Shown piece by piece: positions 1 to 64,000 of a DNA stretch of 64,000 bases. The position numbers were made by a program, and so were the translations under genes. This stretch comes from Steroidobacteraceae bacterium (GTDB lineage: Bacteria; Pseudomonadota; Gammaproteobacteria; Steroidobacterales; Steroidobacteraceae), in assembly GCA_035279135.1 (NCBI GenBank), contig DATEII010000125.1, positions 740 through 64,739 on the forward strand, given 5' to 3'. The notes beneath the pieces are model-generated. The model worked only from the letters and a program-made list of their open reading frames with translations, did not search any database and was not told where the DNA came from. Position 1 is the stretch's first letter. Every line of letters begins with the position of its first letter.

Positions 1-194
1 GCTTCCATGACGAGCTCGCGCGTCGTGTCACGCACGTTGCTCTCGCCATTGATCACGCGTGACACCGTCATCGGCGACACACTCGCGTGGCGCGCCACCT
101 CGTGAATGGTCACGGCGCCACCCTTGCGGCGGCCGGTTTTCTCCGTCACTCGTGGCGCACCATCGCTGGTGTCGCGGTCCCCTGTCTCGCTCAA
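1..194 (-). CDS. LacI/GalR-family transcriptional regulator, N-terminal part (gene continues beyond window start)
   Basis: Manual minus-strand translation gives ...[40 protein letters not shown], a classic LacI-type HTH. The start codon is ambiguous (TTG 194, GTG 149 or GTG 113). The gene is divergent from the GH67 gene. Confidence 0.75.
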   Translation of the reverse strand, partial: [64 protein letters not shown]

Positions 195-233
195 TCGAAC
201 TCCCTGCAGCTTTGCGGCTGGCGCAAGGCTTGA

Positions 234-245
234 GTTAGCGTTAAC
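234..245. promoter_or_regulatory. Candidate LacI-family operator (near-palindrome GTTAGCGTTAAC) in the divergent LacI/aguA intergenic region
   Basis: 12-bp near-perfect palindrome with a central CG, fitting the generic LacI-family pattern TGnnAnCGnTnnCA. It lies 32 bp upstream of the aguA ATG. Position and symmetry only. Confidence 0.3.
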
Positions 246-276
246 AATACTACGCGCCTTCGCGGATCAATACCCC

Positions 277-2406
277 ATGAATCATCGTCTATTGCTGGCC
301 TGGCTCGCCGCCATGCTGTTCGCATTGCCCGCCGCCTCCGAGGATGGATATGACTTATGGCTGCGGTACCGGCCGCCGCAGCCCGGCACGGTGAGTGAGC
401 TCGTGGGCGGCGCCGCATCACCCACACTGGCGGCCGCGCAAGGCGAGCTCGCCCGGGGATTGAGCGGCCTCGCCGGCGTGCCGGTCCCCGTGGTCCCGGA
501 GCCCGGGCGCTCGGGGGCGGTATTGTTCGGCACGCCGCGCAGCTCGGCACTCATCGCCGGCCTGGCGCTCGGGCTCGAACGCGCGGGAGCCGAGGGGTAC
601 GTGATCCGGACCACCACGATGGGCGGGTACGTGGTGACCGTGATCGCCGCGAACTCCGATGTCGGTGTTCTGTATGGCGCGTTCCATTTCCTGCGATTGC
701 TCCAGACGGGGCGGGGTTCGCAGAGTCTCGATGTCGTGTCGCAGCCCCGCACGAAAGTGCGCGTGCTCGATCACTGGGACAACCTCGATCGGCACGTCGA
801 GCGCGGATATGCGGGCGAATCCATCTGGGATTGGCACAAGCTCCCGGGCTGGCTGGATCCGCGCTACACCGACTATGCGCGGGCCTGCGCCTCGATCGGC
901 ATCAACGGGACGGTGCTCACCAACGTCAATGCGAATGCCACCAGTCTCACGCCGCCGTACCTCGAAAAAGCCGCGGCGCTCGCCAACGTGTTCCGCCCCT
1001 ATGGCGTGCGCGTTTACCTGACGGCGCGATTCAGCGCCCCCATCGAGCTCGGCGGGCTCACGACCGCCGATCCACTCGATCCCGCGGTGCGCGCGTGGTG
1101 GAAGGCGAAAATCGACGAGATCTACCGCTATATCCCCGACTTCGGCGGCTTCCTCGTCAAGGCCAACTCCGAAGGCCAGCCCGGTCCCCAGGACTATCAC
1201 CGCACGCATGCCGACGGCGCCAACATGCTGGCCGAGCCGCTCGCCGCCCACGGGGGCATCGTGATGTGGCGCGCCTTCGTCTATTCGAGTGAGAACACCG
1301 AGGACCGCGCCAAGCAGGCATACACGGAGTTCGTGCCGCTCGACGGCAAGTTCGCCGACAACGTGCTGGTGCAGGTCAAGAACGGACCCATCGACTTCCA
1401 GCCGCGCGAGCCGTTCTCGCCGTTGTTCGGTGCCATGCCCAAGACTCCGCTCATGATGGAAGTCCAGATCACCAAGGAGTATCTCGGCTACGCCACTCAT
1501 CTCGTCTACCTCGGCACCCTGTGGGAAGAGGCCCTGGACGCGGACACGATGGTCAAGGGCAAGGGTTCGACGGTCGCGAAGGTCATCGACGGCGAATTGC
1601 AGGGCTACAAACTCACGGGCATGGCTGGCGTCGCGAACATCGGCTCGGACCGCAACTGGAGCGGCTCGCACTTCGACCAGGCCAACTGGTATGCCTTCGG
1701 TCGTCTCGCCTGGGACCCGGAGCTGTCCGCGCGTGCGATTGCCGAAGAGTGGGTGCGCATGACGTTCTCGAACGACCCTGCGTTCGTCGAACCCGTTGTC
1801 GCGATGATGATGGGCTCGCGCGAAGCGGCGGTGGATTACATGACACCGCTCGGCCTCGCGCATCTCATGGGGACGGGCCATCACTACGGTCCCGCGCCGT
1901 GGGTCAGTGACCTGAAACGCCCGGAATGGAACCCGGCTTACTACCACCGCGCCGACGCCGGCGGCATCGGTGTCGAGCGCGGACCGAAAGGCACCAGTGC
2001 GACGGCCCAGTATTCTCCTCCGGTCGCCGCTATCTATGCGGATCCGAAAAAGACGCCGGAGAACCTGTTGCTGTGGTTCCACCACGTCTCGTGGGACCGC
2101 AAGATGTCGTCGGGTCGTACGTTGTGGGACGAACTCGTGCACCACTACGACCGTGGCGTCGAGACCGTGAAGCAGATGCGCCGGACCTGGGATGCGCAGC
2201 GCGACCGGGTCGATGCGGAACGTTTCACGCAGGTTGCCGCGTTTCTCGCGATCCAGGAGCAGGAAGCGCAGTGGTGGCGCGACGCCTGCGTCGCCTATTT
2301 CCAGTCGATTTCGAAGCGACCATTGCCCGCGGGTTCACCGCCGCCAGCGCATGCGCTCGATTACTACAAGGCACTCACGTTCCCGTACGCGCCTGGCCGC
2401 GGCTGA
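277..2406 (+). CDS. aguA: GH67 alpha-glucuronidase (xylan alpha-1,2-glucuronidase), secreted
   Basis: The ORF 106..2406 was trimmed to ATG 277, giving a signal peptide MNHRLLLAWLAAMLFALPAASE followed by DGYDLWLRY. The length and motifs (KANSEGQPGPQDY, HADGANMLA) are typical of GH67. Confidence 0.9.
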   Translation: MNHRLLLAWLAAMLFALPAASEDGYDLWLRYRPPQPGTVSELVGGAASPTLAAAQGELARGLSGLAGVPVPVVPEPGRSGAVLFGTPRSSALIAGLALGLERAGAEGYVIRTTTMGGYVVTVIAANSDVGVLYGAFHFLRLLQTGRGSQSLDVVSQPRTKVRVLDHWDNLDRHVERGYAGESIWDWHKLPGWLDPRYTDYARACASIGINGTVLTNVNANATSLTPPYLEKAAALANVFRPYGVRVYLTARFSAPIELGGLTTADPLDPAVRAWWKAKIDEIYRYIPDFGGFLVKANSEGQPGPQDYHRTHADGANMLAEPLAAHGGIVMWRAFVYSSENTEDRAKQAYTEFVPLDGKFADNVLVQVKNGPIDFQPREPFSPLFGAMPKTPLMMEVQITKEYLGYATHLVYLGTLWEEALDADTMVKGKGSTVAKVIDGELQGYKLTGMAGVANIGSDRNWSGSHFDQANWYAFGRLAWDPELSARAIAEEWVRMTFSNDPAFVEPVVAMMMGSREAAVDYMTPLGLAHLMGTGHHYGPAPWVSDLKRPEWNPAYYHRADAGGIGVERGPKGTSATAQYSPPVAAIYADPKKTPENLLLWFHHVSWDRKMSSGRTLWDELVHHYDRGVETVKQMRRTWDAQRDRVDAERFTQVAAFLAIQEQEAQWWRDACVAYFQSISKRPLPAGSPPPAHALDYYKALTFPYAPGRG

Positions 2407-2420
2407 GCAGAGGAGTCCAC

Positions 2421-3746
2421 ATGCGCGCACCCTTCCTGACATTGGGGCTGGTCCTGCTTGCGTCGCCGGCATTGGCGGCGGATGCGCCGCCCGTCGAGCT
2501 GACGGCGGAACAGGACCACAAGCTGATGATGGACCGGCTCGGCATCAGCGCCCTCCGCCCGGGTGCCAACGGGCGCGATCCCGCCGCGTCTAACTACGCG
2601 AACTACGATGAATCGAAGGCGAATCCTTACCCGGCCCTGCCGGACGCGTTGAAGCTGGCGAATGGCAGGCCGGTCAAGAGCGCGAAGGACTGGTGGAAGA
2701 AGCGGCGTCCGCAGCTGGTGGAGATCTACGACCGGGAGATCTACGGGCGGGTGCCCGCGAACGTTCCGGGCGTCACATGGTCGGTGAAGGAGACCCGCGA
2801 CGACGTGGTGGGCGGAAAGCCCGTGGTGTTCCGCAAGCTGCTCGGCCACGTCGACAATTCGTCCTATCCACTGATCGCCGTGGACATCGAGGCCGAGCTC
2901 ACCACGCCGAAGGGCGCCGCTCACGTCCCGGTGATCGTCGAGTTCTTCCCGTTCGAGTTTCGCGGCCGCTTCCCGCCGCAGCCGTCGCCGACCTGGCAGG
3001 AGCAGGTCGCCGCGCGCGGCTGGGCGTATGCCGTGCTTTCGACCAGCACCATCCAGGCCGACAATGGTGCGGGTCTGTCGAAGGGCATCATCGGTCTCGT
3101 CAACAAGGGACAACCGCGCAAGCCCGATGACTGGGGTAGTTTGCGTGCCTGGGCCTGGGGCGCATCGCGTCTGCTCGACTACCTGGAGACGAATCCGGAG
3201 GTCGACCCGAAGCGCGCGGTCATCGAGGGAGTGTCACGGTTCGGCAAGGCAGCGCTCGTCACCATGGCGTACGAGCCGCGCTACGCAATCGGCTTCATCG
3301 GCTCATCGGGCGCGGGCGGTGCGGCGTTGGCGCGGCGCAACTGGGGCGAGAAAATCGAGAATGTCGCCGGCAGCGGTGAGTACCACTGGATGGCAGGAAA
3401 CTACATCAAGTACGCCGCCGATCCGCTCGGCCCGGACGATCTGCCCGTCGATGCGCACGAATTGATCGCGCTCGCGGCACCACGGCCGCTGTTCATCGGC
3501 GCGGGCACCCTCGAGCAGGGGGACGGCTGGGTGGACCCGAAGGGAATGTTCCTGGCCGCGAAGGCCGCTACTCCCGTGTATCGTTTGCTCGGCAAGCGCG
3601 GCATCGACGCCGCGGAGTGGCCGCCCACCGAGACTGCACTAACTACCGGGGAGCTCGCCTACCGCCAGCACGCGGGCGGCCATACCTCGGGCCCGAACTG
3701 GCCGACCTTCCTCGACTTCGCGGCGCGGTATTTCTCCGTTCCCTAG
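2421..3746 (+). CDS. CE15 glucuronoyl (4-O-methyl-glucuronoyl) methylesterase, secreted
   Basis: ATG 2421 is preceded by GGAG and gives the signal peptide MRAPFLTLGLVLLASPALAA. The catalytic Ser motif GVSRFGKAAL matches G-C/V-S-R-x-G-K of CE15. The gene sits immediately downstream of GH67. Confidence 0.8.
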   Translation: MRAPFLTLGLVLLASPALAADAPPVELTAEQDHKLMMDRLGISALRPGANGRDPAASNYANYDESKANPYPALPDALKLANGRPVKSAKDWWKKRRPQLVEIYDREIYGRVPANVPGVTWSVKETRDDVVGGKPVVFRKLLGHVDNSSYPLIAVDIEAELTTPKGAAHVPVIVEFFPFEFRGRFPPQPSPTWQEQVAARGWAYAVLSTSTIQADNGAGLSKGIIGLVNKGQPRKPDDWGSLRAWAWGASRLLDYLETNPEVDPKRAVIEGVSRFGKAALVTMAYEPRYAIGFIGSSGAGGAALARRNWGEKIENVAGSGEYHWMAGNYIKYAADPLGPDDLPVDAHELIALAAPRPLFIGAGTLEQGDGWVDPKGMFLAAKAATPVYRLLGKRGIDAAEWPPTETALTTGELAYRQHAGGHTSGPNWPTFLDFAARYFSVP

Positions 3747-3794
3747 CAAATGGGGACGGGGTCGCGGGTTGACGTCGAGTGGCCGTCGCACACG

Positions 3795-4145
3795 CAGGGT
3801 TACGCTCGCTTTTCGCCCGGCCCTTCGCTGGATTGTAGTTTGGTTGCGAGGCGTCGAAGCAGCGGCTCTTCTCTTCTCACACCCTGGGCGACATGCCTCG
3901 ATTTTCCGCCTCTCGGGCATGGGCTTGGGAAGCCCGTGACCAGCGGCGGACATATGCGCAGGGGTTGAGTGAGCGGGCCGGGGTACGTCACTTCGTCAGG
4001 CACGAAGCCGCGCCAGGGTTGTCCTCGTACCGACCCAATTCCGATCAACGCTCGCGTTTCCGAATGTTGCTCTACGCGCGGCGGCGGTCAGCGCTCCCAC
4101 CCACAATCAAGCGAAGGGCCCGGCGAAAAGCGAGCTCAACCCCTG
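3795..4145. repeat. MITE-like / structured element bounded by ~26-45 bp imperfect inverted repeats, in a convergent intergenic gap
   Basis: GCTCGCTTTTCGCCCGGCCCTTCGCT (3804-3829) versus AGCGAAGGGCCCGGCGAAAAGCGAGC (4110-4135): reverse complements with 1 mismatch. The similarity extends outward (CAGGG..TTGTAG / CCACAATCA..CCCTG). A partial third copy, CAGGGGTTGAGTGAGCGGGCCGGGG, lies near 3958. There are several internal hairpins and no credible ORF. Confidence 0.55.
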
Positions 4146-4223
4146 TGTGTGTGGCCGTCGCTGGCCCGCCGACCTCCCATTCCCACCCCCGTTCGCCAGC
4201 GAATCGAGGAATGTCCCCTCTAT

Positions 4224-5486
4224 CTACCAGTCCCACATCGTGCCATCTTCGAGACGCGCGACCGGAAGCTGTTTCGGGTTGTACGGGTATTTGGCCGCGA
4301 GCTTCTCGTCGATGCTCACGCCGTGCCCGGCAGTCTCGCCGCAGAACAGCCTGCCATCCTTGAACGAGTAGTCGTGCGGGAACACCGCGTCGGTCTCCGG
4401 CGCGTGTTTCATGTATTCCTGGATGCCGAAATTGGGCACCCAGGTGTCGAAGTGCAGCGCCGCGCCCATGCACACCGGGGAAAGATCGGTGGCGCCGTGG
4501 AAACCGGTACGCACCCCGTGCAGCGCCGCGTAGTCGGCGATCCGGCGCACGTGCGTGATGCCGCCGCCGTGCACGATGGTGGTCCGGATGTAGTCGATCA
4601 GCTGGTTCTCGAGCAGGTGCTTGCAGTCCCAGATCGAGTTGAACACTTCGCCCACGGCGAGCGGCGTCACCGTGTGCCGGCGGATGATCTCGAAACTCTT
4701 CTGGTTTTCCGCGGGCGTGGAATCTTCCATCCAGAACAGCCGATACGGCTCGAGCGACTTGCCGAGGCGTGCGGCCTCGATCGGCGTGAGCCGGTGATGC
4801 ACGTCGTGCAGCAGCTCGACTTCGTTGCCGTGATCCTTGCGCAGCCGCTCGAAGAGTTGCGGCACGAACTCGAGATACTTCGGCGTGGACCAGACAGTTT
4901 CGAGAGGCAGCTCGCTCTCCGCGGGTTCGTACGCATTCTTGAGATTGGAGATGCCGTACGCCTTCTTGATGCCGGGCACGCCGCTCTGCGCGCGCACCGC
5001 CTTGTAACCCTGCGCGATGTACTTGCCGACTTCGGCGCTGCACTCGTCGATGTCCTTGCCGTTCGCATGGCCGTACACCAGCACGCCTTCGCGCGAGCGA
5101 CCACCTAACAGCTGGTACAGCGGCTGGTTGGCCATCTTGCCGAGGATGTCCCACAACGCGACGTCGACCGCGGCGATCGCGGTCATGGTCACCGGTCCAC
5201 GCCGCCAGTACGCGCCGCGATAGAAGAACTGCCACAGGTCCTCGATGCGCCCGCAATCGCGGCCGATGAGATTCGGCACGATGTGGTCCTTCAAGTAAGA
5301 AGCCACCGCGAGTTCACGGCCATTCAGCGTGGCATCGCCGATACCGGTAACACCTGAACGCGTGACGATCTTGAGCGTGACGAAATTCCGTGCCGGGCAG
5401 GTGACGATCACATCGGCCGATACGATCTCCCGATCGCGCGCCGATCCCGGCTTTGAATTAATCGTCTCCGCGGTGCTCACGCCCAT
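4224..5486 (-). CDS. manD: D-mannonate dehydratase, enolase-superfamily type (ManD)
   Basis: 420-aa ORF with [40 protein letters not shown], characteristic of the ManD/RspA enolase-superfamily dehydratases. The N-terminal ~20 aa are uncertain and the true start may be internal. Confidence 0.85.
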
Positions 5487-5547
5487 TGCTCCCTCGAGAA
5501 TTAAGAATTAGTGTCGCCCGCCGAGACGGGGCACGCATACTACCAAT

Positions 5548-6954
5548 ATGGACAAACTCAATCCTGATCGGCTTTTCCCGGCCGATCCCTCCACGCGCTC
5601 CATCGCGCGCAACCTGTACAAGCTCGTCAAGGACCTGCCGATCATCAGCCCGCACGGGCACACGGATCCGAAGTGGTTCGCTGACAACGTGCCGTTCGCG
5701 GACCCCGCGAGCCTGCTGCTGACCCCGGATCACTATGTTTTCCGCATGTTGTACAGCCAGGGCATCCGGCTGGAAGACTTCGGTGTGGCGCGCGTGGACG
5801 GGGGCACCACCGAGCGCGATTCACGCAAGATCTGGCGCCTGTTTGCGGCTCACTACTACCTGTTTCGCGGCACGCCGTCGCGCATGTGGTTCGACTGGGT
5901 GTTGTCGAGTGTCTTCGATGCGCCGATCCCGCTGACGCCGGACAACGCCGACGCCACGTACGATCGGATCGCCGAAAAGCTGCAGAAGCCGGAATTCCGT
6001 CCGCGCGCACTGTTCGAGCGCTTCAACATCGAGGCGCTGGCGACGACCGAATCGCCGCTCGACGACCTGCTGCACCACGTCACGATCCGCAAGAGCGGTT
6101 GGAATGGCCGCGTGATCACGGCCTACCGGCCGGACAACGTGGTCGATCCGGACGCTGTCGGCTTCCTCGACAACCTCAGGAAGTTCAGCGAACTGACGGG
6201 CGAAGACGCGCTGTCATGGCGCGGCTATCTCGCGGCGCATCGCAAGCGGCGCGCATTTTTCGCCGTCATGGGCGCTACCTCCACGGATCACGGCCACCCC
6301 ACTGCACGTACCGCGGACCTTTCGCCCGCCGACGCAGAGTCCCTGTTCCATCGCATCGTGAAGGGCGGGGCCCAGGCCGGCGACGCCGACCTGTTCCGCG
6401 GGCAGATGCTCACCGAAATGGCGCGCATGAGCCTCGACGACAAGCTCGTGCTTCAGATCCATCCCGGCGCCTGGCGCAACCACAACGCGCCGCTGTTCGA
6501 TCGCTTCGGCGCGAACGTGGGCGCGGACATTCCGACGCGCACCGACTATGTGGGCGCGCTCCGTCCGCTGCTCAACCGGTATGGCAACGATCCTTCGCTG
6601 TCGATCATCGTGTTCACGCTCGACGAGAGCAGCTACGCGCGTGAGCTCGCGCCCCTCGCCGGGCACTACCCGGCACTCAAGCTCGGCCCGGCATGGTGGT
6701 TCCACGACAGTCCCGAGGGCATGATGCGCTTTCGTGAACAGACGACGGAAACCGCGGGCTTCTACAACACGGTCGGCTTCAACGACGACACGCGAGCGTT
6801 CCTGTCGATCCCGTCCCGCCACGACATGGCGCGACGCATCGATTGCTCGTTCCTGGCGCGCCTGGTGGCCGAGCACCGGCTGCCCGAAGACGAAGCGGCC
6901 ATGCTGGCGCCGCAGCTCGCCTACGAATTTCCAAAGAAAGCCTACAGACTTTGA
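5548..6954 (+). CDS. uxaC: Glucuronate (uronate) isomerase
   Basis: 468 aa. The N-terminus FPADPSTRSIARNLYKLVKDLPIISPHGHTDPKWF is the typical UxaC signature. Divergent from manD. Confidence 0.93.
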   Translation: MDKLNPDRLFPADPSTRSIARNLYKLVKDLPIISPHGHTDPKWFADNVPFADPASLLLTPDHYVFRMLYSQGIRLEDFGVARVDGGTTERDSRKIWRLFAAHYYLFRGTPSRMWFDWVLSSVFDAPIPLTPDNADATYDRIAEKLQKPEFRPRALFERFNIEALATTESPLDDLLHHVTIRKSGWNGRVITAYRPDNVVDPDAVGFLDNLRKFSELTGEDALSWRGYLAAHRKRRAFFAVMGATSTDHGHPTARTADLSPADAESLFHRIVKGGAQAGDADLFRGQMLTEMARMSLDDKLVLQIHPGAWRNHNAPLFDRFGANVGADIPTRTDYVGALRPLLNRYGNDPSLSIIVFTLDESSYARELAPLAGHYPALKLGPAWWFHDSPEGMMRFREQTTETAGFYNTVGFNDDTRAFLSIPSRHDMARRIDCSFLARLVAEHRLPEDEAAMLAPQLAYEFPKKAYRL

Positions 6955-6982
6955 TCGAAGCATCCGCCGGGGGAACTGCTGA

Positions 6983-8491
6983 ATGAGCCTGAACAAGACT
7001 GGGAATGACACCGGTAGCATCGGTAACTACCGCTGGGCTATCTGCGCGCTGCTGTTCTGCTGCACGACCATCAACTACGTCGATCGCAACTCGCTCTCGG
7101 TGCTCAAGACCACACTGCAGGGCGCTCTCGGCTGGGAGGACGTCGACTACGGCACGATCACCACGGCGTTCACGTTCGCGTACGCCATGTTCCCCTCCGT
7201 CATCGGCATCATCATCGACAAGATCGGCGTGAAAAAAGCGCTGGCGTGCGCATTGGTGGTCTGGTCGCTGGCGGCTGCCGCGCACGGCCTGGTGGGCACG
7301 GTGCTCGGCTTCGTGATCGTGCGGTTCATCCTCGGTTTCGCCGAAGCGGCCAACTTCCCGGCGTCGATCAAGGCGGTCGGCATGTGGTTCCCGCAGAAGG
7401 AGCGCGCGCTGGCGACCGGCATCTTCAACTCGGGCACGAGCATCGGCGTCATCGTCTCGGGCGTGATCGTGTGGATCGCGCTGCATCTCGGCTGGCAGAT
7501 GTCATTCGTCGCCATCGGCGTGGTCGGCCTGGTGTGGCTGTACTTCTGGCAGCGGTTCTTCGCCGATCCCGAACACCAGCCGCGACTCGGCAAGGCCGAG
7601 CTCGATTACATCCGCTCCGATCAACCGCAGGCCCAGCAGGCATTGAAGCTGCCCTGGACCACGCTGATGCGCTACCGCGAGATCTGGCCCTTCCTGATCG
7701 GCAAGCTCATTACCGACCCGGTCTGGTGGTTCTATCTCTTCTGGCTGCCGTCCTACCTGGATCGCGAGCGTGGCCAGAATCCGCTGAACGCGGGAATCTG
7801 GGTGGCCGTGATCTACACCGGCTCGAGCGTGGGTTCGATCCTCGGCGGCTGGATTTCGAGCACGCTCATGAAGCGCGGCTGGCCAGTGGGCAAGGCGCGC
7901 ATGACCGCGATGGGACTCGCCGCCATCTTCATGCCCGGATCCATCCTGGCTTACTACACGGACAGCTTCGCGCTTTGTGTCGCGTTCATCACGCTCGCCA
8001 CGGCCTGCCACCAGGCCTGGTCCGCGAACCTGTTCACCAACGCCACGGATCTTTTTCCGCAGAAGGTGTCGGGCTCGGTGGTCGGACTCGGTGCCACGGC
8101 CGGCGGCATCGGCGGCATGTTCATGACATTGCTCGCGGGACTCGCGGTGCAATGGACCGGCAACCAGCAGATCGTGTTCGTCTGGGCCGGTCTCATGCAC
8201 GTGATCGCACTCGCCTTGTTCTGGTTCTGGTTCAAGGGGCGATTCGTGCAGATCGACGTCGACACACCGCTCGACGTCAGTCACACGCACGGCGGCCTCG
8301 CCGTTTCCGGCGTGATCGTCGCGGCCGCGGGCGCGGCACTCGCGGCACTGGTCATCGGGAACTGGGCATACCTCATCGACGCGGTGAAGATCACCGGCGC
8401 GGTGCAGAGCATCGTGGTGGCGGCCGCCGTGTTCATGATCGGAGTGGCGCTGTTCTACGCCAGCCGGCCGCAGAAACCGCGGGCGCGCTGA
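6983..8491 (+). CDS. MFS transporter, hexuronate (ExuT/ACS-family)-like, with a C-terminal extension
   Basis: 502-aa polytopic ORF. CCTTINYVDRNSLSV is the typical ACS-family start. Located 3' of uxaC. It has ~70 extra C-terminal residues with two more hydrophobic helices. Confidence 0.8.
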   Translation: MSLNKTGNDTGSIGNYRWAICALLFCCTTINYVDRNSLSVLKTTLQGALGWEDVDYGTITTAFTFAYAMFPSVIGIIIDKIGVKKALACALVVWSLAAAAHGLVGTVLGFVIVRFILGFAEAANFPASIKAVGMWFPQKERALATGIFNSGTSIGVIVSGVIVWIALHLGWQMSFVAIGVVGLVWLYFWQRFFADPEHQPRLGKAELDYIRSDQPQAQQALKLPWTTLMRYREIWPFLIGKLITDPVWWFYLFWLPSYLDRERGQNPLNAGIWVAVIYTGSSVGSILGGWISSTLMKRGWPVGKARMTAMGLAAIFMPGSILAYYTDSFALCVAFITLATACHQAWSANLFTNATDLFPQKVSGSVVGLGATAGGIGGMFMTLLAGLAVQWTGNQQIVFVWAGLMHVIALALFWFWFKGRFVQIDVDTPLDVSHTHGGLAVSGVIVAAAGAALAALVIGNWAYLIDAVKITGAVQSIVVAAAVFMIGVALFYASRPQKPRAR

Positions 8492-8506
8492 GGGGATGGG
8501 CCGCCG

Positions 8507-9271
8507 CTAGCGGGTGGCTATCTTGCGCACCGAGGAGTATCGCCGCCGCTTTTCTGCGGCGATGGCGCGCGCCCGCTGGATTTCCTCGACCTCGGTGACT
8601 TTCAGCATGTCCTCGATCACGCGCGAGATGTGCTGGTGCATGGCAGCGCGGGCCGCCTCGGGATCTCGCTTCTTGAGCGCCCGCAGGATGGCGGCGTGTT
8701 CATCGATCGGGGGTTTCAGGCCGCGGGCGCGCCCCTTGTCGTCCATCGAATGACTCTGCGGTGAACGCGCGCGCGCATCCCACAACATCTGCACCGCGGC
8801 GATGATTCCGCTGTTCTGCGTCGAGCTCGCGATCAGCTCGTGGAAGCGGCGGTCCGCTTCCTCGCTCATGAGGATCTCGTTGTGCCGGTTGTCATCGCGC
8901 ATCTCGGTGATGAGACTCGACAGCTCGGCGAGCTGCGCATCGTCGATGCGCATCGCGGCGAGCGCAGCGGCCTCGCCCTCGATGGCGTGCCGGGCCTCGA
9001 GCAGTTCGAACGGGCCGATGTCCTTGGCGCCCTCGGTGCCGCTCGGCGGCTGCCGGTTCTTGACGTAGACGCCCGAGCCGAGGCGCACCTCGACCAGCTC
9101 GTCCAGTTCCAGCGCGATGATGGCTTCCCGGACCGTGGGTCGGGACACCTCGAAGGTCTGCGCGAGTTCGCGCTCCGAGGGCAGGCGCTGCCCGATTTCG
9201 TACTTGCCATCGGCGATGGCCTTCGCGAGCTTGCGCGCGATTTGTTCGTACAGACGCCGTGCTTCGACCAT
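8507..9271 (-). CDS. GntR-family (FadR/FCD subfamily) transcriptional regulator, probable hexuronate-locus regulator
   Basis: The ORF 8507..9505 was trimmed to ATG 9271 (MVEARRLYEQIARKLAKAIADGKYEIGQRLPSERELAQTFEVSRPTVREAI, a GntR wHTH). The C-terminal part is helical and FCD-like. Confidence 0.85.
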   Translation of the reverse strand: MVEARRLYEQIARKLAKAIADGKYEIGQRLPSERELAQTFEVSRPTVREAIIALELDELVEVRLGSGVYVKNRQPPSGTEGAKDIGPFELLEARHAIEGEAAALAAMRIDDAQLAELSSLITEMRDDNRHNEILMSEEADRRFHELIASSTQNSGIIAAVQMLWDARARSPQSHSMDDKGRARGLKPPIDEHAAILRALKKRDPEAARAAMHQHISRVIEDMLKVTEVEEIQRARAIAAEKRRRYSSVRKIATR

Positions 9272-9791
9272 GGGTGCGCAGTATCCGCGCAGCAGGGGCC
9301 CCCAACAAGGGCGGGCGTCACGGGCGGCTTCGCCGGAGTGCCTGTCAGGCCGGACATATTCCGCCTCCCTGACCAACCAGCGATACTGGTAAGGGTAATT
9401 CTTGATTTTGGCCTGACCAGTTTGGTACGGTGTGGCCGCGCGCATCGCATTGCGCGCCTCCAAGAGGGGATTCTGGATCCCGTCGTCGTGGCGGAGCCGG
9501 AACAATCCGCCGTGCGCCCGTTGCCGCGCATTTCACTCTAGGTTGAGTAGTTAGTCGTTGGTGCGCGCGTGCCAACGGTGTCATCCGCCCGCGTGTTGCC
9601 CGCCGGCCACGCCTGGTGTTTTTCCCGCTGTGTCCCGCATTTTTCGTGTTGTACGGAAGTTGTGCGATCGCTAACATCGTCGCCATACACCGGCGTGGCC
9701 TGGGATGCGCACGCCGGACGATCTAACTACTAACTGTCGGGGTCTTTCGCACTTTCGTGCGAAAACGAAATGGCCTGGAGGGGCGACGTCA

Positions 9792-12700
9792 ATGCAAAGA
9801 AAATCACCGTTATTCCAATTCACGTTCCTGGGATGTGTCGGCGCCGCCGGACTCATCTCGACGGGAGCCGTGGCGCAAAGTCAGCCATCCACGTCCGCTG
9901 GCGGGACGTCCGAGGAGATCGACGAGGTCGTCGTCACCGGCTTCCGCGCCTCGCTGCAGAGCTCGGTCGCCGCGAAGCGCGACAACATCAGCGTGTCCGA
10001 TTCGGTCTATGCCGAAGACATCGGCAAGTTCCCGGACCTGAACCTGGCCGAATCGCTGCAGCGCATTCCCGGCGTGCAGATCGCGCGCGACTTCACCGGT
10101 GAAGGCACTTCGGTCGCCATCCGCGGCCTGGGCAAGGACTTCACGCAGATCACGCTGAACGGTGCGCCGGTCGAAACCGCGTCCGACAGCAACATCGACA
10201 ACGTGAGCAGTGGCCGCGGGCTCGACCTCGTGTTGTTCCCGACGGAACTGTTCCGCCAGCTGACCGTCACCAAGACGCCGACCGCGCGCCAGATCGAAGG
10301 CGCCGTGGCGGCCAACGTCGACCTTCGCATCGCGCGTCCGTTCGACAACAAGGGCTTCCACGTCAACTACACGGCCAAGGGCAACTACCAGGAAGCGGCT
10401 GAAGACTGGAGCCCGCGCCTCGGCTTGTACGCGAGCAACACCTGGGAGACGGGCGCTGGTGAATTCGGCGTGCTCGGCGGCATCGCATACTCGGATCGCA
10501 AATACCGCTCTGACGGTTTCAACACCATCGGCTTCACGACGGTCGCGACGCCGGGTTGCCCGACCACGCAGGCCGGTTGCAACACGCGTAACCAGGCGAC
10601 CGGCGGCTATGGCAACGCCAGCCAGGCGTGGCCGACCACGGTGCCCGCTGGTTACAACTTTGGCGCCAACGGTGCGACCGCCGGCGGACCGCTGACGGTT
10701 TGCGGCCCGGGCAGCACGCCGGGCGGTACGTCGGGACTTTCCTGCAACGACCTCAGTTACGCGATCTGGCCGCGCCTCGCGCGTCCCGACTCGCTCGTGG
10801 GTGAGCGCGAAACCAAGTCGGCCATTCTCTCGATGCAGTGGGCTCCGAACGAGTCGCTGCAGTTCTACTGGGACAACCTGTACTCCGAGGCCGATCACCC
10901 CTACGAGCGCAACGACCTGAACCTCGCGGTTCGAAGCACCAACACCAACGTGCCGGTGGACGTGGAGCTCGACGAGAACCACGTCGTGCGGCGCGCCACC
11001 ATCGCGAACCCGGTGTGGCTCAACGAGAACCGTCCGTACCACGAAGACACGGACTTCATGAATTCCAACCTGGGCATGGAATGGAAAATCGGCGAGAAGT
11101 TCACGCTCGAGACGTCGCTGAACTACAACCACAGCAACTGGTTCCGTTCGACCAACACCTACCTGTTCAACTCGAACCTCAATACCGGCATCACGGTGGA
11201 CATCGAGGCTAACGGCGACGGAGTCATCAAGGTCACGCCGAGCCGTGACCTGAACGACGTCAACTTCTGGAACTGGAATGCCCTGCGCATCCAGCCGGTG
11301 CAGCGTGAGGTCTGGCAGAAGGGCGGTCGCCTCGAGGGTGAATATGCCTTCGCCGACGCCTTCAAGCTGGCCGCGGGCTACAGCGAGGACAAGTTCCACC
11401 GCGAGATCACCAACTGGGAAACCACCAGCTGCGCGACCGACGGCGGCAACGCCACCAGCGCCTCGGGACAGCAGTGTCTCGCCGCGCTGGCGGACCAGGG
11501 CATCCTGAATGCGAAACTGGCGGTGCCGAATGCGCAGCTCGGCCAGTACATGCAGACCTGGACGCACGGCGCGTTGTACAACACCTCGGACTTCGACGTG
11601 GGGCTGAACAACGGCTGGGCGCTGCCTAACTACAAGCTGCTCGACCCGGCCACGAACATCGACTTCTTCCAGGACGTGGTCGGCCGCCAGCGCGCCTATG
11701 GCAATGACGTCGCGGGCTACAACCCGCGCACGCTCGACGAAGACACCACGGGTGCCTTCATCGAGGCCAACGGCAAGTTCGACGTGCTCGACGGCTTCCG
11801 CTACAACGTGGGTGTGCGCCACATCGAGACCGACCAGATGGTGTCGGGCTTCGTGACGGTGAACACACCGACCGGTGCGGTCCGCCAGCTGCAGATCAAC
11901 AACGTCAGTTATGACAAGAACCTGCCCTCGACCAACCTGGCGCTCGAGTTCGGCCATGGCATCGTGGGTCGCGCGGCCTATTCGACCACGATGACCCGGC
12001 CGCAGCCGGGCGACATCGCGCCGAACGAGTCGCTCAGCGTGAACGGTGACATCCTCACGCGCGGCAACCCGGGTCTCGATCCGTACTTCTCCGACAACTA
12101 CGACCTGGGTGTCGAGTGGTACTTCGGCGAGTCGGGTCTCGGCGTCGTCGCGGTGAACGGCTGGCAGAAGAAGATCGAGGGTTACACCTCCATCGTCAGC
12201 ACGCCGACACCCTTCGGCCAGCTCGGCATCGACTACTCGACGCTGCCGATCGCGACGCAGACCGGCCTGCAGACCACCGCCAACGCGCAGTGTCTGTGCA
12301 CCACCGGCAATCCGAACGACGCCCTGGTGCGCGTCGATCAGCGCCAGAACACCACGGAAGAGATCACGCTGAAGGGCTACGAGGTGACCTACGTGCAGCC
12401 GCTCGACAAGCTGCTCCAGGGTCTGGGCTTCTCGCTGAACTACACGCACATCACGCAGAAGTCGGAAGGTGGTCTGCCGAACGCGCCGTCCAGCGCGGTC
12501 ACGGGCCTCTCGCCGTACACCTACAACGTCACGGCCTTCTACGAGAGCCATGGATTCTCGGGCCGTCTCGTCTACTCGGTGCGCGATACGTTCATCGACT
12601 TCCTGGGCAACAACGAGAACAACATCCAGGGTGACAACTACGCGCAGCAACGCAAGTACCTCGATGCTTCGTTCAGCTACAAGCTGCCGATGGAGACCAA

Positions 12701-12836
12701 CCTCTCCGTCAGCCTGGAGCTGCAGAACATCCTGAATGAGCAGCTGCTGACGTACTTCCGTGACGATCCGCAGACGCCGCGCGCTTCGTTCGCGCCCGGC
12801 CGCCAGCTGCTGATCGGTCTGGTGGGTTCGTTCTGA
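9792..12836 (+). CDS. TonB-dependent receptor (carbohydrate-type, in the xylan/uronate locus)
   Basis: ATG 9792 gives the signal peptide MQRKSPLFQFTFLGCVGAAGLISTGAVAQS. It has a TonB-box-like EEIDEVVVTGFR, a plug domain (NLAESLQRIPGV) and a C-terminal ...LLIGLVGSF. Confidence 0.92.
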   Translation: MQRKSPLFQFTFLGCVGAAGLISTGAVAQSQPSTSAGGTSEEIDEVVVTGFRASLQSSVAAKRDNISVSDSVYAEDIGKFPDLNLAESLQRIPGVQIARDFTGEGTSVAIRGLGKDFTQITLNGAPVETASDSNIDNVSSGRGLDLVLFPTELFRQLTVTKTPTARQIEGAVAANVDLRIARPFDNKGFHVNYTAKGNYQEAAEDWSPRLGLYASNTWETGAGEFGVLGGIAYSDRKYRSDGFNTIGFTTVATPGCPTTQAGCNTRNQATGGYGNASQAWPTTVPAGYNFGANGATAGGPLTVCGPGSTPGGTSGLSCNDLSYAIWPRLARPDSLVGERETKSAILSMQWAPNESLQFYWDNLYSEADHPYERNDLNLAVRSTNTNVPVDVELDENHVVRRATIANPVWLNENRPYHEDTDFMNSNLGMEWKIGEKFTLETSLNYNHSNWFRSTNTYLFNSNLNTGITVDIEANGDGVIKVTPSRDLNDVNFWNWNALRIQPVQREVWQKGGRLEGEYAFADAFKLAAGYSEDKFHREITNWETTSCATDGGNATSASGQQCLAALADQGILNAKLAVPNAQLGQYMQTWTHGALYNTSDFDVGLNNGWALPNYKLLDPATNIDFFQDVVGRQRAYGNDVAGYNPRTLDEDTTGAFIEANGKFDVLDGFRYNVGVRHIETDQMVSGFVTVNTPTGAVRQLQINNVSYDKNLPSTNLALEFGHGIVGRAAYSTTMTRPQPGDIAPNESLSVNGDILTRGNPGLDPYFSDNYDLGVEWYFGESGLGVVAVNGWQKKIEGYTSIVSTPTPFGQLGIDYSTLPIATQTGLQTTANAQCLCTTGNPNDALVRVDQRQNTTEEITLKGYEVTYVQPLDKLLQGLGFSLNYTHITQKSEGGLPNAPSSAVTGLSPYTYNVTAFYESHGFSGRLVYSVRDTFIDFLGNNENNIQGDNYAQQRKYLDASFSYKLPMETNLSVSLELQNILNEQLLTYFRDDPQTPRASFAPGRQLLIGLVGSF

Positions 12837-12864
12837 CGCGCCGGTAGTCTTTCGCTGCAATCGA

Positions 12865-12905
12865 TGAGGGGAAGCAACATGCGTTGCTTCCCCTCATCTT
12901 TTGTT
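12865..12905. terminator. Rho-independent terminator (possibly bidirectional) between convergent genes
   Basis: Perfect 14-bp stem TGAGGGGAAGCAAC / GTTGCTTCCCCTCA with loop ATGC, followed by TCTTTTGTT. Confidence 0.8.
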
Positions 12906-13004
12906 GGCGCTGTGCATCAAGGCGCATCCGCAACCTGGCAGAAGCAGGGCGCACAGTGTCACGCGGCACGTTTCGGTCAACGCACGCGGCCGTTTCCGAA
13001 TGGC

Positions 13005-13943
13005 TCAGCGCGAGTGCGCCAGCATCCAGGAGTAGACGTCGTCACCACCATACACGCGCACCCAGGTGAAGTGGCCCAGGTCTTCGTGATTCGTCAGGCG
13101 CGCGCTCGTGTGGCCCAGGGCTTCGAGCCGCTCGAACACGGCGTAGAAATAACGGGCGTTGACCACGTCGTCGCGTCCGCCCGAGAAACACCACACGGGT
13201 AGTTTGCTGCGGGCGATCGGTTCGGCATGCGCGGGATGGCCATAACCCACCACCGGTGCCACGGCCGCGAATTTTTCCGGATGGTTTGCCGCCAGGTACC
13301 AGGAGCCAAAGCCACCGTAGCTGAGCCCGGTGAGATAGACGCGCTTCGGATCGCCGCGCAGTTCGCGCACGGTGCGGTCCACCATGGCGACCAGCTCGTC
13401 GGCGATGAGGTTCCAGCCGTCCACCGGGCCTTCGGGGCCGTCGGGCAATTTGTCGTCGCGATCGGTGCCGCGCATGGGCGCATCGCGGCGCACGCTGCGT
13501 TCATCCGGCCTTGGATCCACGCCGTCGGCCCGGCGTTGCGGGATCTGTGCGCGCGTGCGGTTCTTTATGTAGTCCACCTCACCCTGGCCAAACATCGGCA
13601 GCTGTGGCGAGATGATGACGAACGGCAGATCGCGCTTCTGGCACCACGCCTCGTACAGCGGACCGTGCGCGAGCACGTAGTCGAGCTCACCCTTGCCGTC
13701 GCCGCGCTCGCCGTTCCCGTGCAGGAACAGCATCACGGGCCAGCTTTTCTGCTGTGCGTGGCCGGGCGGAAGATAGACGAAGTAGTCGCGCTCCTGGCCG
13801 GTGCGCGCGCTGCGGTAAGACACGCGTCGCAGCTCGGGCTGCGACGCGGGTTTCGTGGACGCTGCACCGGGCGCGGCGCGAACGCCGGGCGCGGCCGCGA
13901 GGCCGGCCGCGCCTGCGACCAGGAGTTCACGACGCGTGGTCAT
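13005..13943 (-). CDS. Secreted alpha/beta-hydrolase (COG4099-like esterase; probable carbohydrate esterase) with a Tat-type signal
   Basis: MTTRRELLVAGAAGLAAAPGVRA is a twin-arginine leader. The nucleophile elbow is GLSYGGFGS. The start overlaps the kdgK stop (ATGA), so the two genes are likely in one operon. Confidence 0.7.
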   Translation of the reverse strand: MTTRRELLVAGAAGLAAAPGVRAAPGAASTKPASQPELRRVSYRSARTGQERDYFVYLPPGHAQQKSWPVMLFLHGNGERGDGKGELDYVLAHGPLYEAWCQKRDLPFVIISPQLPMFGQGEVDYIKNRTRAQIPQRRADGVDPRPDERSVRRDAPMRGTDRDDKLPDGPEGPVDGWNLIADELVAMVDRTVRELRGDPKRVYLTGLSYGGFGSWYLAANHPEKFAAVAPVVGYGHPAHAEPIARSKLPVWCFSGGRDDVVNARYFYAVFERLEALGHTSARLTNHEDLGHFTWVRVYGGDDVYSWMLAHSR

Positions 13944-15046
13944 CGGATGACCCGCGCGCCCTTGCCCTTCATGACGGCCTCGACTTCCTTGACGTTGACC
14001 ATGGACGTGTCGCCCGGCGTGGTCATGGCGAGGGCGCCGTGCGCGGCACCGTATTCCACGGCTGCCTGCGGCCCCTTGCCCTCGAGGAATCCGTACGCGA
14101 GACCGGAGGCAAATCCGTCGCCGCCGCCCACGCGATCGTAGATCTCGAGGTCTTCGCGCATCATCGACTGGTAGAAGTTGCCGCCCGCGTACAGGATCGC
14201 GGACCAGTCGTTGAACGTGGCCGTCTTCGCATTGCGCAGCGTGGTGGCCGCCACCTTGAAGTTCGGGAACTGCTTCACCGCGGTCTGGATCATCTTCTTG
14301 AAGTTCGCGGGGTCGATCGCCGAGATGTGCTCATCGAGGCCTTCCACTTCGAAGCCGAGGCAGGCCGTGAAGTCCTCTTCGTTGCCGATCATCACGTCGA
14401 CGTACTTCGCGATGTTGCGGTTGATCTTCTGCGCGCCTTCCTTGCCACCCTGGCTCTTCCAGAGCGAGGCGCGGTAGTTGAGGTCGTATGACACGATCGT
14501 GCCGTGCTTGCGCGCGATCTCGACCGCCTCGATGACCGCCTCGGAAGTATTGGGCGCGAGCGCCGCGAAGATGCCGCCGGTGTGGAACCAGCGCACGCCT
14601 TCTTCGCCGAACAGCTTCTCCCAGTTCACCTCGCCGGGCCGGATCTGCGACGCCGCGGAATGCCCGCGATCCGAGCAGCCGAGCGCGGCGCGGATGCCGA
14701 AGCCCTTCTCGGTGAAGTTCAGGCCGACGCGCGTGTTGCGGCCCAGGCCGTCGAATTCGCGCCAGATGATCTTCGAGGTGTCGACGCCGCCCTGCATCAT
14801 GAGGTCCTCGACCAGCCAGCCGAGATCGTTGATCGGCAGCGCGGTGACCGCCGTGGCGCGTTTGCCCCAGCACTTGCGCATGGCGCGCGCGACGTTGTAT
14901 TCCCCGCCGCCTTCCCAGACCTGGAAGCTGCGCGCGTTGCGTACGCGGCCGAAGCCCGGGTCGAAACGCAGCATCACCTCGCCGAACGAGGCGCAATCCC
15001 AGCGCGTTTCCGCGGCCGACTTGATCTTCAGAACGTTGTCAGTCAT
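13940..15046 (-). CDS. kdgK: 2-dehydro-3-deoxygluconokinase (PfkB-family sugar kinase)
   Basis: 368 aa of PfkB/ribokinase-like sequence with DRVGGGDGFASGLAYG near the C-terminus. Located between eda and the esterase in the uronate locus. Confidence 0.8.
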   Translation of the reverse strand: MTDNVLKIKSAAETRWDCASFGEVMLRFDPGFGRVRNARSFQVWEGGGEYNVARAMRKCWGKRATAVTALPINDLGWLVEDLMMQGGVDTSKIIWREFDGLGRNTRVGLNFTEKGFGIRAALGCSDRGHSAASQIRPGEVNWEKLFGEEGVRWFHTGGIFAALAPNTSEAVIEAVEIARKHGTIVSYDLNYRASLWKSQGGKEGAQKINRNIAKYVDVMIGNEEDFTACLGFEVEGLDEHISAIDPANFKKMIQTAVKQFPNFKVAATTLRNAKTATFNDWSAILYAGGNFYQSMMREDLEIYDRVGGGDGFASGLAYGFLEGKGPQAAVEYGAAHGALAMTTPGDTSMVNVKEVEAVMKGKGARVIR

Positions 15047-15069
15047 GTCTATCTACTTTGTTGCTTCTG

Positions 15070-15744
15070 TTACTTGCCACGGATGGTCTTGATGAGCTTG
15101 ACGGTGTCGCGCACGCGCGCCTCGACGCCGGCGTAGTCCTGCTTGGCCAGCAGTTCCTTGGTGATCAGGTTGCTGCCGATGCCGCAGGCGACGATGCCGG
15201 CACCGAACCACTTGCGCAGCGATTCCTCGGTGGGCTCGACGCCGCCCGTGGGCATGATGCGCGTCCACGGCATCGGGCCCATCACGTTCTTCACGAACTC
15301 CGGGCCACCCACGGAGCTGCCCGGGAACACCTTGACGATCTCGCAGCCGAGCTCGTGCGCCTCGCTGATCTCGCTGGCGGAGCCGCAACCGGGCGAGTAG
15401 GGGATGCAACGGCGGTTGCAGACCTTCGCGACATCGGCGTTGAGGATCGGGCCGACGACGAACTTGGCGCCGTTGGCGATGTAGATGCCGGCGGTCGGCG
15501 CGTCGACGATGGAGCCCACGCCCATGACCACGGACGGGTCTGCCTTGTCGAAGTGGCGCGTGACTTCGTAGAACACGTGCGAGGCGAAATCGCCGCGGTT
15601 GGTGAACTCGATGCACTTGGCGCCGCCGTTGGCGCAGGCCTGGATGACCTTCTTACAGACCTCGACATCGGGATGATAGAAAACCGGGATCACTCCCTGT
15701 TCCATCATCGCGGCCAGTACGGTCATTCGATCCTTGTTCATCAT
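15070..15744 (-). CDS. eda: KDPG / 4-hydroxy-2-oxoglutarate aldolase
   Basis: 224 aa. It has GVIPVFYH...GAKCIEFTNR and the Schiff-base lysine context EIVKVFPG. Adjacent to kdgK. Confidence 0.88.
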   Translation of the reverse strand: MMNKDRMTVLAAMMEQGVIPVFYHPDVEVCKKVIQACANGGAKCIEFTNRGDFASHVFYEVTRHFDKADPSVVMGVGSIVDAPTAGIYIANGAKFVVGPILNADVAKVCNRRCIPYSPGCGSASEISEAHELGCEIVKVFPGSSVGGPEFVKNVMGPMPWTRIMPTGGVEPTEESLRKWFGAGIVACGIGSNLITKELLAKQDYAGVEARVRDTVKLIKTIRGK

Positions 15745-15982
15745 GTTCTCCGGCAGAGTGTGTGCAGCGCCGCCGTGCGGCGCGTGGCAGGGGCGGCATT
15801 TTCGCCAAGCGTCTGCGGGTGCCGCAATCGAATCTGCCCCCGTTCCCCGTCAGTTGCCATATGGCCCGTCTCCTTGCACTGCGGTCGGGAGTCGTCTATA
15901 ACCTGTCCACAAAGGTAACCGGTGTCATTCGCGCCGGGAAGCCAAGGCGAAAAAAAAGCTCACGAGAGGGAGAGGGGCTCAT

Positions 15983-18900
15983 ATGGCGAACTCGATTGGC
16001 ACCAAGGGGCTGCTGCCCCTGGTGTGCGGTGTTTTAAGCGTCGGCAGCGCATTCGCGGCCGATCCCGGCGATGCGGACAACGGTGCCGACGCGACCCAGG
16101 TTGCTACCGGTGACAGCGCCGGGCAGGAGGTCGAGGAAGTCGTGGTAACCGGTTTCCGCGCGGCACTGTCCAACGCCGTCGAAATGAAGAAGGCCTCGGC
16201 CGTCATGATGGACGCCATCAACGCCGAGGACATCGCGGACTTCCCGGACGCGAACCTGGCCGAGTCGCTGCAACGGCTGCCCGGCATCGCGCTCGACCGC
16301 GACAACGGCGAAGGCCGCCAGATCACGGTTCGCGGCCTCGGCAGCGATTTCACGCGAGTGCGCCTGAATGGCCTGGAGGCCCTGTCCACGGGCGCCGGCA
16401 GTGATTCCGGCGCAGCGCCCAACCGCAGCCGCGGCTTCGACTTCAACGTATTCGCGTCCGACCTGTTCAGCTCGCTGCAGGTGCGCAAGACCGCGTCCGC
16501 GAACGTGGACGAGGGATCGCTGGGCGCCACCGTCGACCTCATCACGGGCAAGCCGCTCGACTACAAGGGTCGGAAGATCGCCTTCTCGGCGGAGGACGCC
16601 TACTACGAGAACGGCGGCACGCACAATCCGCGCCTCGCGGCACTGTTCGCGGATCAGTGGTTCGACGATCGCCTCGGCGCCTCTGTGTCGATCGCTTACA
16701 GCGAGCGCGACTCGGAAGTCGACCGCTTCAAGCGTCAGGCTGGCCAGTCGGACTACACGTATCGAAGCTCGAGCTGGGCTGGCAACGAAGCTCCGGCGCG
16801 CGCTGGATTCGCGGCGCCCACGGGAACGACTTTCGGCACCGTCATCACGAATCCCGCCGCGCTTGCGGCGCTGACGGGTTCGGACCCGGCCGCCTATGCC
16901 GCCCTGTATCCCGGCCCACCGCTCAGCACGGCCGGCACTTTTGCCGATTCGATCGTACGCATTCCGTCGTTGATCAACATCGAGCAGCAGGATCTCGCGC
17001 AGGAACGCCTGGGAGTGACGGGAGCCCTGCAGTGGGCTCCGACGGACACGACCAAGATCGGTCTCGACCTCGTGTATTCGAAGTTCGACCAGAAGAGTGA
17101 CGTCAACCAGATCCAGTCCGTGGGCCTGAACCGCAACAACACCAACGCGGCTTACAACACGATGGCGGCCAGCGCCGCGGCGTCGGCCAAGCGCGGCACC
17201 TACCAGACCTGCACCAACCAGACGGCGTTGCCCTATCGCGATCCCGTCAATTGCGAAGGCTCGGAAGGCAACATCGCTGGAGTGTTCCCCGGGTACGGAA
17301 CCACGAGCTTCAGCACCAATCCGCACAACCTGGAGCCTTACGACTACTACAACAACCCGGGTTCGGTGGGTTATCCCGGCGCCACGGCGGTGACCAATGC
17401 GCGCGGCCTGTATTTCCGCGACGCCTTCTTCGGCCGTCCCGGCGTGGACGTGCTCGCGGCGCACGTGTCCGAGGCCGGTAATGCCGACTACCTCGAGATG
17501 CGCGGCATCGACTGGCGCTCGGCCACTGATTCCTCGTACTTCACCACCCAGTTCCAGCAGGCCTCGCTGAGCATCAACCAGCAGATCGGCGAGCAGCTGA
17601 ACATGGACATCCTGTACGGCAAGTCGCGGTCCGCCAATGACAACGAAGCGTTCCTGGTCGAGTTCAATCGCATGGACTCGCCCGAAACCTTCACCTACGA
17701 TGAGCGCGACCACGGTTCGATGCCGGCGGTCAGCTATGGCTTCGACCTCGCGGATCCGAACCAGTGGAGCCTGGTGAAGGGCTTCTCGGTGTTGCGTCAC
17801 TTCGATCGCGAGACAGACAACGACTACGAGGGTGGCCACCTGAACTTCGATCTCAAGCTCACGGATGCGTGGCGCGTCGAGTTCGGTTTCACACGGCGAG
17901 AATACAAATTCAAGACCAACGAGGGCCGGCGTCTCTCCAACGAGCAGATCAACCCGACGCTCGCGGAACTGGGTCTGACGGCGCAGGAACTGGGCCGTGT
18001 CTACGATTTCGGTGACGGACTCGACGTCCCCGCGGGTGCGCCCACGGCGTTCTTTGCGCCCGATCTCGACAAATTCCGCGACGCCATCGGCTTCGACTGC
18101 AGGTGCCTCAACAAGTGGGGCGACTTCCGCATGTCGTATCTCTCGAATCCGGGCAACCAGTACGCGGTGGACGAATACGACACCAGCTACTTCGTGCAGC
18201 TCGACTGGGACCTCGACCTCGGCGGTCACAGGCTGTTCGGCAATGCCGGTATCCGAACCGCCGATACATTCGTGCAGGCCGAAGGCATGACAACGAACGT
18301 GACGGCCACGGGTCCGCGGCCGCTGGTGGCGACCAACGAGTACAACGACGATCTGCCGTCGCTGAACGTGGCGTTCGAGATCACCGACGACCTGCTGATC
18401 CGCGGCGGTTATGCCAAAGTGATGTCACGCCCGCTGCTCAACTTCCTTTCGCCCACCATCAGCCAGATCACGACACCGACGGTGGCCAACACCAACGGCA
18501 CGCTGACCATCGGCAACCCGTACCTCTCGCCGTTCCGGGCCGAGAACTTCGACCTGAGCCTCGAGTGGTACTTCTCCGAGGGTGGTCTGGTTTCGCTGGC
18601 CTGGTTCAAGAAGGATGTGTCCAACTTCCCGCAGACGGTCGCGAGCGCCGCGTCGTTGCAGGACATCATGACGCCCGAGCAGTTCGCAGCAACCCTGCAG
18701 ACGCAGACCCCGCAACAGGCGGCCTGGATCCTCACGGGTGGTCCGAATGGCACACCCGGCATCTACAGCGTGCGTTCGTTCCAGGATTCGCCGGGCGGCG
18801 AGATCAAGGGCTGGGAGCTCAGCTACCAGCAGAACTTCACGTTCCTGCCGGGCTTCCTCAGGAACTTCGGCGTGCAGGCCAACTACACGAAGCTCGAGTC

Positions 18901-19345
18901 CAGCCTCGACTACATCGTGGACCCGGGCCAGCCGGCCACCCCGACGACGCCGGCCGTTGCCGGTTCCACGCTGGCGGGTGCGTTCCTCGGTGCTTCGCCC
19001 AAGTCGGCCAACTTCACGCTGTTCTACGAGACCTCGAAGTGGAGCGCGCGCGCCTCGTGGGCCTACCGTGACGCATACGTCACCACGTATCCGATCGCGG
19101 CGGGCACCTGCGCGCCGGGCGCCTGTGACTCGCCGCTGATCAACGACTTCATCGGCAGCAAGGCGACGCGCAACATCGACGCCTCGGTGAAATGGCAGGC
19201 GACGGATTGGCTCTCGTTCTCCCTGGAAGGCCTGAACCTGACCAACCAGACCGAGGATCGCTGGGCCTATGCGCAGGAGCCGCTGGTCACGCAGTACTCG
19301 AGCACGGGGCGCCAGATCTTCGCCGGCTTCCGCGTGACGCTGTAA
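15983..19345 (+). CDS. TonB-dependent receptor (large, 1120 aa)
   Basis: It has a signal peptide ...VLSVGSAFAADPG, EEVVVTGFRAAL, a plug domain NLAESLQRLPGI, and a C-terminal FAGFRVTL. ATG 15983 follows the RBS GAGGGAGAGGGG. Confidence 0.92.
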   Translation: MANSIGTKGLLPLVCGVLSVGSAFAADPGDADNGADATQVATGDSAGQEVEEVVVTGFRAALSNAVEMKKASAVMMDAINAEDIADFPDANLAESLQRLPGIALDRDNGEGRQITVRGLGSDFTRVRLNGLEALSTGAGSDSGAAPNRSRGFDFNVFASDLFSSLQVRKTASANVDEGSLGATVDLITGKPLDYKGRKIAFSAEDAYYENGGTHNPRLAALFADQWFDDRLGASVSIAYSERDSEVDRFKRQAGQSDYTYRSSSWAGNEAPARAGFAAPTGTTFGTVITNPAALAALTGSDPAAYAALYPGPPLSTAGTFADSIVRIPSLINIEQQDLAQERLGVTGALQWAPTDTTKIGLDLVYSKFDQKSDVNQIQSVGLNRNNTNAAYNTMAASAAASAKRGTYQTCTNQTALPYRDPVNCEGSEGNIAGVFPGYGTTSFSTNPHNLEPYDYYNNPGSVGYPGATAVTNARGLYFRDAFFGRPGVDVLAAHVSEAGNADYLEMRGIDWRSATDSSYFTTQFQQASLSINQQIGEQLNMDILYGKSRSANDNEAFLVEFNRMDSPETFTYDERDHGSMPAVSYGFDLADPNQWSLVKGFSVLRHFDRETDNDYEGGHLNFDLKLTDAWRVEFGFTRREYKFKTNEGRRLSNEQINPTLAELGLTAQELGRVYDFGDGLDVPAGAPTAFFAPDLDKFRDAIGFDCRCLNKWGDFRMSYLSNPGNQYAVDEYDTSYFVQLDWDLDLGGHRLFGNAGIRTADTFVQAEGMTTNVTATGPRPLVATNEYNDDLPSLNVAFEITDDLLIRGGYAKVMSRPLLNFLSPTISQITTPTVANTNGTLTIGNPYLSPFRAENFDLSLEWYFSEGGLVSLAWFKKDVSNFPQTVASAASLQDIMTPEQFAATLQTQTPQQAAWILTGGPNGTPGIYSVRSFQDSPGGEIKGWELSYQQNFTFLPGFLRNFGVQANYTKLESSLDYIVDPGQPATPTTPAVAGSTLAGAFLGASPKSANFTLFYETSKWSARASWAYRDAYVTTYPIAAGTCAPGACDSPLINDFIGSKATRNIDASVKWQATDWLSFSLEGLNLTNQTEDRWAYAQEPLVTQYSSTGRQIFAGFRVTL

Positions 19346-19352
19346 CCTCGCG

Positions 19353-21002
19353 GTGACCACCACCCGACGCGAGGCGCTCGGCGCCCTCCTGGGCGCCGGC
19401 GCTTCCGTAGCCGCGACCGCGACTGCCACTGCGGCCGGTGCGAAAGCACCGGCCGTTGCCACTTGTGCGGGCGACTGGGCGAAACTGCGCTGGGCCACGG
19501 GCTTCGAAGGCCAGCGCAAGCCGGATCTCGGCGACGGCACGTTCCTGAACCCGCTGATCAGCGGTGATCATCCGGATCCGTCGATCGTCCGCGATGGCGC
19601 TAACTACTACCTCACTTTCTCGAGCTTCGACGCCTATCCCGGTCTGCCGGTGTGGCGCTCCACCGATCTCGTGAACTGGCAGCCCATCGGCCCGACACTC
19701 GGGAAGCCGGTGGGCTCGGTGTGGGCGCCGGAGCTCGTGCACCACGAGGGCAGGTTCTACAACTACTTCCATGCGCGCACGCCCGAGTACCGCTCGCTGT
19801 ACGTGATCACGGCGGAGCGCATCGAAGGACCGTGGAGCGATCCGGTCGATCTCCAGCTGCATGCGCACATCGATCCCGGTCACGTGGTCGGCGAGGACGA
19901 CCGGCGTTACCTGTTCCTGAGCGGCGGCGATCGCGTGCGCCTGGCAGCCGATGGCCTGGCGACCGACGGCGCCGTCGAGCACGTCTACGACCCCTGGCGC
20001 TACCCGGCCGACTGGGTGGTCGAAACCTTTGCGCCCGAGGGGCCCAAGGTGCTGCGTCACGGCGGCTGGTTCTATCTCATCCTCGCGGTCGGCGGGACGG
20101 CCGGTCCGCCCACCGGCCACATGGTGATCGTCGCGCGCTCCAAGTCCGTGCATGGACCCTGGGAGAACGCGCCTAACAACCCCATCGTGCGCACCGTGTC
20201 CGCCTCGGAGAAGTGGTGGTCGCGCGGCCATGCCACACCCCTCGAGGCGCCCGACGGTTCCTGGTGGCTGGTGTATCACGGGTACGAGAACGGCTTCTGG
20301 ACGCTCGGTCGCCAGACGCTGCTCGATCCCATGCATTTCACGCCGGACGGCTGGATCACCGCCGATGGCGGTGACCTCTCGCGGCCGTTGCGCAAGCCGC
20401 GCGTGGACAAAACCATGGCACGTGGAACACCCGCGCATGGCGCGCCGCTCTCCGATGATTTCGCGGGACCGGTGCTGCGTCCGCAGTGGTCGTTCTACGA
20501 TCCGGGTCCCGAGGAATCGCGGCGCCTGCGATTCGAGGGCGGCGCACTGATCGTCGCCGGCAAGGGCACGCAGCCCCACGACTGTTCACCGCTCACCTTC
20601 GTCACCGGCGATCTCGCCTACCAGTTCGAAGTGCAGGTCGAGGTGACCGGCGATGCGCAGGCCGGCGTGCTGCTGTTCTACAACCGGCGCCTGTACTGCG
20701 GGCTCGGCTTCGACGCGCAGCGATTCACCATGCATCGCTACGGCCTGCAACGCACGCGCGCCAAACCCGAGGGCGCAGCCCGCGTGATGTGGCTGCGGGT
20801 GACCAATGACCACCAGGTGGTCAGCCTCCATCACAGCGTGGACGGCAAGGCGTGGAACAAGTTCGACGTGCAGATGGAGGTGTCCGGGTACCACCACAAC
20901 GTGGCCGGCGATTTCCTGTCGCTGCGGCCGGCGATCTTCGTGGCCGGCCACGGCCAGGCATCCTTCCGGACGCTGGGATTCCGGGCACTTACGGCCCCCT
21001 GA
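19353..21002 (+). CDS. GH43 beta-xylosidase / alpha-L-arabinofuranosidase with a Tat-type signal
   Basis: MTTTRREALGALLGAGASVAATA is the leader. GDHPDPSIVRDGANYYLTFSSF and WAPELVHHEGRFY are typical of GH43 (XynB-like), and there is a C-terminal beta-sandwich region. It starts 7 bp after the TBDR stop. Confidence 0.88.
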   Translation: MTTTRREALGALLGAGASVAATATATAAGAKAPAVATCAGDWAKLRWATGFEGQRKPDLGDGTFLNPLISGDHPDPSIVRDGANYYLTFSSFDAYPGLPVWRSTDLVNWQPIGPTLGKPVGSVWAPELVHHEGRFYNYFHARTPEYRSLYVITAERIEGPWSDPVDLQLHAHIDPGHVVGEDDRRYLFLSGGDRVRLAADGLATDGAVEHVYDPWRYPADWVVETFAPEGPKVLRHGGWFYLILAVGGTAGPPTGHMVIVARSKSVHGPWENAPNNPIVRTVSASEKWWSRGHATPLEAPDGSWWLVYHGYENGFWTLGRQTLLDPMHFTPDGWITADGGDLSRPLRKPRVDKTMARGTPAHGAPLSDDFAGPVLRPQWSFYDPGPEESRRLRFEGGALIVAGKGTQPHDCSPLTFVTGDLAYQFEVQVEVTGDAQAGVLLFYNRRLYCGLGFDAQRFTMHRYGLQRTRAKPEGAARVMWLRVTNDHQVVSLHHSVDGKAWNKFDVQMEVSGYHHNVAGDFLSLRPAIFVAGHGQASFRTLGFRALTAP

Positions 21003-21107
21003 GGGCACTTTCGTAAGGCAAAGTGTGCGCGGTTCGGTGCCGCGCTGCGGGGTACGCCGGGCACACTGCCATGTGGCCCCTGAGAACACGTGACGTAGTT
21101 CACGTTT

Positions 21108-23813
21108 ATGACCCGCACAACCACCACCACACCGGAAGGCAAGGTTACCCGGCGATCTCCATTGCCCATCATCGGCGCGGTGGTCGCCGTCATTCTGGTG
21201 GCCTTTTACGGCTGGTCACAGCGCGGCTGGCTGGTCAACGTCGCCGACATCGAATCGCGCGACGTGGACATGCAGAGCCGACAGCTCGAACGCGGCTACG
21301 AGACCGAGCTCTCCGACCTGTACTCCGCGCTCGGCGACTACGCCATCTGGAACGAGACCGCCGAGCTCGCCAGGGGCAACCGGCCCAACTACTTCGCCGA
21401 GTCGCTGAACGCTGGCGCGCTCGTGCGCCTCAACGTCGACACCCTGCTGGTGCTCGATCGCAACCTCGACACGCGCGCTTCCTTTGCCATCGATCCCACG
21501 GCGCAGGAATACGAAATTCCGCCCGACCCGGACCTGCTGGCCGCGATGAAGCAGGGCGTGACCTCGGGCCAGCTGAACTCCGTCGGCGACAGCGTGCGCG
21601 GCATCGTGCAGCGCGCCCGCGGCCCGGCGCTGTTCGTGGTGCGACCGGTGTTCGACAACTCGGGCTCGGGGCAGCCGCATGGCTGGATCGCTTTCGCACG
21701 TGCGTTCACGCCTGCGGTCGTGGACCGCATGGGCCGGTTCTCGCCCTGGCCCGTGAGCGGATTCCCGGTGGCGAATCTCGATCGCTCCGGGCTTCCCGAG
21801 GAGGTGCGCGACTGGGTGCGACGTTCGCCGCTCACCGCCAACCTGTGGACGCGGGTCGCCAGCCGCAATCACATCAATGGCTACCTGATCCTGCGTGACC
21901 AGGTCGGTACGCCGGTGTGGCTGGTGCAACTCGAGATTCCCCGCAGCGCCTTCGCGCAGGCCACGCAGACCACGCTGTACCAGACCATCCTGTTGGGCCT
22001 GCTGGTCGGCGGCTTCACCATCGTGGCCATGCTGCTGCTGGCGCGATCGCGCCGTCTGAGCGCCGACCGGCTGTCGCTCGAGTCGCGCTACCGCGCGATC
22101 ATCGAGCAGGCGCAGGACGGCTTGCTGGTGGCCGACGCACGCACCGGTGAGATCGTCGACGCCAATCCGGCGGTCCAGGAGCAGCTCGGTTTCACGATCG
22201 AGGAATTGCGCGGCCGCTCCGTGCTGTCGGTGCTGCGCGGCCCGAATGATTCGCAGGACCCCGTGATCGCGACACTGGCGCGCGTCGAACCCAGCCGCGG
22301 CATCGAGCTCGTGCAGTGGCTCAAGGATGGCCGCCAGATGGACGTGGAAGTGAGCTGCGTACCCATCGAGTCCAGCGACCGCCGTCTCGTCTCGTACCTG
22401 ATGCGCGACCTCTCGGAGCGCAAGAAGGCGCAGAGCCAGCTGCTCGCGAACCAGCAGCGCCTCGACAAGCTCGCGAACCACGATCACCTGACCGGCCTGC
22501 CGAACCGTCTGTTCCTGCAGGCCCATCTACCCGAGGCTCTCGCGCGCTGCCAGGAAGCCGGGCAGATGCTCGCCGTGTTGTTCCTCGACCTCGACCGTTT
22601 CAAGCACATCAACGACTCGCGCGGCCACGAGGTGGGCGACAAGCTGCTGCAGGAAATCGCCAAGCGCGTGCGCGCGGCGGTGCGGCCCGCGGACATCGTG
22701 GTGCGCATGGGCGGCGACGAGTTCGTCGTGGTCCTGCATCGCGTGAATGCGCCGGACGAAGTCGGCATTGCCGCAACGCGCATCAACGAGGTGTTGTCCG
22801 CTCCGGTGATGATCGACGGTCGCGCCCTGGTCGCCACGGTGTCGATCGGCGTGAGCATGTACCCGCGTGACGGCGCCACCATGGGTGAGTTGCTCAAACA
22901 TTCGGACACGGCCATGTACCAGGCCAAGGACCTCGGGCGGAACAACTTCCAGGTGTTCAGCCCGCAGATGGACCGCTCGTTGAAGGAGCGCGTGGCCATC
23001 GAGTCCAGCCTGCGCGCCGGGCTCAAGCTGCAGCAGTTCGACGTGCACTACCAGCCCATCATCGACATCCACACGCGGCGCGTCGCGGGCCTCGAGTCGC
23101 TGCTGCGCTGGAAACATCCCGCGCAGGGATACGTGTCGCCCGAACGATTCATCGAGGTGGCCGAGGAAACCGGCCTCATCATCCCGATCGGCCAGTTCGT
23201 GCTCGAGCGCCTGGGCCGCGACATCAACAACTGGCGCGAGCAGGGCGCGCACCTCGTGCCCGTGAGCATCAACGTCTCGGCCGTGCAGCTCGAGCGCACC
23301 AAGCTGCGCGAGCTCATGCAGCAGGCCATGGAGAAATACCGCATCGGGCCGCAGCTGATCGCGCTCGAGCTCACCGAGGGCTCGCTGTTCGAGCAACGCA
23401 CCGGCGAATTCCGCGAGGACGCGCTGGCATCGTTGCGTGACCTGGGCGTGAAGATCGCCATCGACGATTTCGGCACGGGCTACTCGTCACTGTCGTACCT
23501 CAAGCGCTGGCGCGTGGACTCGCTCAAGATCGACCGCAGCTTCGTGCGCGACATCGCCACCGATCCGTCCGACCACGCCATCGTCAGCGCCATCGTCGCC
23601 ATGGCCCGCAGCCTCAACATCCAGGTGGTCGCCGAAGGCATCGAGACCTGGCAGCAGCTCGAGATCCTGCGCAACATGGGTTGCAGCCTGGCGCAGGGAT
23701 TCCTGTTCGCACGGCCGTGCAGCGCCACCGACGCGTTGCGTTATCTCAAGGTGGAACCCGTCGACCTGCTCGACAACGAGTGGCAGGCGAGCTCGCTGGC
23801 GGACGCCGGCTAG
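21108..23813 (+). CDS. Membrane sensor diguanylate cyclase/phosphodiesterase (periplasmic CHASE4-like domain, PAS, GGDEF, EAL)
   Basis: 901 aa with two TM segments flanking a ~250-aa periplasmic domain. The PAS region is followed by GGDEF (RMGGDEFVVVL) and EAL motifs (ALELTEGS, DDFGTGYSSLSYL, KIDRSFV). Confidence 0.88.
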   Translation: MTRTTTTTPEGKVTRRSPLPIIGAVVAVILVAFYGWSQRGWLVNVADIESRDVDMQSRQLERGYETELSDLYSALGDYAIWNETAELARGNRPNYFAESLNAGALVRLNVDTLLVLDRNLDTRASFAIDPTAQEYEIPPDPDLLAAMKQGVTSGQLNSVGDSVRGIVQRARGPALFVVRPVFDNSGSGQPHGWIAFARAFTPAVVDRMGRFSPWPVSGFPVANLDRSGLPEEVRDWVRRSPLTANLWTRVASRNHINGYLILRDQVGTPVWLVQLEIPRSAFAQATQTTLYQTILLGLLVGGFTIVAMLLLARSRRLSADRLSLESRYRAIIEQAQDGLLVADARTGEIVDANPAVQEQLGFTIEELRGRSVLSVLRGPNDSQDPVIATLARVEPSRGIELVQWLKDGRQMDVEVSCVPIESSDRRLVSYLMRDLSERKKAQSQLLANQQRLDKLANHDHLTGLPNRLFLQAHLPEALARCQEAGQMLAVLFLDLDRFKHINDSRGHEVGDKLLQEIAKRVRAAVRPADIVVRMGGDEFVVVLHRVNAPDEVGIAATRINEVLSAPVMIDGRALVATVSIGVSMYPRDGATMGELLKHSDTAMYQAKDLGRNNFQVFSPQMDRSLKERVAIESSLRAGLKLQQFDVHYQPIIDIHTRRVAGLESLLRWKHPAQGYVSPERFIEVAEETGLIIPIGQFVLERLGRDINNWREQGAHLVPVSINVSAVQLERTKLRELMQQAMEKYRIGPQLIALELTEGSLFEQRTGEFREDALASLRDLGVKIAIDDFGTGYSSLSYLKRWRVDSLKIDRSFVRDIATDPSDHAIVSAIVAMARSLNIQVVAEGIETWQQLEILRNMGCSLAQGFLFARPCSATDALRYLKVEPVDLLDNEWQASSLADAG

Positions 23814-23887
23814 CAACCTCGACGTAATCCCCGTCACCGCGCAAATCTGAAATACTCCGCCCAGGATTGCCGGGAGGAGAGTTCATC

Positions 23888-25642
23888 GTGCGACCATGGA
23901 TGTTCGTAATCGGTTTGATCATCGGTGCGGCGGCCCACGCGGACGACCAGGCCGGCCGCGAGACGCTCAATGCCACGTTGTGGATGCAGCGCGCGCCCGA
24001 GTACCGCGCCATCGCCGAGCAGGTCTACCGGCTCGCGATGCAGAAGATAGCCGCACCGGCGCCGGGCAGCGCCGCGGTCGAACAGAAGGACGTGCCGCCC
24101 GATGTGCTGGCGCGCATGCCCACGGCGGTCGTGATGGATCTCGACGAGACCGTGCTCGACAACACCGTGTACCAGGCCCGGCTGCTGCGCGATCACACCG
24201 GTTTCAACCCGAAGACCTGGGGCGAATGGGTTGGTGCGGGCAATGCCTCCGCCGTACCAGGTGCCCGGGAATTCATCGCGGCGGCGCGGAAGCTCGGCCA
24301 CACCGTTTTTTTCCTGACGAATCGCGATTGCACCACGCCGCAGCCGACCGCCAGTGATCCTTGTCCGGCCGAGACCGCGACCATGAAGAACCTGGTGGCG
24401 CTCGGCATCGACACCGCGCCGGATCCCGAGCACCTGCTGCTGCGCAAGGAGCGCCCGGAATGGAACACCGGCGTCAAGACGCACCGGCGCGCATTCATCG
24501 CGCAGAAATATCGCATCGTTGCGCTGGTCGGTGACGATCTCGGCGACTTCGTCGATCCCAAGGTGTACGCCGGCGACCGCCAGAGGCTCGAGCCGCACTT
24601 CGGCGAGAGCTGGTTCATGCTGCCCAATCCCATCTACGGTAGTTGGACCGCGCCTTACGACAAGCTCGAGCAGAAATACGCCGGGCTCGAAACCGAAGAT
24701 CCCGTCCTCGAACTACCGGGCGGCGGCGTCTGGAAAGACGGCGCCACCAAGGTGCGCGTCGCGAGCTGGAACGTGGAATACCTCGTGACTCCGGAAACGC
24801 ACGCGGCGTTGAACGAGACCTGTGCACAGAATGGCGGCATGGTGGGCGGGGACGACCGCACCCTGCCATGCGCGATCACGCGCCACCCGGCGCGCACCGC
24901 GGCCGACTACGCGTCGCTGCGCCGATATGCCGCGCGACTCGCGGCCGACATCGTGGCGCTGCAGGAGGTGGATGGACCGGACGCGGCCGCGCTGGTGTTC
25001 CCGGGTTACGACTACTGCTTCAGCACGCGTGGCCATACGCAGAAGAACGGCTTCGCGATCCGGCGCGGACTGCCCCACCGCTGCGAACCCGAATACGAGC
25101 CGCTGTCGCTGGACAACGCCGTGCGCCGCGGCGTGGTCGCCACGTTTTTTCCGGGCACGGCCAACGAATTCAGGCTGATGTCAGTGCATTTGAAGTCGGG
25201 TTGCCCCGCGGGGCCGCTGACGGCCGAGGGTCGCAACTGCACCTTGCTCTCGCAGCAGGTGGCGCCGCTCAAGGCATGGATCGAAAACGAGGCGCGCGCC
25301 GGGCACCGCTTCGGCGTGCTCGGCGATTTCAATCGCCGCTTCACCATCGAAAAAGGCCCGCTGCGCGATGCCGAGGGCCGCCTGCTGAACGTCTACGGCG
25401 AGATCAATTCGTCGCCGTTGCCCGCCGCGAAGCTCACCAACGTCACCGGGCGCGAGAAGTTCACGCCTTGCACCACGGACAGCGAGTACCGCGAATACAT
25501 CGACAACATCCTGCTCGGCAGGGACCTGGCCGCCAGCGTGATCCGCAAGTCGTTCGTGCGCGTGGTGTTCAACGACCAGGACGCGAAGGATCACTGGCTG
25601 TCGGATCATTGCCCGGTCGGCACCGAGCTCCGCCTGCGCTGA
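23888..25642 (+). CDS. Fusion protein: class C/e(P4)-type HAD acid phosphatase (5'-nucleotidase) plus endonuclease/exonuclease/phosphatase (EEP) domain, secreted
   Basis: GTG 23888 lies 8 nt after GGAGGAG (the ORF track starts at TTG 23867). The signal peptide is ...FVIGLIIGAAAHA. The N-terminal half has VVMDLDETVLDN, LVGDDLGDF and NPIYGSW (e(P4) family). The C-terminal half has ASWNVEYL, DIVALQEVDG, GDFNRRF and SDHCPV (EEP). Confidence 0.8.
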   Translation: MRPWMFVIGLIIGAAAHADDQAGRETLNATLWMQRAPEYRAIAEQVYRLAMQKIAAPAPGSAAVEQKDVPPDVLARMPTAVVMDLDETVLDNTVYQARLLRDHTGFNPKTWGEWVGAGNASAVPGAREFIAAARKLGHTVFFLTNRDCTTPQPTASDPCPAETATMKNLVALGIDTAPDPEHLLLRKERPEWNTGVKTHRRAFIAQKYRIVALVGDDLGDFVDPKVYAGDRQRLEPHFGESWFMLPNPIYGSWTAPYDKLEQKYAGLETEDPVLELPGGGVWKDGATKVRVASWNVEYLVTPETHAALNETCAQNGGMVGGDDRTLPCAITRHPARTAADYASLRRYAARLAADIVALQEVDGPDAAALVFPGYDYCFSTRGHTQKNGFAIRRGLPHRCEPEYEPLSLDNAVRRGVVATFFPGTANEFRLMSVHLKSGCPAGPLTAEGRNCTLLSQQVAPLKAWIENEARAGHRFGVLGDFNRRFTIEKGPLRDAEGRLLNVYGEINSSPLPAAKLTNVTGREKFTPCTTDSEYREYIDNILLGRDLAASVIRKSFVRVVFNDQDAKDHWLSDHCPVGTELRLR

Positions 25643-26810
25643 CGTCGATCCACACCAGCCGGTGATCGGAGCTGGGTGGCGGCTGGTCGCCCCACACCAG
25701 CCTCGCAGTGGCGTCCGACTGCCGCGGCCAGAACACGCCGCCGCCGCAGACGCGCAGTCCCTTCGAGGGCAGTAGATAGTCGACGCGCAGGTTGCCGGCG
25801 CTGCGATCGTTGAAATCCGCGGTATCGAAACGCGCATCGCCGCGCTGCGTGGCATTGGCGCCGCCCTGGGCGGCGCCCGCTTCGATGGCGCCGGCACTCT
25901 GCGGAACGAAGGAGCCATTCACGCGCGCATCGTGGATCAGGGCGTCGATCGCGTCGTGCAGGCTGCCGCCATCGATCGGGTCCGAGTTCTGGTCGCCCAT
26001 GATCACGAAGTTTCCCCCTGCAAAGCCGCCGGCATGCCCCGCATCGTCGCGCAGGTAGCGCGACTCCTTGGGCGCCAGGTAGTCGGACCAGAAACGCACC
26101 TCGTCGTGGTTGCGCCGGCCGTTGCGATCCTCGGGTCCATCGAACGCGGGTGGCGTGGGATGGCTCGCGAGCAGGTGCAGCGTGAGCTTAGCATCGGCGA
26201 TCACGGGCAGGTCCCAGTGCGACTTCGAGGACAGCGGCAACACCGCGAGCATCTCGGGTGTGTACCAGTCATTCGGTGCGGGCGTGGCCGGGTCGTCGGG
26301 CAACAGCGCACCGGGCAGGTCGCGCCACAGGAACTTGCGGAAGGTGCGCACTGCTGAGGTATCGATCCTGAACTTCGACAACACGGCCATGCCGTACTGG
26401 CCCGGGAATTCCCCGAAACCGAGCGCGTCGCCGCCACCGCCCACCTTGCCGTCATGGTCCAGGTCGAAGCCCGAAGGCACCCCCGTGTTCGAAGGCGCGA
26501 CGAACGAGTATCGGAACGAGGCGGGCTGCAGGCCATCCGCTTGCGGCACGAGGTAGTTAGCCTGGAACAGCCGCAGCGCCTCTCCCCGCGCGTCGTAGTC
26601 GAACTCCTGCAGCAGCAGGATGTCGGGCTGCACGCGGCGGATGATTTCGGCCACGGCGCGTGCCTGGGCGTCGTCGGGCGTGGAGAGCGACCGGATCAAT
26701 CCGCCTTCGGCAGGGCGGTTGAGGCTGCAGTTGAAGGTGGCGATCCGTATCGCCGGCGTCACGGGCCGCGACGCGCCGGCGGCGGGCAGGATGCCCGCCG
26801 CCAGCAGCAA
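25569..26810 (-). CDS. Endonuclease/exonuclease/phosphatase (EEP) family protein, probably exported
   Basis: EEP motifs are IATFNCSLN, DILLLQEFDYD, IMGDQNSDP and SDHRLVW. It has a TTG start 17 bp downstream of the TBDR stop, so the two genes are likely in one operon. Its 3' tail overlaps the convergent fusion gene by 74 bp. Confidence 0.78.
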   Translation of the reverse strand: MLLAAGILPAAGASRPVTPAIRIATFNCSLNRPAEGGLIRSLSTPDDAQARAVAEIIRRVQPDILLLQEFDYDARGEALRLFQANYLVPQADGLQPASFRYSFVAPSNTGVPSGFDLDHDGKVGGGGDALGFGEFPGQYGMAVLSKFRIDTSAVRTFRKFLWRDLPGALLPDDPATPAPNDWYTPEMLAVLPLSSKSHWDLPVIADAKLTLHLLASHPTPPAFDGPEDRNGRRNHDEVRFWSDYLAPKESRYLRDDAGHAGGFAGGNFVIMGDQNSDPIDGGSLHDAIDALIHDARVNGSFVPQSAGAIEAGAAQGGANATQRGDARFDTADFNDRSAGNLRVDYLLPSKGLRVCGGGVFWPRQSDATARLVWGDQPPPSSDHRLVWIDVSAGGARCRPGNDPTASDPSRPGR

Positions 26811-26827
26811 CCACGCGCGCGCGATGC

Positions 26828-29500
26828 TCAGAAGTTGAACTTGACCGAGGCGAGGAAGGTGCGCGGCGCACCGATGGAGAAGAAGCCCACGCCGCCGTTC
26901 ACGTTGGCCCCGGTGGTGGAGTTCACGCAGTTGAAGGTTCCCGACGAGCCCTCACGCAGGCAGGGCAGCGGCGTCGTGCTGGTGCGCCCCGCACCCGAGC
27001 TGATGGTGCCGAAGTATTCCTCGTCGAGGATGTTGGTGACGTTGAGCGCCAGTTCGACCGACTGGTTGTCGCCGAACTTGAAGCGATAACTCGCGTCGAG
27101 GTCCAGCACGGTGTACGCGGGCGTGGTCTCGTCGTTGAGATCGGTCGAGAACCGCTCGTCCACCCACTTGCCCTGCAGGCCGACGTGGAGATCTTCCGTG
27201 ATGTCGTAGTCCGCGCGCAGCGAGAAGGTCCACTCGGGCGTCTCGACCAGCTCGTTGCCCTTGAGTGGCAGGAACTGCATGACGTTGTTCGGCGGGGCAG
27301 CCGGGGGCGGCGGCGTCGGACCAAATGGCAGGTTCTCGAGCAGCTCGGTCTTGGTGTACGCCGCAGACGCGGTCAGCGAGAAGGCATCGCCAAAACGCTG
27401 GCCGAACTGCGCCTCGGCGCCCCACATGTCGACGTCACCGACGTTGCGATCCACGCTGAATCCCAGCTCGGGGTCGAACGACGAGACGATGCGGTTGGTG
27501 TAGTCGATCCTCCACAAGGCCACCGATGCGATGGTGCTCGGCAGGTTCAGGCGCCAGCCGAAATCGTAGGCCTTGGTGGTCTCCGACTCGGGGGTCGGGC
27601 GACCGACCGTGTTGTCCGCCTGGCGGCGCACCGAGTACAGGTTGTCGGTGCGCGGCGCCGACAGGCCTTCCGCGTACGAGACATAGAACATGTGCGCGTC
27701 CCACGGCGAGTACGACAGGCCGAGGTTCGGCAGGACGTCATCGAACCGCACGGTCTCGCTGTACGGCGCGATGAACTGGATCGCGGTCGCCGGGTTCGAC
27801 TGGAAAATCACGTTGCCGTTCGCCAGCGTCGCACTGGGTAAACGCGACGTGCACAGCGTGCTGCCGTTGGTCGCCGAGATGCTGCCGGCCGAATTGCCGC
27901 TGCCGCCGTTCGGCGTGTAGCAGTACTGGTTGAGCTCGCGCGTGAAGTACGGCGCACGTACGCCGACCGTCGCCGTGAACTTGTCCTCGAGGAACTGGCC
28001 GCGCCATTCCAGCGCGTACTGGCTCAGCTCGGCGATCGAGAACCGGTCGCGGCCGCGCAGGATGTCGCCATCCGCCGCGTACACGCGATCACCCTGGCGT
28101 CCCGCGAACTCGTTCTCCACCGGGCCGTCGCCGAGGATGTATCCCCATTGGCCGGTCTGACGATGGCGAGCACGATCCCAGGTGTAGGCGAAGCGCAGCC
28201 GGTTGTCTTCGTTGATGTCCCAGATCAGTGACGTGGTGGCGCCCCACCGCTTGGTGTTGGTGTTGTTGGGCGTGTAGTAGCGCACGGTGTCGAGGATGTC
28301 GCCGTCGCCGTTCAGGTCGAAGCCGGGAAGGTTCGACGCGCCGATGGGACGCACGTCGGCGCCGGTGCCGACGGTCTCGTTGATCGTGGTGGTGCCGCCG
28401 CCATTCGCGAGCGTGTACTGCCACGAAGGATCGAACGTCAGGCGTACGTGCTCACCCAGGTGCCACAACGACTGCATGCGGATGTTGCCGGTGTCGGACG
28501 GGTTGATGCGCACGCCCCAGTAGTTGGTGCAGCTCGAGGGATTGGCGAGATTGTCGGTGTTGAGCACCGTGCCCGAGGGCACCGGGCTTGCGTTCTCGTC
28601 ATCGCGGAACGCGGCAGTGGGCGCGTCGCGCGTGCACGAGGCCAGGTTGTCGTAATCGCGACCGAAGAGCTCGAAGTTTGCCGCGCTGGTGGTGCGGTAG
28701 AACGCATTGCGGTTCTGGTTGTAGTGGACCGCCAAGCTGATGAAATCCTCGTTCTCGAAGTCCTTGCGCACCATGGCGTTGAACTGCTTCTTCTCGAGGT
28801 CGCCTGGTCCCTTGAACTTGTCGTATTTCTGATAGGACGCGGCGAAGAAGGCGCCGATGCCGGAATCACCGAATTGCCCGGTGTCGACGCGCAGGAAACC
28901 GCGCATGTAATTGTCGCTGCCACCCGAGACCACGGCCTGGCCGCCGAACGTGTCACTCGGACGCTTGGTCTTGTAAGCCACCGTGCCGCCCGTGGCCGAC
29001 GCGGTCGGGCTGTCGACGTCCGTCGTGCCGAGGTTCACGTCCACGCGATCGACGAGCTCCGGATCGAGCATCTGGTTGGTGAACAGCGCGTAGTTGCCCG
29101 AGTCGTTCAACGGCACGCCGTCAAAGGTGACCGACACGCGCGAACCGTCGAAGCCACGGATGCGCAGGTTGCCGCCCGCCGTGCCGAACGCGTCCGAGTT
29201 CGTGAAATTGACACCAGGGATCTGGTTGATGCTCTGGAAGATGCTCTGGCCCGGAGTCTGGGTCGCCAGGTACTCGCTCGTGAGGCTCACGCGCGACTTC
29301 GGCGCCTTCTGATCCGTCACGAGGCCGATCTGGCGCACGCGCGAGGCGCTGACCACGACCTCGTTCATGTCTTCTTCGATGGCCTCGGTGCCCGAGGACT
29401 GGGCGAAGGCGTTCTGCGCCACGCCGGCGCCGAGAGTGAGCGCGGCGAGCAGGCTGAGTTTGTGGAAGCGGAGCAACATCGCTCCGTTGATGTTTCGCAT
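26828..29500 (-). CDS. TonB-dependent receptor
   Basis: The ORF was trimmed to ATG 29500 (MRNINGAMLLRFHKLSLLAALTLGAGVAQNAFAQ). It has NEVVVSASR and IPGVNFTN in the plug domain and a C-terminal ...FLASVKFNF. Confidence 0.9.
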   Translation of the reverse strand: MRNINGAMLLRFHKLSLLAALTLGAGVAQNAFAQSSGTEAIEEDMNEVVVSASRVRQIGLVTDQKAPKSRVSLTSEYLATQTPGQSIFQSINQIPGVNFTNSDAFGTAGGNLRIRGFDGSRVSVTFDGVPLNDSGNYALFTNQMLDPELVDRVDVNLGTTDVDSPTASATGGTVAYKTKRPSDTFGGQAVVSGGSDNYMRGFLRVDTGQFGDSGIGAFFAASYQKYDKFKGPGDLEKKQFNAMVRKDFENEDFISLAVHYNQNRNAFYRTTSAANFELFGRDYDNLASCTRDAPTAAFRDDENASPVPSGTVLNTDNLANPSSCTNYWGVRINPSDTGNIRMQSLWHLGEHVRLTFDPSWQYTLANGGGTTTINETVGTGADVRPIGASNLPGFDLNGDGDILDTVRYYTPNNTNTKRWGATTSLIWDINEDNRLRFAYTWDRARHRQTGQWGYILGDGPVENEFAGRQGDRVYAADGDILRGRDRFSIAELSQYALEWRGQFLEDKFTATVGVRAPYFTRELNQYCYTPNGGSGNSAGSISATNGSTLCTSRLPSATLANGNVIFQSNPATAIQFIAPYSETVRFDDVLPNLGLSYSPWDAHMFYVSYAEGLSAPRTDNLYSVRRQADNTVGRPTPESETTKAYDFGWRLNLPSTIASVALWRIDYTNRIVSSFDPELGFSVDRNVGDVDMWGAEAQFGQRFGDAFSLTASAAYTKTELLENLPFGPTPPPPAAPPNNVMQFLPLKGNELVETPEWTFSLRADYDITEDLHVGLQGKWVDERFSTDLNDETTPAYTVLDLDASYRFKFGDNQSVELALNVTNILDEEYFGTISSGAGRTSTTPLPCLREGSSGTFNCVNSTTGANVNGGVGFFSIGAPRTFLASVKFNF

Positions 29501-29682
29501 GGGTGTCTCCGGTGTTCTACGCGGCCATCTCTGCGGCGCTGCGTGACTTATGGAGTACACGTTAATGAGATGACGATCGAGTTACAACCGAAAACGGCGC
29601 CGGTGCTGTGTGTTCGCAACAGCACACTGCTACTCGCACTGTACGAATCTTGCGCATGCGAGCGCTAACTCGATGGGGGCCG

Positions 29683-30273
29683 TCAGGCCGGAATCTTTGC
29701 TCCCGCAAGAGCTTGCGAAAAATGCCTGCGGCACAGCGGCACGTAGCGTTCGTTGCCGCCGATTTCGATCTGCGCGCCTTCGCGTTCGGCCGTGCCGTCG
29801 GCCTTGACACGCACCACCATGATGGCCTTGCGACCGCAATGACAGATGGTCTTGATCTCGACCAGGTTGTCGGCCCAGCCCAGCAACTGCGCGCTGCCCG
29901 GGAAGAGCTCGCCGCGAAAGTCGGTGCGCAGGCCGTAACAGAGCACCGGGATGTTGAGCTCGTCGACCACCGAGCCCAGCTGCCGTACCTGTGACGGCGT
30001 CAGGAACTGCGATTCGTCGACCAGCACGCAGGCGAGGGGGGCGCGCTGCTGCTCGGCGGCAATCTCCGCGCGCATGTCCAGCGCCGTATGGAAATGGCGC
30101 GCCTCGCGTGCGATGCCGATGCGCGAGGCGATGCGCCCGCCGTCGCGCGAATCGATGCGCGCCGTGTACAGCAGCGTGCGCATGCCGCGCTCCTCGTAGT
30201 TGTGGCTGGCCTGCAGCAACGCGGTGGATTTACCCGCGTTCATGGTCGAGTAATAGAAGTAGAGCTTGGCCAC
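29683..30273 (-). CDS. tdk: Thymidine kinase
   Basis: GTG 30273 gives [30 protein letters not shown] (P-loop). The C-terminal zinc ribbon is CHCGRKA...YVPLCRRHF. The upstream part of ORF 29683..30570 is an out-of-gene extension. Confidence 0.92.
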
Positions 30274-30278
30274 GGTAG

Positions 30279-31211
30279 CTAGATCAGCTTGATCTCGCGC
30301 AGCCTTTCCTGCAGGAAATCGTGCGCGGTGATCGGGACGGGGAACTGGTCGGGGTGCTGCGCGTCCACGCACTGCGGCAGCGTTTCGATGAGGAAATCGG
30401 GATTGAAGTGCAGGAAGAACGGCAGCGAATAACGCGCCTTGCTGGCGCGCTCGCGCGGCGGATTCACCACGCGGTGCGTGGTCGAGCGCAGGCGCCGGTT
30501 GGTGAGCCGCTGGAGCATGTCGCCCACGTTGCAGACCAGCGAACCCGGCGCCGGATTGATGGGCAACCATTCGCCCTTCTTCGAGAGCACCTCGAGGCCG
30601 GGTTCTTCCGCGCCCAGCAGCAGCGTGATGACGTTGATGTCCTCGTGCGCGCCGGCACGCACCGACGGCGTGGGCTCGGGTGGCATCGGCGGGTAATGGA
30701 TCACGCGCAGCACGCTGTTGCCGAGGTTCACCTTGTCGTCGAAGTAGTTCTCGACGAGCCCGAGGGTGCGCGCGATCGGCGCGAGCAGCCGGCGGCCGAG
30801 AGCATCGAAGGACTCGTACAGCGAAAGCGTCGATTCCCGGAAGCCCGGGATTCCTTCGGGCCAGATGTTAGGTGCCATGTCGCGCGCATAACGGTGTCCC
30901 GGCGGAAGCTCCCGGCCCACGTGCCAGAATTCCTTGAGATCGAAGTGTTTCGAGTCCCTGGCGGTTTCGATGCCGAACGGCGTGTAGCCGCGCGCGCCGC
31001 CGCCGCCGGGCAGCTTGTAGCGCAGCTTTTCCGCGACCGGCAACGCGAAGAACCGCTGGAAACAGTCGAGGCAGTGCTCGATGGTCTGCCGCTCGATGCC
31101 GTGGTTCTCGATGATCACGAAGCCGTACTCTTCGTACGCCGCCGACAGGTCGCGCGCGAAGCGCGAGTCCTGGGTGGAGCGGGCATCGAGTGTGGGTACG
31201 GCGTCGATCAT
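30279..31211 (-). CDS. 2-oxoglutarate/Fe(II)-dependent oxygenase (isopenicillin-N-synthase-like family)
   Basis: 310 aa. [11 protein letters not shown] marks the N-terminal DIOX_N-like region. [13 protein letters not shown] and TTHRVVNP provide the HxD...H facial triad and the R.S motif. The stop lies 5 bp before the tdk start. Confidence 0.8.
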
Positions 31212-31256
31212 GGGTGGGCTATTGTGCCTACCATGTCCGGGATGTAGAAGTCGCCC

Positions 31257-32192
31257 ATGGGTGGCTCACAATGTGCGGACGCGGTGCTCATGGTTCGACC
31301 GAGGCACTTCGGATTCAACGCCGAAACCGCGACCAGCAATCGTTTTCAGCGACCCGGTGGTTCCGACCAGACCGCGGCCCAGGCGCAGGCCGAGTTCGAC
31401 GCGTTCGCCGCGGCGCTGGCCGGTGAGGGCGTCACCGTCAGCATCGCGCCCGACTCCGACGAGCCGCGCAAGCCCGACGCGGTATTTCCCAACAATTGGG
31501 TGAGTTTCCACGCCGACGGCACCGTGGTGATCTATCCCATGCAGGCCGCGAACCGGCGTGCCGAGCGCCGGCGCGAAGTCATCGACTGCGTGGTGCGCGA
31601 CACGGGATTCAGGGTCCGCCGGACCGTCGATTTGACTCATCACGAAAAGGACGGGCGTTTCCTCGAAGGCACCGGCAGCCTGGTGCTGGACCACGTCGAG
31701 CGCGTCGCCTATGCGTGCCGCTCGCCGCGCACCGACGAAGCCGTGGCGCGCGACTGGGCCAGCGCGATGGAGTACCAGCTCGAGCTCTTCGACGCGCGCG
31801 ACTCGCGCGGCACACCGATCTATCACACCAACGTGGTCATGAGCATCGGCACGCGCATGGTGGTGGCGGCGCTCGAGAACATCGATGCCGCGGATCGCCA
31901 TCGCGTGGCCGCGCGCCTCGGCGCGCAACGCGAGCTGCTGCCCATCGACGGCGACGAGATGGCCGCTTTCGCAGGCAACGTGCTCGAGCTCGGCACCTGG
32001 GACGAGTACCTCGGCGATATGCGCATCCTGGTCATGTCGGCCACCGCGCAGCGCGCGCTGCCGGCGCACAAGTACGCGAGGCTGTATGCCTCGGTGGACG
32101 CCGTGCTGGCCGTGCCCATCGACGTGATCGAACGGCACGGCGGGGGCAGCGTCCGTTGTATGCTCGCCGAAGTGTTCCGCGGCGAAAGTTAG
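31257..32192 (+). CDS. ctlX: Amidinotransferase-fold hydrolase, citrulline-utilisation CtlX-like
   Basis: VLMVRPRHFGFNAETATSNRFQ at the N-terminus and GGGSVRCMLAEVF (Cys nucleophile) at the C-terminus are typical of the CtlX/arginine-deiminase-related family. Confidence 0.7.
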   Translation: MGGSQCADAVLMVRPRHFGFNAETATSNRFQRPGGSDQTAAQAQAEFDAFAAALAGEGVTVSIAPDSDEPRKPDAVFPNNWVSFHADGTVVIYPMQAANRRAERRREVIDCVVRDTGFRVRRTVDLTHHEKDGRFLEGTGSLVLDHVERVAYACRSPRTDEAVARDWASAMEYQLELFDARDSRGTPIYHTNVVMSIGTRMVVAALENIDAADRHRVAARLGAQRELLPIDGDEMAAFAGNVLELGTWDEYLGDMRILVMSATAQRALPAHKYARLYASVDAVLAVPIDVIERHGGGSVRCMLAEVFRGES

Positions 32193-32199
32193 TCGTTTC

Positions 32200-32844
32200 A
32201 TGGATTTCTTCCTCAAGGTACTGCTGGCGTACCTGCTCGGCTCCGTCGTCGGCAGCCTCGTCGTCGGCCGGCTGCGCGGCGGCGTCGACATCCGCAAGAT
32301 GGGCAGCGGCAACGCGGGCAGCACCAACGCGTTGCGTACGCAGGGCCTGGCATTCGGAATCTGGGTGATCATCATCGACGTGGTGAAAGGTGTGCTCGCG
32401 GCCGCCTGGATCCCGCGCCTCCCGATCCCCGGCATCGCCGCCTCTGCGGGCCCCGCGGCGGAGTGGTTGCCCGCCGTGTGCGGATTCGCGGCCATCGTGG
32501 GGCACGTGTTCCCGGTGTGGCATGGCTTCCGCGGCGGCAAGGGGGTGGCCACGCTGGTCGGGTCCTATGCAGGTCTGCAGCTGGTGCTGCTCGCGCCGCT
32601 CGTGGTGAGCTGGCTGGCGGTGGTCGTGGTGTCGGGGTTCGTCGGCCTGTCGTCGATCGCCGCCTCGCTCGCCATCCCCGTCTATCTACTGCTGCGTGAC
32701 GGCGCCCGGCTCACGCCGTTGCTCGGATTCGCGCTGGGCTGCGCGGTACTGGTCATCTACACGCATCGCGGCAACGTGCGTCGCATGCGTGCCGGCAGCG
32801 AGCCGCGCGCGCGCAAGCTCTGGCTGTTCGGGCGCGGCAAATGA
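32200..32844 (+). CDS. plsY: Glycerol-3-phosphate acyltransferase PlsY
   Basis: 214-aa polytopic protein. YLLGSVVGSLVVGRL...DIRKMGSGNAGSTNALR and FPVWHGFRGGKGVAT are the hallmark motifs. Confidence 0.93.
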   Translation: MDFFLKVLLAYLLGSVVGSLVVGRLRGGVDIRKMGSGNAGSTNALRTQGLAFGIWVIIIDVVKGVLAAAWIPRLPIPGIAASAGPAAEWLPAVCGFAAIVGHVFPVWHGFRGGKGVATLVGSYAGLQLVLLAPLVVSWLAVVVVSGFVGLSSIAASLAIPVYLLLRDGARLTPLLGFALGCAVLVIYTHRGNVRRMRAGSEPRARKLWLFGRGK

Positions 32845-33839
32845 CGCTCGTCGAGAGCCCACTGCCGCAGCGCGTATTCCAGCGGCTCGACGACCAGGAG
32901 TTCCGCTCGGGCGAGGCGCTGGCCGCGGAGCTGCACGTCACGCGCGCCGCGGTCTGGAAGGCGGTGGAACAATTGCGCGAGCTCGGAGTCGCGCTCGACG
33001 CGCAGTCCAACAAGGGCTATCGCCTCGCGCCTGGCGTGGGCGCGCTCGATGCACAGCGCATCGAGGGCAGGCTGCCCGCCGCCGTGCGCGCACGCATCGA
33101 AGCATTGCACGTGGAGTGGACGCTCGAGTCCACCAACACCTGGCTGCTGGAATTGCCGGCACCGCCGGCAGGTCGTGCCGCCGTGGCGCTCGCCGAGCAC
33201 CAGACCGGCGGGCGCGGCCGACGCGGCCGCACCTGGATCGCGCCGCCCGGTGGCGCCATCTGTCTTTCGGTGGCCTGGCAATACGCGGATCTGCCCGCGG
33301 ATCTCTCGGCCTTGAGCCTGGTGGTCGGGCTGGCCGTGGTCACTGCGCTCGATGAGCTCGGTATCGGTGGCACGCAGCTCAAGTGGCCGAACGATCTCGT
33401 GACGGCGCGCGGAAAATTGGGCGGCATCCTGCTCGAGATGCGCGCCGAGGGAGGCGGGCCCGTGCACCTGGTCATCGGGATCGGCCTCAACGTGTTGCTG
33501 GATGATACGGTGCGTGCCGCGGTGAACGCCGCCGGCAATGTTGCCGACGATCTGCATGCCCATCGCCGGCCGGCGCCCGATCGCAACGCCGTGGTCGCCG
33601 CGCTGTTGTCGCGGCTGATCCCTGCGCTCGAAGAGTTCCCGCGCAGCGGCCTGTCGCCGCACCTGGCGCAGTGGAAGGAGCGCGATGCGCTGCGCGACCA
33701 CGAAGTCCGCGTCGAAAATCTCGGCGAGATCACGCGGGGCATGGCGCGTGGCATCGATGCGCACGGCGCATTGCTCGTGGAGACCCCGGGCGGCGTGCAA
33801 CGCTTCATCTCCGGAGAAGTCAGCGTGCGCAGATCATGA
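32841..33839 (+). CDS. birA: Bifunctional biotin-[acetyl-CoA-carboxylase] ligase / biotin operon repressor
   Basis: It has an N-terminal wHTH, the GGRGRRGRTW biotin-binding loop and KWPNDL. ATGA overlaps with plsY upstream and coaX downstream. Confidence 0.92.
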   Translation: MTLVESPLPQRVFQRLDDQEFRSGEALAAELHVTRAAVWKAVEQLRELGVALDAQSNKGYRLAPGVGALDAQRIEGRLPAAVRARIEALHVEWTLESTNTWLLELPAPPAGRAAVALAEHQTGGRGRRGRTWIAPPGGAICLSVAWQYADLPADLSALSLVVGLAVVTALDELGIGGTQLKWPNDLVTARGKLGGILLEMRAEGGGPVHLVIGIGLNVLLDDTVRAAVNAAGNVADDLHAHRRPAPDRNAVVAALLSRLIPALEEFPRSGLSPHLAQWKERDALRDHEVRVENLGEITRGMARGIDAHGALLVETPGGVQRFISGEVSVRRS

Positions 33840-34606
33840 GCATCCTGCTGGTCGACATCGGCAATACGCGCGCCAAGTGGGCGGTGCTGCGCGGTGAGCG
33901 CCTGTCGGCGCCGCGCGCGCTCGCGCATCGCGACGGTCGCGCCGGCTTCGCAGCGTTGGTCACGGCCGTGCCGCGCGACGTCGAACGCGTGATCGCGGTC
34001 AGCGTGATGGGACAGAGATCCGAACGCGCGCTGTCCGCCGCCGTGCGTGCGCGCTTCGGGCTGCGCACGGAGTTCGTGCGTTCGACGCGCCAGGCCGCGG
34101 GTGTGCGCAATGCCTATCGCGATGTGTGGCGGCTCGGCGCCGATCGCTGGGTGGGGGTGATCGCGGCGCATGCGCTGGCCGGCGGACGTGCCGCGCTCGC
34201 CGTGAGCGTCGGGACTGCGCTCACCGTCGATGCCGTGGCCGGCGATGGCACGCATCTCGGCGGTGCGATCGCGGCTGGCCCCGACACCATGATCTCGAGC
34301 CTGTTGTCGGGCACGCAGGGAATTCGCCGTCGCGCGAAGGGCTCGCGCAGCGGCGCGCGCCGCTCGCGCGGCCTGTTCGCCGCCGACACGGCGAGCGCGC
34401 TCGACGCGGGCGCCGCCTTCGCCGCGGCCGCCTTCATCGACCGCGCCTGCGTAGAAGCGCGGACGACATTCGGGGCCCGGCCCATGCTGCTGCTCACCGG
34501 TGGCGCGGCGCGCGCCCTGCAGCCCTATATAAAGAGTGCGTTCCGGGTGGTCCCCGATCTCGTGCTGCGTGGCCTGGCCGTGCTGGCCAAGGCCGACCGC
34601 CGCTGA
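33836..34606 (+). CDS. coaX: Type III pantothenate kinase
   Basis: MSILLVDIGNTRAKWAV (ASKHA phosphate-1 motif), 256 aa. It follows the canonical birA-coaX arrangement. Confidence 0.9.
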   Translation: MSILLVDIGNTRAKWAVLRGERLSAPRALAHRDGRAGFAALVTAVPRDVERVIAVSVMGQRSERALSAAVRARFGLRTEFVRSTRQAAGVRNAYRDVWRLGADRWVGVIAAHALAGGRAALAVSVGTALTVDAVAGDGTHLGGAIAAGPDTMISSLLSGTQGIRRRAKGSRSGARRSRGLFAADTASALDAGAAFAAAAFIDRACVEARTTFGARPMLLLTGGAARALQPYIKSAFRVVPDLVLRGLAVLAKADRR

Positions 34607-34645
34607 CGCGGTCCGTCGCGGGCCATTTGCTACACTCGCGCCCGC

Positions 34646-35329
34646 GTGCGTGTCGCTCTTCTCGTGCTGGTGCTGGTCAACCTCGCCTATTTCGCGTGGG
34701 CGCAGTGGCTCGCGCCGAAGGAAGCCACGCTGCCCATCTCCGCGCGCGTCGATGCACCGAAGCTGCAGCTGGCGAGCGAGACCACCGCACTGCCGACCGG
34801 TGCGAACGGCAGCTGCGTCACCGTCGGACCCTTCCCCAACAACGAGCTCGCCGCGCGTGCGCGCCAGACGCTGACCGACAGCGGGTACCCGTCCACGCCG
34901 CGGCAGGAAACCACGTCCGAGCCCGATGGATACTGGGTCTATCTAGAGGCGCCCACGTCCCCGGTGGCCGAGCGGCGACTCATCGAGCGACTGACGCGCG
35001 GCGGTATCCGCGACGCACAGGCCGTCGGTGATCCCGGCGCGCGCCGCATCTCGCTCGGCATCTTCAGCGACGAGCAGCGCGCCGCGCTGCAATCCGAACG
35101 GGTCGCCAAGCTCGGCCTGCTGCCACAGATCGACGCGCGCGAAAAACCCGGCACCGCGATCTGGCTGGACCTGGCGCTCAAGTCGGGATCCCCGCCGCTC
35201 GAGGGGCAGAAGTTCCAGGCCGGGGACACCGAGCTCGAGTTCCGGCCGTGTCCGGCGGGCGAGGGCGCCGCCGAGCCGGATTCCGGGTCAGCCGGCCCCG
35301 CGGACGGCGAACCGGGAACCGATCAATAG
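34646..35329 (+). CDS. SPOR-domain membrane protein
   Basis: GTG start and an N-terminal TM segment (VALLVLVLVNLAYFAWAQW). It has two SPOR-like beta-alpha-beta-beta segments (CVTVGPFPNNELAARARQTL...GYWVYLE). The position after coaX is typical. Confidence 0.6.
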   Translation: MRVALLVLVLVNLAYFAWAQWLAPKEATLPISARVDAPKLQLASETTALPTGANGSCVTVGPFPNNELAARARQTLTDSGYPSTPRQETTSEPDGYWVYLEAPTSPVAERRLIERLTRGGIRDAQAVGDPGARRISLGIFSDEQRAALQSERVAKLGLLPQIDAREKPGTAIWLDLALKSGSPPLEGQKFQAGDTELEFRPCPAGEGAAEPDSGSAGPADGEPGTDQ

Positions 35330-35371
35330 CGTCCGACTGGCCGCGCGCCTAGAATCCTGCGCATCGCGGAT

Positions 35372-35447
<76 letters not shown>

Positions 35448-35548
35448 TCTCCACCTCTCAAGCGCATCCTTAAGAAAACTTCAGGATCGTCCGGCATCCC
35501 GTGCCGCTCCACGCGACTACTCTTCGCGCATCGCAAGGAGGAACGACC

Positions 35549-36256
35549 GTGAGCCAACTGACCCGGCGTAGTTTGATCCAGGCCGCTGCCGTGGGGCCGG
35601 TACTGGCGGTTGCCGCGCAGACGACGACCGCACCCGCGAAAGACGATGCCCCGAGCGGTGCCGCATTCGCCTTCCAGCACACGCCCGTGCCGCTGCCTTT
35701 CGACCCGAAGAGCCTGCACGGCATTTCGGAAAAACTCATCCAGTCGCACTGGGAGAACAACTACGTGGGCGCCAGCAAGGCGCTGAACGTGGTGCGCGGC
35801 CGTCTCACGCAGGCGCTCGGCGATCCGAACACGCCGCCCTACGTCTACACGGGTCTCAAGCGCGAACAATCCCTGCGCACGGGATCCGTCGTGTTGCACG
35901 AGTTCTACTTCGGCAATCTCGGCGGCGACGGCAAGGCGCCGGCGGACCTGCGCACGCGTCTGTCGCAGTCCTTCGGATCCTATGACCGCTGGGAGAGCGA
36001 GTTCCGCAAGATTGGCCAGGGACTTGGGGGCGGCTCCGGCTGGGTGGTGCTCGGCTTCAATGAGCATCTCAACCTGCTGGAAAACTACTGGCTCGCCGAC
36101 CACGCGACCAATCCGGCGGACACGCGGCCCATCCTGGTCATGGACATGTACGAGCACGCGTACCAGATGGACTACGGCGCGGCGGCGGCGAAGTACATCG
36201 ACGCATTCTTCGCGAACATCCAGTGGGATGCGGTCGCGAAGCGATTCTCCGCCTGA
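35549..36256 (+). CDS. Fe/Mn-family superoxide dismutase with a twin-arginine (Tat) signal peptide
   Basis: GTG 35549 lies 8 nt after AAGGAGG. The leader is VSQLTRRSLIQAAAVGPVLAVAAQT. Metal-ligand contexts are present: QSHWENNYV, VVLHEFYF and DMYEHAYQMDY. Confidence 0.82.
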   Translation: MSQLTRRSLIQAAAVGPVLAVAAQTTTAPAKDDAPSGAAFAFQHTPVPLPFDPKSLHGISEKLIQSHWENNYVGASKALNVVRGRLTQALGDPNTPPYVYTGLKREQSLRTGSVVLHEFYFGNLGGDGKAPADLRTRLSQSFGSYDRWESEFRKIGQGLGGGSGWVVLGFNEHLNLLENYWLADHATNPADTRPILVMDMYEHAYQMDYGAAAAKYIDAFFANIQWDAVAKRFSA

Positions 36257-36264
36257 ACGGCGCG

Positions 36265-36645
36265 TCAGTGCGCGGGGTGCTCGGACGTGCGCGTGCCCTC
36301 GCGCGCGGGGCCCGCGCCGGACATGCGCCGGCACTCCTCCGCGCAGCGACGGCAGGCTTCCGCGCATCGCCGGCAATGCTCCATGTGCTGATGCCGCTCG
36401 CATTCCTGCGCGCACTCGTCGCACACCTCGGCGCACAGCCGGCAGAATTCCGCGGCGCTTTCATTGCCGCGCGCCATGAGAATGGTCGCGGTCCGGCAGA
36501 GCTCGGCGCAATCCAGGTCGAGCGAGATGCAGCGCACCAGCATCTTGACGTCCTGCTCGCCGAGGCAGGCACTGGCGCAGTGTTCGCATTCGAGCGCGCA
36601 GTCGTTGCAGGCTTCGATGCAGCTGCGCATGCTTTCCGGGTCCAT
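36265..36645 (-). CDS. Cysteine-rich four-helix-bundle metal (copper)-binding protein, DUF326 family
   Basis: ATG 36645 follows GGAGAA. The 126-aa protein has repeated C-x2/3-C-x3-C motifs (CIEACNDCALECEHCASAC..., CRLCAEVCDECAQEC, CRRCAEACRRCAEEC). Confidence 0.75.
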   Translation of the reverse strand: MDPESMRSCIEACNDCALECEHCASACLGEQDVKMLVRCISLDLDCAELCRTATILMARGNESAAEFCRLCAEVCDECAQECERHQHMEHCRRCAEACRRCAEECRRMSGAGPAREGTRTSEHPAH

Positions 36646-36843
36646 GGTGGTTCTCCTGTGAGCAAGGGCGGGGACGGACCCTTGGCAAATTGCCGCAGCC
36701 GGGCAATGGCAGGAATCGGCAAGCGGGTTCAACAGGTCTCGGGCAAGTCCCACGCGATGGCGCGGGCTGCCGTCCGTGACCCATCCGTAATCAGGGTCTT
36801 GCTAGCCTCGCGCTGATTCGACCCCGACAGCGAGGTCCCGCCG

Positions 36844-38934
36844 ATGCTGCTCCGCCAAGTCACGCAGAAGGACTGGAAGGCCTACGAACCCGCCGCCGCC
36901 CCGCCCGAGGTCGACCTCGCGGCCAAGGCGACCGATGCCGCGAAGTCCGAAACCAAGCTCGCGCGTCGCGAATCCTTCCTCACGGCCGACGGCCAGACGG
37001 CCACCGCGCTCGAACGCGAAGCCTTGTTAGGCACCAACGACCTGGTCGAGTGGAACTTCCTCGATCGCTGCATGTGCGTGTCCCGGCCGGTGGGCCGCAT
37101 CGTCGTGCCGCGGCCGAATGGGACTTTGCGCGCCACGGGATTCCTGATCGCGCCGGGCGTGCTGCTGACCAATCACCATGTGCTGAACGACGCCGGCTGG
37201 GCGGCGATGGCCACCATCGAGTTCGGCTACCGATACAACATCGCAGGCGAGATCGGCCAGGTGGAGATCTTCGATCTGGCGCCGGTCTCTTTCTTCGTCG
37301 CCGACGAGGCGCTGGATTTCGCGGCGGTGGCGGTGGCGCCGCGCTCGCGCACCGGTGCGCGCATCGAGGACTTCTCCTTCCTGCGGCTGCACGCCGAAAC
37401 CGGCAAGCTCACCCAAGGTGATTTCGTCACCATCCTGCAGCACCCGGATGGCGAGCCCATGCAGATCGCGCTGCGCGAGAACAAGGTGACCGAGGTGGAT
37501 CCGGACAAGCCGGTGATCTGGTACCACGCCGACACGGCGCACGGCTCCTCGGGTGCGCCGGTGCTCAATGACAGTTTCCAGCTGGTCGCGCTGCATTCAT
37601 CGGGTCGCATCCGGCGCGATGCCAACGGCAACTTCGCGCTGCGCAGCGGCAAGTTCGTCGCTTCGGTCGACGGCCTCAAGGATTCGGACGTGGTCTGGGA
37701 AGACAATGTCGGTGTGCGTGTCAGCCGACTGGCGCCCGCGATCCGCGCGCGCGCCGCCGCGAACTTCCCGCCTTACGCGGCCCTGCTCGACCAGGCGATG
37801 ACCGGCGGTGACGTGCTTGCCGACGCCATCGAGGCCGCGCGCACACAGGCGCGCACCCCGCCCACACTCGATACGCCGCGCGAGCGGGAGGCACGCACGG
37901 GCACACCGGGCGCACGTCTAACTACGCCCCGGGACGTGATCGTCCCCCTGCAGCTGCGCGTGTCGCTCGAATCGCCGGGCGCCGGCGCGGGCGCGGGCGC
38001 GAACACGATGCGCTCGTCGCTCGGCGACATGCTCGAAGCCTTCAAGATGCAGATCCCGGTCATCTACGACGACCTGCCGCATCGCAAGGGTTATGACCCC
38101 CACTTCCTGCAGCTCGGCGGCAACCGCAGGATCGCGCTGCCCCGGCTCACGCCCGCGGGCAAACAAGTCGCCGCGAAGCTGATCGGCAAGAGCAGCTACG
38201 AGCTCAAGTACCACAAGTTCTCGGTGTTCATGCACAAGGACCGGCGGCTCGCGCTCTTCACGGCCGCGAACGTGGATTGGAGCGAAGACGCGAAGGAGAT
38301 CGACGGCGAGAAGCCGACGCGCAAGGAGCTCACCGGCATCACCGACGACCACACCATCGAGCAGTGGGTACTCGACGAGCGCATCGCGGCCGAGCACCAG
38401 TTGCCGGACCGCTTCTACAACGACGACGGCAAGGCCTTCGACAAGGGCCACCTGGTCCGCCGCGAAGACGTCTGCTGGGGCAGGACCTTCGAGGACATCC
38501 AGAAGGCCAATGGCGACACCTACCACGTGACCAACTGCACGCCGCAGACGGAGCCGTTCAACCGCTCGGGCAGTGGCGACGAGAACTGGGGCGACTTCGA
38601 GAACGAAGTCGGCAAGCAATCGAAGAAGGAGCGGCTGATCCTGTTTTCCGGCCCCGTGCTCGATCCCAAGGACCGCTGGTTCCGGGGGTTGGATGACAAC
38701 GGCGGCATCCGCATCCAGGTGCCGCGCCGGTTCTGGAAAGTCGTCGTGGCGAAGGGGATGAACGGGCCGGAAGCCTTCGGCTTCGTGCTCGAGCAGGACG
38801 TCATCGCCATCACCGAGAAGGAATTCGTGGTGTCCCCGACCTGGAAGGCCCACAAGAAGAAGATCAGCACCATTGCCGGGTACTTGCGGGGCTGGGTGGA
38901 CTTCTCGGCGCTCGAAGCCATCGAAAAGCAGTAG
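36844..38934 (+). CDS. Fusion protein: trypsin-like (S1/Trypsin_2-type) serine peptidase domain plus DNA/RNA non-specific endonuclease (NucA/EndoG, beta-beta-alpha-Me) domain; no signal peptide
   Basis: The N-terminal half has VLLTNHHVLND (His), EALDFAAVAV (Asp) and HGSSGAPVLNDSFQLVALHSSG (Ser). The linker is PGAGAGAGAN. The C-terminal half has LKYHKFSVFMHKDRRLALFTAANVD, FDKGHLVRRED (DRGH-like), VTNCTPQ and NWGDFENEV. Confidence 0.85.
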   Translation: MLLRQVTQKDWKAYEPAAAPPEVDLAAKATDAAKSETKLARRESFLTADGQTATALEREALLGTNDLVEWNFLDRCMCVSRPVGRIVVPRPNGTLRATGFLIAPGVLLTNHHVLNDAGWAAMATIEFGYRYNIAGEIGQVEIFDLAPVSFFVADEALDFAAVAVAPRSRTGARIEDFSFLRLHAETGKLTQGDFVTILQHPDGEPMQIALRENKVTEVDPDKPVIWYHADTAHGSSGAPVLNDSFQLVALHSSGRIRRDANGNFALRSGKFVASVDGLKDSDVVWEDNVGVRVSRLAPAIRARAAANFPPYAALLDQAMTGGDVLADAIEAARTQARTPPTLDTPREREARTGTPGARLTTPRDVIVPLQLRVSLESPGAGAGAGANTMRSSLGDMLEAFKMQIPVIYDDLPHRKGYDPHFLQLGGNRRIALPRLTPAGKQVAAKLIGKSSYELKYHKFSVFMHKDRRLALFTAANVDWSEDAKEIDGEKPTRKELTGITDDHTIEQWVLDERIAAEHQLPDRFYNDDGKAFDKGHLVRREDVCWGRTFEDIQKANGDTYHVTNCTPQTEPFNRSGSGDENWGDFENEVGKQSKKERLILFSGPVLDPKDRWFRGLDDNGGIRIQVPRRFWKVVVAKGMNGPEAFGFVLEQDVIAITEKEFVVSPTWKAHKKKISTIAGYLRGWVDFSALEAIEKQ

Positions 38935-38980
38935 ATTCCGGGCCTTGCTAACCTTTTGACGGCCGCGCCGTCTTAGTTCC

Positions 38981-39514
38981 GTGCTCACCCTCCTCAAATC
39001 ATGGGTCCGGCCGGATGCCTTCCACGCCGTGCTCAACGAACGCAGCGTGCGCTGGTACAACGCCTGCCTTCGTATCACGCGCGACGCGGACCTGGCGGCG
39101 GACGCGGTCCAGGAGGCGCTGCTCAAGGCCTGGAATCATCGCGACGAGTTCCGTGGCGAAGCAGCGCTCGATTCCTGGATCCACCGCATCGCGCTCAACG
39201 CGGCCATCGACCTGACGCGCAAGCGCAGGCGCCGCGCCGAGGATGAGCTCGATCCGGAAACCGTCGAGGCGGGTCCGACTTCCTCCGCGGAAAGCCAATA
39301 TGTCGAACACGCGTTCGGCAAGGACCTGGCCACCGCGATGCAGCGCCTCTCCACCAAGGAGCGGCAGATCTTCCTGCTCAAACACGTCGAAGGCTGGCGC
39401 CTCGAAGAGGTGGCCGAAAGCCTGCAGATGCCCATCGGCAGCGTGAAAAACAGCCTGTTCCGCGCGGTCCGCAAGCTGCGCGTCGACCTTCAGGTCTGGC
39501 GAGGCGAATCATGA
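38981..39514 (+). CDS. ECF-type RNA polymerase sigma-70 family factor
   Basis: 177 aa with a GTG start. Region 2 is DADLAADAVQEALLKAWNHRDEFRGEAALDSWIHRIALNAAIDLTRKRRR. Region 4 is ERQIFLLKHVEGWRLEEVAESLQMPIGSVKNSLFRAVRKL. Confidence 0.9.
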   Translation: MLTLLKSWVRPDAFHAVLNERSVRWYNACLRITRDADLAADAVQEALLKAWNHRDEFRGEAALDSWIHRIALNAAIDLTRKRRRRAEDELDPETVEAGPTSSAESQYVEHAFGKDLATAMQRLSTKERQIFLLKHVEGWRLEEVAESLQMPIGSVKNSLFRAVRKLRVDLQVWRGES

Positions 39515-40221
39515 TCAACGACGACGAACTGCTGCTCTATCACTACCGCGAGCTCGACGCGGCCGACCGCGCGCGCGTCGGCGCGGCACTCAGCGCGCAA
39601 CCCGAGCTGGCGCAGCGGCTGCATGCGCTCGTCGCACGACTCGACGCGGCCGCCGCGATCCCCGAGGTCCCGGTGCCCGCGCAGGCAACGGAACGCTGGC
39701 GCTCGGCGCTCGATCGCGCCGCCTCGCAAACGCGCGCGAGCCAGCCGCCGCGCCGGTTTTCCATGCCGGTGATGTGGCAGGCGGCCGCGGCGGCCGTCAC
39801 GGTGTTCGCGCTGATCTTCAGCGTCCAGCGACTCCTGCGGCCCACCACGCCGGTCGCCGCCAACGAAACCATGACCCACGTCGAACCTGCGCAAGGCGAC
39901 ACGTCCGCGTACGAACATGGCCTGAAGTTCCATCTCGCGACTACCGAGCGGCGGCTGGCGGCGCTGGGTGAGGCGACACCGGAAGAACGGGCGCGCCTGA
40001 TCGACACCATCATCGGGCAGAACCAGATGTACGCACTGGCCGCGGAGCGTGCTGGTGAGCCGCAGCTGGCACGAGTGCTGCGCGCCTTCAATCCAATTCT
40101 CGAGGACCTGGCCAACGGTCGCAGCGAGACCACGGCGGCCGACATCTCGCAGCTCAGCTTCGAACTCCGGGTCATGCAGGCGCGGCTGGGTACCGGCGCG
40201 CGGCCCAACAACATTCTGTGA
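39511..40221 (+). CDS. Putative anti-sigma factor (single-pass membrane protein)
   Basis: ATGA overlap with the sigma gene. The N-terminal segment DELLLYHYRELDAADRARV is anti-sigma-like, there is one TM helix (VMWQAAAAAVTVFALIFSV), and a helical periplasmic part follows. Confidence 0.65.
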   Translation: MINDDELLLYHYRELDAADRARVGAALSAQPELAQRLHALVARLDAAAAIPEVPVPAQATERWRSALDRAASQTRASQPPRRFSMPVMWQAAAAAVTVFALIFSVQRLLRPTTPVAANETMTHVEPAQGDTSAYEHGLKFHLATTERRLAALGEATPEERARLIDTIIGQNQMYALAAERAGEPQLARVLRAFNPILEDLANGRSETTAADISQLSFELRVMQARLGTGARPNNIL

Positions 40222-40231
40222 CGAGGACACC

Positions 40232-41203
40232 ATGAACCACACGTTGACCCTGCTGATCGCCGCGCTGGCGCTCCATGGCACGGCGATCGCGCAATCTCCG
40301 CCGGCGGCCGTCAAGCCGCCTGCCGCACCCGCAAAAGCACCGGCGGCACCGCAGCCCGTGCGCGACGACGATCGTGAACCCACCGGCGACGAAGAGCTCG
40401 CGCTCGCGGCGCTCGAGGGCCTCATGGCGCAGCCCGGCGACCGGGCACTGCCCATCATCAAGAAGGTGCTGGCGGGCCCGCAGAGCACGCTGGTCAAGAA
40501 GCGCGCGTTGTTCGTGCTCAGCCAGATCAACTCGGCGGAAGCGCGGCAGTTGCTCGGCCAGGCGAGCCGTTCCACGGATCCGGCCTTGCGCGGCGAAGCC
40601 ATCCGCAGCATCGGAATCGGCGGCGATCCGCAACTGCTCGATTCCCTGCAGTCGATCTACAGCGCGGGCAGCGACGACGTGAAGGACGAGGTGCTGCAGG
40701 CGTGGCTCATCGCCGGGCGCAAGGAAGCGGTGTACAAGGCCGCACTCGACGCCAGGTCCGAAGACGAGGCGAGCCGTGCGATCCGCATCCTCGGCGCCAT
40801 GGGCGCGACCGAAGAGCTGCGCAAGCTCGGCGATCGGCCGAACGCGGCCAGCGGTCTCGTGGATGCGTATGCCATCAGCGGCGATCTCGCCAGCCTGCGC
40901 AAGATCGCGGATGGCAATGCCAACCACGACGTGCGCGTCGACGCGGTGCGCAAGATCGGCATCGTGGGCAGCGATGAGGCCCGCGCCGCGCTGCGTGACA
41001 TCTACACGCGCAACACCGACACGGACCTCAGGGACGCGGCGCTGCAGGGCATGCTGATCGCGCGCGACGAGCAGGGCGTGCTGGCGCTGTACCGCGCCGC
41101 CAGGACCAGCGAGGAGAAGCGCACGCTGCTGCGGACGCTCTCGCTGATCGATGGCGACGCGGCGCTCGAAGCCATCGACGCCGCGCTCGAGGGCAAGAAA
41201 TGA
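40232..41203 (+). CDS. Periplasmic HEAT-repeat protein
   Basis: ATG 40232 gives the signal peptide MNHTLTLLIAALALHGTAIAQ. A Pro/Ala-rich linker is followed by repeated HEAT/PBS-lyase-like units (..R..A..aLg.ig...a...L). Confidence 0.7.
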   Translation: MNHTLTLLIAALALHGTAIAQSPPAAVKPPAAPAKAPAAPQPVRDDDREPTGDEELALAALEGLMAQPGDRALPIIKKVLAGPQSTLVKKRALFVLSQINSAEARQLLGQASRSTDPALRGEAIRSIGIGGDPQLLDSLQSIYSAGSDDVKDEVLQAWLIAGRKEAVYKAALDARSEDEASRAIRILGAMGATEELRKLGDRPNAASGLVDAYAISGDLASLRKIADGNANHDVRVDAVRKIGIVGSDEARAALRDIYTRNTDTDLRDAALQGMLIARDEQGVLALYRAARTSEEKRTLLRTLSLIDGDAALEAIDAALEGKK

Positions 41204-42213
41204 GCACTAACTACCGGAAGATGGGACTGCTCGCATTGGCCATCGGCGGCATGACGCTCGTGGAGCTGGCGCCGGCACGCGGCGCCGAGCCGGAGCTGCC
41301 GCGCGACGGCTGGGTGAGCTGGCAGGTGCCCGCCGTCGACGACGCGCCCGCCTGGTGCTGCTTCAGCAGCTGGAACGATCGGGATTCCTCGCGCATGGTC
41401 TGCCGGCTCGATGGCGGCCCCGACGGATTTGGTATCCATGGCGGCGACAAGACCACGGATGCCGTGAAGGTGTATGCACGGACCACCGGCGGCAAGATCG
41501 ACCGTGTGCAGGCGCTCGCGGCCTCGTGCCCGGTCGAAACCAGGACACCGGTGCAGCCGCTGGACGATGTGTCCGCGCAGGAAAGCACGCAGTGGCTCGC
41601 GCGCCAGGTGAAGCAGGCCTCGAAGGACGCCGTCAGCGGCAGGCCGATCGGCGAGGGCGCGTTGGCCGCGCTCGCGCTGCATCGAGGTGACGGCGCTCGC
41701 GACGCGCTCTCGGGCTTCGCGCACGATCCGGATACCGAAACCCGAAAGGGGTCGGTGTTCTGGTCGGCGGTGTTGCGCGGCGCCGAGGGCGCCCGCATCA
41801 CCAGCTCCGTGATGTTCGGCGACGCCGATCCCGAAGTCCGCGAGCACGCCGCGTTCGCTCTCACGCAGTCGAAGTCGCCACGCGTGACCCAGGATCTCAT
41901 CCGGCTCGGCAATTCCGACGCGTCCGGCAATGTTCGCGCCAAGGCCTGGTTCTGGCTCGCGCAGACCGGCGCGAGCGAATCCGAAGCGGCGATTGGCGCC
42001 GCTGTACGCAAGGATCGAGATGACGAGGTTCGCGAGCAGGCGATCTTTGCGTTGTCCCGATTGCCCAACGAACGCGGCACGAAGGCACTGATCTCCGTCG
42101 CCGAGGACCAGTCACTCGCCCCTGAGCAGCGCAAGCGCGCCGTGTTCTGGCTGGCGCAGTCACAGACCGACTCCGCCCAGGCCTATCTCGAGAAAGTGCT
42201 GGCGCGGCGCTAG
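41200..42213 (+). CDS. Periplasmic protein with an N-terminal Cys-containing domain and C-terminal HEAT repeats
   Basis: ATGA overlap with the preceding gene. A signal-like segment LLALAIGGMTLVELAPARGA is followed by PAWCCFSSW...MVCRLDG...ASCPVE. HEAT-like repeats follow (EVREHAAFALTQS, NVRAKAWFWLAQT, EVREQAIFALSRL, QRKRAVFWLAQS). Confidence 0.65.
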   Translation: MSTNYRKMGLLALAIGGMTLVELAPARGAEPELPRDGWVSWQVPAVDDAPAWCCFSSWNDRDSSRMVCRLDGGPDGFGIHGGDKTTDAVKVYARTTGGKIDRVQALAASCPVETRTPVQPLDDVSAQESTQWLARQVKQASKDAVSGRPIGEGALAALALHRGDGARDALSGFAHDPDTETRKGSVFWSAVLRGAEGARITSSVMFGDADPEVREHAAFALTQSKSPRVTQDLIRLGNSDASGNVRAKAWFWLAQTGASESEAAIGAAVRKDRDDEVREQAIFALSRLPNERGTKALISVAEDQSLAPEQRKRAVFWLAQSQTDSAQAYLEKVLARR

Positions 42214-42307
42214 GACCCCGGGGCGAGTTTGCGCGAGGGTATAGGCTGAAGTCCGACAACTCCCGGTTACCGTTTCCTACGTCCAGCCCGGCACCGCATG
42301 GGGTCAG

Positions 42308-44581
42308 ATGGCGGCCCCGAAGAAGACTCCGGCCGCCCATCGCATGACCCCGTCCGTTCCGGCCTCCTGCTCGCTACTGCTTTGCACCCTCGTTGGTTTT
42401 CTGCCGCAGAACAGCGAAGCGGGCAACGACGGCTTGTCCGGGGCGGTGTTTCCGGAACTCGACTCGCAGGGCCTTGCGGTATCGCTGGGCGATGAGCAGT
42501 TCGCCTCCATCAATGCAGTTGATGTGGACGACCTCGTCAGGTTTGCACCCAACCTGTCTACCTCCAAGAGATTCGGAGGCGATGACAACGGGGTGGTTTC
42601 CCTGCGGGGTGCCAATGGCACCCAGAGCGCGCGCCTGCTCGTCATGGTGGACGGTTTCGTCGTATCGAATCTCCTGGGCAACTCTGAACGTTTTTCCCCG
42701 AAATGGGACATCGTCGGGCCGTCGGAAGTGGAACGCATCGACATCCTGTACGGTCCCTATTCGGCGCGGTACGGCGGCAATTCCATGGGCGGTGTCATCT
42801 CCGTAACGACGGGGGTACCTGCGGAGAGCGGCGGCTACGTGAAGCTGCAATCGCTTGCCATGCCGTTCTCGCAATATGGAGTCGACGAAACTTTCGTCGG
42901 GTACGGCGTCGAGGCCGGTGGAACGTGGAAACGCCCTTCGAGCCCGTGGACGATCCACGTCAGTGGTCGGCACCTCGAGAACACGGGTCAACCGACCACC
43001 TACTACCCGCTGGCGCCATCAATCGGCCCGTCGGTTCCCGTCGAAGGCGGATTCGATGATCCGCGTATTGCCACACCCGTATATGGAGCCATCTCGCCCA
43101 CGGAAATCGTTCAGGACCAGTTCCGAATGCGCGCCCGCTATGAATTCCGCAGCGGCTGGGACATCGAGGGGGTGTTCTTTGGATGGCTCACCGATCGCGA
43201 ACAAACCGACCCGCGCACTTTCCTGGCTGACCAGGCTGGCGAGCCCGTCTACGAAGGACGCGTGAATCTGGACGGCAACGTCTATCTCGCGAGCGCGCTG
43301 AAGCTCGCGGTCGCCTCGCGCAGCGAGTTCCTCGCCGGTATGAAGACCAGCGGGAAGTTAGGTGATTGGGACGTTCGGGCCAGCCTGTCCCGATACTGGA
43401 TCGATAGCGATGACACACGAATCTCGCTCAACCATTCGTTCGGCATCGCCAATCTGTCCGGAACAGAGGTGCTCCAGGACGATCCGGGCTGGTGGAACGT
43501 GGACGCTGGCCTGTCGCGCAACTTCGAGCGCCACCGCTTCGTACTGGGTTTCAACGCGAACCAGTACGAAACACGCGAGGCCGTGTTCGACACGGAGAAC
43601 TGGCGCACGGCGACACCCGCGTATTTCCGTTCGGAAAACTTCGGACGCTCGCTGAGCGCAGGCGTCTACGCCGAAGATGAGTTCACATTGACGCCGAACA
43701 GCTCCGCGACGATCGGCATTCGTGGTGATTGGTGGCGCGCTTACGATGGAGGCATCACGCAGGACACCGGCATCGTGTCGACCGATGTGTATCCCGAGCG
43801 TGAACACCAATCGTTCAGCCCCAAGCTGAGCTACCAGGCCCGGCTGGGTGAGGCCTGGGATGTCCAGTTGAGCCTCGGAGCCGCCACTCGATACCCGACT
43901 GTCGGCGAGCTCTTTCAGGGCCGGTTCAACGTCACCACGCGCTCCATCGACCCTGGCAGTTTCGATCCGGACCTGAAGCCGGAGCGTTCACGGGATGCGA
44001 ATCTGTTGCTGCGTTGGGCGAAGCGCGATCTGACCCTCACGTCGAGTGTCTTCTACCAGGAGATAGACGACTCGATCCTGCTCTTCCCGGCTCTGAACCA
44101 GTTCGGCGTCATCGTCACGAACTACAAGAACATCGACTCCATGAGGCAATACGGCATCGAGCTGATCGCCGAAGCCGAAAATGTGCTCGTCGATGGCCTG
44201 GACTTCGATGCGAATGTCGCGCGAACCGATGCCCGCACCTTGCGAAACTCCTGGGATATCGCCTCCGAGGGGGAGGAATTCCCAGGCGTCCCCGATTGGC
44301 GAGCCGGTGCCACTCTGAGGTACCGCGCCAGCGCGTATGTCAGCGCGTCGCTGGGCTGGCGCTATGCCTCGCGCGAGAACTCCGATCTGTCAGGCGTCTC
44401 GATCGGCGACACCTATGGCTTTCTATCGGGTTATTCGATGATCGACGCTCGGGTCAGCTGGAAGCCGCGCGATTCACTCGAGGTCAACCTCGGTGTCGAC
44501 AACCTGACCGATCAGAAGGCGTATGCCGTGTATCCCCTGGCGCAGCGCACGGCGTTTGCCGAATTCAAAATCGGTTTCTGA
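42308..44581 (+). CDS. TonB-dependent receptor (small, ~750 aa; metal/siderophore-type size class), atypical composition
   Basis: It has a plug domain (VVSLRGANGTQSARLLVMVDGFVVSN, IDILYGPYSARYGGNSMGGVISV) and a C-terminal AFAEFKIGF. An alternative start is ATG 42344. There are many A/T-ending codons compared with neighbouring genes. Confidence 0.85.
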   Translation: MAAPKKTPAAHRMTPSVPASCSLLLCTLVGFLPQNSEAGNDGLSGAVFPELDSQGLAVSLGDEQFASINAVDVDDLVRFAPNLSTSKRFGGDDNGVVSLRGANGTQSARLLVMVDGFVVSNLLGNSERFSPKWDIVGPSEVERIDILYGPYSARYGGNSMGGVISVTTGVPAESGGYVKLQSLAMPFSQYGVDETFVGYGVEAGGTWKRPSSPWTIHVSGRHLENTGQPTTYYPLAPSIGPSVPVEGGFDDPRIATPVYGAISPTEIVQDQFRMRARYEFRSGWDIEGVFFGWLTDREQTDPRTFLADQAGEPVYEGRVNLDGNVYLASALKLAVASRSEFLAGMKTSGKLGDWDVRASLSRYWIDSDDTRISLNHSFGIANLSGTEVLQDDPGWWNVDAGLSRNFERHRFVLGFNANQYETREAVFDTENWRTATPAYFRSENFGRSLSAGVYAEDEFTLTPNSSATIGIRGDWWRAYDGGITQDTGIVSTDVYPEREHQSFSPKLSYQARLGEAWDVQLSLGAATRYPTVGELFQGRFNVTTRSIDPGSFDPDLKPERSRDANLLLRWAKRDLTLTSSVFYQEIDDSILLFPALNQFGVIVTNYKNIDSMRQYGIELIAEAENVLVDGLDFDANVARTDARTLRNSWDIASEGEEFPGVPDWRAGATLRYRASAYVSASLGWRYASRENSDLSGVSIGDTYGFLSGYSMIDARVSWKPRDSLEVNLGVDNLTDQKAYAVYPLAQRTAFAEFKIGF

Positions 44582-44594
44582 CGTCCGGTTCCAG

Positions 44595-44921
44595 CTACTG
44601 CTTCTGTGCAACCTGTTCGCGGATCTCCTGCATGGGACGGTTGGTGCGCGCGATGTCCTTGAGGTCATAGCCGGCTTCCTCGATGACTTTCCGGAGCTCG
44701 GCGTCCGGAATGTCCACGCCATCGCGCGTCGACACCGCTACCAGCTGGTTTTCCAGGCTCACGGTCACATCTGCTGTCGCTGAGAGCTTGCGCAGGCTCT
44801 TCTCGATGCCCTGCGCGCAGAAGCCACACACCATGCCGAACACCTTCATTTCGATCGTGCCGGCGTGCGCCGCCAGGGGCGACACGAACAGCATCAAGAC
44901 GGCAAGAACGTTTTTTTTCAT
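44595..44921 (-). CDS. Periplasmic heavy-metal-associated (HMA, MerP/CopZ-like) protein
   Basis: ATG 44921 gives the signal peptide MKKNVLAVLMLFVSPLAAHA followed by the metal-binding loop GMVCGFCAQ (M-x-C-x-x-C). 108 aa. Confidence 0.8.
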   Translation of the reverse strand: MKKNVLAVLMLFVSPLAAHAGTIEMKVFGMVCGFCAQGIEKSLRKLSATADVTVSLENQLVAVSTRDGVDIPDAELRKVIEEAGYDLKDIARTNRPMQEIREQVAQKQ

Positions 44922-44932
44922 GGCAGACCTCC

Positions 44933-45655
44933 TCAGAACGTGAGCATCAGACGCGCTTGTGGTTTGCCATCGGTGGTGGCACCCGCTTCGACCCAAAAGG
45001 ATTTCCGAAACATCCGGAGCAGGACTGCCACCTGGGTCTCTTCCTTCTGCAGATTTCCGGAATACTTCGTCGCGGACACGATGAAGAATGTGGCCAGCCC
45101 GTTGGCCTCGTGCTCGTAAGGCGCAATTCCGAATTGCAGCGTATCCATGCGATGGGTGAACGAGGCGGCGAACTGCGAGTCGGTGGCGAATGAGGTATAG
45201 ACGCGGCGCGTCTCGTAGTCGATCTGACCACCGACATTGCCGGCCGTTTCGTTGAAGGTGACCGCCTCTCCCGTGTTCACCGTGCCGCCATGATTGTGCC
45301 CGGTGCTTCCGAGCACGTCCGCCGATATGCGGATGCTCGACCGTCCGACTCCGCCCCAGATGAAAATATTCGACTGGGCCTTCTCGAGGTTCCAGCGTTT
45401 CACCAGCAGGTTCAGCCGGCCAAAGTTGATCTCGTGTTCGACGCCTGGTCCCCCACCGTCGAGTTCCAGATGCCCGACGCCGAAGGCGAGGTAATGCCCA
45501 GGTGCGTATGAGACCTGCACGTCCCGCATGACGTCTTCGGCGTATTCGGCCATCACCGTCGTGCTGTGGGAGTACAGGATCGGGCGAGCGAGGGCCGACC
45601 CTCCGGGGGCCAGGACAGCCAGCATGCAAATGAGACCGGGGGTCAGGGGCTTCAT
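44933..45655 (-). CDS. Hypothetical exported protein, predicted outer-membrane beta-barrel
   Basis: ATG 45655 gives the signal peptide MKPLTPGLICMLAVLAPGGSALA. The sequence shows alternating amphipathic beta-strand-like segments and ends in a terminal ...RLMLTF (C-terminal Phe). It lies 11 bp upstream of the HMA gene. Confidence 0.5.
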   Translation of the reverse strand: MKPLTPGLICMLAVLAPGGSALARPILYSHSTTVMAEYAEDVMRDVQVSYAPGHYLAFGVGHLELDGGGPGVEHEINFGRLNLLVKRWNLEKAQSNIFIWGGVGRSSIRISADVLGSTGHNHGGTVNTGEAVTFNETAGNVGGQIDYETRRVYTSFATDSQFAASFTHRMDTLQFGIAPYEHEANGLATFFIVSATKYSGNLQKEETQVAVLLRMFRKSFWVEAGATTDGKPQARLMLTF

Positions 45656-45830
45656 GAAAATTCCGGGATGGATGGTGGGTGACTGTGGTGTTTCCGGGAG
45701 CAGTCTTCGTCCCACACGCGGTGTCAGAGCGAGCGACACGGGCCCAGCCTTCTGGCCTACAACTTAGGACCCAACTGAAGGCGTCCCACGCTGGCTGGCG
45801 AAGCAGGGCCAGGTCGGCGGGCTGCCGGAA

Positions 45831-46994
45831 TCAGGCCCGGGCGGCTGACAATTCCGACGGCGCATTGCTCACCCCGTCGATCCAGCTTTCGCGTACCTGC
45901 AGGTCGTCATCGAGCAGCACGAGGTTGGCGCGCTGGCGGGCGGCGATGCGACCGATGTCACGCAGCACCAGGAAATCGGCCGGGTTTGCGCTGGCCATGC
46001 GCACGGCGTCCGCGATCGGCAGGTTCAACATGCGCACCGCGTTGCGCACCGCCGTGGCCATGTCGAGATCCGCGCCGGCCAGGCGGCCTTCCTCGTCGAC
46101 CAGTTTGCGGTCCGCCACCTTGATGGGACGGCCGTTCAGCACGAAGGATTTCATCGCGGCGCCGACACTCGGCATGGCGTCGGACACCAGCATGAAGCGT
46201 TCGTGGCGCTTGGCGCGCAACGCCAGTTTCATGACTTCCGGATGCACATGGTGGCCATCCACGATCAGTCCGCACCAGCTGCTCTCGTTCGCCAGGGCCG
46301 CGCCCACCGCACCGGGCTCGCGCGATCCCAGCGGCGACATGGCGTTGAACAGGTGAGTGAATCCACGCAGGCCGGCCGCGAACGCCGGCTGCAGCTGGTC
46401 GAAGGTGGCGTTGGTGTGCCCGGCGGACACGATGACGCCCGCGTCGCTCAACTGGCGGATGAAGGCCGGCGTGGTGCGTTCCGGCGCGAGCGTGACCATG
46501 GTCACGCCGCCGTGTTGCCGCGTCAGTAGTTTGACCGCGTCGGCGTCGAGCTCGCGCAGCTTGCTGGCATCGTGCACGCCGCGGCGTTCCTCGTTGAGGA
46601 ACGGGCCTTCGATGTGGATGCCGAGCACGCCGGGCACACCCGCGGCGATCGCATCGCGCACCGCGTCGATGGCGCGCGCGACCACGTCGAGGTCGTCGCT
46701 GATCAGCGTGGGCAGGAAGCCGGTAGTGCCGAACTGGCGATGCGCGCGCGCGATGGTCGCGACGGTTTCAACCGAGGGATCGTCGTTGAACAACTCGCCG
46801 CCACCGCCGTTGACCTGGCAGTCGATGAAACCCGGCGCCAGCAATGCGCCACGCAGGTCGATGACGCGATCCGCGCCGACGACTTCGCGGGCGCCAACCA
46901 GCGCTTCGATGCGGCCGCCACGCACCAGCAGCGTACGTTCGGACTCGATGCCCTGTTCGGTGAGGATCCGGCCATTGCGGAACGCCTGCAGCAT
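45831..46994 (-). CDS. nagA: N-acetylglucosamine-6-phosphate deacetylase
   Basis: ATG 46994 forms an ATGA overlap with the upstream gene. The protein has MLQAFRNGRILTE...LLAPGFIDCQVNGGGG, HIEGPFLN and ALVSDAM-like motifs. The upstream part of the 562-aa ORF in the track is spurious. Confidence 0.92.
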   Translation of the reverse strand: MLQAFRNGRILTEQGIESERTLLVRGGRIEALVGAREVVGADRVIDLRGALLAPGFIDCQVNGGGGELFNDDPSVETVATIARAHRQFGTTGFLPTLISDDLDVVARAIDAVRDAIAAGVPGVLGIHIEGPFLNEERRGVHDASKLRELDADAVKLLTRQHGGVTMVTLAPERTTPAFIRQLSDAGVIVSAGHTNATFDQLQPAFAAGLRGFTHLFNAMSPLGSREPGAVGAALANESSWCGLIVDGHHVHPEVMKLALRAKRHERFMLVSDAMPSVGAAMKSFVLNGRPIKVADRKLVDEEGRLAGADLDMATAVRNAVRMLNLPIADAVRMASANPADFLVLRDIGRIAARQRANLVLLDDDLQVRESWIDGVSNAPSELSAARA

Positions 46995-48019
46995 CAGAGT
47001 GTCTCGGTGACCTTGAGCAGGTGGGGAGGCCGGTCGGGATCGAGTCCGCGCGCGAGGCTGAGGTTGTTGGCCATGGCGTAAAAGGACTGGATCGCGAGCA
47101 CCGGCTCGAGCACCGGATGCGCGGTGATCGTGGGCAGCGTGATCGCGCCGCGCGCGCGTGCGCCGGCGAGCAATACGGTCGCGCCGCGCGCCGCGAACTC
47201 CGCGGCCAGCGCTTCGATGCCGGCGCGCGTTTCGTCGTCCTGGGTGAACATCAGCACCGGGAAGTCTTCGCGCACCAGCGCCATGGGTCCGTGTTTGACT
47301 TCGGCGGAGCTGAAGGCCTCCGCATGTAGTCCGCAGGTTTCCTTGAGCTTGAGCGCCGCTTCCTGCGCGATCCCGAGGCCAAAGCCGCGACCGACGACAT
47401 ACAGGTTGTGCGCGCCGGCGAGTGCATCGACACCCGCACTCCAGTCGCATTCCCAGGCCCGCGCGAGCTGTGAGGGCAGGCGCGCGAGTTCGGCGGAGAG
47501 TCCGAAGTCCTGCGCCCAATGAGCCACCAGCTGCACCACGCAGCTCAAGGTGGCGATATACGACTTGGTGGCCGCGATGCTGGTTTCAGTACCGGCGTGC
47601 AGGGGAATCGCCACATCGACTGCCTGCATGAGCGGCGCGCCGGGTGTGTTGCACAACGCCACCGTGTAGGCGCCGCCGCGACGCGCGCTTTCCGTGGCGG
47701 CGAGCAGGTCCGGGCTCTTGCCGGACTGCGAGATGGCGATGAACAACACGTCGCGCATGTCAGTGCTGGCGTCGTAGACCGAGCTCAGGGAAGGCGCGGC
47801 CGAGGAGGTGAGCGCCTGTGTGTGGGCTTCGATGAGATATCGCGCGTAGGTGGCGGCATGGTCCGAGCTGCCGCGCGCACAGGTCACGACGGCGCGCGGG
47901 GGACTGGCGCGCAGGCTCGCGCCCAGGCTCGCGAGCTGCGCGGCGTTGTGCGCGAGCTGCGCGGCGACCACGCCGGCGCCCTCGGCCGCTTCCAGGAACA
48001 TCCGCGTGGGTCCGTTCAC
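46994..48019 (-). CDS. SIS-domain GlcN-6-P deaminase/isomerase (NagB-II / GlmS-C-like)
   Basis: 341 aa with two SIS domains (VVTCARGSSDHAATYARYLIE; FIAISQSGKSPDLL). Located between nagQ and nagA, as in Xanthomonad nag operons. GTG start overlaps the nagQ stop. Confidence 0.85.
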   Translation of the reverse strand: MNGPTRMFLEAAEGAGVVAAQLAHNAAQLASLGASLRASPPRAVVTCARGSSDHAATYARYLIEAHTQALTSSAAPSLSSVYDASTDMRDVLFIAISQSGKSPDLLAATESARRGGAYTVALCNTPGAPLMQAVDVAIPLHAGTETSIAATKSYIATLSCVVQLVAHWAQDFGLSAELARLPSQLARAWECDWSAGVDALAGAHNLYVVGRGFGLGIAQEAALKLKETCGLHAEAFSSAEVKHGPMALVREDFPVLMFTQDDETRAGIEALAAEFAARGATVLLAGARARGAITLPTITAHPVLEPVLAIQSFYAMANNLSLARGLDPDRPPHLLKVTETL

Positions 48020-48819
48020 GTGGTGGCGCTCAGCTCCGCGACGAAGTCATAGATCTCGCCGCGGTAGTAGGACTGCGAGTACTCCACCGCGCGTCCGTCC
48101 TTGAGGTAACCGACGCGCGCCACCAGCAGGCCCGCTTCGCCTTCCTGCGCCTTGAGTAGTTTGGCCTGGTCGGCGGTCAGCAGCACGGCGCGCAGACGCT
48201 GCAGCGCGCGTACCGGCCGGTTGCCGGTGCGCTCGAGTGCTTCGTACAGCGAGTTCTCCACGTCGTCGAGCGAGGTCAGGCAACTCGCGATCACGGTGGC
48301 GTACTCGATGGCCATCGGCGCGTCATCGGCGTAACGGATGCGATGGAAGCGCAGCACCGGCGTGCCGGGACTGGAGCGCAGCGTCAGCGATTCCTCGGGG
48401 GTCACCGTGCCGGCCGCACGATTCATCCAGACGCTGCGTGGCTCGCGTCCGCGTGCACGCATGTCTTCGGAGAACGAAGTCAGCTTCGCAAAGTTCTTCT
48501 CGACCCGATTGCTGACGAAGGTGCCGGAACCCTGTTTGCGGATCAGCAGTCCCTCGTCGACGAGCTCGTCGATGGCCTTGCGCACCGTGATGCGTGAAAC
48601 GCCGAGCATTTCCGCCAGGTCGCGCTCGGGTGGCAACGCGTCGTCGGGGCCGATGGCCCCGTTTTCGATGGCGCCGCGCAGCGCGCGCTGCAGCTGTTGG
48701 TAGAGCGGCTGGGCGCTCGATTCATCGAGCGGTGGCAGAACTTGCGAAAGAGTTGGCAAGACGTTTTCCCCCTGAAGTATGCAAACCATGCCATCCGAAT
48801 AGAACCAATGCAATACCAT
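48016..48819 (-). CDS. nagQ: GntR/HutC-family regulator with UTRA domain (NagQ-like GlcNAc regulator)
   Basis: PLYQQLQRALRGAIENGAIGPDDALPPERDLAEMLGVSRITVRKAIDELVDEGLLIRKQGSGTFV is a HutC-type wHTH, followed by a UTRA-like C-terminus. The start is uncertain (ATG 48819 or 48789). Confidence 0.85.
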   Translation of the reverse strand: MVLHWFYSDGMVCILQGENVLPTLSQVLPPLDESSAQPLYQQLQRALRGAIENGAIGPDDALPPERDLAEMLGVSRITVRKAIDELVDEGLLIRKQGSGTFVSNRVEKNFAKLTSFSEDMRARGREPRSVWMNRAAGTVTPEESLTLRSSPGTPVLRFHRIRYADDAPMAIEYATVIASCLTSLDDVENSLYEALERTGNRPVRALQRLRAVLLTADQAKLLKAQEGEAGLLVARVGYLKDGRAVEYSQSYYRGEIYDFVAELSATT

Positions 48820-48912
48820 TTATCTTTTTGCGAGATGCGTGCATCAGCATAAGTTCATGATTCTACGCATCGAATGATTCGATCTGGCTGGCCTTACCGG
48901 CCGTCGTCCTAT

Positions 48913-48941
48913 TGGTATTAAAGTGGACACATAATGGTCCG
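48913..48941 (+). promoter_or_regulatory. Candidate NagQ operator: three direct heptamer repeats with 4-bp spacers (TGGTATT-aaag-TGGACAC-ataa-TGGTCCG)
   Basis: Read directly from the sequence. It lies ~95 bp upstream of nagQ in an AT-rich intergenic region. From memory, it matches the TGGTATT direct-repeat NagQ motif proposed by comparative genomics. Confidence 0.55.
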
Positions 48942-49349
48942 CAGTAATTTGACTCGGGATTCGCAGGTTCCCACAGGGCCGGCCGGGTCTGGGATTGCCA
49001 TTCCAGGCAGCGAAAACAGTGGAAGAGGCGGCGCGCCGCTGCGTGATCCGAACCGGGGAGCCATGGATGGGGTGTCTGCGCACCTCACGGATGAGGCTAC
49101 GTGGAAGGCCTGCGGCCAGCGTTTTTGTGCTGCCAGCGAGAAATTGCGAGGTTCACAAGGCATTTTTGTGTTGTCGTTTTTCAGGAGCCCCGCGTCCTCG
49201 GAACGCGCCTCAGGTTCGCCGCCACTCGAGTACGCACGATACGTGCATCGCCACCGAAGAGTCTGCCTGACTGTGCACGCACTTCATCAGCCGAAGACAC
49301 CCAGGACCCCTTTGTGGTGTTTTTCGCGAGACAAAAATCCGCCGCGCTT

Positions 49350-49367
49350 ATAACCAATCAAATACCA
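49350..49367 (-). promoter_or_regulatory. Candidate NagQ half-operator in inverted orientation (TGGTATT-tgat-TGGTTAT on the minus strand)
   Basis: The plus strand reads ATAACCAATCAAATACCA. It has the same heptamer and 4-bp spacing logic as the flanking sites. Confidence 0.4.
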
Positions 49368-49472
49368 AAAAGAGCGTGACTCCCAGTCAAGGGGGAAATG
49401 GTTCATTTATATTCAGATACTTATCAATGTAGCGCCCATTGGTATCAACTCCACTTGGCATTTCTCGCTGAT

Positions 49473-49501
49473 TGGTACTATAGTGGACCGCAATTGGTCC
49501 T
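49473..49501 (+). promoter_or_regulatory. Candidate NagQ operator: TGGTACT-atag-TGGACCG-caat-TGGTCCT, 30 bp upstream of the TBDR start
   Basis: Three direct repeats with 4-bp spacers. Additional single heptamers are TGGTATC (49440-49446) and TGGCATT (49456-49462) just upstream. Confidence 0.55.
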
Positions 49502-49531
49502 CATACAAAACAACAGGGGTAGGAGTTTCTA

Positions 49532-52219
49532 ATGAACATCCGACGATCGACCTTGCTCGGAACGGCGATTGCGTTCGCCTTGTATCACCAGTCCGCGATG
49601 GCCGATGCGGCCACGTCTCCTTCGACTGATCCGGCCGCGGGCGGCGAGGAGATCGGCGAAATCATCGTCACCGGCATTCGCGCCAGCATCCAGCAGTCCC
49701 TGGACGTCAAGCGCAACGCCGATACGCGGCTGGAAGTCGTCACCGCCGAGGACGTGGGCAAACTACCGGCTCACAACGTGGCCGACGCGCTGCGTGGTTT
49801 GCCCGGTGTGAACATCAGCTCGTCGAGCGCCGATGAAGGCGGCTTCGACGAATCCGATCGCGTCAGTCTGCGTGGCACCAGCCCGAGCCTGACTCAGACC
49901 CTCATCAATGGTCACAGCGTGGGTTCCGCCGACTGGTTCGTGTTGAGCCAGGGCAACAACGTCGGCCGCAGCGTCAGCTACACGCTGCTGCCTTCCGAGC
50001 TGGTCAACTCGGTGGAAGTGAACAAGTCGTCCAATTCCCGACTGCAGGAAGGCGGCACCACGGGCACCGTCAACATCATCACGCGCAAGCCGTTCCAGTT
50101 CGACAAGCCGTTCACGGTCGAAGCTTCGCTTGGCAGCGTCTATGCCGACCAGGCCGACTCCTGGGATCCGCAGATCTCGGGCCTCATGAACTACAAGAAC
50201 GAGAACGAGACCTTCGGCGTGTTGCTGCAGGTCTTCAGCCAGGAGCGTTCCCTGCGCCGCGACGCGCAGGAAATTCCGGGCGGCTTCTTCACGATCGCGA
50301 GCACGGATCCGGTGGCCGCCACGAACCCGGACCTCGTGGGCGTGCAGGTTCCCGGCCTCATCGGTGCGACGCTGTTCGAACAGGTCCGTGACCGCAAGGG
50401 CGGATTGCTGGAACTGCAGTTCAAGCCTTCCGACAGCCTGACCCTGGGACTGAGCGGCTTCTACTCGGACATGGATGCGAACAACTACAACCGCAACTTC
50501 ATGTTGTGGGGTGGCAATTTCGGGCGCGCGCAGGCGCCGAACCCGGGATACACGATCGAGAACGGCGTGCTGACCAGCGCGACGTACGCGGGCGTGGCCG
50601 GTCGCGATTACGCGGTGTACGACATGATCTCGCGCGAGGCGACGGCGAAGAGCAGCTACATCACCTTCGATGCCGACTGGAAGATCAACGACTCGCTGAC
50701 CTCGAATTTCCAGATCGGAACGACCGAAGGCACGGGCGAAACGGCACGCCAGTTCATCGCCGAAGTCACCACCAACCGCGGCGGCGGCGCCAGCTGGACC
50801 AGCCATGGCAAGAGCTCGCCACTCGACTGGAGCGTCGGCGGCGACAGCAGCCTCGCCGGTGTGACCGGTTTCGGCACCTGGGGCAATCAGCAGGTCAAGG
50901 CCACCGACTCGGAAGACTGGGCCAACCTGAGCTTCACGCAGAACCTGGATTCCGGTCCGCTGAACTCGATCGACTTCGGTGCACGCTATGCCGACCACGA
51001 GCGTCGGACCGATTCGCCGGAAGGCGCGAGCCCGGGCGACATCTGGTCGGATCTGCAAAACGGCGCGACCGCTCCGTACCCGAGCGACTTCGCCAAGAAC
51101 ATCGACGGCACCTTCCCGCGCGACCTCTGGTACTTCACCACGGGCGCACTCAAGGAAGCGATCCTCGCCAACTCCACCTGGCTGTCCGATGACGACAGCG
51201 CGACCGGCCGCCACAACTACGGCGGCGAGTGGAAGGTGGCCGAGAAGAATCTCGCCGCGTACGTGCAGGCGAATTTCGGCAATGATTCCTGGAGCGGCAA
51301 CGTGGGCCTGCGCTACGTCAACATCGACCAGGAGATCAATTCGTACCAGGCGGTTGCCAGCGCGGCGAATGCCGACGTGAGCAGCCTGTTCGGCAACTGG
51401 ATCTACCAGAACACCGACAACAAGCACAACAAGGTGCTGCCGAGCGCGAACCTGAAGTTCCACATGGCCGACGACGTGGTATTCCGCTTCGCCGCGTCGC
51501 AGACCATGACGCTGCCGGACTATTCGGCACTGGGTGCTTCCAGCTGGGGTTCGGATCTGAACAAGACCGGCGGCGGTGGCAATCCGAACCTGAAGCCGGT
51601 GATCTCCACCAACTTCGACGGCAACCTCGAGTGGTACTTCATGCCGCGCGGCCTGCTGTCGGTCGGTGCCTTCTCGATGGATCTGAAGGACTACGTGGCC
51701 TTCGGCACCGAGAACCGCCAGCTGTTCAGCGAGCTGACCAACCAGCTGGAGACCTACCTGGTCTCGGTTCCGGTCAACTCGAACGGATCGGTGACGGGCC
51801 TGGAGCTGGTGTACGAGCAGCCGATCGGCGACTCGTTCGGCGTCAACGCGAACTACACCTACTCGGACGGCAAGACCGCTCACACCTGGGCCGACGGCAG
51901 CAACAACCTGGTCGGCACTTCGAAGGACACCTACAACGTGGGCCTGTACTTCGAGAACCAGATGTTCTCGGCGCGTGCGAACTACACCTATCGCACGTCG
52001 TTCCTCATCGGCCTGTCGGGTGCCAACCCGTACTACCAGGACGACTTTGGAACCTTGTCGCTGGCGCTGAACTACAAGCCGACGGAATGGCTCAACATCA
52101 GCCTGGATGCGTTGAACCTCAACAATCCGGACCTGACTTACTACCAGAGCGCCACGGCCCCGACGGCGTTCTACAACAACGGTCGCCAGTACTACTTGAA
52201 CCTCCGCTTCAAGTTCTGA
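49532..52219 (+). CDS. TonB-dependent receptor (chitooligosaccharide/GlcNAc locus)
   Basis: RBS AGGAG precedes the signal peptide MNIRRSTLLGTAIAFALYHQSAMA. It has EIGEIIVTGIRAS, the plug domain NVADALRGLPGVN, and a C-terminal YYLNLRFKF. Confidence 0.92.
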   Translation: MNIRRSTLLGTAIAFALYHQSAMADAATSPSTDPAAGGEEIGEIIVTGIRASIQQSLDVKRNADTRLEVVTAEDVGKLPAHNVADALRGLPGVNISSSSADEGGFDESDRVSLRGTSPSLTQTLINGHSVGSADWFVLSQGNNVGRSVSYTLLPSELVNSVEVNKSSNSRLQEGGTTGTVNIITRKPFQFDKPFTVEASLGSVYADQADSWDPQISGLMNYKNENETFGVLLQVFSQERSLRRDAQEIPGGFFTIASTDPVAATNPDLVGVQVPGLIGATLFEQVRDRKGGLLELQFKPSDSLTLGLSGFYSDMDANNYNRNFMLWGGNFGRAQAPNPGYTIENGVLTSATYAGVAGRDYAVYDMISREATAKSSYITFDADWKINDSLTSNFQIGTTEGTGETARQFIAEVTTNRGGGASWTSHGKSSPLDWSVGGDSSLAGVTGFGTWGNQQVKATDSEDWANLSFTQNLDSGPLNSIDFGARYADHERRTDSPEGASPGDIWSDLQNGATAPYPSDFAKNIDGTFPRDLWYFTTGALKEAILANSTWLSDDDSATGRHNYGGEWKVAEKNLAAYVQANFGNDSWSGNVGLRYVNIDQEINSYQAVASAANADVSSLFGNWIYQNTDNKHNKVLPSANLKFHMADDVVFRFAASQTMTLPDYSALGASSWGSDLNKTGGGGNPNLKPVISTNFDGNLEWYFMPRGLLSVGAFSMDLKDYVAFGTENRQLFSELTNQLETYLVSVPVNSNGSVTGLELVYEQPIGDSFGVNANYTYSDGKTAHTWADGSNNLVGTSKDTYNVGLYFENQMFSARANYTYRTSFLIGLSGANPYYQDDFGTLSLALNYKPTEWLNISLDALNLNNPDLTYYQSATAPTAFYNNGRQYYLNLRFKF

Positions 52220-52225
52220 GCGAAT

Positions 52226-52272
52226 GGCCCGCAGTCCTCGCAGCCCCTCCTCCCGGGGGCTGCGGGCCTTTC
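52226..52272 (+). terminator. Possible rho-independent terminator after the TBDR gene
   Basis: Alternative GC-rich hairpins (GGCCCGCAG/CTGCGGGCC or GCAGCCCC/GGGGCTGC) are followed by TTTCATCC. The T-tract is weak. Confidence 0.3.
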
Positions 52273-52397
52273 ATCCTGGTTGCGCAACCGGCCGGCGGTG
52301 TTTCCCGACCCGCTGAGCCCCGCCGCATCGTTCTGTAATTGCAACCCGCGAATCAGGCAGGATGCAGGTTCTTCGAACAACCGGTCCGGGCCGCATC

Positions 52398-54527
52398 ATG
52401 AAGACGAATACGACACTGCTTTCGAAACTGGCCGTCGGCGCCTTGTTTGCCGCGCTCACGGCCTGTTCACAGCAGGGCAACCAGGCGAGGCCGAAGCCCT
52501 CCGCGCCGGTGAAGAGCCCGCTGGTGATTCCCGTGCCGCGCGAGTTCACGGCGGGCACCGGCGTATTCCGCGTCGATGCCGCGACGCCACTCATCTATTC
52601 CGGCGGTGCCGGCGCTGCCGAAGCCGCGCAGTATTTCGACACGCTGGCGCAGCAGGACCCGAAGCTCACTGTGCGTCGCCCGCGCGAAGATGATTCGGAG
52701 TCGAAGGCCATCTCCTTCCAGCTCGTCAGTGACGAGTCTTTCGGCCCCGAGGCGTATTCACTGGTGGTGAATCCGGACGGCGCCACCGTCAAGGCGCGCA
52801 CGCCGGCGGGACTCTTCTACGGCGGCATCACCCTGTGGCAGTTGCTGACGCTCACGGAGCCGCAGGGCGGCATCGGCCAGGTGCCGGCGCTCGAAATCCG
52901 CGACGCGCCGCGTTTCGCGTGGCGCGGCCTGATGCTCGATTCGGTGCGGCACTTCCAGTCGGTCGAATACATCAAGAAGTTCATCGACAACATGGCCCAG
53001 CACAAGTTGAACGTGCTGCATTGGCATCTGACCGACGATCAGGGCTGGCGCCTCGAGATCAAGAAGTATCCGAAGCTCACGTCGGTGGGTGCGTGGCGCG
53101 TGCCGGAAGGGCAGGCACCGCGCGCCGACATCGATCCCAAGACCGGCAAGCCGCGCCTCTACGGCGGCTTCTACACGCAGGCACAGGCGCGCGACATCGT
53201 GGCCTACGCCGCCTCGCGCCACGTCAAGGTGGTTCCGGAGGTCGAGATGCCGGGCCATGCGAGCGCGGCGATCGTGGCGTACCCCGAGCTCGGCGTCGAA
53301 CCGTTCGCCGGCAATCTGAAGGAAGTGCCCTCGGATTGGGGCGTCTACGAAAACCTGTTCAACGTCGAGGAGCCCACGTTCAAGTTCCTCGAGAACGTGC
53401 TTTCGGAAGTTATCGACGTGTTCCCCGGCGAGTACATCCACGTGGGCGGCGACGAAGCCGTCAAGCCGCAGTGGGAGAAGTCGCCGCGCGTGCAGTCACG
53501 CATGAAGGAATTCGGCGTGACCGATGCGCATCACCTGCAGGGTTACTTCATCCAGCGCATGGCGAAGTACATCGAGTCGAAAGGCCGGCGCGTCATCGGT
53601 TGGGATGAAATCCTCGAAGGCGGGATTCCGCCGAACGCGACCATCATGTCCTGGCGCGGCATCGATGGTGCGGTCGCCGCCGCCAAGGCCGGGCACGACA
53701 CCGTGCTCTCGCCCGCGCCGGATCTGTACTTCGACCATTGGCAGAGTCCCGGCGATCTCTCCCCGGGTCGCAGCAACACGCTGTCGCTCCGGATGGTCTA
53801 CGGCTTCAACCCCATCCCCGACTCGTTGAATGATTTACGCCAGCACATCCTCGGTGTGCAGGCGAATCTCTGGGCCGAGATGATGCGCACCGAGGCACGT
53901 GTCGACTACATGCTGTTCCCGCGCATCGCGGCACTCGCGGAGATCACCTGGTCGCCGGCCGAGCGCATCAACTGGGATGACTTCCAGCGCCGGCTCGATC
54001 CGCAACTGCGCCGCTATGACCAGGCCGGCATCGTCTGGGCACGCGAAGTCGAGCTGCGCCCGCTGCCGACGCGGCGCCTGAGCCACGATCTCGAGCAATG
54101 CGGCGAGGGCTATCTGCTTTCGCTCGAGGACGACGCGCCGCTCGACGGTGAGCGCGCGGTGTTCCTGGTCAACATCTCGAACCCGTGCTGGATATGGCGT
54201 GCCGCCGACCTGTCGAAGCAGCGCTCGCTGCGCGCCGTCGTCGGCCAGATCCCGTTCAATTTCCAGATCGGTGAGGACGCGGCCAAGATTCCGCTGCCCA
54301 AACCCGCCAGCAAGGATGGCGAGCTCGAAGTGCGGCTCGACGGCTGCGAGGGCGCGCCCGTGGCCACGGCCTCGCTGACGCCGGCCGTCGCCAACTTCGG
54401 GCTCACGGCGCTGCCGCCGATCCAACTACCCGTGAAGCCGGGCACGCACGACATGTGCTTCCGCTTCACGCGGGCCAAGGTCGATCCCATCTGGGTGATC
54501 GGCAGTCTCGAGCTCGCCGGGAACTGA
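52398..54527 (+). CDS. GH20 beta-N-acetylhexosaminidase, lipoprotein
   Basis: ATG 52398 gives MKTNTTLLSKLAVGALFAALTAC (lipobox LTAC). GH20 motifs are RGLMLDSVRHFQS, LNVLHWHLTDDQGWR and HVGGDEA (catalytic D-E). Confidence 0.9.
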   Translation: MKTNTTLLSKLAVGALFAALTACSQQGNQARPKPSAPVKSPLVIPVPREFTAGTGVFRVDAATPLIYSGGAGAAEAAQYFDTLAQQDPKLTVRRPREDDSESKAISFQLVSDESFGPEAYSLVVNPDGATVKARTPAGLFYGGITLWQLLTLTEPQGGIGQVPALEIRDAPRFAWRGLMLDSVRHFQSVEYIKKFIDNMAQHKLNVLHWHLTDDQGWRLEIKKYPKLTSVGAWRVPEGQAPRADIDPKTGKPRLYGGFYTQAQARDIVAYAASRHVKVVPEVEMPGHASAAIVAYPELGVEPFAGNLKEVPSDWGVYENLFNVEEPTFKFLENVLSEVIDVFPGEYIHVGGDEAVKPQWEKSPRVQSRMKEFGVTDAHHLQGYFIQRMAKYIESKGRRVIGWDEILEGGIPPNATIMSWRGIDGAVAAAKAGHDTVLSPAPDLYFDHWQSPGDLSPGRSNTLSLRMVYGFNPIPDSLNDLRQHILGVQANLWAEMMRTEARVDYMLFPRIAALAEITWSPAERINWDDFQRRLDPQLRRYDQAGIVWAREVELRPLPTRRLSHDLEQCGEGYLLSLEDDAPLDGERAVFLVNISNPCWIWRAADLSKQRSLRAVVGQIPFNFQIGEDAAKIPLPKPASKDGELEVRLDGCEGAPVATASLTPAVANFGLTALPPIQLPVKPGTHDMCFRFTRAKVDPIWVIGSLELAGN

Positions 54528-54530
54528 CGC

Positions 54531-57002
54531 TTGAGCGAGAAGATCCTGGCGCCGTTCGCCGGCTGGTGCAGCGCGCTCGCGGAGATTCCCGACGAGGTGT
54601 TCGCGCGTGCCATGCTGGGCGAGGGCGTGGCGCTGGATCCCGTCAGCAACGAGTTGCGCGCGCCCTGCGATGGTGAAGTGATTTCGATCGCCGCCGCGCG
54701 GCACGCCGTCGCGCTGCGCACGGCGGCGGGCGCGGAGATCCTGGTGCACGTCGGCATCGACACCGTGGCGCTCGGCGGTGAAGGCTTCAACGTGCGCGTA
54801 CGCAAGGGCGATCGCGTGCGCGCCGGCGACCTGCTGTCGAGCTTCGACCTGGAATTGCTGGGTCGCAAGGCGCGCAGCCTGGTCACGCCGGTCATCGTCA
54901 CCAATGGCGACCGGTTCAGGATCACGCGTGCGCAGATCGATCGCAGAGTCGCCGTGGGCGATGAGCTCTTCGAGCTCGAGTCCCTGGGCGCGGCGACTGA
55001 AACGGCGTCTGCGGCTGCACCCGGAGCTGCGGCGATCGTGAGCGAAGCCGTCGTGGTCACGCACGCACACGGCATCCACGCGCGGCCTGCCGCCGTGATC
55101 GCGCGCATCGCCAAGGGACTGCGCCACGACCTCGAGATCCGCGCGCGCGGTCGCGTGGCGAATCCGAAGAGCGCGGTGGCGTTGATGTCGCTCGGCGTGC
55201 GCGGCGGTGACGAGATCGTCATCGCGGGATTCCATGCCGATGCCGCGGCGGGCATCGCCGAGATCGCGCGTGCCATCCGGCACCTCGACCCGGCGCCCGC
55301 GCAGCATGCCAGGTCGCCTGCCAAAGCCGCGCCGCGCCAGAGCGGCCCGGTCATCGCGAGCCGCGGGTTCGTGGTCGGGCCGGTGCATCGATTCGACCTG
55401 GATGAACTCCCGGTGGCCGAAACCGGCGCAGGCGCAGCGTCCGAGCAGGCCGCAATCGAGCGTGCACTCGCGACGGTGCGTTCGCACATCGAACAACGCG
55501 CGCGCGACGGCAAGCAGGCGGTGCGCGACATCATGGCCGCGCACCTCGAACTGCTGGACGACCCGGAGCTGCTGTCCGCGGCGCGGGACGCCATTCGCGC
55601 CGGCAAGAGTGCGGGCTACGCGTGGCGCGGCAGTTTGCGCGCGCATGCCGCCGCGCTCGAAGCCACCGGCGATGCACGGCTCGCGGAACGTGCGGCCGAT
55701 CTCGCCGACCTCGAACGGCAGGTGCTGCGCGAGCTCGCCGGCACCAGTGCGCAGCGCATCGAGATTGCCGCCGGCGCGATCCTCGTGGCGCACGACCTCA
55801 CGCCCTCGCAACTCATCGACATCGACACCTCCCGGCTCGGCGGCATCGCGCTCGAGGCGGGCGGTGCCACCTCGCACGTGGCCATTCTCGCGGCGACGCT
55901 GGGCGTACCGATGCTTGTGAACGCCGGCACGCAGCTCGGCGCGGTGCGAAGCGGCGACGTGATCGTGCTCGACGCCGAGTCGGGGCAGGTGTGGGCGGCG
56001 CCGACCGCCGCCGAGCTCGAGAGCGCGCGTGCCCGACTCGCGCAACAGAACGAACAGAAGGCGCGCGAGCTCGCCGCCGCGCACGATGCCTGCCGCCTGG
56101 CGAGCGGCGAACGCATCGAGGTGTTCGCGAATCTGGCGGGCACGCCGGCCGACACGCGCCTCGCGGTCGAGCAGGGCGCCGAAGGTTGCGGCCTGTTGCG
56201 CACCGAGTTCCTGTTCCTCGAGCGCGCCACCGCGCCGGACGAGGCCGAGCAGCGTGCCAGCTACCAGCAGGTCGCGGACCTGCTCGGCGCGCGTCCGCTG
56301 GTGATCCGTACGCTCGACATCGGCGGCGACAAGCCCATCGCCTATCTACCGTTACCGCCCGAGGAGAACCCGGCGCTGGGCCTGCGCGGCATCCGCACCA
56401 GCCTGTGGCGCCCGGAGCTGCTCGACGTGCAGCTGCGCGCGTTGCTGGCCGTGCGTCCGGCGGTACGCATCCTGCTGCCGATGATCACCGACGTGTCCGA
56501 GATCGCGCTGGTGCGCACGCGCCTCACGGAGCTGGCGCGCGGGCTTGGCGTGCCGGTGCCGTCGCTCGGCGCGATGATCGAGACACCCGCCGCCGCGATG
56601 CTCGCGGACCAGGTCGCGGCCGCCGTCGATTTCCTGTCCATCGGCACGAATGACCTGTCGCAGTACGGGCTCGCCATGGATCGCGGCCACGCGGAGCTCG
56701 CGGCGCGCATCGACGGAGTGCACCCGGGGGTGTTGCGGTTGATCGAAACCACCACGCGTGGCGCCGCCGTGCACGACAAGCCCGTGGCGGTGTGCGGTGG
56801 GCTCGCCTCCGATCCGGAGGCGGTGCCGCTGTTGTTGGGCCTGGGCGTGACCGAGCTCTCGGTCGTGCCGGGGCAGATTCCGCGTCTCAAGGCGCGCATC
56901 CGGGGTCTCTCGCTCGCGGCATGCCGCGATCTCGCGCAGCGCGCGCTGCAACTCGGCACCGCAGTCGAAGTGCGTGCCCTGGTCAAAGAGGTGATGCCAT
57001 GA
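54531..57002 (+). CDS. nagF: Fused PTS protein EIIA(Glc-family)-HPr-Enzyme I (NagF-type)
   Basis: TTG start. The N-terminal EIIA has GEGVALDP...ILVHVGIDTV. HPr has THAHGIHARPAAVIA. EI has GGATSHVAILAATLGVPML, LRTEFLF and SIGTNDLSQY. 823 aa. Confidence 0.88.
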   Translation: MSEKILAPFAGWCSALAEIPDEVFARAMLGEGVALDPVSNELRAPCDGEVISIAAARHAVALRTAAGAEILVHVGIDTVALGGEGFNVRVRKGDRVRAGDLLSSFDLELLGRKARSLVTPVIVTNGDRFRITRAQIDRRVAVGDELFELESLGAATETASAAAPGAAAIVSEAVVVTHAHGIHARPAAVIARIAKGLRHDLEIRARGRVANPKSAVALMSLGVRGGDEIVIAGFHADAAAGIAEIARAIRHLDPAPAQHARSPAKAAPRQSGPVIASRGFVVGPVHRFDLDELPVAETGAGAASEQAAIERALATVRSHIEQRARDGKQAVRDIMAAHLELLDDPELLSAARDAIRAGKSAGYAWRGSLRAHAAALEATGDARLAERAADLADLERQVLRELAGTSAQRIEIAAGAILVAHDLTPSQLIDIDTSRLGGIALEAGGATSHVAILAATLGVPMLVNAGTQLGAVRSGDVIVLDAESGQVWAAPTAAELESARARLAQQNEQKARELAAAHDACRLASGERIEVFANLAGTPADTRLAVEQGAEGCGLLRTEFLFLERATAPDEAEQRASYQQVADLLGARPLVIRTLDIGGDKPIAYLPLPPEENPALGLRGIRTSLWRPELLDVQLRALLAVRPAVRILLPMITDVSEIALVRTRLTELARGLGVPVPSLGAMIETPAAAMLADQVAAAVDFLSIGTNDLSQYGLAMDRGHAELAARIDGVHPGVLRLIETTTRGAAVHDKPVAVCGGLASDPEAVPLLLGLGVTELSVVPGQIPRLKARIRGLSLAACRDLAQRALQLGTAVEVRALVKEVMP

Positions 57003-58756
57003 AGCAATTCATCGCGAAGCTGCAGCCCATGGGCCGCGCGCTCATGTTGCCCATCGCGGTGCTGCCAGTCGCGGCACTGCTGCTGCGCATCGGCCAGCCG
57101 GACCTGCTCAACGTGGCGGCGGTCGCCGCGGCCGGCGACGCCATCTTCTCGAACCTCGGACTGCTGTTCGCCATCGGCGTCGCCGTGGGACTGGCGCGCG
57201 AGAACCACGGCGCCGCGGGCCTCGCGGCCGTGGTCGGTTACCTGGTGGCCACGCATGCCGCCAAGGTGCTGATCCAGGTTCCGCCGGACGTGACTGCCGA
57301 TCTCACCGGCCGCGCCGTCGACCTGGCCGCCGCGGCATTTCGCGACAAGGAGCTGTCCAAGCTGTCCGTGCCGCTGGGCCTGCTGTCGGGATTGATCGCC
57401 GGCTGGGCCTACAACCGCTACAGCGATTTCCGGCTGCCTAGCTACCTGGCGTTCTTCGGCGGCCGCCGCTTCGTGCCCATCGTCTGTGGATTCGCGGGAC
57501 TGGCCATGGGGCTGGCGTTCGGCGTCGCGTGGCCGGCCGTCGAGCACGGCATGGACGTCACCAGCCAGGCCGTGCTCGGTTCGGAGTCGCTGGGCCTGTT
57601 CACCTACGGCGTGCTCAACCGCGTGCTCATCGTCACCGGCCTGCACCACATCATCAACAACATCGCCTGGTTCCTGCTCGGCGATTACAACGGCGTCACC
57701 GGGGACCTCAAACGTTTCTTCGCGGGCGATCCTTCCGCCGGCGCATTCATGTCCGGCTTCTTCCCCGTGATGATGTTCGGACTGCCCGGCGCGTGCCTCG
57801 CGATGTATCGCACGGCGGCGCCGGACAAGCGCAAGGCCGTGGGCGGCATGTTGTTCTCGATGGCGCTCACCTCGTTCCTCACGGGCGTGACCGAACCCAT
57901 CGAGTTCTCCTTCATGTTCCTGGCTCCGCTGCTGTATGCGATCCATGCGGTGCTCACCGGTATCGCCATGGGCCTGATGCATTGGATGGGTGTGCACCTC
58001 GGCTTCGGCTTCTCGGCGGGATTGTTCGACTACGTGCTCAACTTCTCGCTGTCGACGCGGCCCTGGCTGCTGCTGCCGGTGGGCCTGGTTTATTTCGCGC
58101 TGTATTACGGCCTGTTCCGCTACTTCATCGTGCGCTTCGATCTGAAGACGCTGGGACGCGAGACCGAGGAGGCGATGGTCGCGAGTCCCGCCGAGATTGC
58201 GGGCGGCGCTCCGGCCCATGCGTGGATCCGCGCGCTGGGCTCGGCGAAGAACCTGCGCTCGGTCGAAGCCTGTACCACGCGGCTGCGACTCGTGGTCTCG
58301 GATCCGGCGCAACTCGATGAGCCCGCGTTGAAGGCGCTGGGGTCGCGCGGTGTGCTCAAGCTCGCCGATGGCGCCGTGCAGGTAGTCGTGGGTCCGGTCG
58401 CCGATCAGCTCGCGTCGGAGATCCGCACCGCTCTCAAGAGTGGTGGTGCCGCACCGCCAACTCAGCTCGCATCCGCCGCCACTGCCGTGACTTCCGAGGT
58501 CGCGACCGTCGATGCTCCACCCGCCGATGCCCGTTTGCTCGCACGCGTGCTGGCGGCCCTCGGCGGTCGCGGCAACATTGCGGATCTCGAGCTGCGTTCC
58601 AGCCGGTTGTGCGTCTCGGTGCGCGACCCGGCGGCCGTCGACGAAGCGGCGCTCGCGAGCTCGGTGCGCGCGGTGGCTCGTCCGGCTCCGTGCAGCGTCC
58701 ACCTGGTGGTCGGCCCCGGTGCCCCCGCGTGGTTCGCCGGGATGAAGCTTTCCTGA
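56999..58756 (+). CDS. nagE: PTS N-acetylglucosamine transporter, EIIC-EIIB
   Basis: ATGA overlap with nagF. The protein has MKQFIAKLQPMGRALMLPIAVLPVAALLLRIG, GVTEPIEFSFMF, and the EIIB Cys motif ACTTRLRL. Confidence 0.9.
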   Translation: MKQFIAKLQPMGRALMLPIAVLPVAALLLRIGQPDLLNVAAVAAAGDAIFSNLGLLFAIGVAVGLARENHGAAGLAAVVGYLVATHAAKVLIQVPPDVTADLTGRAVDLAAAAFRDKELSKLSVPLGLLSGLIAGWAYNRYSDFRLPSYLAFFGGRRFVPIVCGFAGLAMGLAFGVAWPAVEHGMDVTSQAVLGSESLGLFTYGVLNRVLIVTGLHHIINNIAWFLLGDYNGVTGDLKRFFAGDPSAGAFMSGFFPVMMFGLPGACLAMYRTAAPDKRKAVGGMLFSMALTSFLTGVTEPIEFSFMFLAPLLYAIHAVLTGIAMGLMHWMGVHLGFGFSAGLFDYVLNFSLSTRPWLLLPVGLVYFALYYGLFRYFIVRFDLKTLGRETEEAMVASPAEIAGGAPAHAWIRALGSAKNLRSVEACTTRLRLVVSDPAQLDEPALKALGSRGVLKLADGAVQVVVGPVADQLASEIRTALKSGGAAPPTQLASAATAVTSEVATVDAPPADARLLARVLAALGGRGNIADLELRSSRLCVSVRDPAAVDEAALASSVRAVARPAPCSVHLVVGPGAPAWFAGMKLS

Positions 58757-59070
58757 GACGGGGCGAAATCGGGCTGCAGCAGACAGTCGCGATGCGGCAA
58801 ATCGAGCAGCCGAGCGCCTGAATGCATCGATTGGCGTGCCACTCGGGGTTTCCATGAATTCCGAGGCGCGAAAAAGTGACGTGAGCTGACACTCCTCACT
58901 TTCAATCGAAACAGTCCCTTACTAAACTGCCGCCCTCCCGAAATCGGGGTGCGCCCGCTGATCCGGCGGCGGCGCGAATTCCCAACAGAAACAAACTTTT
59001 TCGTTTGAGGACGTGCAACCCGGTGGGTTGCTGGGACGTCCTATACGAGGTCTTTCAAGGAAGCTCGCGC

Positions 59071-60201
59071 GTGTCTAAAAGAATAGTTCTGGCTGTCGTG
59101 AACAGCCTGGTCATCGGTCTGGCACTCACCGGGTGCAACAAGGGCGCGGGCAATACGCCCGATGCCGCCGCCAATGCCCCGTTGCTGGTATCGCAGGAAG
59201 ACGTGCTGGTCGTGCGCAACAGCGCACTCACGTCCGGCCCTTCGATCACGGGTTCGGTGGAGCCGGAGCGCCGCGCCGACCTGCGTGCCGAAGTGCCCGC
59301 GGTGGTCATCGCCGTGCTCAAGGAGAACGGCGATCCGGTGAAGAAGGGCGACCTGCTGGTGCGCCTCGACCAGACCTCGATCCGTGACAGCCTCACCGCC
59401 GCCGAAGCCGCGATGAGCGCAGCCGCGCAGGCCTACGAACAGGCGCAGCGCCAGCTCGAGCGCATGCAGAAGCTGCGCGAGACCGGCGTCGTGTCGGCCC
59501 AGCAGGTGGAAGACGTCGAGATCCGCCGCAACACCGCGCAGAGTGATCGCGAAGCCGCGCGCACGCGCGTGGTCACCGCCCGTCAGCAGCTCGAGCGCAC
59601 CGAGGTGCGCGCGCCGTTCGACGGCATCATCAGCGATCGCAAGGTCTCCGCGGGTGACACTGCGCAGGTGGGCAAGGAGTTGCTCAAGGTCATCGATCCG
59701 ACGAGCCTGCGTTTCGAAGGATTCGTGTCGGCCGACAGTGTCGGCGAGGTCAAGACCGGACAACACGTCTGGTTCCACATCCATGGCTTCGAGGAAAAGG
59801 AATTCACCGGCGTGATCACGCGCGTGAATCCGGCCGCCAACTCCACCACGCGCCAGGTCGAAGTGCTGGTCGCCTTCGAGGACCGGAAGCAGCAGCCCAA
59901 CGTGGCCGGCCTCTATGCCGAGGGCCGCATCGAGTCCCGCAGCGAGGCGGCGCTCGCGCTGCCGGCCGCGTCCGTGGTGCGCGAAGGTGACAGTGCGTTC
60001 GCCTGGAAGGTGAGCGGCGACAAGTTGCAGAAGGTGGCGCTCGGCCTCGGTGAACGCGACGCGCGCAGTGGCGCATGGTCGCTGCGTTCCGGCCTCAACG
60101 AAGGCGACAAGGTCCTGCGGTTCCCGAACGCCACGCTGAAGGATGGACAGGAGGTCCGGTCAGGCACCGACGCCAAGCCCACCGTCGTCGCGGAGAAGTA
60201 A
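59071..60201 (+). CDS. RND efflux periplasmic adaptor (membrane fusion protein), lipoprotein
   Basis: GTG 59071 gives VSKRIVLAVVNSLVIGLALTGC (lipobox). It has a coiled-coil hairpin and VRAPFDGIISDRKVSAGD, typical of HlyD/AcrA-family adaptors. Confidence 0.88.
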   Translation: MSKRIVLAVVNSLVIGLALTGCNKGAGNTPDAAANAPLLVSQEDVLVVRNSALTSGPSITGSVEPERRADLRAEVPAVVIAVLKENGDPVKKGDLLVRLDQTSIRDSLTAAEAAMSAAAQAYEQAQRQLERMQKLRETGVVSAQQVEDVEIRRNTAQSDREAARTRVVTARQQLERTEVRAPFDGIISDRKVSAGDTAQVGKELLKVIDPTSLRFEGFVSADSVGEVKTGQHVWFHIHGFEEKEFTGVITRVNPAANSTTRQVEVLVAFEDRKQQPNVAGLYAEGRIESRSEAALALPAASVVREGDSAFAWKVSGDKLQKVALGLGERDARSGAWSLRSGLNEGDKVLRFPNATLKDGQEVRSGTDAKPTVVAEK

Positions 60202-60202
60202 C

Positions 60203-63200
60203 ATGTTTCTCTCCAACTTCAGCATTCGGCAGCCGGTTACGACTGTCGCCATCATCATCGTGCTGATGTGTCTGGGCCTTCTGGCCCTTACGCACCTTCG
60301 CGTCAACCAGATCCCGGACGTCGACATGCCGATCATGGTGGTCACGTTCCCGTACCCAGGCGCCTCGCCCGAGTCCGTCGAGCGCGACATCATCAATCGC
60401 GTCGAGAAGTCGCTGCAGAGCATTCCGCAGATCTACGAGCTGCGCTCGACCGCGTCCGACGGCCAGGCGCAGTTCGTCATCATGTTCGACTTCAAGAAGG
60501 ACATGACCCAGTCGGGCGACGAAGTGCGCAACGCCATTGCCGGCGTGCGCTACAAGCTGCCACTGGAGATGCGCGAGCCGGTGCTGTTCCGCGTCGATCC
60601 CTCGGCGGACCCCATCATGAATCTCGGCCTGTCGTCGACCAAGCAGAGCCATGCCGAAATCTCGCGCCTCGCCGAGGACGTGCTGGCGGACCAGCTGCGC
60701 GGCCTCGATGGCGTGGCCGTGGTCGACGTCGATGGCTCGCTGAATCGCGAGCTGTCGGTGCTGCTGCACGCGCAGAAGCTGCGCGAGTACAACGTGTCGG
60801 CGGGCGAAGTCGTCAACGCGCTTCGCGCCCAGAACACCAACGCTCCGGTGGGCCGCGTGAAAGGCGCGCTCGACGAGCAGAACATCCGCCTGGTCGGACG
60901 CATCGAATCGCCGCGCGAATTCAATGACATCGTCGTCAAGCGCCAGGGCAACGAGGTCATCCGGCTCGGCCAGCTCGCCACCGTGGAAGACGGCTTCGCC
61001 GAGCCCGGCAGTTACAGCCTGCGATCGGGCCGCCCCAACGTCGGGTTGTCGGTGATCCGCCAGCGCGAGGCGAGCACCGTCACGGTCGCCAAGCGCGTAC
61101 GCGAAAAAGTCGAGGAGATCAACAAGACGCTGCCGGAAGGCACCAAGCTCGAAGTCACTCGCGATGGTGGTGAAGAGGCGTCGGACAATCTTGGAAACGT
61201 CATCCATGCGCTCATCTTCGGTGCGGGCCTCACCATCTTCGTGGTGTACGCCTTTCTGAATTCCTGGCGCTCCACGCTGATTACCGGCCTATCGCTGCCC
61301 ACCTCGGCCATCGCGGCCTTCATCGCCGTCTGGCTGTGCGGGTTCACGCTGAACTTCATGACGCTGCTCGGCCTGTCGCTGGCCATCGGCGTGCTCATCG
61401 ACGACGCCATCGTGGTGCGCGAAAACATAGTTCGGCACATGCAACGTGGGGAAGACCGTGTCACCGCGGCCCGCAATGGCACCGCTGAGATCGGCCTCGC
61501 GGTGTCGGCAACCACATTCTCAATCGTCGCGGTGTTCGTCCCCGTGGCCTTCATGGGCGGCGGCGCGGGCGAGTGGTTCCGGCCGTTTGCCGTGACCGTG
61601 GTCGCGTCGGTGCTGGTGTCGCTGTTCATCTCGTTCACGCTTGACCCGATGCTCTCGGCGTACTGGGGTGATCCGCCGGGACACGAGCATCGCGAGCGCA
61701 AGGGCATCGAAAAGTACTTCGCCGTGTTCAATACCTGGTTCGACCACCAGGCGGATCGATACGGCAACGTCATTGCCTGGGCCTTGCATCACCGCAAGAT
61801 CATCGTCGGCTCCGCGATCGCGCTGTTGTTCGGCGCGCTCGCGTACCAGATCGGGCTGGGTGGCAGTGAATTCCTGCCGAAGTCCGACTACGGCACCTTG
61901 GCCGTTGAGGTCCGCACGCCGTCGAGCACCAGCCTCGAGTACGCGCGCAACAAGGTAGAGAAGGCCGCGGAACTGGCCCGCGCCATGCCCGAGACGAAGA
62001 GCACGGACGCGCGCGTGAACGCCACCGGCGGCCGCGTTTGGGTGGATGTGGGCAAGAAGGGTGATCGTTCCCGGTCGCTGGGCGACCTCGCCGCGGACCT
62101 GCGTCAAAAGCTCTCCCAGCTGGTCGGTGCCGAGTACACGGTGTTCGATGATCTCAGCCAGGGTGCGCGCAAGAAGGTTCAGATCCAGTTCTACGGAACC
62201 GATTCGCGCAAGCTCATGGATCTCACCAACGAGTTCATGGACAAGGTGCGCAAGATTCCGGGCGCCGTGGACGTTGGCCTCTCGGAGCAGGATCCCAAGG
62301 ATGAGCTGCGCATTGAGCTCGACCGCGGCCTCGCCAATCAGCTCGGCATTTCGGTGAACGATGCGGCGCAGACGCTGCGAGTGGCGTTCGCCGGCGTGGA
62401 GGTCGGCGACTGGGTGGATCCCGTCGGTGAATCGCGCGACGTCGCGGTGCGCCTGGCACCCGAGGATCGTGTGAGCGCCGAGAACATCGAACATTTGCCG
62501 ATCGCTGTCACCGGCACCGACATGATGGTACCGCTCGAGCAGATCGCGCGAGTCACCATGGACAAGGGTCCGGCGCGCATCAATCACCTGAACGGCAAAC
62601 GCACGGTCACGGTTGCGGCCAACGTTCAAGGCGTTGATGCTGGCACGGTCACGGCCGAGGCGATGAAGATCGCGAACGCCATGCAGTTTCCGCCGGGCTT
62701 CGGCCTGGGCCTGGGCGGCGCCTCGCGCGACCAGCAGGAGCTGTTCACCGAGATGTTCACTGCGCTCATCATGGGCATCTTCGTGATGTACCTGGTGCTG
62801 GTGATGCAGTTCAACTCGTTCACCGCGCCCATCGCCATCATGCTGTCGCTGCCGCTGTCTCTGATCGGCGTGGTGCTGGCGCTGAACCTCACGGGCGGCA
62901 CGCTGAACCTGATGAGCTTCATCGGCGTCATCATGCTGATGGGCCTGGTGGCGAAGAACGCCATCCTGCTGCTCGACTGCGCGCGCGAGGAAGAAAGGAA
63001 TGGCGTGGATCGCGAAGAAGCGCTGATGCACGCCGGCCGGCAGCGCTTGCGCCCCATCCTGATGACTACGTTCGCGCTGATCGCCGGCATGATGCCCGTG
63101 GCCATCGGCCTCGGCGAAGGCGGCGAGTTCTACAGCCCGATGGCCGTGGCCATCATCGGCGGCACCATCGTCTCGACACTTTTGACGCTGCTGGTAGTGC

Positions 63201-63565
63201 CGAGCTTCTACGACAGCATCGAGATCAACGTCGAGCGCATGTCGCTGAAGTTCCGCGCGCGCGCCACGATGGGGAATCCGGTGGTCGCTTTCCTGGCAAC
63301 GGCGGGCGAGTGGCTGATGACCATGCTGTTGATGCGTTTCATCTACCGGCTGATGCGTTGGATCGCGAACATGGATTCGCCACCCGATCATCCGGTCGAG
63401 CGCGCCGCACGCATCGCCGACTTCAAAGTGCCGGAAAACTGGAAGGCGCGTCCGCAGTGGTGGCAGCGTCAGCGGCGTCCCTACGACACAGGATCTCGTG
63501 CCAGGCCTGACCCTGCACCGAAGGCCGACGGCCCATACGGGGCCCGCCCCGTCTCGCTCGACTAG
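60203..63565 (+). CDS. RND efflux permease (AcrB/HAE-type) with a ~90-aa C-terminal extension
   Basis: ATG 60203 lies 1 nt after the MFP stop. The protein starts MFLSNFSIRQPVTTVAIIIVLMCLGLLAL and has a 12-TM RND topology with two large periplasmic loops. 1120 aa. Confidence 0.92.
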   Translation: MFLSNFSIRQPVTTVAIIIVLMCLGLLALTHLRVNQIPDVDMPIMVVTFPYPGASPESVERDIINRVEKSLQSIPQIYELRSTASDGQAQFVIMFDFKKDMTQSGDEVRNAIAGVRYKLPLEMREPVLFRVDPSADPIMNLGLSSTKQSHAEISRLAEDVLADQLRGLDGVAVVDVDGSLNRELSVLLHAQKLREYNVSAGEVVNALRAQNTNAPVGRVKGALDEQNIRLVGRIESPREFNDIVVKRQGNEVIRLGQLATVEDGFAEPGSYSLRSGRPNVGLSVIRQREASTVTVAKRVREKVEEINKTLPEGTKLEVTRDGGEEASDNLGNVIHALIFGAGLTIFVVYAFLNSWRSTLITGLSLPTSAIAAFIAVWLCGFTLNFMTLLGLSLAIGVLIDDAIVVRENIVRHMQRGEDRVTAARNGTAEIGLAVSATTFSIVAVFVPVAFMGGGAGEWFRPFAVTVVASVLVSLFISFTLDPMLSAYWGDPPGHEHRERKGIEKYFAVFNTWFDHQADRYGNVIAWALHHRKIIVGSAIALLFGALAYQIGLGGSEFLPKSDYGTLAVEVRTPSSTSLEYARNKVEKAAELARAMPETKSTDARVNATGGRVWVDVGKKGDRSRSLGDLAADLRQKLSQLVGAEYTVFDDLSQGARKKVQIQFYGTDSRKLMDLTNEFMDKVRKIPGAVDVGLSEQDPKDELRIELDRGLANQLGISVNDAAQTLRVAFAGVEVGDWVDPVGESRDVAVRLAPEDRVSAENIEHLPIAVTGTDMMVPLEQIARVTMDKGPARINHLNGKRTVTVAANVQGVDAGTVTAEAMKIANAMQFPPGFGLGLGGASRDQQELFTEMFTALIMGIFVMYLVLVMQFNSFTAPIAIMLSLPLSLIGVVLALNLTGGTLNLMSFIGVIMLMGLVAKNAILLLDCAREEERNGVDREEALMHAGRQRLRPILMTTFALIAGMMPVAIGLGEGGEFYSPMAVAIIGGTIVSTLLTLLVVPSFYDSIEINVERMSLKFRARATMGNPVVAFLATAGEWLMTMLLMRFIYRLMRWIANMDSPPDHPVERAARIADFKVPENWKARPQWWQRQRRPYDTGSRARPDPAPKADGPYGARPVSLD

Positions 63566-64000
63566 AGGAGCGCCGGCTCCAGCGAGTGGAAGACCGGCGC
63601 TAACTTCCCCAGGTCGCTGCCGTGGTGCGTGGTCATGATGACCACGCGCTGCGCCGCGGCCTCGGCCACGAAGTCCAGGAACGCGCTGATCGACGCCGCA
63701 TCGATGTCATTCGTGGGCTCGTCGAACAACAGCACCGGCGGCGCGGCCACCAGCGTCGCGGCCAGCAGGAACTTGCGAGCCGTGCCAGCGGACAACGTGC
63801 CGAGCGGCGAATCGACAAAGGCGCCGAGCCCAAACCCTTCCTTCACGGCGTCAGCATAGGCCGCATCGCGGCGACTGCGCGGATACAGCGACGCGACGAA
63901 ATCCAGCAGCAGTCCTGACCGGATCCAGGGGATCTCCGGCGGACTGTTGGGCGCGAGCACCACGCGTGCTTCGCGATGATCCAGCGCCTTTCCATCGAGC
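63562..64000 (-). CDS. ABC transporter ATP-binding protein, C-terminal part (gene continues beyond window end)
   Basis: It carries the ABC signature LSAGTARK, Walker B VLLFDEPTNDID and an H-loop TTHH. Walker A would lie beyond position 64000. Confidence 0.8.
   Translation of the reverse strand, partial: LDGKALDHREARVVLAPNSPPEIPWIRSGLLLDFVASLYPRSRRDAAYADAVKEGFGLGAFVDSPLGTLSAGTARKFLLAATLVAAPPVLLFDEPTNDIDAASISAFLDFVAEAAAQRVVIMTTHHGSDLGKLAPVFHSLEPALL

Follow-up and report, generated by a model that had tools for sequence, protein, structure and literature searches.

[quoted passage not shown] Its product is 100% identical to a protein annotated from a Steroidobacteraceae MAG (P0001), and its composition is native, as an earlier sequence-only reading of this DNA had stated (GC 0.663 versus 0.656 for the window, GC3 0.89). 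The two-domain make-up proposed in that reading is borne out by Pfam, which places Trypsin_2 (PF13365) at residues 97-250 (E 1.4e-19) and Endonuclease_NS (PF01223) at residues 450-659 (E 8e-29) of the same polypeptide; searches for further Pfam, PADLOC or NCBIfam domains returned none. AlphaFold likewise yields two confident domains joined by a disordered linker of 63 residues, with pTM rising to 0.65 when a deep alignment is supplied.

The protein begins with a variable, low-confidence region without a signal peptide (residues 1-45, 36844..36978), as judged from alignments, AlphaFold and hydropathy; it is poorly conserved in alignments of 28 and 111 homologues, and the two models give it pLDDT values of 31-54 and 46-77. 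Next comes a conserved helical segment that packs onto the protease (residues 46-86, 36979..37101; FLTADGQxATPLEQEALLGTNDLVExNFLDRC...VGRI), in which E57 and E59 are invariant, L46, G50, D66, R75 and R85 are at least 90% conserved, and pLDDT reaches 77-93 in the deep-alignment model. The protease domain proper (37102..37719) has a chymotrypsin fold according to Pfam and Foldseek. Its nearest Foldseek folds are the FAM111A protease domain and the Esp/V8/Spl/exfoliative toxin group (E 1e-13 to 1e-10), and a sequence search of the PDB yields SplB and V8. The serine protease triad that had been read from LLTNHHVLND, EALDFAAVAV and HGSSGAPV is present in full, with His112 (TNHHV, 37177..37179), Asp158 (LDFA, 37315..37317) and Ser236 (GSSGAP, 37549..37551) each invariant in 111 sequences. 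AlphaFold and the alignment further delimit a three-helix extension of the protease module that ends in GGDVL (residues 293-336, 37720..37851; helices 293-307, 309-320 and 324-333, pLDDT >90), within which A318, G322 and D323 are at least 90% conserved.

The nuclease module (residues 400-696, 38041..38931) consists of a clade-specific extension (400-449), the Endonuclease_NS core (450-659) and a C-terminal tail; it is modelled with pLDDT 89-98 and matches EndoG in Foldseek, and 95-99% of its length is represented in stand-alone nucleases of about 320 aa. Each element of the beta-beta-alpha-Me core recognised earlier in FDKGHLVRRED, VTNCTPQ and NWGDFENEV aligns to its counterpart in Anabaena NucA. 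Within the DKGH motif (38440..38451), H536 is assigned as the general base from its alignment with NucA H124 (entries 1zm8/2o3b), and K534, G535 and H536 are invariant in 111 sequences, as are R539 and R540; Asn564 (TNCTPQ, 38533..38535) is invariant and aligns to the metal-binding Asn of NucA TNMMPQ, and Glu586 (WGDFE, 38599..38601), at least 90% conserved, aligns to the Glu of NucA NLE. In the alignments of 28 and 111 homologues (37-91% identity), all of these protease and nuclease motifs fall in columns that are invariant or at least 90% conserved. That the catalytic residues of both the protease and the nuclease are so preserved indicates that the two activities are under joint selection.

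Between these modules lies a disordered linker of variable length (residues 337-399, 37852..38040; pLDDT 27-43 in both models, variable columns), which stays disordered even when AlphaFold is given the 111-sequence alignment. The Gly/Ala run PGAGAGAGAN (residues 378-387, 37975..38004), originally read as the joint between the domains, is indeed visible in the sequence inside this longer linker, and the equivalent region is G/A/P-rich family-wide. Also embedded in the linker is a strand-like conserved motif, VPLQLRVSLE (residues 367-376, 37942..37971), which is a candidate site for cleavage or gating. The pattern [ILV]P[LIV]x[LIV]x[IV][ST][LIV][E/G] occurs in 165 fused relatives, including those with a divergent protease clade, and two protease-only relatives (P0130 and P0131) stop 17 residues past the start of the motif. 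AlphaFold docks the motif nowhere (pLDDT 32-43). The residue that closes it varies, with Glu in 77 and Gly in 41 of 158 sequences, and therefore a single cleavage specificity is not obvious; a motif-final Glu acting as P1 for a Glu-specific protease, an idea we considered, is partly supported at best by these counts. Three further proteins that seemed to have a protease-only architecture (P0122-P0124) proved to be frameshifted copies.

The surroundings of the gene have a housekeeping character, with Csp/DUF326, SOD, ECF sigma, anti-sigma, HEAT and TonB-receptor genes in the locus. The Cys-rich Csp/DUF326 gene, 198 nt upstream, had been described as either convergent or on the opposite strand; it is on the opposite strand and divergent. 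The ECF sigma gene does lie 46 nt downstream. No terminator-like site is found in those 46 nt, and the fusion gene is stably syntenic upstream of the ECF sigma operon in the Steroidobacteraceae lineage, an arrangement kept at 81% identity. Such vertical stability is not typical of fast-turnover defence genes. The 10-mer TTGCTARCCT has just two copies in 64 kb, one upstream of the fusion gene and one upstream of the ECF sigma gene; control of the fusion gene by an ECF promoter is nonetheless unsupported, since its own copy lacks the AAC and CGTC features, and neighbourhoods outside the window's lineage show no ECF link. The tRNA-Thr gene placed 1.4 kb away is found 1397 nt upstream of the fusion gene. 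A tRNA-linked genomic island was considered and rejected: the locus shows neither an integrase nor a compositional shift, the tRNA 3' end is not repeated, and synteny is kept in a relative at 81% identity. A phage origin was set aside as well, given no tblastn match in 50,697 phage records, a weak PHROG match to the protease and generic folds in a viral structure library.

Two absences claimed in the sequence-only reading, of an export signal and of an inhibitor, hold across the family. In a simple hydropathy scan, neither the fusion protein nor any of 86 family members, drawn from Gram-negative, Gram-positive and cyanobacterial hosts, showed a signal peptide, N-terminal hydrophobic segment or TM helix, and a Bacillus plasmid copy and its M12/M14 neighbours are also without signal peptides. 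By sequence criteria, the fusion protein is cytoplasmic. In the window, no NuiA-type inhibitor gene adjoins the gene, whose neighbours are Csp/DUF326 and ECF sigma, and an all-against-all BLASTP of flanking ORFs from 85 loci revealed no conserved inhibitor, immunity or sensor gene. The small neighbour clusters that this comparison did produce are antisense ORFs over the N-terminus of the gene itself, or reflect synteny among close Mesorhizobium relatives.

Fusions of about 700 aa with this architecture are widespread: about ten phyla and at least 575 species-representative genomes contain them. A search of the contigs of species genomes with a single protein found nothing, and succeeded with an alignment of homologues as the query. 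At E<=1e-30 the family comprises 958 clusters at 50% identity. Its usual form is a solitary gene without a conserved neighbour (85 loci), with no recognisable sensor domain evident in Pfam; the 141 immediate neighbours match 158 Pfam families, none of them more than three times. Many loci, that of the window included, have housekeeping contexts, and ICEs, plasmids or defence islands carry some members. Variation on the theme is considerable. In Planctomycetota, this nuclease clade (52-57% identical) has a second, divergent trypsin clade as its fusion partner, some relatives carry extra modules (Peptidase_C25, astacin, Lipase_3/alpha-beta hydrolase, TPR-S), split or stand-alone forms occur among S8, CHAT and trypsin genes, and there are frameshifted copies.

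Association with defence genes had been suggested as a test of the conflict-system idea, and here the outcome is mixed. PADLOC and Pfam do identify some defence genes around the homologues, and their occurrence is sporadic rather than strong: at E<=1e-10, PADLOC matches roughly 3-5 genes among the 141 that lie nearest and about 8-10 among the 135 in second place, as raw, uncontrolled counts. PADLOC-DB v2.0.0 contains no system-specific model for the fusion protein, the sole match being that of the protease domain to RT-Protease_XI (E 1.5e-7). The most informative neighbourhood, locus L094, contains nSTAND1, EAD1, three EAD1-trypsin genes, pYEATS, a split copy and a fused copy of 732 aa that shares 37-38% identity with the window protein across its two halves. 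EAD1 together with nSTAND1 is present in 1 of 96 loci, and CHAT in 3 of 96.

The architecture had been taken to belong to no named defence system, which does not hold. Kaur, Burroughs, Iyer and Aravind (eLife 2020, PMC7159879) named and described it as the NucA-trypsin (NucA-peptidase) conflict system, their 'System 3', with nuclease and peptidase fused or in operons, and it is cited again in eLife 2021 (PMC8195603). Their description is purely computational; it predicts deployment of the nuclease by proteolysis, proposes a proteolytic cascade, and reports 45 organisms and a core that also occurs without EAD1 (PMC7159879). A search of the literature found no experiment on the family. We put at about even the chance that the window gene is a solitary, single-chain member of this system, latent and licensed by proteolysis. 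The earlier proposal of a self-restrained conflict nuclease licensed by proteolysis is thus the best-supported reading, as it matches the prediction of PMC7159879 and the precedent of the trypsin-MBL modules discussed below; the notion that went with it, of an unrecognised system, does not stand. What is new here is that the family is far larger than reported and mostly solitary, that its catalytic residues are conserved and that its linker contains a conserved motif; the architecture itself was already known.

According to this model, the protein would be kept in the cytoplasm as a latent enzyme until a trigger turns on the serine protease, perhaps stress, a signal from an invader or a cascade that another peptidase sets off. 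Working in cis or between copies, the protease would then attack either the nuclease module or the flexible linker, the most likely site being VPLQLRVSLE. Cleavage would free or unmask the EndoG/NucA-type His-Me nuclease, which would degrade nucleic acid non-specifically and so halt the invader at the cell's expense. What we infer are the latent state, the cleavage and where it occurs, the nature of the trigger and the immune or suicide outcome. A more specific version, in which the solitary fusion is an autonomous one-protein immune or suicide device whose own protease, perhaps together with the variable N-terminus, senses the trigger, cuts at or near VPLQLRVSLE and releases the EndoG-type nuclease, is possible and, on present evidence, somewhat doubtful.

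One alternative is that the fusion is a dual effector without proteolytic licensing, that is, two independent toxic activities controlled by transcription, perhaps through the adjacent ECF sigma factor, or by oligomerisation. EndoG and Serratia nuclease are regulated by dimerisation, which lends this idea some weight, as do the undocked linker motif and a pTM of 0.65 with the deep alignment, which suggests a defined two-domain body. Relatives that accrete effector-like enzymes (lipase, astacin, C25) also fit, and at the locus itself so do the terminator-free 46 nt before the ECF sigma operon, the synteny kept at 81% identity and the shared 10-mer. We nevertheless regard it as unlikely. The ECF link is confined to the window's lineage and the 10-mer copy at the fusion gene lacks the promoter features, while the nuclease clade is repeatedly paired specifically with peptidases, whether fused, split or in multi-peptidase arrangements, arguing for functional dependence over co-delivery. 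Moreover, an unrestrained non-specific nuclease in the cytoplasm would be lethal, and therefore some post-translational restraint is needed. Another alternative is that the protein is a non-autonomous downstream executioner, cleaved and activated in trans by unlinked peptidases or NTPase sensors (EAD-coupled trypsins, caspase/CHAT or STAND proteins). The co-occurrence of a fused gene with EAD1-trypsin paralogues and nSTAND1 in L094, the CHAT, S8 or trypsin genes near some members, the absence of a recognisable sensor from the solitary form and the proteolytic cascade proposed by Kaur et al. (PMC7159879) are all consistent with such a role. We consider it quite unlikely, however, since the protein's own triad, needless in a mere substrate, is fully conserved, the EAD1/nSTAND1 and CHAT partners are as rare as noted above, and no CHAT-, EAD- or STAND-type partner is found near the gene within the 64-kb window.

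The possibility that the protein works outside the cell, as a digestive or competitive enzyme delivered by non-classical export or lysis for nutrition, biofilm remodelling or competition, is the least probable of those considered. No signal peptide, lipobox-like or TM segment was found in the 86 members by hydropathy scan or, for signal peptides, in the Bacillus copy and its M12/M14 neighbours; Pfam identifies no trafficking domain (PAAR, LXG, Rhs or T9SS CTD) on the protein; there is neither a downstream immunity gene nor a conserved neighbour at 85 loci; and one homologue is embedded in the EAD1/nSTAND1 intracellular conflict locus. These observations stand against the fact that the closest characterised relatives are secreted (V8/Esp/Spl/exfoliative toxins; Serratia or Anabaena NucA), that some neighbours are peptidases, peptidoglycan-binding proteins or T9SS-tail proteins, and that a survey of His-Me finger nucleases (PMC5714182) guessed at a role in virulence or secretion for Trypsin_2-Endonuclease_NS fusions.

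The preferred reading, a nuclease licensed by proteolysis, has consequences beyond this locus. For annotation, it means that the gene should be labelled a probable conflict or suicide effector rather than a nutritional 'DNA/RNA non-specific endonuclease'. It also raises the question of how a cytoplasmic non-specific nuclease is silenced and switched on without an inhibitor, a sensor domain or a partner gene. Recent work has established the gating of death effectors by proteolysis as a major principle of bacterial immunity, though only for MBL nucleases, hydrolases and pore-formers wired to explicit sensors; with the NucA-trypsin family, such gating would reach the EndoG/NucA fold and a minimal one-protein format. 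That fold is the executioner nuclease of eukaryotic apoptosis. If the autonomous version were true, the protein would be the first proteolysis-gated His-Me (EndoG-family) pro-nuclease and the first single-chain protease-nuclease effector without a separate sensor, and would represent a bacterial fusion of a trypsin-fold protease with EndoG, enzyme types that mitochondria release in apoptosis.

Each half of the protein has well-characterised relatives from which it departs in its setting. The closest solved folds to the N-terminal domain are the S1B-type proteases (V8/GluV8, Esp, SplA-F and exfoliative toxins) and FAM111A, at just 16-18% identity. Activity in the S1B-type group needs N-terminal processing or autocleavage, as the pro-Esp structures indicate, which makes zymogen-like control through the N-terminus or linker plausible in the fusion protein; unlike it, the bacterial S1B-type enzymes are made with pro-peptides and secreted as toxins, and FAM111A is a protease of the eukaryotic nucleus. 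Anabaena NucA, Serratia nuclease and EndoG share the beta-beta-alpha-metal core, with the DxGH His, TNxxPQ Asn and Glu aligned, although similarity to NucA is low (E about 2e-3). Those nucleases are secreted, compartmentalised or paired with an inhibitor (NuiA, EndoGI), whereas the fusion protein has neither a signal peptide nor an inhibitor gene, and its nuclease clade, unlike NucA, possesses its own conserved N-terminal extension of about 50 residues (400-449) and is tied to a protease. Polymorphic or contact-dependent nuclease toxins combine an N-terminal trafficking domain with a downstream immunity gene, neither of which was found for the fusion family.

Closer in logic are the trypsin-MBL modules, in which trypsin-like proteases activate gated MBL pro-nucleases in Hachiman (HamMAB), AVAST/Avs1, Lamassu, DRT and other systems (Tuck et al., Science 2026, PMC12799240; Evans et al., bioRxiv 2025.11.14.688446; bioRxiv 2025.09.03.673762; PMC12642450). 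There, a cell-killing nuclease licensed by proteolysis has been demonstrated experimentally (PMC12799240, PMC12642450), and, as here, a trypsin-like protease is functionally paired, and co-evolves, with a non-specific DNase that must be silent in the cytoplasm. The nuclease fold differs, being an MBL hydrolase in those modules and a His-Me finger of EndoG type here, and neither paper mentions EndoG or Endonuclease_NS (PMC12799240, PMC12642450). The trypsin-MBL modules encode their nuclease in a gene of its own upstream and join the protease to a sensor or core immunity protein (HamA, Avs, LmuA or DRT), whereas here a single, sensor-less polypeptide carries both; their gating loops have defined, conserved Ile cleavage sites, and the fusion protein has the 400-449 extension and a candidate linker motif.

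The NucA-trypsin system offers the most direct comparison. The window protein has an intact NucA/Endonuclease_NS nuclease of the HNH (His-Me) superfamily, a trypsin-like peptidase with an invariant triad on the same polypeptide, and, through L094, homology to copies from EAD1-trypsin/STAND operons. The optional elaborations of the system (multiple peptidase paralogues, EAD1, STAND, TM segments) are absent from the window locus, where neither a second peptidase nor EAD1 or STAND was found beside the fusion gene in 64 kb; among its relatives there are also forms with S8 or other peptidases, with EAD1-trypsin paralogues and with STAND NTPases. The host is a member of the Steroidobacteraceae, not an alphaproteobacterium or a known multicellular organism as in the original description, and the family described here, mostly encoded by a lone gene, spans about ten phyla and at least 575 species genomes, compared with the 45 organisms reported there (PMC7159879). 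The mechanism put forward for that system, proteolytic deployment of the nuclease, matches the one that we propose for the window protein.

The fusion of a trypsin-like protease to a non-specific nuclease that is encoded in this window has the architecture of the NucA-trypsin conflict system, described as a computational prediction in 2020 (PMC7159879); the sequence-only reading, which recognised no named system, was mistaken on this point. The gene was located correctly (36844..38934, + strand, ATG start, 696 aa), and its two proposed domains are matched in Pfam by Trypsin_2 at residues 97-250 (E 1.4e-19) and Endonuclease_NS at 450-659 (E 8e-29). Every protease and nuclease motif quoted in that reading occurs in the protein, which is 100% identical to a Steroidobacteraceae MAG database entry annotated solely as 'DNA/RNA non-specific endonuclease'. 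The protein has both domains, and the two catalytic sites are conserved together. Alignment of 28, and later of 111, full-length homologues (37-91% identity) shows no variation in the protease triad (H112, D158, S236) or in the nuclease residues K534-G535-H536, R539, R540 and N564, and E586 is kept in at least 90% of homologues. Aligned with Anabaena NucA, H536 corresponds to the DRGH histidine, N564 to the TNxxPQ asparagine and E586 to the glutamate.

Two AlphaFold models, from the 28-sequence alignment (pLDDT 77.7, pTM 0.47) and the 111-sequence alignment (pLDDT 84.6, pTM 0.65), each show two confident domains and a disordered linker between them (residues 337-399) that includes the PGAGAGAGAN run. 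In Foldseek comparisons, the N-terminal half lies nearest to the FAM111A protease domain and the staphylococcal Esp/V8/Spl/exfoliative toxins, and the C-terminal half nearest to EndoG. The first 45 residues are variable and modelled at low confidence; a conserved helical segment follows (residues 46-86, FLTADGQxATPLEQEALLGTNDL...VGRI), and a three-helix bundle (residues 293-336) extends the protease module. Within the otherwise variable linker lies a conserved motif, VPLQLRVSLE (residues 367-376), which AlphaFold left undocked. The pattern [ILV]P[LIV]x[LIV]x[IV][ST][LIV][E/G] is present in 165 fused relatives, always immediately N-terminal to a G/A/P-rich spacer and 131-176 residues ahead of DKGH, and two protease-only relatives (P0130 and P0131) terminate 17 residues past its start. 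The nuclease module begins at about residue 400 with a conserved clade-specific extension, also kept in stand-alone nucleases of ~320 aa. Three metagenomic relatives (P0122, P0123 and P0124) carry a frameshift right behind the linker motif and are truncated ahead of the nuclease. Sequencing error is one possible explanation; inactivation is another, and would suit a gene that is costly or toxic.

The family is large and widespread. Most of the 120 listed among 157 relatives from a word-based search are ~700 aa long with both domains, and when 1.84 billion cluster representatives were searched exhaustively with HMMER, 958 matched at E<=1e-30; of the best 150, nearly all cover both domains. Among genomes scanned one per species, at least 575 encode a relative, spanning Alpha-, Beta- and Gammaproteobacteria, Acidobacteriota, Planctomycetota, Bacteroidota, Cyanobacteria, Actinomycetota, Myxococcota, Chloroflexota, Verrucomicrobiota and others. 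Fifty-five plasmids, of which 21 are conjugative, carry a family member; none of 50,697 phage records does. The nuclease clade is repeatedly paired with varied peptidases: in Planctomycetota it is joined (52-57% identical) to a different trypsin clade with the motifs TNRHV, DMAL and GGNSGSA, and other relatives add an astacin domain, Peptidase_C25, Lipase_3 or an alpha/beta-hydrolase, a second trypsin or a TPR-S sensor repeat. Two giant multi-effector relatives were also seen. One, of 1599 aa (L039, 6183-10985), combines a hydrolase-like N-terminus and a repeat region with two trypsin domains and the nuclease; in the other (L030, 51-3056), an astacin-type HExxH metalloprotease lies C-terminal to the nuclease.

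That the gene has no inhibitor beside it is borne out across 85 homologue loci, where all-against-all BLASTP of flanking ORFs revealed no conserved neighbour; the largest cluster reached at most 8 of the 85 loci, and the biggest ones were artefacts or local synteny. The window protein likewise has no partner gene. The 141 nearest genes, several of them housekeeping (e.g. gyrA, fumarase), match 158 Pfam families, none more than three times, and the 135 second-nearest match 175 families, each at most twice. PADLOC matches (E<=1e-10) make up a minority of neighbours: a few ABC-ATPase, subtilase and helicase matches among the nearest genes, and a type I REase, a ThsB-like TIR protein, a PD-T4-6 kinase, two CapP/M78 proteins, DolB and PDC candidates among the second-nearest. 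At some loci the setting is clearly that of a mobile element or a conflict system. Examples are an ICE that bears T4SS genes along with a CTD12/MC8/DUF2326 system, an island with Bub/ThiF/ubiquitin-like genes, ImmA and AAA_21, a locus with a neighbouring patatin gene, a Nostoc plasmid with M57 and NACHT genes, and a Bacillus cereus plasmid with M12 and M14 peptidases on either side, likewise without signal peptides. Other loci, among them the one in the window and L009, are ordinary chromosomal settings. In Sphingomonas guangdongensis (L006, 260-4614), a three-gene unit encoding proteins of 496 aa, 114 aa and then 839 aa, the last an atypical Hsp70/MreB-like protein, lies ~3.4 kb upstream of the homologue; protease-effector modules have recently been tied to Hsp70/DnaK-like fusions (PMC12642450).

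The most telling locus is L094 (contig_3768, 4.27 Mb; 1-14981), a dense conflict island with nSTAND1, EAD1, three EAD1-trypsin genes and pYEATS. One trypsin gene (440 aa) shares 47 nt with an Endonuclease_NS gene (326 aa), an arrangement that is either a genuine split form or the result of a frameshift. A second, fused copy (732 aa) is encoded on the opposite strand and aligns to the window protein at 37-38% identity in both halves. The window protein is homologous to copies within EAD1/nSTAND1 loci, and the island offers a natural site for studying the cascade version of the NucA-trypsin system.

At the window locus, the gene is native in composition, as proposed (GC 0.663 vs 0.656 for the window), and the neighbours and distances had been read correctly. 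A Csp/DUF326 Cys-rich four-helix-bundle gene, copper-storage-protein-like (36265-36645, - strand), lies 198 nt upstream in divergent orientation and adjoins a + strand gene for an Fe/Mn superoxide-dismutase C-terminal domain protein with a long N-terminal extension (35501-36256). Together these two suggest a small metal/oxidative-stress neighbourhood next to the tRNA-Thr gene, which lies 1397 nt upstream of the protease-nuclease gene; we saw no sign of a tRNA-linked island. Downstream, after 46 nt, a same-strand cluster comprises an ECF sigma gene (38981-39514), a putative anti-sigma gene with weak NCBIfam matches (39511-40221), two HEAT-repeat genes (~40232-41203 and 41200-42213) and a TonB-dependent receptor gene (42308-44581), followed by an HMA heavy-metal-binding gene on the opposite strand. 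The cluster looks like a cell-surface-signalling or metal-related ECF unit, and its sigma, anti-sigma and HEAT portion is syntenic in a relative (L090); there the order from the protease-nuclease gene through the second HEAT gene, with the 46-nt spacer, is kept at 81% protein identity. Within the 64 kb of the window, the 10-mer TTGCTARCCT has exactly two copies (+ strand, 36799-36808 and 38945-38954; 0.03 expected by chance). They precede the protease-nuclease ATG by 45 nt and the sigma GTG by 36 nt, and both are kept in L090. The sigma-side copy resembles an ECF promoter (TGCTAAC, 16 nt, CGTCT); in the other, AGC replaces AAC and CGTC is absent at the right spacing. Shared regulation of the two genes is possible. 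An exact 19-nt direct repeat, CGGCGCTCGAAGCCATCGA, at 38906-38924 and 41160-41178, falls at the 3' ends of the protease-nuclease gene (ALEAIE) and the first HEAT-repeat gene (ALEAID), and may reflect chance in GC-rich coding DNA or a recombination trace.

We put at about even the chance that the window protein is a solitary, single-chain NucA-trypsin member, a latent cytoplasmic nuclease licensed by its attached protease. It would sit in the cytoplasm with its nuclease silent until licensed by the covalently attached protease, and the disordered linker with its conserved motif would be the most likely gating or cleavage point; we infer the latency, the cleavage event, the trigger and the immune or suicide outcome. 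Three things weaken the reading as a defence protein: the modest link to known defence genes, the absence of any sensor that can be recognised, and the gene's vertical stability in this lineage. That the two domains are instead effectors delivered together and controlled through transcription or oligomerisation, without cleavage, seems unlikely to us, and an executioner dependent on unlinked sensors or peptidases somewhat more so. Most doubtful is a digestive or competitive enzyme that leaves the cell by non-classical release. The protein is cytoplasmic by sequence criteria: as the sequence-only reading held, it has no signal peptide or TM helix, nor do 86 relatives in a hydropathy scan, the most hydrophobic stretch ahead of the catalytic His nearly always being the protease strand ATGFLIAPGLL. 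The large family poses a clean question, namely what restrains a cytoplasmic nuclease without sensor or inhibitor.

The interpretation in the sequence-only reading is partly supported: its logic of a zymogen-like conflict nuclease was right, but as a prediction that had already been published. We revised our verdict on novelty because the literature search turned up that prediction, and a specialist in conflict systems would know the architecture at once. The NucA-trypsin system was reported from 45 organisms, alphaproteobacteria predominating, some versions having S8 peptidases, EAD1-trypsin paralogues and STAND/Death-like components (PMC7159879). Earlier surveys merely listed the domain combination (PMC2605481; PMC5714182), and in our literature search the name came up only in two Aravind-lab papers (PMC7159879, PMC8195603) and no experimental work on the architecture was found. 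Cleavage by trypsin-like proteases is proven for the gated metallo-beta-lactamase-fold (MBL) pro-nucleases of Hachiman, AVAST and others, in papers that do not mention EndoG or Endonuclease_NS (PMC12799240; PMC12642450; bioRxiv 2025.09.03.673762). Those systems have a nuclease of a different fold, encoded by a separate gene, and a sensor-fused protease, whereas the window protein carries both enzymes in a single chain.
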